Source: Hormoscilla sp.
GTDB lineage: Bacteria > Cyanobacteriota > Cyanobacteriia > Cyanobacteriales > Desertifilaceae
NCBI GenBank assembly: GCA_051439505.1
Contig: JBFRWI010000048.1
Coordinates: 1 to 32,412 of the forward strand
Direction of reading: 5' to 3'
Length of the DNA stretch: 32,412 nucleotides
The notes under the pieces are model-generated. The model ran no database searches and had not been told where the DNA came from. It saw nothing but the letters and a program-made list of their open reading frames with translations. Position 1 is the first letter of the stretch, and each line of letters begins with the position of its first letter. Below, piece by piece: positions 1-32,412 of the stretch. Position numbers and translations under genes: made by a program.

Positions 1-126
1 AGGATCCCCCCCAAACCCCCCCTTCCAAAAGGGGGGGGTTCCGGAAGCCCCCCAATAAAGGGGGGTTTGGGGGGATCCGGCGACTGGGAGGGCCGCCCGA
101 ACGATCAACGGGTTTTGACCACACCC
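1..126 (-). mobile_element. Partial copy (cut by window edge) of the 150-bp MITE at 7986-8135, in opposite orientation
   Basis: Near-identical reverse complement of 7986-8111; ends in the terminal repeat TTTTGACCACACCC (113-126). Confidence 0.85.
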
Positions 127-177
127 CGCGCAGGCGGGCTTTGTTACTGTAGCCGGGCCCTTTAGGGTTCGGGCGGC
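127..177 (+). repeat. REP-like double-hairpin repeat, same family as the 77-bp units at 7884-8332
   Basis: cgcgcaggcgggct...gtagccgggccctttagggttcggg resembles the reverse complement of gccccgcaccctcaagggtgcggctac...agcccgcctgcgcggg. Confidence 0.7.
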
Positions 178-183
178 AAGGTT

Positions 184-708
184 CTAATAAGCGTCCTGCA
201 ACTCGTAGAAGTCAGGGGAGATGTAATCCTTCCTTAAAGGCCAGCCTACCCAATCTTCTGGCATTAAAATTCGCTTCAGGTTCGGATGACCTTCGTAGAT
301 GATGCCATACATATCATAGGATTCCCGCTCTTGGAAATCTGCTGCTTTCCAGATCCAATACACCGAAGGGACTCTGGGGTTTTCCCGGGGGAGAAATACC
401 TTCACCCGCACTTCCTCTGGGCGATCGGCATCATCGCTGACCTTAATCAGATGGTAAAAACTGACTAACGCCTCTCCCGGACCAGCATCATAAGCCCCTT
501 GACATTGGAGATAGTTAAACCCGTCGGAATGGAGGGCTTGTGCTACCGGCAGCAGGGATTCTGGTTCTACTTTAATCATCTCGACCCCCAGATGATCCGC
601 TGCTAAGGCTTCATGAGCAAGGTTTTTTTCTGCCAACCATTGGGAAACCTTGCCAGTTTCAACCGGTTCAGATGACTCTGCTGGTACTGGTTTTTCTTCT
701 TCAGCCAC
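184..708 (-). CDS. ndhJ: NAD(P)H-quinone oxidoreductase subunit J
   Basis: Motifs [22 protein letters not shown] and [22 protein letters not shown]; position in ndhCKJ operon; GTG start. Confidence 0.97.
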
Positions 709-1429
709 GGTTTACCTCCTCCTTTTCCGTCGATGCGAGAGCTGGCGGTACCGGCATGCCCATTGCTTCTGTTAATTCCGCAGGCGGTGCTTGCCTTGAT
801 TCAGACTTCAGATACTCGCCTGTTAAAATCGGTTCGACTGCCTTCATCTGGTGAGTGATGCTATAGTATCGGTTAGTTTGTCCGATCCGCTCCCGTTCTT
901 GCAGGGAATCATTGGCGATTTTTTTCCGCAGCTTGACGATCGCATCAATAATTGCTTCTGGCCGGGGAGGGCAACCGGGAATGTAGACATCCACCGGAAT
1001 TAATTTATCTACCCCGCGCACCGCTGAGGGAGAATCCACGCTAAACATCCCACCGGTGATCGTGCAGGCTCCCATGGCGATCACGTATTTGGGTTCGGGC
1101 ATTTGCTCGTACAGACGCACCAGAGTGGGAGCGTACTTCATGGTGATCGTGCCTGCCGTGATCAGTAAGTCAGCTTGGCGGGGGCTAGAACGGGGCACGA
1201 GGCCAAAGCGATCGAAGTCAAACCGAGACCCGATCAGGGCCGCAAACTCAATGAAGCAGCAGGCCGTGCCGTACAGCAGGGGCCACAGGGAAGATAGCCG
1301 GGCCCAGTTGTAGAGGTCATCTACCGTTGTCAGGATGACGTTTTCCGAGAGTTCGCTAGTGACTTGCGGGCGTTCTACCGGGTTGATCAGTTGCTGTTTG
1401 ATATCTGAGGTTGTCGTATTTACGACCAT
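701..1429 (-). CDS. ndhK: NAD(P)H-quinone oxidoreductase subunit K
   Basis: [40 protein letters not shown] at 1429 overlapping the ndhC end is preferred over 1450. Confidence 0.97.
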
Positions 1430-1782
1430 TCTAATGCTCCTTTTCTCCAAGCGTAGACAAGACCGACGACCAGAATGCCAATGAAAATCAGGGCTTCGAT
1501 AAAGGCGAGGAGTCCTAGCTTGCTAAATGCTACTGCCCAGGGGTACAGAAATACTGTCTCCACATCGAATATGACAAAGACTAGGGCGAACATGTAGTAG
1601 CGAATGTTGAACTGGATCCAAGCCCCCCCTACTGGTTCAATGCCAGACTCGTAAGTGCTGCGTCGTTCTGGACCGCGAGTACGGGGGCCGACTAGCTTGG
1701 AAACGCTCAGTGCTCCCACGGGTACTAACGCGCAGATTAGTAGGAAGCCTAAGAAGTATTCGTAGCCGGTGAGGACAAACAC
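1420..1782 (-). CDS. ndhC: NAD(P)H-quinone oxidoreductase subunit 3
   Basis: [40 protein letters not shown]. Confidence 0.97.
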
Positions 1783-1938
1783 AATCGATAATTTATAACC
1801 TTCTATGGACGCTTTACATTTTTACATATTTGGTTCCCGGTTGCAGAATCCCCCACCAGATCCCGGTTCCATAGCGTCAGGCGATCGTCCCCCTCCTTTC
1901 CGGAACACCGGCACTATCAAACAACAGGTGAGAACAAC

Positions 1939-2213
1939 CCGATCAAGGCGGTCAGACCATCCGACCAAGGCGGTCAGACCATCTGACTAAGGCGGTCAGA
2001 CTATCGGACTGCGCCAGGGACAGTATCGGACTGCGGCAGAGACAGTATCGGACTGCGGTAGGGACAGTATCCGACCAAGGCGGGGACAGTATCCGACCAA
2101 GGCGGGGACAGTATCGGACTGCGGCGGGGACACTATCCGACTAAGGCGGTCAGACCATCTGACCAAGGCGGTCAGACCATCCGACCAAGGCGGTCAGACC
2201 ATCCGACCAAGGC
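1939..2213. repeat. Tandem array of about 12.5 units of 22 bp built from interchangeable 11-bp halves
   Basis: Units CCGACCAAGGC-GGTCAGACCAT, CGGACTGCGGC-AGAGACAGTAT and hybrid CCGACCAAGGC-GGGGACAGTAT, at a strict 22-bp period. Confidence 0.9.
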
Positions 2214-2488
2214 AGACGTGAGTTCGACAACTCCGAACTCCGAACTCATTGAGGTCCGCCGGTAACAAAACCACAGAAAGAGTGCCTTCTGTATTGATCC
2301 TATACCGAGGGCTCCTGACGGGGCTGCAGCCGGCTTCCGGTCGGAAAAACACACCTAAAACCAGCCAGCAGGATCCTCACGTTCGATCGCCGCTGTTGAT
2401 AGTTCTCTAACTTTTTTGCGGATATTTTCTGGTTGTTGCTCAAACATATTAATTCAGGGCAAACGCCAATATCATGATGTAATTAATT

Positions 2489-2676
2489 AACTGAGATCTT
2501 GCACCATTGTCAATTAGTCAATTAGTCTCATAGCCCGCCGTGGGTTCAAACCCACGGCTAATAGCTAAAGTGGGTTAAAACCCACTAAAAGCATTATACC
2601 CTCGTTCCCTGGCTCCGCCTGGGAACGCGCGGCGCGAGGCGGAGCCTCTAGTTGAGAATGGTGCAAGATCTGAGTT
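2489..2676. mobile_element. MITE-like element with inverted ends, carrying nested palindromic repeats
   Basis: Ends aactgagatcttgcaccatt / aatggtgcaagatctgagtt (1 mismatch in 20); possible 6-bp target duplication TTAATT (2483-2488, 2677-2682); no ORF. Confidence 0.75.
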
Positions 2677-2701
2677 TTAATTTTAACCGACTCCTACCGA
2701 G

Positions 2702-3802
2702 TTACCTGGATCCCGCCTGGTAACTCGGGGGTTTTAACCCCCGGCGGGCTAACTTTTTAATAGCGGCTTTCATTTCCTCCAGTTTCTGCTCCAGACTCCT
2801 GCTTTTCAGTAATTCTTCAGCTTTGTTAATTCCCGATGATATATTAGCACAAACCCCACAACGCCAGAGATAAAAACCGCCGTTCCAAATTGCTGCTGGC
2901 ATCAATTTCGATTCCTTTCCTCGCACCACTTGCTCGATCTCTGTCAGGAGTTGTGCCTCAGACTCGATCGCCACATCATTCCCCTGTAAACCATATTCTC
3001 TCGGAGATGCTTTCAGATATGCAAAACCTTCGGTACTTTCTGGTTCGCTAACAGAGACGATCGTAGTTTGGGAAAGTCGCAAATCGCAGCTACCCTCTAG
3101 TCCCTTGACTAAAGTATATTTTGTTTGCTCCCGCAGCTTAAATGTTTTTTTGAGCGTCGCTTCTGTGGGCGGATGGACGTAACCAGCAATCTGATGAACG
3201 TTATGTTTATAGGGAGACCAAATTAACTCTAAAGTTGCCAAGGGGGGACGCTTGCCAATTTGATCTCGATAGGCAACTAAGGGTTCAGTTTGGGGGAAAT
3301 GTTTTGGTATATAGATAAAAGCCAACCCTGTTTCTACCAGTAATGAGTGCAACTCTGCTAATGTCAACTCATCAAAATCCAATCCCAAGCTTTTCCAGAT
3401 GTTAAATGCCGGAATACCATACTTGCTTGCCATTCTATTACCGCCATGCATAATCACCCCCAGGCCCGAAACCGCCAGCAGTAAAGCGGTAATTTGACTA
3501 ACGGGAGCAGTTCGCGATCGCCCGTCGTAGGGAACCCCCAAGACAACTACCTCTTTGGAAGGATCTGGTAATGGTTCCAGTTGCGGTCCCAGTTGCTCAT
3601 AGGCATCCAACATACCTGCTAGTTCCATTGCCGTGGGTCGTTTAATCCGGTGAGCAATCAGAAAAGCACCAATTTGAGCCGGAGTTGCTTCTCCCTGGAG
3701 CATCATCCGCGCTGCGGTAGCAGCTTCCGAGCGAGTTAAATCCTTGTGGGTATGCTCGCCGCTACCGACTTTTTGCAATAATTCTCGAAACTCTTTGCTC
3801 AT
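2702..3802 (-). CDS. Anthranilate phosphoribosyltransferase-family (TrpD-like/YbiB-like) protein
   Basis: KVGSGEHTHKDLTRSEA, ATPAQIGAFLIAHRIK, PYDGRSRT, GYVHPPTE, VKGLEGS; likely start is the ATG at 3802. Confidence 0.85.
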   Translation of the reverse strand: MSKEFRELLQKVGSGEHTHKDLTRSEAATAARMMLQGEATPAQIGAFLIAHRIKRPTAMELAGMLDAYEQLGPQLEPLPDPSKEVVVLGVPYDGRSRTAPVSQITALLLAVSGLGVIMHGGNRMASKYGIPAFNIWKSLGLDFDELTLAELHSLLVETGLAFIYIPKHFPQTEPLVAYRDQIGKRPPLATLELIWSPYKHNVHQIAGYVHPPTEATLKKTFKLREQTKYTLVKGLEGSCDLRLSQTTIVSVSEPESTEGFAYLKASPREYGLQGNDVAIESEAQLLTEIEQVVRGKESKLMPAAIWNGGFYLWRCGVCANISSGINKAEELLKSRSLEQKLEEMKAAIKKLARRGLKPPSYQAGSR

Positions 3803-3940
3803 AATCTCATTCGAGAGAATGATCAATAATAGCACTCTCACAGATGTAATTGCCCGATCGCCTCTCCTACTGAGCTTGCGGGAGAGATGCACCCAGACGA
3901 CCAGTGGTAAAATGAGCGTGACAATCAGCAACGATTTGCC

Positions 3941-4135
3941 ATGAACTCAGAACAGACAGCGATCGACTGGTCTGAGGATGTAGAGCGTCAGGCCCTGTTA
4001 ATGGACTTGGCCTTAGATCCAGAACATCTCCCTGGCGTCGCGGCCAACTTTGAGCGCATTGCCGCGATCGCCCAACTGGTGACAGACTTTCCCCTGCCAG
4101 CCGACATTTCCCCCGCACCGGTCTTCCAGCCCTAA
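3941..4135 (+). CDS. DUF4089 / AtzG-like small protein
   Basis: 64 aa; [17 protein letters not shown]...PAPVFQP pattern. Confidence 0.75.
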
Positions 4136-4547
4136 CTTTCCATACACCGGTCTTAAGCAATTGGTAAATTCCAAATTCAGCAATTCTGTATATGGCTGCA
4201 CACGCTTCGCTATCGCCACAGGGCTGCGTGTCCTGCGCGAAGGGGAAAGCCTCTTAGGGCAAGGGTTTCAGCATAAGAAGCCTAGCAATTTAAATGCGCG
4301 ACAGCTTAGCTCTGTCTCTGACCGGTTATCTGGCGATCGCCTGGTTTATCTAAAAAAGCTACAGATTAATAAATGTGAATCTATATATTCTAGAGTATAT
4401 ATGTTCGTGAACGCTCACCGATCTGTAGCGACTCAAAAAAAAAGAAGTGAAAAGAACCAAAAACTTGAAAAAGTACCCAAAGATGTAATAAGATTTAACA
4501 TAGATTTTAAGATTTCAGGCAAAAAAGCTGAGGAGGCTACCGGCGCA

Positions 4548-4892
4548 ATGAGCACCGAAACGCCCGAGACAAAAGCAGAACAGGCGCTAGATCGATATGA
4601 ATGTCGATCCTGTGGTTACATTTACGAGCCCACAAAAGGTGATGACCAGGGTAAAATTTCCCCAGGAACACCCTTCACTGAGTTGCCAGCTTCTTGGCGC
4701 TGTCCCGTTTGCGGGGCCAGAGTTTCCCAGTTTGAGGACATTGGTGTGGCCGGAGAAGCCTCTGGATTTGCAGAGAATCTGGGTTATGGGTTTGGCGTCA
4801 ACTCGATGACGCCAGCACAAAAGAATCTACTGATTTTTAGTGCCCTGCTATTGGGATTCTTGTTCTTTATCAGTCTTTATGGCTTAAACTAA
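4548..4892 (+). CDS. rubA: Membrane-anchored rubredoxin A
   Basis: [10 protein letters not shown] and WRCPVCG Cys pairs, C-terminal TM helix, directly upstream of ycf48; ATG at 4548. Confidence 0.95.
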
Positions 4893-4920
4893 AACCCTGG
4901 CTTTGGTTCATACCCAGTAA

Positions 4921-5940
4921 GTGAAGGCGATGCAATTAATTGTCAAACAGTTTCAGCGAGCTGTAACGTTATTAGTAGTAGTGCTGCTCTGTGTGAGCTG
5001 CAAAAATTCCTATTTGCCATCGACGACGTATAATCCTTGGCAACAGGTAGAGATACCAACAGATTCTACCCTACAGGACATAGGGTTCACTTCGGACCTG
5101 ATGCATGGGTGGTTGGTAGGCAGCAACGAGACAATCTTGGAAACCACAGACGGCGGCCAAACATGGGAACCGAGAACTCTGGATTTGGATGGGCTAAAAA
5201 CTCGCTTGACATCGGTGAGTTTTTACGATCGGGAAGGATGGATGGTGGGCATCCCTTCAATCCTACTGCATACCACAGATGAAGGTAAGACATGGTCTCG
5301 GATCCCGTTGAGCGCTAAACTACCGGGCAGTACCAAAAGTATATTGGCTCTCGGACCATCATCGGCAGAGATGACGACAGATGTGGGGGCAATATATCGG
5401 ACGACAGACGGTGGCAAAAGCTGGAAGGCGATGGTGAAACAAGCAGTGGGGGTGTTTAGAAATGTATCTCGATCGGCTGATGGCAAGTACGTGACAGTAT
5501 CGGCCAAGGGTAATTTCTATTCGACTTGGACCCCAGGTGAAGATGCCTGGGAAGCCCATAACCGCAATAGTTCCCGCCGCGTCCAGAATATGGGGTTTGG
5601 CAAAGACGATCGGTTGTGGATGCTGGCCAGAGGCGGTCAGATCCAGTTTACCAAACCAGGTAACTACCAGGAGTGGGAACCAGCTATGTACCCGGAAAAG
5701 GCCACTAGCTGGGGTTTACTAGATTTGGCATATCGCACCCCCACAGAAATTTGGGTGGCTGGTGGCAGTGGGAATTTGCTGTGTAGTTTCGATGGTGGAG
5801 AAACATGGCAAAAAGACCGGGGAGTAGAAGATATCCCTTCTAATTTTTACAAGATTATCTTCTTGACGCCAGAGAAGGGGTTTATCATTGGTAACAATGG
5901 CGTGTTACTGAAATATCAGCAGCCATCGGCAGCTGCATGA
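4921..5940 (+). CDS. ycf48: Photosystem II assembly factor Ycf48/HCF136
   Basis: Lipoprotein-like signal (LCVSC), BNR repeats TxDGGxTW, HNRNSSRRVQNMGF; lies between rubA and psbE. Confidence 0.96.
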   Translation: MKAMQLIVKQFQRAVTLLVVVLLCVSCKNSYLPSTTYNPWQQVEIPTDSTLQDIGFTSDLMHGWLVGSNETILETTDGGQTWEPRTLDLDGLKTRLTSVSFYDREGWMVGIPSILLHTTDEGKTWSRIPLSAKLPGSTKSILALGPSSAEMTTDVGAIYRTTDGGKSWKAMVKQAVGVFRNVSRSADGKYVTVSAKGNFYSTWTPGEDAWEAHNRNSSRRVQNMGFGKDDRLWMLARGGQIQFTKPGNYQEWEPAMYPEKATSWGLLDLAYRTPTEIWVAGGSGNLLCSFDGGETWQKDRGVEDIPSNFYKIIFLTPEKGFIIGNNGVLLKYQQPSAAA

Positions 5941-5995
5941 TGTTGGGTATCATAGTAGGAGTTGGTCCAATTTCTGTAGATAGGAGCAAGAAAAA

Positions 5996-6244
5996 ATGTC
6001 ATCAGGTTCGACTGGAGAACGTCCCTTTGGGGATATTATTACTAGCATTCGCTATTGGTTGATTCACAGTATCACGATCCCGATGCTGTTTGTTGCGGGC
6101 TGGCTATTTGTGAGCACGGGCTTGGCATATGATGTATTTGGCACCCCCCGACCCAATGAGTATTTTACTCAGGATCGGCAGGAACTCCCGATCGTGACTG
6201 ACCGCTTCGGGGGCAGCAAGCAAATCGAGGAGTTTAATAAGTAA
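5996..6244 (+). CDS. psbE: Cytochrome b559 alpha subunit
   Basis: [23 protein letters not shown]...[10 protein letters not shown]. Confidence 0.98.
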
Positions 6245-6251
6245 TGTCAGC

Positions 6252-6316
6252 GGTCACTGGTCAGTGGTCACTGGTCACTGGTCAGTTGGTAGTTGGTAGG
6301 GTGGGCACTGCCCACC
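6252..6316 (+). repeat. Heptamer tandem repeat (GGTCAST)5 followed by a GTAG-type REP palindrome
   Basis: ggtcact/ggtcagt units at 6252-6286; GTAG-GGTGGGCACTGCCCACC at 6296-6316. Confidence 0.85.
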
Positions 6317-6380
6317 AAGAGGTAATCCTGTCTGACTCCTGTTATTAGAGAGGGGACTTGGATCGCATCACTACAGATGA

Positions 6381-6593
<213 letters not shown>

Positions 6594-6601
6594 GGGGAAT
6601 C

Positions 6602-6724
6602 ATGGATCGCAATTCCAGTAATCCGAATAAGCAGCCAGTAGAGTTAAACCGGACTTCACTTTACTTGGGTATGCTGTTAATTTTTGTTCTCGGGATTCTG
6701 TTTTCCAGTTATTTCTTCAACTAA
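6602..6724 (+). CDS. psbL: Photosystem II protein L
   Basis: [34 protein letters not shown]. Confidence 0.98.
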
Positions 6725-6762
6725 CTGGAGAAGGTCGTGTAATAAGTCAGGAGGAAAAAGCT

Positions 6763-6882
6763 GTGTCTGGAGGCGGAAAAATCCCTCTGTGGATTGTAGC
6801 AACAATAGCCGGTACAGGGGTACTGGTGGTTGTGGGTCTGTTCTTCTATGGTGCCTACGTCGGTATAGGTTCCTCTATGTAA
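6763..6882 (+). CDS. psbJ: Photosystem II protein J (not in the ORF track)
   Basis: Hand translation from [48 protein letters not shown] ribosome-binding site. Confidence 0.96.
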
Positions 6883-6900
6883 GGGTATAGATCCACGCTC

Positions 6901-6938
6901 AACTAAAAGACCGCCTAGAAATGGGCGGTCTTTTAGTT
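6901..6938. terminator. Bidirectional intrinsic terminator between convergent psbJ and cysH
   Basis: Perfect 15-bp inverted repeat aactaaaagaccgcc / ggcggtcttttagtt with A/T-rich outer arms. Confidence 0.85.
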
Positions 6939-6944
6939 TGACAA

Positions 6945-7760
6945 TCATAATGTACTGGAGTTGAGGCTTTCTGCTTCACCGGGGGTCTGGGGCAGGTGCA
7001 GGCCGCATTCTTGCTTGAGTCCGCGAAAACGGGTGTCCCGATCGCTGGCGTCAGCGAAAGTGAGGGGACGACTGGAATGCCAGTCACCTACGGTGACGTA
7101 ACCCTGGTTGAAGAAGGGATGATAGGGGAGGTTGTGGCTAGTCAGGTATTGATATATGTCTCTAGAGTTCCATTTGAGAATGGGCAATACCTTATATCGA
7201 CCTGATTGTAGGTTGACGAAGCCCAAGGTTTTGCGGTGGTCTGTTTGATCTGCCCGCAGTCCTGCTAGGGATGCTGTGGCCTTCAGTTCCTTTAAGGCCC
7301 GTTGCATGGGTTCTACTTTGCGGATCTGGTCGTAGCGGTTGAATGCTTCCACGTCGTTCTGTTCCCAGAGGCGGCCATATAAGGCTTCCATCCGTGCTGG
7401 AGAAATGTCAGACTGATAGACTTTCAGGTTTAGCTGTAGCCGTTGAGTCAATTGATCGGCAAATCTATAGGTCTCTGGTGGTAGGTAGCCAGTATCAATC
7501 CAAATTACGGGAATATCGGGCACGACGCTAGTGACCATATGTAGCATGACCGCAGACTGGATGCCGAAGCTGCTACTCATTACTAAGCCTTCCCCGAAGG
7601 TCTGGGCCCCCCACTCGACGATCTCTGTGGCCTTGGCCTCCGCTAGTCCCTGGTTTGCGGCTTCCAGATCTAACTGGGGTTTGGATGTATCCCATCGCTG
7701 TGTCCCGATCGGGTTCTTTTGCTGGCGAGATCCGTTGCGATCTAAATGCAGTTGCTGCAT
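6945..7760 (-). CDS. cysH: Phosphoadenylyl-sulfate (PAPS) reductase
   Basis: [35 protein letters not shown]-terminal ECGLH; no Fe-S CC...CxxC motif. Confidence 0.93.
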
Positions 7761-7883
7761 AGTTCTCCTTATTTTTATTACTGTTACATGTAATGGTAAA
7801 TTTTACAGTCCTTTAAGTGATGGCTCTTGGGATTTTACGATTAATTTGGGATTTACCTGCAACAGAATTAGCTGCTAGCCTTA

Positions 7884-8332
7884 CCCCACAGCCCCGCACC
7901 CTCAAGGGTGCGGCTACATTACCAAGCCCGCCTGCGCGGGCTGAAGATCCTGTAAGTTCCCCCCACAGCCCCGCACCCTCAAGGGGGGTGTGGTCAAAAC
8001 CCGTTGATCGTTCGGGCGGCCCTCCCAGTCACCGGATCCCCCCAAACCCCCCTTAAAAAGGGGGGCTTCCGGAGCCCCCCCTTTTGGAAGGGGGGGTTTG
8101 GGGGGGATCCTCTCCAACTACTTTTGACCACACCCCCTCAAGGGTGCGGCTACATTACCAAGCCCGCCTGCGCGGGCTGAAGATCCTGTAAGTTCCCCCC
8201 GCAGTCCCGCACCCTCAAGGGTGCGGCTACATTACCAAGCCCGCCTGCGCGGGCTGAAGATCCTGTAAGTTCCCCCCGCAGCCCCGCACCCTCAAGGGTG
8301 CGGCTACATTACCAAGCCCGCCTGCGCGGGCT
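7884..8332. repeat. Four tandem 77-bp REP-like double-hairpin units; the second is interrupted by a MITE
   Basis: Unit gccccgcaccctcaagggtgcggctacattaccaagcccgcctgcgcgggctgaagatcctgtaagttcccccc(a/g)ca starts at 7891, 7968, 8204, 8281; reads GTAG-hairpin on the minus strand. Confidence 0.92.
7986..8135 (+). mobile_element. 150-bp MITE with 14-bp terminal inverted repeats and 9-bp target-site duplication
   Basis: GGGTGTGGTCAAAA (7986-7999) / TTTTGACCACACCC (8122-8135); CCTCAAGGG duplicated at 7977-7985 and 8136-8144; uninterrupted sister units show the empty site. Confidence 0.9.
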
Positions 8333-8376
8333 AGATTACTTGCATTGAGATGATCCCCATTCTTTCTCCCACCTGA

Positions 8377-8916
8377 CTACTCCCTGAAATCTTTGACAAA
8401 ACCATTCTCAGCAGGGGCATTACCCAAGTTGACATCCGGCTGAGAATCTGCCGCCGGGTTTTGGATAGAGATTTCTGGGGGTAGCGGGATAGTTATTTGT
8501 AGGAAGGCATCAATTTTTATTTGATTGTTATCAAAACTCATATTAGTTATATTAACCACGCTATTTCCTGGGGAACCATCACTGACTGGTAATTTAGCAG
8601 GGGACTGAGTTTGATATCCAGCATCATCAAGCCATTCAGTAATATTTCTCCAGTTTTCTATCTTTTCACCACTTTTGTCCACCAGACTTTTAACGTACTT
8701 ATATATGGTGGCGCAGAGATCCGTTTCCACGCCCTTGACATTTTTGTTCAGCCTTTCAGCAATTTTTGTCGGACTACAGCCACAAAGCAGCCCCCGCAGG
8801 TGCAGCTTCTCAACCGGTGTCAGTCGCTTGCCCTTAGCGGAGGCCAAGTCAGTGTAGAGGGTTTCCAAGTCCCAGTGCTGTGCGGCCTGGGCAAATTGCT
8901 CGTCAGTAGATGTCAT
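8377..8916 (-). CDS. Cyanobacterial helix-turn-helix domain protein, putative regulator
   Basis: LTPVEKLHLRGLLCGCSPTKIAERLNKNVKGVETDL resembles a LuxR/sigma-region-4-like HTH; divergent from the 9483-11646 operon. Confidence 0.75.
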   Translation of the reverse strand: MTSTDEQFAQAAQHWDLETLYTDLASAKGKRLTPVEKLHLRGLLCGCSPTKIAERLNKNVKGVETDLCATIYKYVKSLVDKSGEKIENWRNITEWLDDAGYQTQSPAKLPVSDGSPGNSVVNITNMSFDNNQIKIDAFLQITIPLPPEISIQNPAADSQPDVNLGNAPAENGFVKDFRE

Positions 8917-9447
8917 AGCCGGTCTCTTCCAAATTACTGATAGGATCCTAACACAATTCCTGATACATACCCGGAGATTACTATATAAAGCTAGCTTATG
9001 ATAAGCAATGTAGCAGTTGACAGCGGTGCGAGGCTACAGGGAAAGAGGGCGAGAGAGTGTCTAAGCTCAAGCAGCCGGTGATGGAAATGGCCATCCGGAC
9101 GTTACCTCAACCAAAAAACTGTCCAAGTGCCGGTCTCATGCCGCCAAACTGCTCGTAAGTAGATGCAATAGCTGGTAGAATCCTAAATTACTGATGTAAT
9201 CCTAATACTATTCCTGATACACACCCGTAAATTACTAAGTGAAGCTAGCTTAAGATAAGTAGGAGAGGAGTTTACAGCGGTGCGATGCTACAGGTCAAAA
9301 GGGCGAGAGAGTCTAAGCCCAAGCAGCCAGCGACTAGCACGATCCGGACGTTAGCCAAGTCGGCGCAGTCTAAATTACATCAGTAATTCTAACATAATTA
9401 CTGATGTACACACTTGTATAACTAAGAAAAGCTAGCTTAAGAATAGG
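8869..9447 (+). promoter_or_regulatory. Triplicated promoter/operator module (two diverged copies of about 253 bp plus a third partial copy)
   Basis: AAGCTAGCTT palindrome at 8988, 9242, 9429, each running into TATGAT/TAAGAT/TAAGAA; AATTACTGAT-like boxes upstream; perfect 13-bp inverted repeat at 9376-9408. Confidence 0.6.
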
Positions 9448-9482
9448 TAAAACAGGAATTGTTTGCTGAGAGGAGAGGAACT

Positions 9483-10030
9483 ATGGTGGAAGAAATAATT
9501 ATTTATATTCTGTTGGGAAGTGTTGTAACAGGTGTCATATCGGGATTAATAACGAGTACTATGATTTTTAAAATTCTATCGATGATTAAACCGAAAGTTG
9601 AAATATCGGAAGATATATCTAAAGACAAAGATAAAGACGATGGCAGAACTTTGTACAGAATTAAAGTTATAAATAGAACAAAAGCAGATATTGTTAATAT
9701 TAGGGCTCAGCTTCATCTTTTGAAAAAAGATCAGGTAAAGGGAGGGGAGATCCTAAGAAATAAAAGACTTCAATTAAAACAATCAGATCTTCTTTTTATT
9801 GAAAAATTCGATGTTAGAGATAAGAATGCAAGTTATGCATATAGGTTTATAACTTATGAAAATTTAGAAGAAGAGTGGGACGCTGCAAGGCAATTTGTGA
9901 GATTTCGTATTATATGTACACATCCATTTACAGGAGTTCTGCAATTTTTTCCCAAGATTACGAACGTTATAATATAATGGAGGGTAATTTTAGTAAAGGT
10001 GACACATTTGAAATAACAAGGGAAGGCTGA
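9483..10030 (+). pseudogene. Single-TM protein, paralog of 10191-10745, frameshifted at a T6 run (real or sequencing error)
   Basis: Adding one T at 9945-9950 restores FFSQDYERYNIMEGNFSKGDTFEITREG*, colinear with the paralog FFEKEYDYYNIKNGNFCKGDSFEITQGG*; as written it stops at 9977. Confidence 0.75.
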
Positions 10031-10190
10031 CGAATATGAAAACCGTCATTAAGATAGGTAGCAATGCCCATTAGGACATTACCTAACAATGAGGACAGTA
10101 AGTCGTACTTAGCAGTCAACAAGCAGAACAACTCGAAGAGAATTGCTACAGAATGTTTAATAATGATTTTTGGCTTAGAGGAGAGGAACT

Positions 10191-10745
10191 ATGGTGGAAG
10201 AAATAATTATTTATATTTTGGGAAGGGTTCTAACCGGTGTCATATCGGGATTAATAACGAGTACTTTGATTTACCAAATTGTATCTAGGTTTAAACCGAA
10301 CGTTGAAATATCGCCGGAAATATCTAAAGACCAAGAGGGAGATGGCAGGGTTCTGTACAGAATTAAAGTAATAAATAGGACAAAAGCAGATATTGTTAAT
10401 ATTAGGGCTCAACTTCATCTATTGAAGAGAGGGGGGCAAGATGTGCAGGTAAAAGGAGGGCTGGTTGTAAAAAATCAAAAACTTGAATTAAAACAATCAG
10501 ATCCTCTTTTTATTGAAAAATATAGTGCAAAAGATCCCAAGGCAAATTATGCATATCGGTTTATAACTTATGAAGAATTATCCGAAAAGTGGGATAGGGA
10601 CACTCAAAGGTTGAGATTTCGTATTATATGTACACATGCATTCACAGGAGTTACGAAATTTTTCGAGAAAGAGTACGATTATTATAATATAAAAAATGGT
10701 AATTTTTGTAAAGGTGACTCATTTGAAATAACGCAAGGAGGCTGA
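10191..10745 (+). CDS. Hypothetical protein with N-terminal TM helix and beta-rich domain, possibly like the Kir-channel cytoplasmic domain
   Basis: GAGGA ribosome-binding site, hydrophobic N-terminal segment, intact 184 aa, stop codon 1 nt before the next ATG. Confidence 0.8.
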   Translation: MVEEIIIYILGRVLTGVISGLITSTLIYQIVSRFKPNVEISPEISKDQEGDGRVLYRIKVINRTKADIVNIRAQLHLLKRGGQDVQVKGGLVVKNQKLELKQSDPLFIEKYSAKDPKANYAYRFITYEELSEKWDRDTQRLRFRIICTHAFTGVTKFFEKEYDYYNIKNGNFCKGDSFEITQGG

Positions 10746-10746
10746 A

Positions 10747-11646
10747 ATGAAAATCGTCATTCTAGGTGCGAAGTTTAGAGAAAGTGATGAGCAGCTATAT
10801 AAAGCGGCTTGCGATCGTAATCATGTTGTCACTTATATTCATCCAAACAATATAAGTTTTTCGGTGGTAGGAAATGAAATTGACTTAGGTTATTTGTCTA
10901 CAGTCGATAGAGTTTTGATTAGGAGAACTGTGGAACAAAGTAGAAAAATATCTACTATAGCAACGGCTCTTAAAGCTTTACAAATTCCATGTATAGAGCG
11001 TCCTTATCACTATACATCTTCATCGGCATCAAAGATAGGTGCTATTTTGCATCGTGCAACAAAAGTTAAAGTTCCTTCTTCTTGGGCTATATGGGATATG
11101 GATCAATTGGATGATTTATTATCGAAAAATTTGGATCTGCCAGTCTTATTCAAGCCAGATCTGGGACATGGTGGGAAAGGAATTGAAAGATTAAGTAGCG
11201 TCGCTGAAATTAAAGAGTTTGCAAAATCCTATTTTGAGAAACAAACAGAACTACCATTTCTCGTGCAAAAAGAAGTTCAAAGAAAAAGAGAGTATAGAGT
11301 TCTTATGCTCAATGGAAAACCAATTGGTACAGTTCTTAAATGTGCAAGCAAAGATAGTATTGTGGCTAATGCAGAAGCAGGAAATTCATTTGTAGATGCT
11401 CGTGAAGCTCCAGAGAATATACCTTTAGAAGAAATTTTGAGTGTTGAAGATTGTGCAGTAAAAGCTACAAACCTTGACAAGCTGATTTTTGCTGGAGTAG
11501 ATGTACTCGTTTCTGAAAATGACGAAAGTTATATCCTTGAGTGTAATCGAAATCCACAATTTCTAGAAACTCAGCGGGCACTTCCTAATGTTGACATTGC
11601 CAGCAAGGTTATAGAATGCTTGGAAAATCCTTCCGAATGGATTTAA
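10747..11646 (+). CDS. RimK/LysX-family ATP-grasp ligase
   Basis: PVLFKPDLGHGGKGI, FLVQKEV, EYRVLML, FAGVDVL, YILECNRNP ATP-grasp motifs; about 300 aa. Confidence 0.85.
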   Translation: MKIVILGAKFRESDEQLYKAACDRNHVVTYIHPNNISFSVVGNEIDLGYLSTVDRVLIRRTVEQSRKISTIATALKALQIPCIERPYHYTSSSASKIGAILHRATKVKVPSSWAIWDMDQLDDLLSKNLDLPVLFKPDLGHGGKGIERLSSVAEIKEFAKSYFEKQTELPFLVQKEVQRKREYRVLMLNGKPIGTVLKCASKDSIVANAEAGNSFVDAREAPENIPLEEILSVEDCAVKATNLDKLIFAGVDVLVSENDESYILECNRNPQFLETQRALPNVDIASKVIECLENPSEWI

Positions 11647-11799
11647 AAAATTGTCGTTGCACAATTAGGGTTATATTTGAATAATTACAGTGCGATCGCC
11701 CTCCGGTTGGGTTGAAGAATGAAATCCACCGGAGGGCTGTCGTGCGTCCAAAACTTCCTTGCAGTAGCAGAATAGGCGATCGCCCCAAAAGCCCGCTGC

Positions 11800-11828
11800 T
11801 TGACAAGTAGCCGTGAAGAGGGTAAAAT
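11800..11828 (+). promoter_or_regulatory. Sigma70-type promoter upstream of the DUF2442 gene
   Basis: TTGACA (11800-11805), 17-nt spacer, TAAAAT (11823-11828). Confidence 0.6.
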
Positions 11829-11894
11829 TACATTTGAACTGCCCTCGCATCGGGGGGCGATCGCACTCTCCCGAAGAGTCTTAATACCGACTCA

Positions 11895-11914
11895 GTGGGC
11901 GGTGCCCACCCTAC
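11895..11914 (-). repeat. GTAG-type REP palindrome
   Basis: Minus strand reads GTAGGGTGGGCACCGCCCAC, same family as 6296-6316 and 15786-15867. Confidence 0.8.
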
Positions 11915-11928
11915 GAACTTCTTCAAGA

Positions 11929-12234
11929 ATGATTGATATCCTAAAAATTCCCCAAGCACAGCAAGTGGTAATTACCGATGATTCGTTAACAGTAAATTTG
12001 TCCGACGATCGCATCATTTCCGTGCCCTTAGCATGGTATCCTCGACTCTTGCATGGATCCCAGGACGATCGCAACAATTGGCGATTAATAGGTAGCAAAG
12101 AGGGCATACACTGGCCCGATCTGGATGAAGATATTAGCATCAAGAATATCATTCTCCGTCAACCGTCAGGAGAAAGTCAGAAGTCCCTCAAACGTTGGTT
12201 GGAATTGAGAACTGGGACCATTCTCGATCCATGA
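11929..12234 (+). CDS. DUF2442-domain protein (antitoxin-like)
   Basis: LSDDRIISVPLAWYPRLLHG...WRLIG...GIHWPDLDEDISI signature. Confidence 0.85.
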   Translation: MIDILKIPQAQQVVITDDSLTVNLSDDRIISVPLAWYPRLLHGSQDDRNNWRLIGSKEGIHWPDLDEDISIKNIILRQPSGESQKSLKRWLELRTGTILDP

Positions 12235-12426
12235 TATGAGGCGGGAGCCTCAGAAGACCGTTTCCAGGTAGAACCCGTCGCAGAGGGTAGCCGTTTTTTC
12301 TCTATGAAAACGCTAAATAAATTGGCATTAAGGATAACCATAAATTATTGTCGAGATATTCATGCAAAAATATTATAAAATTTAGCTGCAATCGCGTATA
12401 CATTATAGCGAAAATAATAATTTTGT

Positions 12427-12486
12427 TAGTCGGTTTTCAACCGACTTTAGCTATTAGCCGGGGGTTTGAACCCCCGGCGGGCTATC
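12427..12486 (-). repeat. Double-hairpin repeat, homolog of 2530-2588
   Basis: Reverse complement atagcccgccgggggttcaaacccccggctaatagctaaagtcggttgaaaaccgactaa aligns to 2530-2588 with compensatory changes. Confidence 0.85.
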
Positions 12487-12700
12487 GGGACAGATGCAAG
12501 ATATATCTGAGAACAGATTTTGGGCTTATACGTGAGCGTTGTTCGGCGATCGCCACAAATCATTTCCCCAAAACAGAGATGCGATCGCCCGTAAAGCGTT
12601 TGGTTATGATAAATTTGCCTCGATCTTGTCAATATTTCATCTAGGGTGTTTCTTGCGTTAAACTGGAAAGGAACTGTAGAGGAAATCTTAAGGGAAGGCT

Positions 12701-12997
12701 ATGGCCACAACTCTAAGAAAGTTAGTCCAAGAAAAAAGAGAAGAAATTCTGAACATCGCCGCCCAGCACCAAGCCGATAATGTCCGCATTTTTGGCTCCG
12801 TGGCCCGGGGTGAAGACCGCGAAGACAGCGATGTAGATTTTCTCGTGGACATGGAACCGGGACACAGTCTCTTAGATCGAATTGGTTTGATGCAGGATTT
12901 AGAAGACCTTTTGGGTCGAAAAGTGGACGTGGCAACTGTAAAAGTTTTGCGGGATTTTTGCCGCGATCGCATTCTATCGGAGGCGGTACACCTGTGA
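12701..12997 (+). CDS. Minimal nucleotidyltransferase (MNT) antitoxin
   Basis: IFGSVARGEDREDSDVDFLVD...LEDLLGRKVDV; 98 aa. Confidence 0.9.
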   Translation: MATTLRKLVQEKREEILNIAAQHQADNVRIFGSVARGEDREDSDVDFLVDMEPGHSLLDRIGLMQDLEDLLGRKVDVATVKVLRDFCRDRILSEAVHL

Positions 12998-13047
12998 CAG
13001 AAGATGAAAGCTATTTAAGAGATATCCTCGATCGCATCCAGCGGAAT
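12994..13047 (+). pseudogene. 5' remnant of a HEPN/DUF86 toxin gene
   Basis: GTGA overlap with the MNT stop; MTEDESYLRDILDRIQRN resembles DUF86 N-termini, then runs into repeat DNA; no Rx4H motif. Confidence 0.65.
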
Positions 13048-13705
13048 ACTTCCCCGAAAACCGATCCGGCGATCGCCCAAAATACTGCCCCGAAAGCAGA
13101 GATGCGATCGCCCGCAAAGGAGTTACTCCAGCCAATTTTGCCTTGACCTTGCAAATATATCATCTATCGTCATTAATTATATATTAATTGATGCGCGCTC
13201 GTCCGTTATGAATGTATAGATGTAGGGGCACGGCATCAATAAATTATTGGAAAATTGAATTAATTAACTGCCGCCGTGCCCCGGCCTAGACATCAGCGCG
13301 ATCGCATATTCTTGCCGATAACAAGAAAATTTGCGATCGCCCCAAATCATTTCCCCGAAAACAGATCCGGCGATCGCCCGCAAATGGGTTACTCCTCCCA
13401 ATTTGGCCTTGCCCCGGCAAATATCTCATCTATCGTCATTAATATATATTAATTGATGCGTGGATCGCCCGTTATGAATGTATAGATGTAGGGGCACGGC
13501 ATCAATAAATTATCGGGTAATTGAATTAATTAACTCACACGCTGACGCTGTGCCCCGGCCTGTACATCAGCGCGATCGCATATTATTGCCGATAACAAGA
13601 AAATTTGCGATCGCCCCAAATGATTCCCCAAAACAGAGATGCGATCGCCCGCAAAGGAGTTACTCCTGCCAATTTTTCCTTGCCCTGGCAAATATCTCAT
13701 CTATG
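13045..13705. repeat. Tandem duplication of about 270-bp period containing HIP1 pairs, a GTAG-REP hairpin and the 3' end of the 13660-13869 gene
   Basis: Equivalent stop codons at 13123, 13389, 13660; gtaggggcacggc...gtgcccc hairpins near 13222 and 13488; a more diverged copy near 12547-12650. Confidence 0.88.
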
Positions 13706-13869
13706 GTTTGTTCTGCATAAAGCCGCCGAGAAATTTCTACATAATCAGTAGGTTCCCAGTACAGCAAACTCAGAAATCTCAAAGCAGCAGCAGGGCCAAG
13801 AGACTTGTAGAGAACCTCCATCCCCCTCATTCTGAGTTCCCGATCGTCCAGAATCTTTGCCTTGTCCAT
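13660..13869 (-). CDS. Small protein of the type usually paired with PIN-domain toxins (putative antitoxin)
   Basis: ELRMRGMEVLYKSLGPAAALRFLSLL...DYVEISRRLY...TIDEIF pattern; ATG at 13869. Confidence 0.65.
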   Translation of the reverse strand: MDKAKILDDRELRMRGMEVLYKSLGPAAALRFLSLLYWEPTDYVEISRRLYAEQTIDEIFARARKNWQE

Positions 13870-14093
13870 CACATTTAAGGATACTATTATAGCATTTCTC
13901 ATCCTTTGTGTGATATGCAACTGGTGAGATTGCTTCGGGGGGGGTTAACGCATAAAGCATAAGTTGAGCGCGGTTATCCCCCCCCTCGCAATGACAAATA
14001 GGAGATCTAAAATATACCACATCAATGCCGAGATTCGCAATAACAAGAGGCGATCGCCCCAAATCCTTCCTCGAAAACCGCATCTACTCCCTA

Positions 14094-14462
14094 TTAAGGA
14101 TATAATAATTTACCTTGGGGTTGAGAAAAATCCTCCCAAACGCCAGCATAGATACTCCTGACCGCGTAGGTAATGCGGGTCAGGTCTTGGTCTAGCAGCG
14201 GTGGCCAGATAACCCCCGCCCCTCGCCAGCGATCGAACAGAGACCGACCTTCACTAGCAAGCTGGTACAGGACGTAGACCAATTCCCGATCGAGGGCCTC
14301 GACCCCTTGCAATGCTGCAAACAGAACCTTCAGGGATAGTAAAATAGAAGTAACTTGACCCGGTATCGGTGGTTCCCCCTGCTGTAGCCGCCCCAGGAAA
14401 GTATCCGGGTTGTTACCATTGGTCATATTAATCAAAAAGCGACGAGCAGTTTCGTAATCCAT
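14094..14462 (-). CDS. Conserved cyanobacterial hypothetical protein
   Basis: MDYETAR...PPIPGQVTSILLSLKV...WPPLLDQDL pattern; no catalytic motif recognised. Confidence 0.75.
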   Translation of the reverse strand: MDYETARRFLINMTNGNNPDTFLGRLQQGEPPIPGQVTSILLSLKVLFAALQGVEALDRELVYVLYQLASEGRSLFDRWRGAGVIWPPLLDQDLTRITYAVRSIYAGVWEDFSQPQGKLLYP

Positions 14463-14622
14463 AGGCCCAGTATAATCCCTGTTTTGAGAGAAAATCCATC
14501 GCCAATTGCGACAGCTTTACAGAATCTTCATATTATCGCCTACACAACAGCCCGGAAATAGCGCATAACTAAAATAGACCGTTTGCCTTCGGTGGCACTT
14601 GATGTCAAACTCACTCTACCCT

Positions 14623-15762
14623 ATGACCACTACCCTAACCACCATTCCTTTCGTTGACCTCTCCCAACAACATCAGCCCCTGCAAAAGCAGATCGATGCA
14701 GCAGTCCAGGATGTTTTGCGACGGGGAGATTTTATTCTCGGTAAAGATTTAGCAGAGTTTGAAGCCGCCTTTGCCCTCAAGTCCGGGGTTTCCCATGGCA
14801 TTGGCACTGGTTGTGGCACGGATGCGATCGCCCTCGGATTGCAAGCCTGTGGCATCGGTGCTGGCTGCGAAGTGATTTTACCCACCAATACCTTTATCGC
14901 CACTTTAATTGGCGTCATCCGCGCCGGTGCCAAGCCCATTTTAGTCGATTGCGACCCCGCAACAGCCTTGATCGACCTGGAAGCTGCGGCCAAAGCCATT
15001 ACGGCCAAAACTAAGGCGATCGTCCCAGTACATCTTTACGGTCAGATGGTCTCGCCCCCCCAGTTGCTAGACTTTGCCAGTACCTACAACCTGCTGATTT
15101 TTGAGGATGCGGCTCAGGCTCACTTGGCCCAACACTCAGGGTATACTGCGGGTGGAGTGGGTACGGCAGCAGCCTATAGCTTCTATCCTAGCAAAAATCT
15201 GGGATCCTTTGGGGATGCTGGTATGGTTTTGACTAACAATGCCGAAGTGGCCCAAAAGGTGCGATCGCTCCGCAACTACGGGGCCCCGCGCAAATATTAT
15301 CATACCGAATCCGGTATCAACAGTCGCCTGGATAACTTACAAGCCGCCATCCTCAATGTTAAACTTCCCTATCTGGAGCAGTGGAACCAATCTCGCAGGG
15401 AAGCAGCAGCCATTTACGACGCCCAACTAGAACCATTGCAGGATCTAGGCATTCTTCCCATTACCAATAACAGCGGTGCAGGTCACACTTATCATTTATA
15501 TGTAATCCGCCTGCTGTCCACTTGCCCCATAGACCGGGATATCCTAGCTGAGAAACTGAACGCCCAAGCCATTCAAACTGGCATCCATTATCCCATTCCC
15601 TGTCATCTACAACCAGCCTATAAATATTTAGGCTATCATGCTGGTGACTTTCCCCAGGCCGAAACTCTCTGCCAGCAGATTCTCTCCTTACCCATGTATC
15701 CCGGTCTGACTGCCGAACAAATCGATCGCATAGTCGCTACGATTAAATCGGCGGTCAATTGA
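14623..15762 (+). CDS. DegT/DnrJ/EryC1/StrS family PLP-dependent sugar aminotransferase
   Basis: IPFVDL, PVHLYGQ, EDAAQAH, SFYPSKNLG (PLP lysine), GINSRLD, LSLPMYP. Confidence 0.95.
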   Translation: MTTTLTTIPFVDLSQQHQPLQKQIDAAVQDVLRRGDFILGKDLAEFEAAFALKSGVSHGIGTGCGTDAIALGLQACGIGAGCEVILPTNTFIATLIGVIRAGAKPILVDCDPATALIDLEAAAKAITAKTKAIVPVHLYGQMVSPPQLLDFASTYNLLIFEDAAQAHLAQHSGYTAGGVGTAAAYSFYPSKNLGSFGDAGMVLTNNAEVAQKVRSLRNYGAPRKYYHTESGINSRLDNLQAAILNVKLPYLEQWNQSRREAAAIYDAQLEPLQDLGILPITNNSGAGHTYHLYVIRLLSTCPIDRDILAEKLNAQAIQTGIHYPIPCHLQPAYKYLGYHAGDFPQAETLCQQILSLPMYPGLTAEQIDRIVATIKSAVN

Positions 15763-15785
15763 TAGTGCTTAGTGGTCAGTTGATA

Positions 15786-15867
15786 GACAACAGACATGGT
15801 GGGCAATGCCCACCCTACCAAATGACAACAGACATGGTGGGCAATGCCCACCCTACCAAATGACAAC
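15786..15867. repeat. Two exact tandem 38-bp units, each carrying a GTAG-type REP
   Basis: gacaacagacatggtgggcaatgcccaccctaccaaat x2 plus gacaac. Confidence 0.9.
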
Positions 15868-16774
15868 TGTTAGAAAAATACCCCCAACCTTCGAGAAATA
15901 TATGTTTCCAGGGGCGATCGCCCTCCTGTTGGCGGCGATCTACGCTCCCCTGATGGTACATTGGTACGATGGCTGGCTGAATAAAAGTATCAGCATCGAA
16001 CATGAATATTTCAGCCACGGCCTCATCGGACTGCCCTTTGCGGCCTACATCATCTGGAGTAACAGACGCCAATGGAATAGTCTCCCCGATCGGGCCCATC
16101 CTGTGGGCGTTTTCTTGCTCACATTGGGGGCAGTATTCTACCTCAGCGGCCTGCCAGAACTGGTGAATTTATCCTTTCCGGCCATGCTCACGGGAATTTG
16201 CTTGTGGATCAAAGGCATCCCCGGTTTCCGACTGCAAGCATTTTCCTTGCTGCTGATATTTCTGGCAACGCCAACGGAAATTCCCTATTTAATTGAACCA
16301 TACATCCTGCCCCTACAAAGCTTCATTTCCGGTACGGCAAGCTTAATTTTATCTATACTGGGTTTAGATGTCACGGTTCAGGGCATTTACATGTTTGTGG
16401 GCGGCAGAGTAGTAGAAGTAGCCCCCCACTGTGCAGGGCTGAAAATGTTATTTACTAGCCTTTATGTCGCCTTAATGCTGCTTTATTGGACCGGGGCGAT
16501 CGCGTCGCGCACTAAAACCATTTCCATATTAGCGGGATCGGTGGTCATTAGTGTGGCCGCCAATATAGTCCGCAATGCCTTACTCACATACTTTCACGGG
16601 ACTGGCAAAGATGGAGTGTTTAAGTGGCTGCACGAAAGCTGGGGTGGAGATATGTATTCTGCTGGTATGCTAGGTTTAGTGGTGCTTCTACTCATTTGGA
16701 TCGAAAAAACTTTCCCAGAGGACATCCCCGATGAAACCATTGAGCCAGTTACCAATGACCAATCCAGCGACTGA
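15860..16774 (+). CDS. crtB: Cyanoexosortase B
   Basis: Multi-TM exosortase: WYDGWLNKSISIEHEYFSHG, VAPHCAGL (Cys), NIVRN (Arg), WLHESWGG (His). The symbol refers to cyanoexosortase, not phytoene synthase. Confidence 0.88.
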   Translation: MTTVRKIPPTFEKYMFPGAIALLLAAIYAPLMVHWYDGWLNKSISIEHEYFSHGLIGLPFAAYIIWSNRRQWNSLPDRAHPVGVFLLTLGAVFYLSGLPELVNLSFPAMLTGICLWIKGIPGFRLQAFSLLLIFLATPTEIPYLIEPYILPLQSFISGTASLILSILGLDVTVQGIYMFVGGRVVEVAPHCAGLKMLFTSLYVALMLLYWTGAIASRTKTISILAGSVVISVAANIVRNALLTYFHGTGKDGVFKWLHESWGGDMYSAGMLGLVVLLLIWIEKTFPEDIPDETIEPVTNDQSSD

Positions 16775-17483
16775 GGCCCGATCGAGGTCCGGAGCCAAAA
16801 TCAGTTTACTACTACTGCTGCTGGCCTTGATGGCCATAGGCGCAGTTCCCGGTTACCTAAGCGGTAAATGGTCTTGGGTAAAACCGCCCCGAGTCAAAAC
16901 TCTCAAGCAGTTGCGAGAGATCCGCAAGCAAGGTCTCAACCTGCCCGGTTGGGAAACCCTCGTTCAGCAGGTCGTTACCATTGGCGGTCACAAATGGTCA
17001 TATCAGCAAATCCAGTCGTCGGAGTCCCAAAAAGTTCTGCTATTGCTACTCAATCAAAACGATCATGTGGATCAACCTCGGGTAGAGTGGGTAGATATTA
17101 ATGGGCATCAGCAGCAGATGTCTTCCGACTGGAAAACTGATTCTTACCAAACTAAGCAGTTTACTATCACGCCAACAGACCCTGGGGAGACGGTTAAAGT
17201 GCGATCGCGTTTCTTTCGGGGCTGGAATCAGCGACAGACCTATGCTATACTACAATGGTATGCCAGACCAGATGGGGGCTCGACCGGACCGACCAGTTGG
17301 TTTTGGGCAGATAGAATGGCCATGGTCAAGGGCGATCGCTCCCCGTGGGTGGCAGTTTGTCTGTTGATTCCCATTGAACCCCTGGGGGATATCGAACAAA
17401 CTTGGCCCCAGGCAAAAGAACTGGCCGAAACTGTCCAGACAACATTGATGGCAGGTCCATTCAAATACAAAACTAAAGATTAG
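16755..17483 (+). CDS. Cyanoexosortase B system-associated protein
   Basis: N-terminal TM, GAVPGYLSGKWSW, FFRGWNQRQTYAILQWYA, WFWAD; overlaps the exosortase 3' end. Confidence 0.82.
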   Translation: MTNPATEARSRSGAKISLLLLLLALMAIGAVPGYLSGKWSWVKPPRVKTLKQLREIRKQGLNLPGWETLVQQVVTIGGHKWSYQQIQSSESQKVLLLLLNQNDHVDQPRVEWVDINGHQQQMSSDWKTDSYQTKQFTITPTDPGETVKVRSRFFRGWNQRQTYAILQWYARPDGGSTGPTSWFWADRMAMVKGDRSPWVAVCLLIPIEPLGDIEQTWPQAKELAETVQTTLMAGPFKYKTKD

Positions 17484-17498
17484 TATAGACCAGTTATC

Positions 17499-18677
17499 AT
17501 GTACCAGGTCCACCAAAGCAAAAATAGGATAGCCCTGTCTCTGGCGACGCTGCATGCTGCTGCATCAGTCTTGTCTTACACGGGTATTTTCTGGACTCTC
17601 AATAGGGTCAAGGCAAGTCTAGCATGGTCTGGTAGCGTTAGAAATGCCGAAGAAATCATCCCAGATGACCGACTGGCTATCCAAACCCAAGAGTTATTCC
17701 CAGAGAATTTAACACCTGAGACTCAAGCAGAAGTTGATGAATTTGATTTCTACCGCTTGGGTTCCGGGGACGCCATTAATGTGATCGTCCCCCGCTTTCA
17801 AGACCTCAGCTTTCAAGCCCAAATTGACCTGCAAGGCAATATAACATTCCCTTTGCTGGGTAAGGTTTCCCTAGAAGGGCTGACCTTAGAAGAAGCTCAA
17901 GAGAGAATTCGTTTTGGCCTGAATCGATTTATCATTGACCCCACGGTGATCTTGACATTGGTTAATAGGCGACCCGTCCAAGTTACGATTACTGGGGAAG
18001 TCGTCAGACAGGGATTCTATCCCCTAGGTCAACCTTCCCTATCTACCGCTTTGCTGATCTCCGGTGGCACGACCCAGCAAGCAGACCTGCGAAGGGTACT
18101 GGTACGTCGGACTTTAATCGATGGTTCTGTAATTGAGAAAGAGATTGACCTGTTTAGCCCTCTGAAAAACTTCGATCCCATACCAGATCTACGCTTGGAA
18201 AATGGAGACGTGGTCATCGTGCCTCAACTGTCACCGGACGATCGCGATTACGATCGGGCATTGATCGCTACTACTAATCTAGCTGAACCACAGATCACTC
18301 TCAAGCTTTTGAGATACCCTGGTGGCATTGGGAATCTCGCCTTGCCAAACGGCAGTACCTTTGTCGATGCCTTGGCCGCGATCGGGGCCAATCCTGACAT
18401 ATCCGACATCCGCAACATTGCCTTGATCCGGTTCGATCCAGAAGAGGGTAGAACAGTTACCTACATCTTAGACGGTAAAAGCGCTCTGCTGGGTGACACA
18501 GATCAAGACCTGCTCCTGCGCAATAACGATGTCATTGCCGTAGGTCGAACCCTGATTTCTAGGATTAGTTTCGCCCTGACGACGATCACCCAACCATTCC
18601 GAGATATTCTGGGATTTCTGTTGTTCTTCAATCAATTTGATAATGTATTCAACGACGATCGGAGAAGAAGAAACTGA
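17499..18677 (+). CDS. Polysaccharide export protein, Wza/SLBB family
   Basis: YRLGSGDAI, GNITFPLLG, VTITGEVVRQG, LENGDVVIVP. Confidence 0.9.
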   Translation: MYQVHQSKNRIALSLATLHAAASVLSYTGIFWTLNRVKASLAWSGSVRNAEEIIPDDRLAIQTQELFPENLTPETQAEVDEFDFYRLGSGDAINVIVPRFQDLSFQAQIDLQGNITFPLLGKVSLEGLTLEEAQERIRFGLNRFIIDPTVILTLVNRRPVQVTITGEVVRQGFYPLGQPSLSTALLISGGTTQQADLRRVLVRRTLIDGSVIEKEIDLFSPLKNFDPIPDLRLENGDVVIVPQLSPDDRDYDRALIATTNLAEPQITLKLLRYPGGIGNLALPNGSTFVDALAAIGANPDISDIRNIALIRFDPEEGRTVTYILDGKSALLGDTDQDLLLRNNDVIAVGRTLISRISFALTTITQPFRDILGFLLFFNQFDNVFNDDRRRRN

Positions 18678-18733
18678 TCGGTATTAAAAGAGTTTAACCA
18701 AATAAAAAATGAATTACAGAGGAAAAGGGGACT

Positions 18734-20845
18734 ATGACTTCACCCATTGTTAAGCGTTATCTGATTGCCTTAAATAAATACTGGTTTTTGATTCCAGTGG
18801 GAATATTGGTAGGTGTAGCTGGGGGCTTTGTTTACGATCTGTTTTTGCAATCGACTACCCAACAAACTGAATACACGATTACAGGAGTGCTCAGGTACAC
18901 TCGTCCTCCCGTGACATTTTCTGAGATCGGTAATGTGATTCAAGATCGGGGACAGAAACTGACTCGGGAAGAACTGCTGGTTCCTAATGTGCTGGAGTCA
19001 GTGGCATCACAGGATGGAGTGAAAACCCCGGTCAAGGATATTTTGAAAGCGACAAATGTGAGACAGGATAGAAAAGATACCTCAAAGCTGAGAGTTATCT
19101 ATAAAACGACCGATGAGGAGGAAGGGGAGATAATCACGACGGCATTAATGGAGGAAATGGTAGAACGAAGTCGCCAAATCAATACAACCCTTTGGCGATT
19201 GGTGATTGACGAAATTAACAAACGCTTGCCAACAGCGCTGGGGGAAATCAGGGCTGCCGAGCAAGATTTGGAACAGTTTATCCGACGCGAACAAACGGCT
19301 CTCTTAGCGATCGAAGCTGGGCAATTGCCAGGGTCAATTCTGGGCAGTCAACAGCAGCAACGACAGATTCAACTGCAGTTAGAGGGGATTGAGGCCCAAA
19401 TGCAAAGCCTGTCCGAGCAACTGGGGCTGACACCGGAACAAGCCTATGCTTCCGCAGCCCTCAGTGCCGACCCGATTATTGCCGATCTGCGGGCCCGACT
19501 CTATCAAACTGAAACTCAAATACAGCAGTATAGTCAGGATTTGCGACCCGATCACCCCATAATGGTGCAGCTTGCTAGGGAACTGGAATCTTCTGAGCAA
19601 TTGCTAGAGCAGCGAGCAGTTGAGGTGATTGGCGGCCATGGCCAAGGAACGCCACTGGTCAGTGGGGCGATTCGCCAAGACAGCAATCTGGATCCAGCAC
19701 GGCAACAACTGGCTCAGACTCTAGTCAGTTTACAAACACAGCGGGAATCGCTGCAACGGCAATTGCAGGTGGCGATCGAGCGAGAGCAGGAACTCAGACA
19801 GCGCTATGAAACTTTGCCCAACAAGCGACTGGAACAATCAAGGTTGCAGCAACAGCTAGAGTTGAAAAAGAGTTTTTACAATGCCATGCAGGCGAAATTG
19901 ATTGATGCTCAGACCGCAGAGGCGGAGACAGTCAGCAGTTTGGGCATTGCCGAACTAGCAAGAGTGACCAACAAAGCAGAACCTAGTCCTCCCTTACCCA
20001 TGTGGCTCCTGTTGCCAGCAGGAGGTGCCGCAGGAGCCGTTCTGGGCGGCGCGTTGATTTTCCTGTTGGGATCCCTCGGTACCCTGTTGCAAACAATGGA
20101 AGATATCCGAGATTTCCTGCGGGAACGGGAGGTAGAAATGCTGGGGGTTTTGCCTTTTGTAGATCTGTACGATCCCGATATCGGCGAGCAACCAATTGTG
20201 GTGGCCGCCATTTCTCACTATCTGGAATTTTACGAGCGCTTTCGTAGTAACCTACGTCAAGCTGAAGGGAAACCGAAAATTATCTTGTTGACCAGTACGG
20301 TGAGAAATGAGGGCAAGACTGTTAGTGCTTATAATCTGGCGATCGCCTCTGCCCGTGCTGGCAAGCGCACTCTCCTGATCGAAGCCGATTTGCGATCGCC
20401 CTCTTTTGCCAAAGCCCTCAAATTAGATGAACACCCCTCCAATGCTGAAGAACCGCTACATTACTACTCTCAGATATCCGAATGTATCCGCATGGTGCCG
20501 GATGTAGAGAATCTTTACTTTGTCCGCAGTTTTGGCCCCTACTCCCATGCCGCAGCTTTGATTGAATCTGCAGAAATGCGACAGCTATTAGAAGATGCCC
20601 GGGGGCGTTTTGATTTTGTTGTCATCGATAGTTCTGCCCTCAGTATCTGTAATGATGCCCTCTTGCTGGAACCCTATACTGATGGCATTGTTCTCGTGAC
20701 CCGACCTCGTTATACTGGCTCTAGTGTCTTGGCTGAGTCGATCGATCTCCTGGCCGACTCTGAAGAATTCCGCTTTTTAGGAGCCATCATTAACGGAGAG
20801 TATATGCCTCTGCACTCTCTACCACGCATCCAGGCTCCAGCTTGA
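18734..20845 (+). CDS. Wzc/GumC-like polysaccharide co-polymerase with tyrosine-kinase domain
   Basis: Two TM segments around a coiled coil; Walker A TSTVRNEGKT, LLIEADLR, FVVIDS. Confidence 0.88.
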   Translation: MTSPIVKRYLIALNKYWFLIPVGILVGVAGGFVYDLFLQSTTQQTEYTITGVLRYTRPPVTFSEIGNVIQDRGQKLTREELLVPNVLESVASQDGVKTPVKDILKATNVRQDRKDTSKLRVIYKTTDEEEGEIITTALMEEMVERSRQINTTLWRLVIDEINKRLPTALGEIRAAEQDLEQFIRREQTALLAIEAGQLPGSILGSQQQQRQIQLQLEGIEAQMQSLSEQLGLTPEQAYASAALSADPIIADLRARLYQTETQIQQYSQDLRPDHPIMVQLARELESSEQLLEQRAVEVIGGHGQGTPLVSGAIRQDSNLDPARQQLAQTLVSLQTQRESLQRQLQVAIEREQELRQRYETLPNKRLEQSRLQQQLELKKSFYNAMQAKLIDAQTAEAETVSSLGIAELARVTNKAEPSPPLPMWLLLPAGGAAGAVLGGALIFLLGSLGTLLQTMEDIRDFLREREVEMLGVLPFVDLYDPDIGEQPIVVAAISHYLEFYERFRSNLRQAEGKPKIILLTSTVRNEGKTVSAYNLAIASARAGKRTLLIEADLRSPSFAKALKLDEHPSNAEEPLHYYSQISECIRMVPDVENLYFVRSFGPYSHAAALIESAEMRQLLEDARGRFDFVVIDSSALSICNDALLLEPYTDGIVLVTRPRYTGSSVLAESIDLLADSEEFRFLGAIINGEYMPLHSLPRIQAPA

Positions 20846-20846
20846 A

Positions 20847-20906
20847 AATTGCTAATTGCTAATTGCTAATTGCTAATTGCTAATTGCTAATTGCTAATTG
20901 CTAATT
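20847..20906. repeat. (AATTGCT)8 heptamer tandem array
   Basis: Eight perfect copies plus a partial copy, starting 2 nt after the Wzc-like stop codon. Confidence 0.95.
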
Positions 20907-21253
20907 GACTTTAGGTAAGCATTCAGCTTAGGTGATAGTTCATCAATAATTTGTTTTAGCCTGTCAATTTCTTCATCTGTCAATAGATTACGCTTATATG
21001 CACGTCTTAGCCAATGGATAGTTTCATTCAGAGAACCTCTGGCTATTTTCACAAAGCGTTTATTATCATTGTAGTTATACCGACCTTCTCCTTCTGCAAT
21101 ATTGGCACCGATACTATCTGCCGATCTGACGATTTGCTTTCCTATGGTTTCTTGAGTAAATTTGTTCCATGAGCCAACAAGATTCCAAATTTCATCCGCT
21201 AGTTCTTCGGCCAATTGATAAACTTTCAAATTCTAAAAATTAGGTTTTCCCAT
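20894..21253 (-). pseudogene. Four-helix-bundle protein (23S rRNA IVS / bAvd-like family) with an in-frame TAG at codon 7
   Basis: QIVRSADSIGANIAEG, IARGSLNET motifs; GGAGG-preceded ATG at 21253 gives MGKPNF*NLKVYQL with TAG at 21233-21235; restart at TTG 21229 is possible. Confidence 0.8.
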
Positions 21254-21290
21254 TTCCCATACCTCCATGAAAAATTAGGGCAGGTGTTGG

Positions 21291-21346
21291 CCATTAGCCA
21301 TTAACAATTAGCCATTAGCCATTAACAATTAGCCATTAGCCATTTC
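21291..21346. repeat. Heptamer array (CCATTAG/CCATTAA/CAATTAG), inverted relative to 20847-20906
   Basis: Seven units plus a partial one, with a 21-bp higher-order period; CAATTAG is the reverse complement of CTAATTG. Confidence 0.92.
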
Positions 21347-21347
21347 C

Positions 21348-22040
21348 TTATTCATCATAGTCAAATAGACCCATCAAGGGTGCTAAAAGCGCCCCGAACA
21401 CAAATCCACCTGCATGGGCCCAGTATGCTATGCCGCCCATATTAGCGGGTGCATTCAGACTGGCAAAGCTGGAAATTGCTTGGGTGACAAACCAAATACC
21501 CAGAAACACCATCGCTGGGATTCTCACGGTAGTGATAAAATATCCTAGGAACACTAATGTGAGGACTTTGGCCCGGGGAAACCTGAGAATGTAGGCTCCC
21601 ATGATACCCGCGATCGCCCCTGACGCCCCCAAGGAAGGAATATTAGAAGACTGGGAAAAGAACCACTGAGTCAATGCTGCCAACATCCCGCAGATCAGAT
21701 AGAAGATGATAAACTTGACATGACCCAGTTTATCTTCGATATTATTACCAAAAATCCAGAGAAACAACATATTCCCCAACAGGTGCATCCAACTCCCGTG
21801 CAGGAATTGGGAAGTAAATAGAGTCAGCCACTCTGGCACTGGCACCGGTTGATCGACTGCCACGCCAGTAAAGCTTGCCGATAACTCACTGGGCACCACT
21901 GCAAACAACTGGTAGAATCCTCCTAGTTCTTGCGGTGGCAAACTAACTTGATACAGAAAAATCAGGATATTCGTAGCAATCAGCCCTATGGTCAAATAGG
22001 GGGTTAATCGGGTGGGATTTTCGTCATGTATGGGAAACAT
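21348..22040 (-). CDS. Rhomboid family intramembrane serine protease
   Basis: FLHGSWMHLLGNM, GASGAI (catalytic Ser), AHAGG (catalytic His). Confidence 0.95.
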   Translation of the reverse strand: MFPIHDENPTRLTPYLTIGLIATNILIFLYQVSLPPQELGGFYQLFAVVPSELSASFTGVAVDQPVPVPEWLTLFTSQFLHGSWMHLLGNMLFLWIFGNNIEDKLGHVKFIIFYLICGMLAALTQWFFSQSSNIPSLGASGAIAGIMGAYILRFPRAKVLTLVFLGYFITTVRIPAMVFLGIWFVTQAISSFASLNAPANMGGIAYWAHAGGFVFGALLAPLMGLFDYDE

Positions 22041-22145
22041 CTTAAATTTTCAATTGTCAATTTTTGATTATTTCTTGGCAATACTCCGGACAGTTTTTCG
22101 CCATTTTATATTATTATACTTCTGGTTAGGGCAATCTAACTAATT

Positions 22146-22201
22146 GCGGCGGTGACACAGTTTGTTGACATTGCTTGCCAATCAAGCTGTGGCATCGCCG
22201 C
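22146..22201. terminator. Long imperfect hairpin downstream of psbV
   Basis: gcggcggtgacacagtttg ... caagctgtggcatcgccgc; no clear U-tract. Confidence 0.35.
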
Positions 22202-22243
22202 CGGAGTTAATGGTCTAGCTAACCGAAATTCCCGACCTTTACC

Positions 22244-22732
22244 TTAACGGGAATATTTCTTAGCTGCCCACCTGTCATTTACCTTCGGTTCTACAAGCAC
22301 AAAACCCGCCAGATCTACCAGATCGTCTTCTGTCAAGTTTCTCATCTTCGGAAAAACATTGGCACTGTTGATGCCAGGGTGCTCCTCGGAAATGTCCTTT
22401 TCTCCGTCGAAACTCATGGGGGCCTTCAGAAAATCCACTAGCCCTTGAATGTTGTCGCGCGGTGGATCTGCCAGAGATAGATTTTCCAGGTCCAGTCCGA
22501 CATTGGGATTAGTTTTACTCATTCCCTGGCCGTGACAGCTTGCACAGGCATAGCCAAACAGCTTTTTGCCTTCTTTATACTGATCGGACTTCACGACGAT
22601 CGTCTCACCCTCTTCATTGAGTAGCACAGTGCCTTTGGCTTCGTCGAGTTGGATGGCCGTGGCACTGTTGACAAACATGACAAAGGTGAATAATACAATG
22701 GCTACAGCTAGCCAGGTGGATTTTTTTAGCAT
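22244..22732 (-). CDS. psbV: Cytochrome c-550 of photosystem II
   Basis: Signal peptide, CASCH, KTNPNVGL, PPRDNI, HP distal ligand, FPKMRNLT. Confidence 0.88.
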   Translation of the reverse strand: MLKKSTWLAVAIVLFTFVMFVNSATAIQLDEAKGTVLLNEEGETIVVKSDQYKEGKKLFGYACASCHGQGMSKTNPNVGLDLENLSLADPPRDNIQGLVDFLKAPMSFDGEKDISEEHPGINSANVFPKMRNLTEDDLVDLAGFVLVEPKVNDRWAAKKYSR

Positions 22733-23105
22733 GGAACTCCCTAAATATTTTTGTTCTTTTATGGCTTGGCCAACCCCAATCCTAGCGCGTACTTACCACA
22801 GAAGCTACCCTTAAGCCCATCAACCTTACCCCAACACCCGCCGCCAACAATGGCGGTATGCCCGGGTGCAGCCGGTAGTGGGCTGAGGAAATGGCTGGCA
22901 ATCAGCAAGCTCTTGTTGTCAGCTTCTAGGGGAGGCTAGCAGGCGATTGTACCCTAAAGCTGGATCTAGGGTTGCGCTTCATATGAACATCATGCCATTG
23001 CGGTGCTCTTTTCCCAAGTATTTTCCTTGCCAGGAAGATTGGTATCTCTCTTGCGCTTCCCAGATTTCCCGGCTGGCGATCGCCTCCCACCACCAGGGCA
23101 GTCCG

Positions 23106-24068
23106 CTAGTTTATGCTGCTATTGGTTCTACTGTCGATCAATTGAGAGTTGGTTAATCCGGTGGTATGGTGATTCATTGGCAATGATTGTCCATCCTTCG
23201 CTGCTATTGACCCATGTTGATGGAGGCCGATCAGCTGGACGAGGGTTTTCTTGAGCTGGGTGCGAGGGACAATCAGATCGACAAAACCATGTGAGAGCAG
23301 ATACTCTGAGGTTTGAAAACCCTCTGGGAGCTTTTCTCGCAGGGTTTGTTCGATCACCCGGCGACCGGCAAAGCCGATGGTTGCTTTTGGTTCGGCGATA
23401 ATAATGTCTCCCAACATGGCAAAGCTGGCTGTGACTCCGCCGGTGGTTGGGTGAGTCAGCACCGGTATGTAGAGCAGTTTCGCTTCTTGATGTTTTTCTA
23501 AGGCTCCTGAGATTTTGGCCATCTGGATCAGACTCAGCATCCCTTCTTGCATTCTGGCTCCGCCGGATGCACAGATGATAATGCAAGGCAGACCCTCTCC
23601 GGTGGCCCTTTCGATCAGGCGGGTGAGTTTTTCCCCTACTACTGACCCCATACTACCCCCCATGAACCGGAAGTCCATCACCCCTAGGCCCACCGGGTAG
23701 CTTTCTAGTTCTCCCAAACCTGTCTGTACTGCGTCTGGGAGGTGGGTTTTTTCTTGGTATTCCCGCAGGCGATCGCAATATTTTTTGCGATCGCGAAACT
23801 TCAGCGGGTCATCGGGACGCAGATGCCGATCTAGGGGTTGCCAAGTCCGATCGTCTATCAGTTGACGGATGCGCTCGTCGCTATCTACTGATATGTGATG
23901 CTCGCACTGGGGACAGACCATCTGGTTTGCTTGCAGGTCTTTTGTATAGGCGATCGCATCACAGGCGGGACATTTGCTCCACAGTCCATCAGCTATCTCG
24001 CGTTCTTGTCGTTCTCGACTAATTGGCTCTGATTTTTGTTGATTTGCAAACCAATCAAATATAGACAT
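23106..24068 (-). CDS. accD: Acetyl-CoA carboxylase carboxyltransferase beta subunit
   Basis: Zinc finger WSKCPAC...[37 protein letters not shown]. Confidence 0.97.
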
Positions 24069-24165
24069 GAAAACTGCTATTTCCTTGTTATTAGAGATTT
24101 TATCAGTACAGTATTACTCATCCGATCGCCACCTATACACAATTGCGATCTCAAACACGATCCTC

Positions 24166-24954
24166 TCAAGTGACTGGGAAAAATAACTGTAGGTATGTAG
24201 ATATTATCGCTTCTCCCCAGAGTGCTGTTACCGCTGCTCCCAGGGCCAAGAATGGTCCAAAGGGCATGGGTTGACGCCGCTTCAGCCACCCAAGGGCGAT
24301 CGCCACTCCACCGGCAAAAGCCCCGATCGCGCAGGCGAGAAACCCTGCTAGCAGCAAATATTTCCAGCCCAACCAGGCCCCCATCATGGCTGCTAATTTA
24401 GCATCGCCGCCACCCATTGCTGCTTGGCCAAAGGCGATAGATCCCAGCAAGATAAGGGTCTCAAACAACCATAGACCCAAAACTGCCCCAAATATCCCAT
24501 TCATCAGGGGACGAACATCACCTGCACCGGTGGCTGCCTGAAATAGCAAACCTGCCACTAATCCCGACTGGGTGAGAGGATTTGGTAAGGTCATCGTATC
24601 GGTGTCGATCGCGGATAATGCCAGCAACCAGCAGAAGAATGCCCAATATCCCAGGGTTTGCCCCGATAGGCCAAAGCGCCAGTAAATTAGTAAAAATAGC
24701 ATGGCCGTTGTCGTTTCTATCAGGGGATAGCGCCGGGAAATGGGGCTTTTGCAGTTGCTACAGCGCCCCCTTAACCACAGCCAGCCGAAAATTGGTACAT
24801 TCTCATAAAACTTTAGCTGGTGGAAGCATTGGGGGCAGCGACTCGGTGGCCATAGTATCGATAACCCGGCTGGTATTCGATAAATTACCACATTCAGGAA
24901 ACTCCCGATCGCCGACCCGAGGATAAAGACAATTACAGCAGCAGGTATTTCCAT
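24166..24954 (-). CDS. pilD: Prepilin peptidase / N-methyltransferase
   Basis: GSFLNVVIYRIP, CPQC and CSNC, MGGGDAKL, PFGPFL. Confidence 0.95.
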   Translation of the reverse strand: MEIPAAVIVFILGSAIGSFLNVVIYRIPAGLSILWPPSRCPQCFHQLKFYENVPIFGWLWLRGRCSNCKSPISRRYPLIETTTAMLFLLIYWRFGLSGQTLGYWAFFCWLLALSAIDTDTMTLPNPLTQSGLVAGLLFQAATGAGDVRPLMNGIFGAVLGLWLFETLILLGSIAFGQAAMGGGDAKLAAMMGAWLGWKYLLLAGFLACAIGAFAGGVAIALGWLKRRQPMPFGPFLALGAAVTALWGEAIISTYLQLFFPVT

Positions 24955-24975
24955 AGGTTGGAGATATATTACTCT

Positions 24976-25248
24976 TCAGTCATACTGTGGTGATTCGATG
25001 TCGTCTAGGGGCACGAAGCATTCTTGGGGCAATAAGATCGGCAGGCTCTTAAATATCAACAGCGAGCGATATGTTTCGCGATTGATCACCACACCTAGGG
25101 GACGGCGTGTTTGCAAGTGAGGGATTTCTAGGTAAATATAATAAACTGCCCGAGCCGCCTGAAGCAAGACCGGGTCTCTCAACGAGGTAACTTCAATGCG
25201 GCCTGGACGATAATATGGTGATTGTACTGAAGTTTGCACCATTTGCAT
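24976..25248 (-). CDS. Conserved cyanobacterial hypothetical protein upstream of pilD
   Basis: RPLGVVIN...LIF...PILLPQECFVP pattern; GGAG-like spacing into the pilD start; exact start uncertain. Confidence 0.6.
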   Translation of the reverse strand: MQMVQTSVQSPYYRPGRIEVTSLRDPVLLQAARAVYYIYLEIPHLQTRRPLGVVINRETYRSLLIFKSLPILLPQECFVPLDDIESPQYD

Positions 25249-25337
25249 CCCCCTGGAGGTCTCTACCCGACTTTAGTCGATCCGGGAGATTCCGACAAGG
25301 GTTCTACGAGCAGGGCGAAGCTAAGGAGCGCGGACAT

Positions 25338-25355
25338 CTACTTTTGACCACACCC
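25338..25355 (+). mobile_element. Solo end of the 150-bp MITE family
   Basis: CTACTTTTGACCACACCC is identical to 8118-8135; no partner end seen. Confidence 0.6.
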
Positions 25356-25360
25356 TTCCT

Positions 25361-26249
25361 CACCTTTTGGAGACCTATTTTTACGTATAACTCGCTCTTT
25401 TTTCTCTGGAAACGCCTGTCTTGACCTTTAAATAGCATGTTATCACCTTTTGGGGACCTATTTTTACGTATAACTCGCTCTTTTTTTCCCTGGAAACGCC
25501 TGTCTTGGCTTCCAACTCGCCTTTCTTTGCCTTGTACTGACCCATCTTAACGTATAACGCGCTCTTTTTTTCTCTGGAAACGCCTGTCTTGACCTTTAAA
25601 TAGCATGTTATCACCTTTTGGGGACCTATTTTTACGTATAACTCGCTCTTTTTTTCCCTGGAAACGCCTGTCTTGACCGTTAAATAGCATGTTATCACCT
25701 TTTGGGGACCTATTTTTACGTATAACTCGCTCTTTTTTTCCCTGAAAATGTCTGTCTTGACTTCCAACTCGCCGGTCTTTACCTTTTAGGGACCGATTTT
25801 TACGTATAACTCGCTCTTTTTTTCCCTGAAAATGTCTGTCTTGACTTCCAACTCGCCTGTCTTTACCTTGTACGGACCCATCTTAACGTAGAACGCGCTC
25901 TTTTTTTCTCTGGAAACGCCTGTCTTGACCGTTAAATCGCCGGTCTTCACCTTTTGGGGACCGATTTTTACGTATAATTCGCTCTTTTTTTCCCTGGAAA
26001 CGCCTGTCTTGACTTCCAACTCGCCTTTCTTTGCCTTGTACTGACCATCTTAACGTAGAACTCGCCCTCAATAACGTCGTCCCTATTGAGAACTACGTTG
26101 CTATGGCCAGTTTGAACGTTTAACTCCAGGAGTTGAATGTCGTTAAGGTCTATTTTCACGTAAAACTCGCCCTGAATAACGTTGAAATCAGCGAGTTGAA
26201 CGTTGCCTTGGCCAGCTTGAACGTTTAACTCGCTGATTTTGTCGATATT
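25361..26249 (-). repeat. About eight 84-bp units (4 x 21-bp subunits) grading into degenerate 21-bp units
   Basis: aactcgctc-like anchor recurs at 25389, 25472, 25556, 25640, 25724, 25808, 25892, 25976, 26059; minus strand reads heptads such as KTGVSRE-KKSELYV-KIGPQKV. Confidence 0.9.
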
Positions 26250-29200
26250 CTACAATCCCAGAGTTTCAGTTTCTGGCAATACGGTCACGGTTACTAGAGC
26301 TGTGGAAGTAGCATTAGCACCGAATGGACCGAAGAAGCCATCACTGATATTGTAGCTGAAGCTGTCCGTGCCTGTAAAGCCAGGGGCTGGGATGTAAATC
26401 AGACTATCGCTGATGGCAGGGTCAAATGGACGACTGTCGTTATTGTCCAGGATGACTTGTCCGCCATTAGCTGTGGTAGTCTCAAACCCAGTAATGACAA
26501 GGCGTGAGAAGAGATCTCCGGGTTCAGAACCGACACCAAAGTCGTTGTCCAGTACGGGAATGTTGACCGCCGTGTTGAGTAGAGTTTCTGCACTGTCGTC
26601 CTCGGCACTCGGGGGTTCTGGGGAGATTTGTATTTCCACTAGGGCCCGATCGGTCAAGTTGCTGTCAGGATCCCGGACAGTGTAGCTGAAACTGTCAAAG
26701 AAGACAAGGAAATCATTCTCGCCCTCGGCAGGTGGAGTATAGATCAGTTCGTCCCCGTCCCGGGCGATCGTCCCCCCATAAAATGTCGTCTCCTCAAAGC
26801 TGTCCAATGCTAGGTTCCCTTCGCCATCAAAGTCGTTGTCCAACACGGGGATGGTGACTGGTTCATTCCCCGAGGTATTGACAAAGTCATTGACAGCAGC
26901 AAACCCTGCTTCTGGTAGCGGATCCACTGTTACTGAAACGAAACCTATCGTCGTATTGTCCTCGGCATCGCTAATAGAGTAGCTGAATTCGTCATACCCG
27001 GTGAAACCTTCAGCAGGGGTGTAAATGAGACTGTCATCGGTTAGGTCATCTGTGCCTTTGTCGTCCCGGGCGATCGCACCTTCAGCAAACTCTGTGGTTG
27101 TCTCAAAGTCGATCAGTTCCACTGGAGAATTATCGACAGTAAAGTCATTGGCCAGGACATCGATGTTAATGGGAAGGTCGGCAAAGGTATAAGCATCATC
27201 AAAATTAGCGAAGGTGGTTAGTATCGGCGCGATACTTACAGATGCAACCCCCGTGTCGGTACTGCCATCGGCATTAGCAATAGTATAGCTGAAGCTGTCA
27301 GAGCCAAAGAACTCGCTATCGAACTCACCCGGTTCGTACACCAGGAAGTCATCGGTCTGGTCGGAGGGGGTGTTGTTCTCAAACCGAGTGACAATACCGC
27401 CATTCTCTGTTTCCCGTTCAAAGGAGATCAGTTCTAATGGTTCATCGTCGATCTCAAAGTCGTTGTCCAACACGCCAACTTTCACGGGTAAACCAGCTAC
27501 GGTTTGGACGAAGTCATCCACAGTCGCAAAGCCTGCTGGTGCTGGTAAAATGTTGACGGAAACTTCTCCCACATCTGTCAACCCCGATGAGTCTGTGATG
27601 GTGTAGTTGAAGTCGTCAAAACCCGTGAAACCAGTTGCAGGTTCATATACTAATAGGTCATCGGTCTGGTCTGAGGGAGTCCCGTTATCCTCCAGACTGA
27701 CTGTTCCTCCAAATGTTGATGTCCCTTCAAGGTCGGTCAGGAAAATGCTGTCCCGATCGAAGTCAAAGGCACTTGACAATACATCAATGGTTACAGGGGC
27801 ATTTTCAAAGGTCTCCCCGAAGGCAAACCCAGCAAAAGGCGGGCTAGGTGCTACCGTTACCCGTACTGTAGCCGTGTCCGTAACCCCATCTGGGTTGCTG
27901 ATGCTGTAGGTAAAACTGTCTGTCCCCGTGAAGCCATCCGCTGGACTGTACAGCAGGTACCCTTGACCGCCTATTGGTGGGAATGGATCTATGATGATAT
28001 CATCTATGGGCTCATCAATTTCTGGGAGGAAGAAACCTTCGAGACTGACTGTACCGCCATTGACTGTGGTTTCGTCAAAGTCTAGGATCTCTAAGGGGTT
28101 GCCATTTACTTCAAAGTCGTTTTCCAGAACGAAGATGCTGGTGGGGTTGTTCTTGATGACTTCGGCATTGTCGTCAGCGGCGAACACTGTACTGTTAGCA
28201 GGTACCACCACTACATTTACTACTGCCGTGCTGCTGGTAGGACTAAAATCATCGATAATGCTGTAAGTGAAGCTGTCCGTTCCCACGAAGTCTGTAGCTG
28301 GGGTGTAGACCAGAAGGTCGTCGGTCAGGTCTTCTGCTGTCCCATTCTCATCGCGAGTGATGGTCCCACCTGCTGCTGTGCTGTCGTCAAAGTCTGTCAG
28401 TTCTGCTGACTGTTGAAAGCTAAAGTCGTTGTCCAGAACGGGGATGTTCGCAGGACTGTTGGCTGTGATAAAGGCGCGATCGTCAGCAGCAAAGACCGTG
28501 GGTAGAAAGGGTGGGGCGATGGTGAAGAAATTTACTACATCTACTACTGCGGTGTCCGTACTGGAACCGTCACTGATGCTGTAGGTGAAGCTGTCCGTGC
28601 TAGAGAATTCCTCACCAGCAGTATAGATCAGAAAGTCATCAGTTAGGTCTTCTGGGGTGTCGTTGTTATTGCGAGTTACGGTCCCGCCCCCTTCTGTGGT
28701 CTCGTCAAAGTCAGTCAGGGCGATCGCATCTCCATTTAAGCTGAAGTCGTTCTCCAGGACAAATATATTGACTTGATTTTCTTCTGGTAAGAAGATGTTA
28801 GTGAAGTCATCTATGGCGACAGCGGACTGACCTTCGGGAAGGACCGTAACAGTGGCAAATGCCGTACTGGTTAAACCCCGATCGTCGCTAATGCTGTAGC
28901 TGAATGCATCCGTACCGATAAACCCATCCGTGGGACTGTAGGTGAGGAAGTCGTCTGTGGGATCTTCTGGAGTACCGTTATCATCCAGGGTGACTGTTCC
29001 GCCTTCGGGTGTCTCTTCAAAGTCTAGGATCTCCCGGCGAATGTCCCGGGGGTCGAACTCGTTTTCCAGAACGAAGATATCCACCGGTTCGTTGAAGAAG
29101 GTGTAGACTTCTTGGTCGAGGATCAGGGGAGGCAGGTCCTGATGGATGCGATCGACTACTATGCTGACAAAGGCTGTATCGGTAATCCCAGAGCCGTCAC

Positions 29201-31271
29201 CAACCCTGTAGCTGAAGCCATCCGTGCCAGTAAAGCCCACTGGTGGAGTATACATCAGAGAACCGTCTTCATCCCGGGTAACAGTTCCGCCATTTTCTGT
29301 AGTCTGGGCAAAATCAATAATTCCCAGACGGTTACCACTTTCGTCGAAGTCGTTATTGAGAGGATCGATGTTGACCGAAATGCCCTGAACAGTTTCCGCG
29401 AAGTCATCGGCGGCGATCGGGGGTGCATTTCCTGCTGGACCGACTTCCACAGTCACGAACCCTGTTGCGGTCTGACCCGATCCATCACCGATACTGTAGC
29501 TGAAGCTGTCCGTACCAAAGAAGCCAAAAGCTGGCAGATAATTCAGAAAGTCATCTGTCAGGTCATTGGGAGTACCGTTATTTTCGAGGGAAACAATACC
29601 GCCATTCCCGGTGACATCCTCAAAGTCGATCAGTTCTACTACGCCATCTGGACCCGAGTCGTTGTCCAGGACAGAGATATTGACGGGAATGTCTGCAAGG
29701 GTAGTGGCGAAGTCATCTTCAGCAATTAGAGGTAAACCAAGTTCTGGGTTTACTATCACCGTTACCGTAGCTGTTTTAATATTCCCCAGGGCGTCGCCAA
29801 TGCTATAGGTGAAGCTGTCTTCTCCAATAAACCCATCTGCCGCAGTATATATCAGCTTGTCATCTGTCAGCCTGGGAGTATCGTTATTGTCCCGAGTGAC
29901 AGTTCCCCCATTCTCTGTCGTCCTCTCAAAGAATATCAGTCCGAAGGAGTCGCCATCTGGGTTAAAGTCATTCTCCAAGACGGCGATCGTCTCACTTTCT
30001 CCTGCTGCAACCGAGGCGCGATCGTCGGTAGCGACAGGTCCTGGTTCGGGTGCTGACTCTACAGTTATATCTACTGTCGCCGTGCTAATGTTTCCCCGTG
30101 CATCGCCAATACTGTAAGTGAAGCTATCGGTTCCTGTGAACCCAGCGGCGGGAGTATATACCAACTTGTCATCCGTCAGTCTGGGAGTATCGTTATTGTC
30201 CCGAGCGATCGTTCCTCCATTCTCTGTCGTCCTCTCAAAAAATATTAGTCCAAAGGCGCGACCTTCTGGGTTAAAGTCATTCTCCAAGACGGCGATCGTC
30301 TCTGACCTGTCTTCCCGTGCGATCGCAGTATCATCGGACGCCACAAGTCCCGTGTCATCTATGGAATTTACCTGCACCGTCACTGAAGCCTCTGCTACAT
30401 TCAAGGCATTACTGATGCTGTAGCTGAAGCTGTCAGTTCCTGTAAATCCCTCTGCTGGTATATACTCTAGTGAGTCATCAAAAGCGTCCGATGGAGTGCC
30501 ATTATCATTCAGAATGACTGTCCCGCCATTTGCTGTCGTCTCCGCAAATGATGCGATCGCGACTTCGGGACCGACACCTATCGTGAAATCATTAGCGAGA
30601 ACATCGATGTCAACAGGAATGTCTTGAGTTGTTTCGGCAAAGTCATCCGTAGCAACGGGGGGTGGTTCTACTGGCAATACCACTTCTACATTCACCGTTG
30701 CTGTCGCCGTAGCCAAGCCATCACTAATAGTATAGATAAAGCTATCCGTGCCGAAGAAGTCAGCAGCCGGCATGTAGGTGAGGAAATCATCGAACGGGTC
30801 ATCGGGAGTATCATTATTGTCGAGGGAAACTGTCCCGCCTGCAATTGTAGTCGCCTCAAAGTCTATAATTGAGAGGATATCACCCTCAAAGTCAAAATCA
30901 TTGTCCAGAACAAATATCGCCGCCGCCGTTCCTGCCATAGTCATGGCAAAGTCATCCAGGGCGATCGGGGGTTCGTTGCCACCACCAATGATAAAATTGT
31001 CCTCACTCAGTTGGTCTGCTGCGACTTCCAACAGTTCGATACTTCCGAAACTGCCAACTAGCAACAAACTATTCGATTGCGATATAATGCTGTCCAGCAA
31101 TTCTTGGGGAGTGACTCCTGCTATCGCACTAACATCGATCCGATCGGACGCGGGGTCAAAGTTAAACACCCTATCTTGGCTGCGATCGCCCGCTGCTATC
31201 ACTATAGTATCGGCTTCATCCGTTAACATTATTACATCATCGAAGCCCGGTAAAAGTTGAAAAGTTGCCAC
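26250..31271 (-). CDS. Large acidic surface protein / adhesin with about 15 tandem Ig/cadherin-like repeats
   Basis: Repeats of about 100 aa: AxDD...IxVLxND...GGTV...LxYxP...FxGTDSFTYxI; N-terminal DRVFNFDPASDRIDVS; GTG start with GGAGA upstream. Confidence 0.9.
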   Translation of the reverse strand: MATFQLLPGFDDVIMLTDEADTIVIAAGDRSQDRVFNFDPASDRIDVSAIAGVTPQELLDSIISQSNSLLLVGSFGSIELLEVAADQLSEDNFIIGGGNEPPIALDDFAMTMAGTAAAIFVLDNDFDFEGDILSIIDFEATTIAGGTVSLDNNDTPDDPFDDFLTYMPAADFFGTDSFIYTISDGLATATATVNVEVVLPVEPPPVATDDFAETTQDIPVDIDVLANDFTIGVGPEVAIASFAETTANGGTVILNDNGTPSDAFDDSLEYIPAEGFTGTDSFSYSISNALNVAEASVTVQVNSIDDTGLVASDDTAIAREDRSETIAVLENDFNPEGRAFGLIFFERTTENGGTIARDNNDTPRLTDDKLVYTPAAGFTGTDSFTYSIGDARGNISTATVDITVESAPEPGPVATDDRASVAAGESETIAVLENDFNPDGDSFGLIFFERTTENGGTVTRDNNDTPRLTDDKLIYTAADGFIGEDSFTYSIGDALGNIKTATVTVIVNPELGLPLIAEDDFATTLADIPVNISVLDNDSGPDGVVELIDFEDVTGNGGIVSLENNGTPNDLTDDFLNYLPAFGFFGTDSFSYSIGDGSGQTATGFVTVEVGPAGNAPPIAADDFAETVQGISVNIDPLNNDFDESGNRLGIIDFAQTTENGGTVTRDEDGSLMYTPPVGFTGTDGFSYRVGDGSGITDTAFVSIVVDRIHQDLPPLILDQEVYTFFNEPVDIFVLENEFDPRDIRREILDFEETPEGGTVTLDDNGTPEDPTDDFLTYSPTDGFIGTDAFSYSISDDRGLTSTAFATVTVLPEGQSAVAIDDFTNIFLPEENQVNIFVLENDFSLNGDAIALTDFDETTEGGGTVTRNNNDTPEDLTDDFLIYTAGEEFSSTDSFTYSISDGSSTDTAVVDVVNFFTIAPPFLPTVFAADDRAFITANSPANIPVLDNDFSFQQSAELTDFDDSTAAGGTITRDENGTAEDLTDDLLVYTPATDFVGTDSFTYSIIDDFSPTSSTAVVNVVVVPANSTVFAADDNAEVIKNNPTSIFVLENDFEVNGNPLEILDFDETTVNGGTVSLEGFFLPEIDEPIDDIIIDPFPPIGGQGYLLYSPADGFTGTDSFTYSISNPDGVTDTATVRVTVAPSPPFAGFAFGETFENAPVTIDVLSSAFDFDRDSIFLTDLEGTSTFGGTVSLEDNGTPSDQTDDLLVYEPATGFTGFDDFNYTITDSSGLTDVGEVSVNILPAPAGFATVDDFVQTVAGLPVKVGVLDNDFEIDDEPLELISFERETENGGIVTRFENNTPSDQTDDFLVYEPGEFDSEFFGSDSFSYTIANADGSTDTGVASVSIAPILTTFANFDDAYTFADLPINIDVLANDFTVDNSPVELIDFETTTEFAEGAIARDDKGTDDLTDDSLIYTPAEGFTGYDEFSYSISDAEDNTTIGFVSVTVDPLPEAGFAAVNDFVNTSGNEPVTIPVLDNDFDGEGNLALDSFEETTFYGGTIARDGDELIYTPPAEGENDFLVFFDSFSYTVRDPDSNLTDRALVEIQISPEPPSAEDDSAETLLNTAVNIPVLDNDFGVGSEPGDLFSRLVITGFETTTANGGQVILDNNDSRPFDPAISDSLIYIPAPGFTGTDSFSYNISDGFFGPFGANATSTALVTVTVLPETETLGL

Positions 31272-31496
31272 AATTAATCTCCTGATTATCGAATCGCAAT
31301 TAGCCGCATTTCCAGCAAAGATAAGACTTCATGGCAGATACCAAATGGGGCTCGATCGTTCCGGATGTTCCCGAGATTTTTTCTGCGATCTTCTCTCCTC
31401 AAGACCACCGGCAGTATTATTGACAGCAAAAAGAGTCTTGCGGTTGACAGCTGACAAGATGATGAGAACCCCCCTTACCCAGATGGCCCCCGAGCA

Positions 31497-31571
31497 GCGT
31501 CCGGTGTGTCTGATGCGTCCGTTTAACTCAATTCCCCGCGTCCGGTGCGTCTGGTGTGTCCCCGTGTCCCT
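31497..31571. repeat. Short degenerate 8-9-bp tandem repeats in the divergent intergenic region
   Basis: gcgtccggt gtgtctgat gcgtccgtt ... gcgtccggt gcgtctggt gtgtcccc gtgtccct. Confidence 0.45.
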
Positions 31572-31661
31572 CAACCGCTCGGGCCCCAGAAAGGAAAATT
31601 TAGCTGTTGTCAATGATCCATGGAATGTCATACAATAAGTGACATGCGCTCTGGTTGACAA

Positions 31662-32412
31662 ATGATAGAAGACTCCGAACTCCGAGAATTATACAAAACT
31701 GTTAGCGCCGAGCATTTGGCATTGCTGGAACAGGGTTTGCTGCATTTAGAAAAACATCCCGAAGATACCCAGAGACTAGAAGAGGTATTGCGATCGGCCC
31801 ATACCCTCAAAGGAGACTCCCGGATGCTGGGAGTCTCGGATGTGGAAGCTATAACTCATCAGATAGAGCAGGTCTTAGTTAAACTCTCCGAAGACCAAAA
31901 TGCTCTACAGGGGGGGATGTGCGATCGCCTGTATAGAGCATTAGACGCGCTCTCCAAATTGGTATCGGAAGCAGTCACGGGTTCGCCATCGGGGGTGAAA
32001 ACCTCTGAGCTGTTGGCCCAACTAATGGCACCTACGCAGTCGGAACCTGTAGAACAGTCAAAAAATACACCACAGCAGCAGGTTCATGGCGGCAAGCAGA
32101 GCAATATTTTTATAGAAGATTCCCAACTGCGAGAGGTATACAAAACTTCAACATTAGGACATTTGCAGAAATTAGAAGCGGGTTTATCACATCTAGAAAA
32201 ACATCCCGATGATTCTGAGATCCTAGAAGAGGTATTGCGATCGGCCCATACCCTCAAAGGAGATTCTCGCATGTTGGGAGTCTCGGATGTAGAAAGCATC
32301 GCCCATGAGATGGAGCAGGTTGTGGGGAAACTAAAAGAAGATCAAAATGCTCTACAGGGGGGGATGTGCGATCGCCTGTATCAAGCAGTAGACGCGATCG
32401 GCAAATTAGTAT
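31662..32412 (+). CDS. CheA-like chemosensory kinase, 5' part with two tandem Hpt domains (runs off the window; not in the ORF track)
   Basis: Hand translation MIEDSELRELYK...LEEVLRSAHTLKGDSRMLG; the second copy starts in frame at 32112; no stop codon to the window end. Confidence 0.88.
   Translation, partial: MIEDSELRELYKTVSAEHLALLEQGLLHLEKHPEDTQRLEEVLRSAHTLKGDSRMLGVSDVEAITHQIEQVLVKLSEDQNALQGGMCDRLYRALDALSKLVSEAVTGSPSGVKTSELLAQLMAPTQSEPVEQSKNTPQQQVHGGKQSNIFIEDSQLREVYKTSTLGHLQKLEAGLSHLEKHPDDSEILEEVLRSAHTLKGDSRMLGVSDVESIAHEMEQVVGKLKEDQNALQGGMCDRLYQAVDAIGKLV

Follow-up and report, generated by a model that had tools for sequence, protein, structure and literature searches.

What is encoded by the AT-rich operon that lies between a divergent helix-turn-helix (HTH)-like gene and a group of toxin-antitoxin-type genes in Hormoscilla sp. 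(GenBank assembly GCA_051439505.1, contig JBFRWI010000048.1, positions 1 to 32,412; this 32,412-nt stretch is hereinafter the window)? A sequence-only reading had proposed a new module of poreless Kir-channel-like membrane proteins coupled to a RimK-type ATP-grasp ligase, and most of the ORFs on which it was built are present as described: the HTH-like ORF (8377-8916, minus strand), a 184-aa Kir-like protein (copy 2; 10191-10745, plus strand) and, after a 1-nt gap, a 299-aa ATP-grasp ORF (10747-11646, plus strand). A promoter region with three copies of a 73-nt unit (8929-9442) and a first Kir-like gene (copy 1; 9483-10030, plus strand) precede copy 2, from which copy 1 is separated by a spacer (10031-10190). 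The operon is indeed AT-rich: the GC fraction of 9460-11650 is 0.346, and the 2837 tiled 2.19-kb segments of the genome (mean 0.481, sd 0.025) include none as low, while the HTH gene (GC 0.459) lies outside the AT-rich cargo. The accompanying claim that HIP1 octamers are missing is correct for 6569-11691, but is weak evidence at a length of 2.2 kb because 433 of the 2837 segments also have none. On the right flank of the slot are a DUF2442 gene (11800-12234, plus strand), also present in the congener G001, and a gene for an MntA-type nucleotidyltransferase antitoxin (12701-12997, plus strand; 48.9 bits, under the 60-bit cut-off), which bear out the toxin-antitoxin character given to these flanks. 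An Rfam scan returned only repeat-derived matches, all below cut-off.

A Kir channel couples, by definition, a pore bearing a filter to a gate in the cytoplasm, and the Kir-like protein of the window almost certainly has the fold of the inner helix and gating domain of this arrangement, as judged from its predicted structure. The model of copy 2 (pLDDT 95.1) comprises a single helix (residues 2-33) followed by a beta domain, and all of the Foldseek matches listed for it are Kir proteins, the best being KirBac3.1 (E 1.5e-8, TM 0.60). In a fold search it aligned with residues 105-297 of KirBac3.1 (1xl4) at Z 14.3 (rmsd 4.6, 170 residues) and with the isolated Kir2.1 cytoplasmic domain at Z 13.4 (rmsd 3.3, 134 aligned); the seven best matches were Kir, and the next, a non-Kir fold, stood at Z 8.9. 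The inner helix and beta-rich cytoplasmic domain of KirBac3.1 and KirBac1.1 (2wll) thus superpose on all 184 residues, and a profile of the family likewise retrieved two full-length KirBac genes (E ~1e-6), so that the relationship proposed earlier holds in both structure and profile. In further support of it, IRK_C (PF17655) touches 3 of 143 family members and is present on 18% of the members of an Atlas cluster at 0.91. Simpler searches missed it: single-sequence Pfam and NCBIfam searches with the Kir-like proteins gave nothing of note, IRK_C did not match the window's protein, and profile searches of PDB sequences recovered Kir only at E 0.9-1.8. A PDB match to EcoRI (E 0.049) was rejected once the protein had been folded.

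The slide helix, outer helix, pore helix and selectivity filter are parts of Kir channels (PMC13488966, in its available portion), and the window's protein has none of them. Its alignment with KirBac3.1 begins at residue 105, with no N-terminal slide helix found, the model shows a single helix ahead of the domain, and none of 180 family proteins carries a G-Y/F-G motif in the first 80 residues, in line with the predicted absence of a pore loop and filter. The filterless proteins are short (~178 aa versus ~310 aa for Kir channels) and share 8-17% identity with them. A single hydrophobic segment was found in 162 of the 180, and 12 have a second one, several in the form of a signal-like N-terminal extension. 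Conservation in the helix falls on small residues, namely Gly16 (73%), Ser or Gly at position 20 (all members) and Ser24 (87%); Gly16 aligns with Gly134 of KirBac1.1, which we take to be the hinge glycine. This small-residue face makes inter-subunit contacts in a tetramer model that scored 0.74 against 0.00 for the best control, although the score may reflect likeness to solved Kir tetramers. With four copies as the only number modelled, at least 79% of contacts agreed between runs at pLDDT of at least 79; 20 of 30 solved pairs attained the score used as the mark, as did 1 of 23 single chains. A tetramer is the probable form of the protein, as far as modelling goes.

Copies 1 and 2, each with one N-terminal hydrophobic segment, are 69% identical over 162 aa. 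The earlier description of two paralogs of ~180 aa with one transmembrane helix stands for copy 2 and for the segments but not for copy 1, which in the window is broken: its ORF has 164 aa (9483-9977) owing to a one-base frameshift in a T run near 9945-9950, and the EITREG ending ascribed to it lies in another frame after that point. Contigs of runs X1 (depth 120) and X5 (13.8) contain an extra base that opens the frame, and that of run X3 (depth 4.7) is identical to the window at the site; run X6 has no coverage there, so the open allele is found in two of three covering runs. The break is either an allele or an error shared with a possible source sample. The dN/dS ratio between the copies is 0.67 over 151 codons, a value given without a significance test.

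The ATP-grasp ORF encodes a divergent ligase of the RimK/LysX fold, a member of a rare subfamily. It matches Pfam RimK (45 bits) and, in a Foldseek search with a model from six sequences, ATP-grasp structures at E ~1e-15 and TM 0.53-0.56 with high rmsd. It has in common with RimK, LysX and ArgX the ATP-grasp fold and invariant catalytic-type Lys, Arg, Asp, Glu and Asn residues, kept at RimK-equivalent places. Against the curated TIGR00768 cut-off of 143.4 bits, the window's ligase scores 87.2 bits; it is 23% identical to Escherichia coli RimK, and belongs to a subfamily in which the Arg of RimK's F-R-S-N motif, which presumably has a role with the substrate, is replaced in all six members. The ligase thus appears to differ from the ordinary S6-modifying enzymes, grouping with which had been named in advance as grounds for doubt. 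The subfamily (signature RRT, SK and ECNRNP) includes five close homologs at 43-58% identity; no member of it was detected in 40 relatives, where one distant ligase-like match grouped elsewhere in the tree. The best-scoring relatives with known context are TIR-fused enzymes in Thoeris-like islands, though they were retrieved via a motif shared with the query and the tree leaves their relation to it unsettled; the gene upstream of them is not Kir-like (probability 0.2%, three-sequence profile).

How the two genes relate to each other bears directly on what the operon is. If it were a dedicated two-gene system, this ligase subfamily would always occur with a filterless Kir protein and control its gate by making a peptide or amino-acid signal or modifying the channel. 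Consistent with this are the 1-nt gap in the window, the low GC of both genes and their arrival in one slot, as well as the retention of the pair at the same site in a diverged strain (run X5, ~88-94% nucleotide identity), the only one in which it is kept; here a single Kir-like gene, whose upstream region corresponds to 10059-10190 of the window's spacer, overlaps the ligase start by 4 nt. Nevertheless, an ATP-grasp gene neighbors the Kir-like gene at none of 10 other loci in the DNA covered (downstream gene visible at nine; the E. coli rimK control locus scored 2.4e-9), seven of those carrier genomes have no member of the ligase subfamily (their completeness being uncertain), and at locus L002 the Kir-like gene has that same kind of stop-start overlap with a restriction nuclease gene. 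The C-terminal tails, earlier suggested as ligase substrates, are not conserved: a Gly-Gly ending occurs in 1 of 180 family proteins, and the second strain has a different tail. The idea of a conserved module is not supported, and a dedicated system is unlikely. We rate no higher the opposite view, that two independent accessory genes are chance neighbors in a decaying island, with a recent duplication losing one copy. The frameshift in copy 1, the dN/dS ratio, the partly broken cargo of congeners and the absence of pairing at other loci are in its favor, but the pair and its tight junction persist across ~6-12% nucleotide divergence, the run of greatest depth has copy 1 open, and the ligase keeps its invariant catalytic-type residues. 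Between these extremes, we see the ligase in the window's lineage as an optional, if tightly co-translated, partner, and its functional coupling to the Kir-like protein is doubtful.

The Kir-like family itself is large and patchy (741 clusters at E≤1e-10) and is not represented by a dedicated Pfam model. No members besides the window's own were found in 401 cyanobacterial genomes (one match at E 1e-4 was rejected), and 1490 genomes of five other phyla yielded three new members and one already known. No longer or fused forms emerged among 8000 candidates, which is weak evidence, nor did any member from the viral contigs, plasmids and phages searched; a viral fold search gave weak beta-sandwich matches only. 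The Kir-like gene has lower GC than its locus at 7 of 8 loci, and 3 of 10 have broken copies. Restriction, transposase or prophage genes are neighbors at 4 of 10 other loci, whereas the other six have no defence neighbors, which counts against a defence reading, and none of the three cargo proteins had a match in PADLOC 2.0 (2023 library) at E values up to 1.

A further pointer comes from the slot in which the pair resides. Copies of the HTH gene (75-92% identical) occupy the same site in three of four congeners, where a TerY-P triad or ubiquitin-like E1/JAB genes follow the same HTH gene and promoter (TerY, PP2C and STK_OB in G001; ThiF and JAB in G002; ThiF in G004), some of them broken. The HTH gene is hence not a part of the module, as had been supposed, but a resident gene that fronts other cargo elsewhere and a candidate cyanobacterial regulator; its protein has only weak matches to HTH families and none in Pfam. 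The 73-nt units, a candidate operator, are spaced by 254 and 187 nt, are 75-82% identical to the middle copy, and hold short direct and inverted boxes; their 10-nt palindrome recurs once or twice in each of three congeners, and a promoter scan stayed at chance level (12 against 9.3). The TerY-P triads and ubiquitin-like E1-E2-JAB systems have no homology to the window's cargo and bear on the slot alone; the available portion of PMC11090510 describes TerY-P with a kinase-OB fusion as a stand-alone antiphage system. The hint of defence or stress signalling originally taken from the flanks is strengthened because congeners keep defence-type genes in the same slot, but gains nothing from PADLOC, and 8 of 10 more distant HTH loci have no recognizable defence cargo in their 1.5-kb flanks, which counts against it. 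On balance, a defence or conflict role for the Kir-like protein is slightly favored.

We consider the best reading, with a probability of about 0.45, to be a gated membrane protein without a filter, an effector or sensor that belongs to a defence-type cargo and has a divergent, non-RimK ligase as an optional companion. By model and fold search, the membrane genes encode truncated KirBac descendants with only the M2 helix and cytoplasmic gating domain left; four subunits would probably form a Kir-like cytoplasmic ring over a four-helix bundle lined with small residues, and this bundle, having no filter, would be a closed, non-selective pore. Binding of a ligand or phage product by the ring would then open the pore and depolarize the infected cell. 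The family spreads as a lone accessory gene, with the window's two Kir-like genes as cargo in an HTH-fronted variable slot whose equivalents in relatives hold defence-type systems, and the ligase may tune the gate through an amino-acid adduct that it makes or attaches, or may act alone as a second cargo gene. Action as a pore stands at somewhat less than even odds. A four-helix bundle need not conduct ions, which counts against that step.

Other readings of the membrane protein diverge at this point. Were the helix an anchor only, the protein would be a non-conducting sensor or scaffold whose Kir domain binds a ligand or partner; the lack of filter and outer helix and the second hydrophobic segment of 12 of 180 members, by which topology may vary, fit this, but the conserved small-residue face with its modelled inter-subunit contacts is more than an anchor needs, and we think it unlikely. 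Still less probable is a split channel or modulator, in which the filterless subunit would join a separate pore-domain protein or the host KirBac and alter potassium flux or the osmotic response. At 2 of 10 loci an Ion_trans_2 gene does adjoin the family member, a full KirBac is encoded on another contig of the host, and the RloB/RloC membrane protein and ATP-grasp pair act in osmotic stress (PMC12239564, available portion); however, no Ion_trans_2 match exists among 27 window proteins, an IRK_C gene is present in only one of nine other carrier genomes (themselves incomplete), and in the neighbor at locus L003 the pore motif is followed by a helix of that protein itself. A further proposal, that a TIR-associated ATP-grasp subfamily makes an amino-acid or peptide messenger on infection, and that a filterless Kir tetramer senses it through the Kir cytoplasmic domain and opens a non-selective pore, with the same effector plugged into other sensors elsewhere and under an undescribed cyanobacterial HTH regulator here, is about as unlikely as the anchor.

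For the gated effector or sensor that we prefer, the type III CRISPR effector Csx23 is a works-like analogy: in the available portion of its description (PMC11014256), it is a tetramer whose cytoplasmic ligand-binding domain perturbs an N-terminal membrane part, but its cytoplasmic fold is a different one, its tetramer has eight membrane helices, and its ligand is known to be cA4. No CRISPR or cyclase genes were found among the 27 window proteins scanned. Pseudomonas RloBC resembles the window in having a membrane protein and a RimK-like ATP-grasp enzyme in one stress-linked operon, but, as far as the available portion of that account goes (PMC12239564), RloB is a seven-helix fusion with an inactive transglutaminase, and a retropepsin is encoded in its operon; the window has neither.

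Neither a filterless Kir family nor a Kir-like/ATP-grasp pairing turned up in searches of the open-access literature, and this bacterial protein family is apparently undescribed. As a widespread natural family in which the inner helix and gate are all that is retained, it indicates that the Kir gating module is usable without a filter, and bundle-crossing and G-loop gating could be studied in such a protein, which is small and rich in soluble domain. Two further leads come from the slot analysis, namely an HTH regulator marking cyanobacterial defence cargo, and TIR-fused ATP-grasp ligases. If phage protection is true, a Kir-derived class would join the membrane effectors of bacterial immunity.

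The 184-aa product of the second Kir-like gene in the cargo (copy 2, 10191–10745) had been read as the inner helix and cytoplasmic domain of an inward-rectifier channel without pore loop or filter, and both parts of this reading were borne out. Its AlphaFold2 model (143 sequences; pLDDT 95.1) shows a single helix (residues 2–33) followed by a beta domain; every listed Foldseek match is a Kir channel, KirBac3.1 being the best (E 1.5e-8), and an independent wide structure search placed Kir chains in the top seven positions (Z 14.3–10.6; next 8.9), its alignment to KirBac3.1 covering residues 105–297 of that channel. Since the top structural matches are exclusively Kir and the family profile retrieves KirBac genes (two full ones, at E about 1e-6), the modelled protein consists of a Kir channel's inner helix and cytoplasmic domain. 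However, it falls outside the Kir channels proper: the slide helix, outer helix, pore helix and filter that these also possess (PMC13488966) are missing. A tetramer model scored 0.74 (best control 0.00), a mark that 20 of 30 solved pairs but one of 23 single chains attained, with contact agreement between runs of at least 79% and pLDDT of at least 79; the modelled contacts involve the small-residue face of the helix, conserved in the family, and the beta domain. Because Kir tetramers are already solved, this pass may reflect only likeness to Kir.

A word search recovered 25 relatives outside the window (28–47% identity), and a profile search 741 clusters at E≤1e-10, rising to 1181 at E≤1e-3; full KirBacs may be among the weaker ones. 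Across 180 family proteins (median length 178), one hydrophobic segment was predicted in 162, two in 12 and none in 6, and no G-Y/F-G motif occurs within the first 80 residues of any. The Atlas holds clusters of this family without names; the sequences are therefore common but unannotated.

The window belongs to a 6.47-Mb cyanobacterial genome, and the coordinates assigned to the four genes of interest hold. The cargo (9460–11650) is horizontally acquired; its GC of 0.346 lies below all 2837 tiled genome windows, and the gap in HIP1 octamers is confirmed, yet 15% of such genome windows also lack HIP1. Copy 1 (gene 9483–10030) is, in the window, a 164-aa ORF (9483–9977) with a frameshift near 9945–9950, and the EITREG previously taken as its terminus sits in another frame. 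Three of the four sequencing runs compared cover this site: an open allele is present in X1 (depth 120) and X5 (13.8), while X3 (4.7) is identical to the window there and may be its source.

The divergent HTH gene (8377–8916, minus strand) had been counted as part of the module. In three of four congeners the same gene and promoter occupy the same site with shared flanks, followed by differing cargo: TerY, PP2C and kinase-OB genes (G001), ThiF and JAB genes (G002), or a ThiF fragment (G004). The site is thus a variable slot, and the HTH gene is a resident outside any Kir-ligase module, probably regulating exchangeable defence-type cargo. Two of ten more distant HTH loci carry like cargo (vWA-PP2C-kinase in G010, ThiF-E2-JAB in G006), and none was found within 1.5 kb at the other eight. 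Altogether, this HTH family (window 8377–8916, minus strand; L026–L028, L051, L052) is oriented divergently to TerY-P triads or ThiF-E2-JAB genes at five of 13 loci viewed. TerY-P with a kinase-OB fusion is an antiphage system already described (PMC11090510). The HTH family matches no Pfam model, and may be a cyanobacterial regulator of defence cargo undescribed so far. At the G006 locus (L052, 1269–7921), ThiF, E2-like, JAB, TraG-like ATPase and GUN4-domain genes form one run behind the HTH. The window's promoter (8929–9442) contains a 73-nt unit in three copies, and a decayed copy of the HTH gene's start (9145–9176) lies inside the middle duplication. Between cysH and the HTH gene (7860–8345) lie a 77-nt-spaced repeat cluster and a long GC hairpin; copies occur elsewhere in the genome, and these are likely dispersed cyanobacterial repeats rather than CRISPR. 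Beyond the toxin-antitoxin remnants, DegT aminotransferase, exosortase, polysaccharide export and Wzc-like genes form an ordinary exopolysaccharide locus (14599–20845), and the gene at 26250–31271 (minus strand) encodes a protein of 1673 aa that carries some 15 bacterial Ig or cadherin-like repeats.

The ligase (10747–11646) matches Pfam RimK, and its fold resembles LysX/ArgX/RimK, but it scores under the RimK-family cut-off of TIGR00768; it is 23% identical to E. coli RimK, and unlike in RimK the arginine of the F-R-S-N motif is replaced throughout its subfamily. Likely catalytic residues are invariant across it and five close homologs (43–58% identity), the only ones the search recovered. 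Shared motifs led to ten metagenome loci with relatives at 26–42%. With E 3e-34 these outscore RimK by far, although they were selected by motif and the tree does not place them. Among those scanned, L029 and L034 encode ligase-TIR fusions, and the surroundings of L029, L030, L031 and L033 contain TIR, SLOG or ThsB genes. Fusions of ATP-grasp ligases to TIR or CAP12-TIR domains (L029 2538–7041; L030–L035) occur in islands that also contain SLOG-TIR and ThsB genes; our search of the open-access literature found no paper on TIR-fused ATP-grasp ligases. At L036 (160–2097) the gene immediately downstream of a ligase from the same motif group encodes a MATCAP carboxypeptidase, and the two may act as writer and eraser.

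That the Kir-like gene and ligase make a dedicated two-gene system, as the sequence-only reading proposed, is unlikely, and that they are chance neighbours is equally so. From the Kir-like side the pairing is not conserved: none of ten other loci has an ATP-grasp gene in the flanking DNA covered (E. coli rimK as positive control), nine being informative downstream because one contig stops just past the Kir-like gene, and the ligase subfamily was not found in seven of those carrier genomes, which may be incomplete. Neighbours differ from locus to locus: L002 has an overlapping Mrr-type nuclease gene, L049 a type I restriction locus with a PADLOC PDC-S02 gene, L006 NERD, transposase and NYN genes, and L050 a prophage; ordinary genes also occur. 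Within the lineage the picture is different: a 6744-base X5 contig from a separate study retains the order HTH, one Kir-like gene, ligase (about 92%, 88% and 94% identical to the window, respectively), with a four-base overlap between the Kir-like stop and the ligase start. It follows that the pair is inherited in this lineage and that the duplication is strain-specific. As the X5 Kir-like tail continues to Ser-Lys-Ile rather than Gly-Gly, which terminates one of 180 family proteins, the tails are not conserved.

We favor, at a probability of roughly 0.45, the filterless Kir-like protein being a gated membrane effector: four helices would form a pore, closed at rest, that the Kir domain would open. 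Such action would be similar to that of Csx23 (PMC11014256), whereas the sensing fold is unrelated; the ligase may supply the gating signal, remove it, or act alone. The missing filter would also suit a non-conducting sensor, a reading we consider less probable than either account of the gene pair; the conserved helix face, through which the modelled subunits touch, exceeds what a mere anchor would require and speaks against it. Least probable is a split-channel or modulating subunit; a full KirBac is present elsewhere in the host genome, but in only one of nine other carrier genomes. The probabilities of the effector reading and these four alternatives overlap in part. At two of ten loci, Ion_trans_2 pore-domain genes (L003 64–615; L049 4999–5913) adjoin filterless Kir-like genes.

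We found no description of a filterless Kir family or of a Kir-ligase pairing in the open-access literature. The filterless Kir family is the solid finding, and its possible coupling to the ligase is a lineage-level lead.
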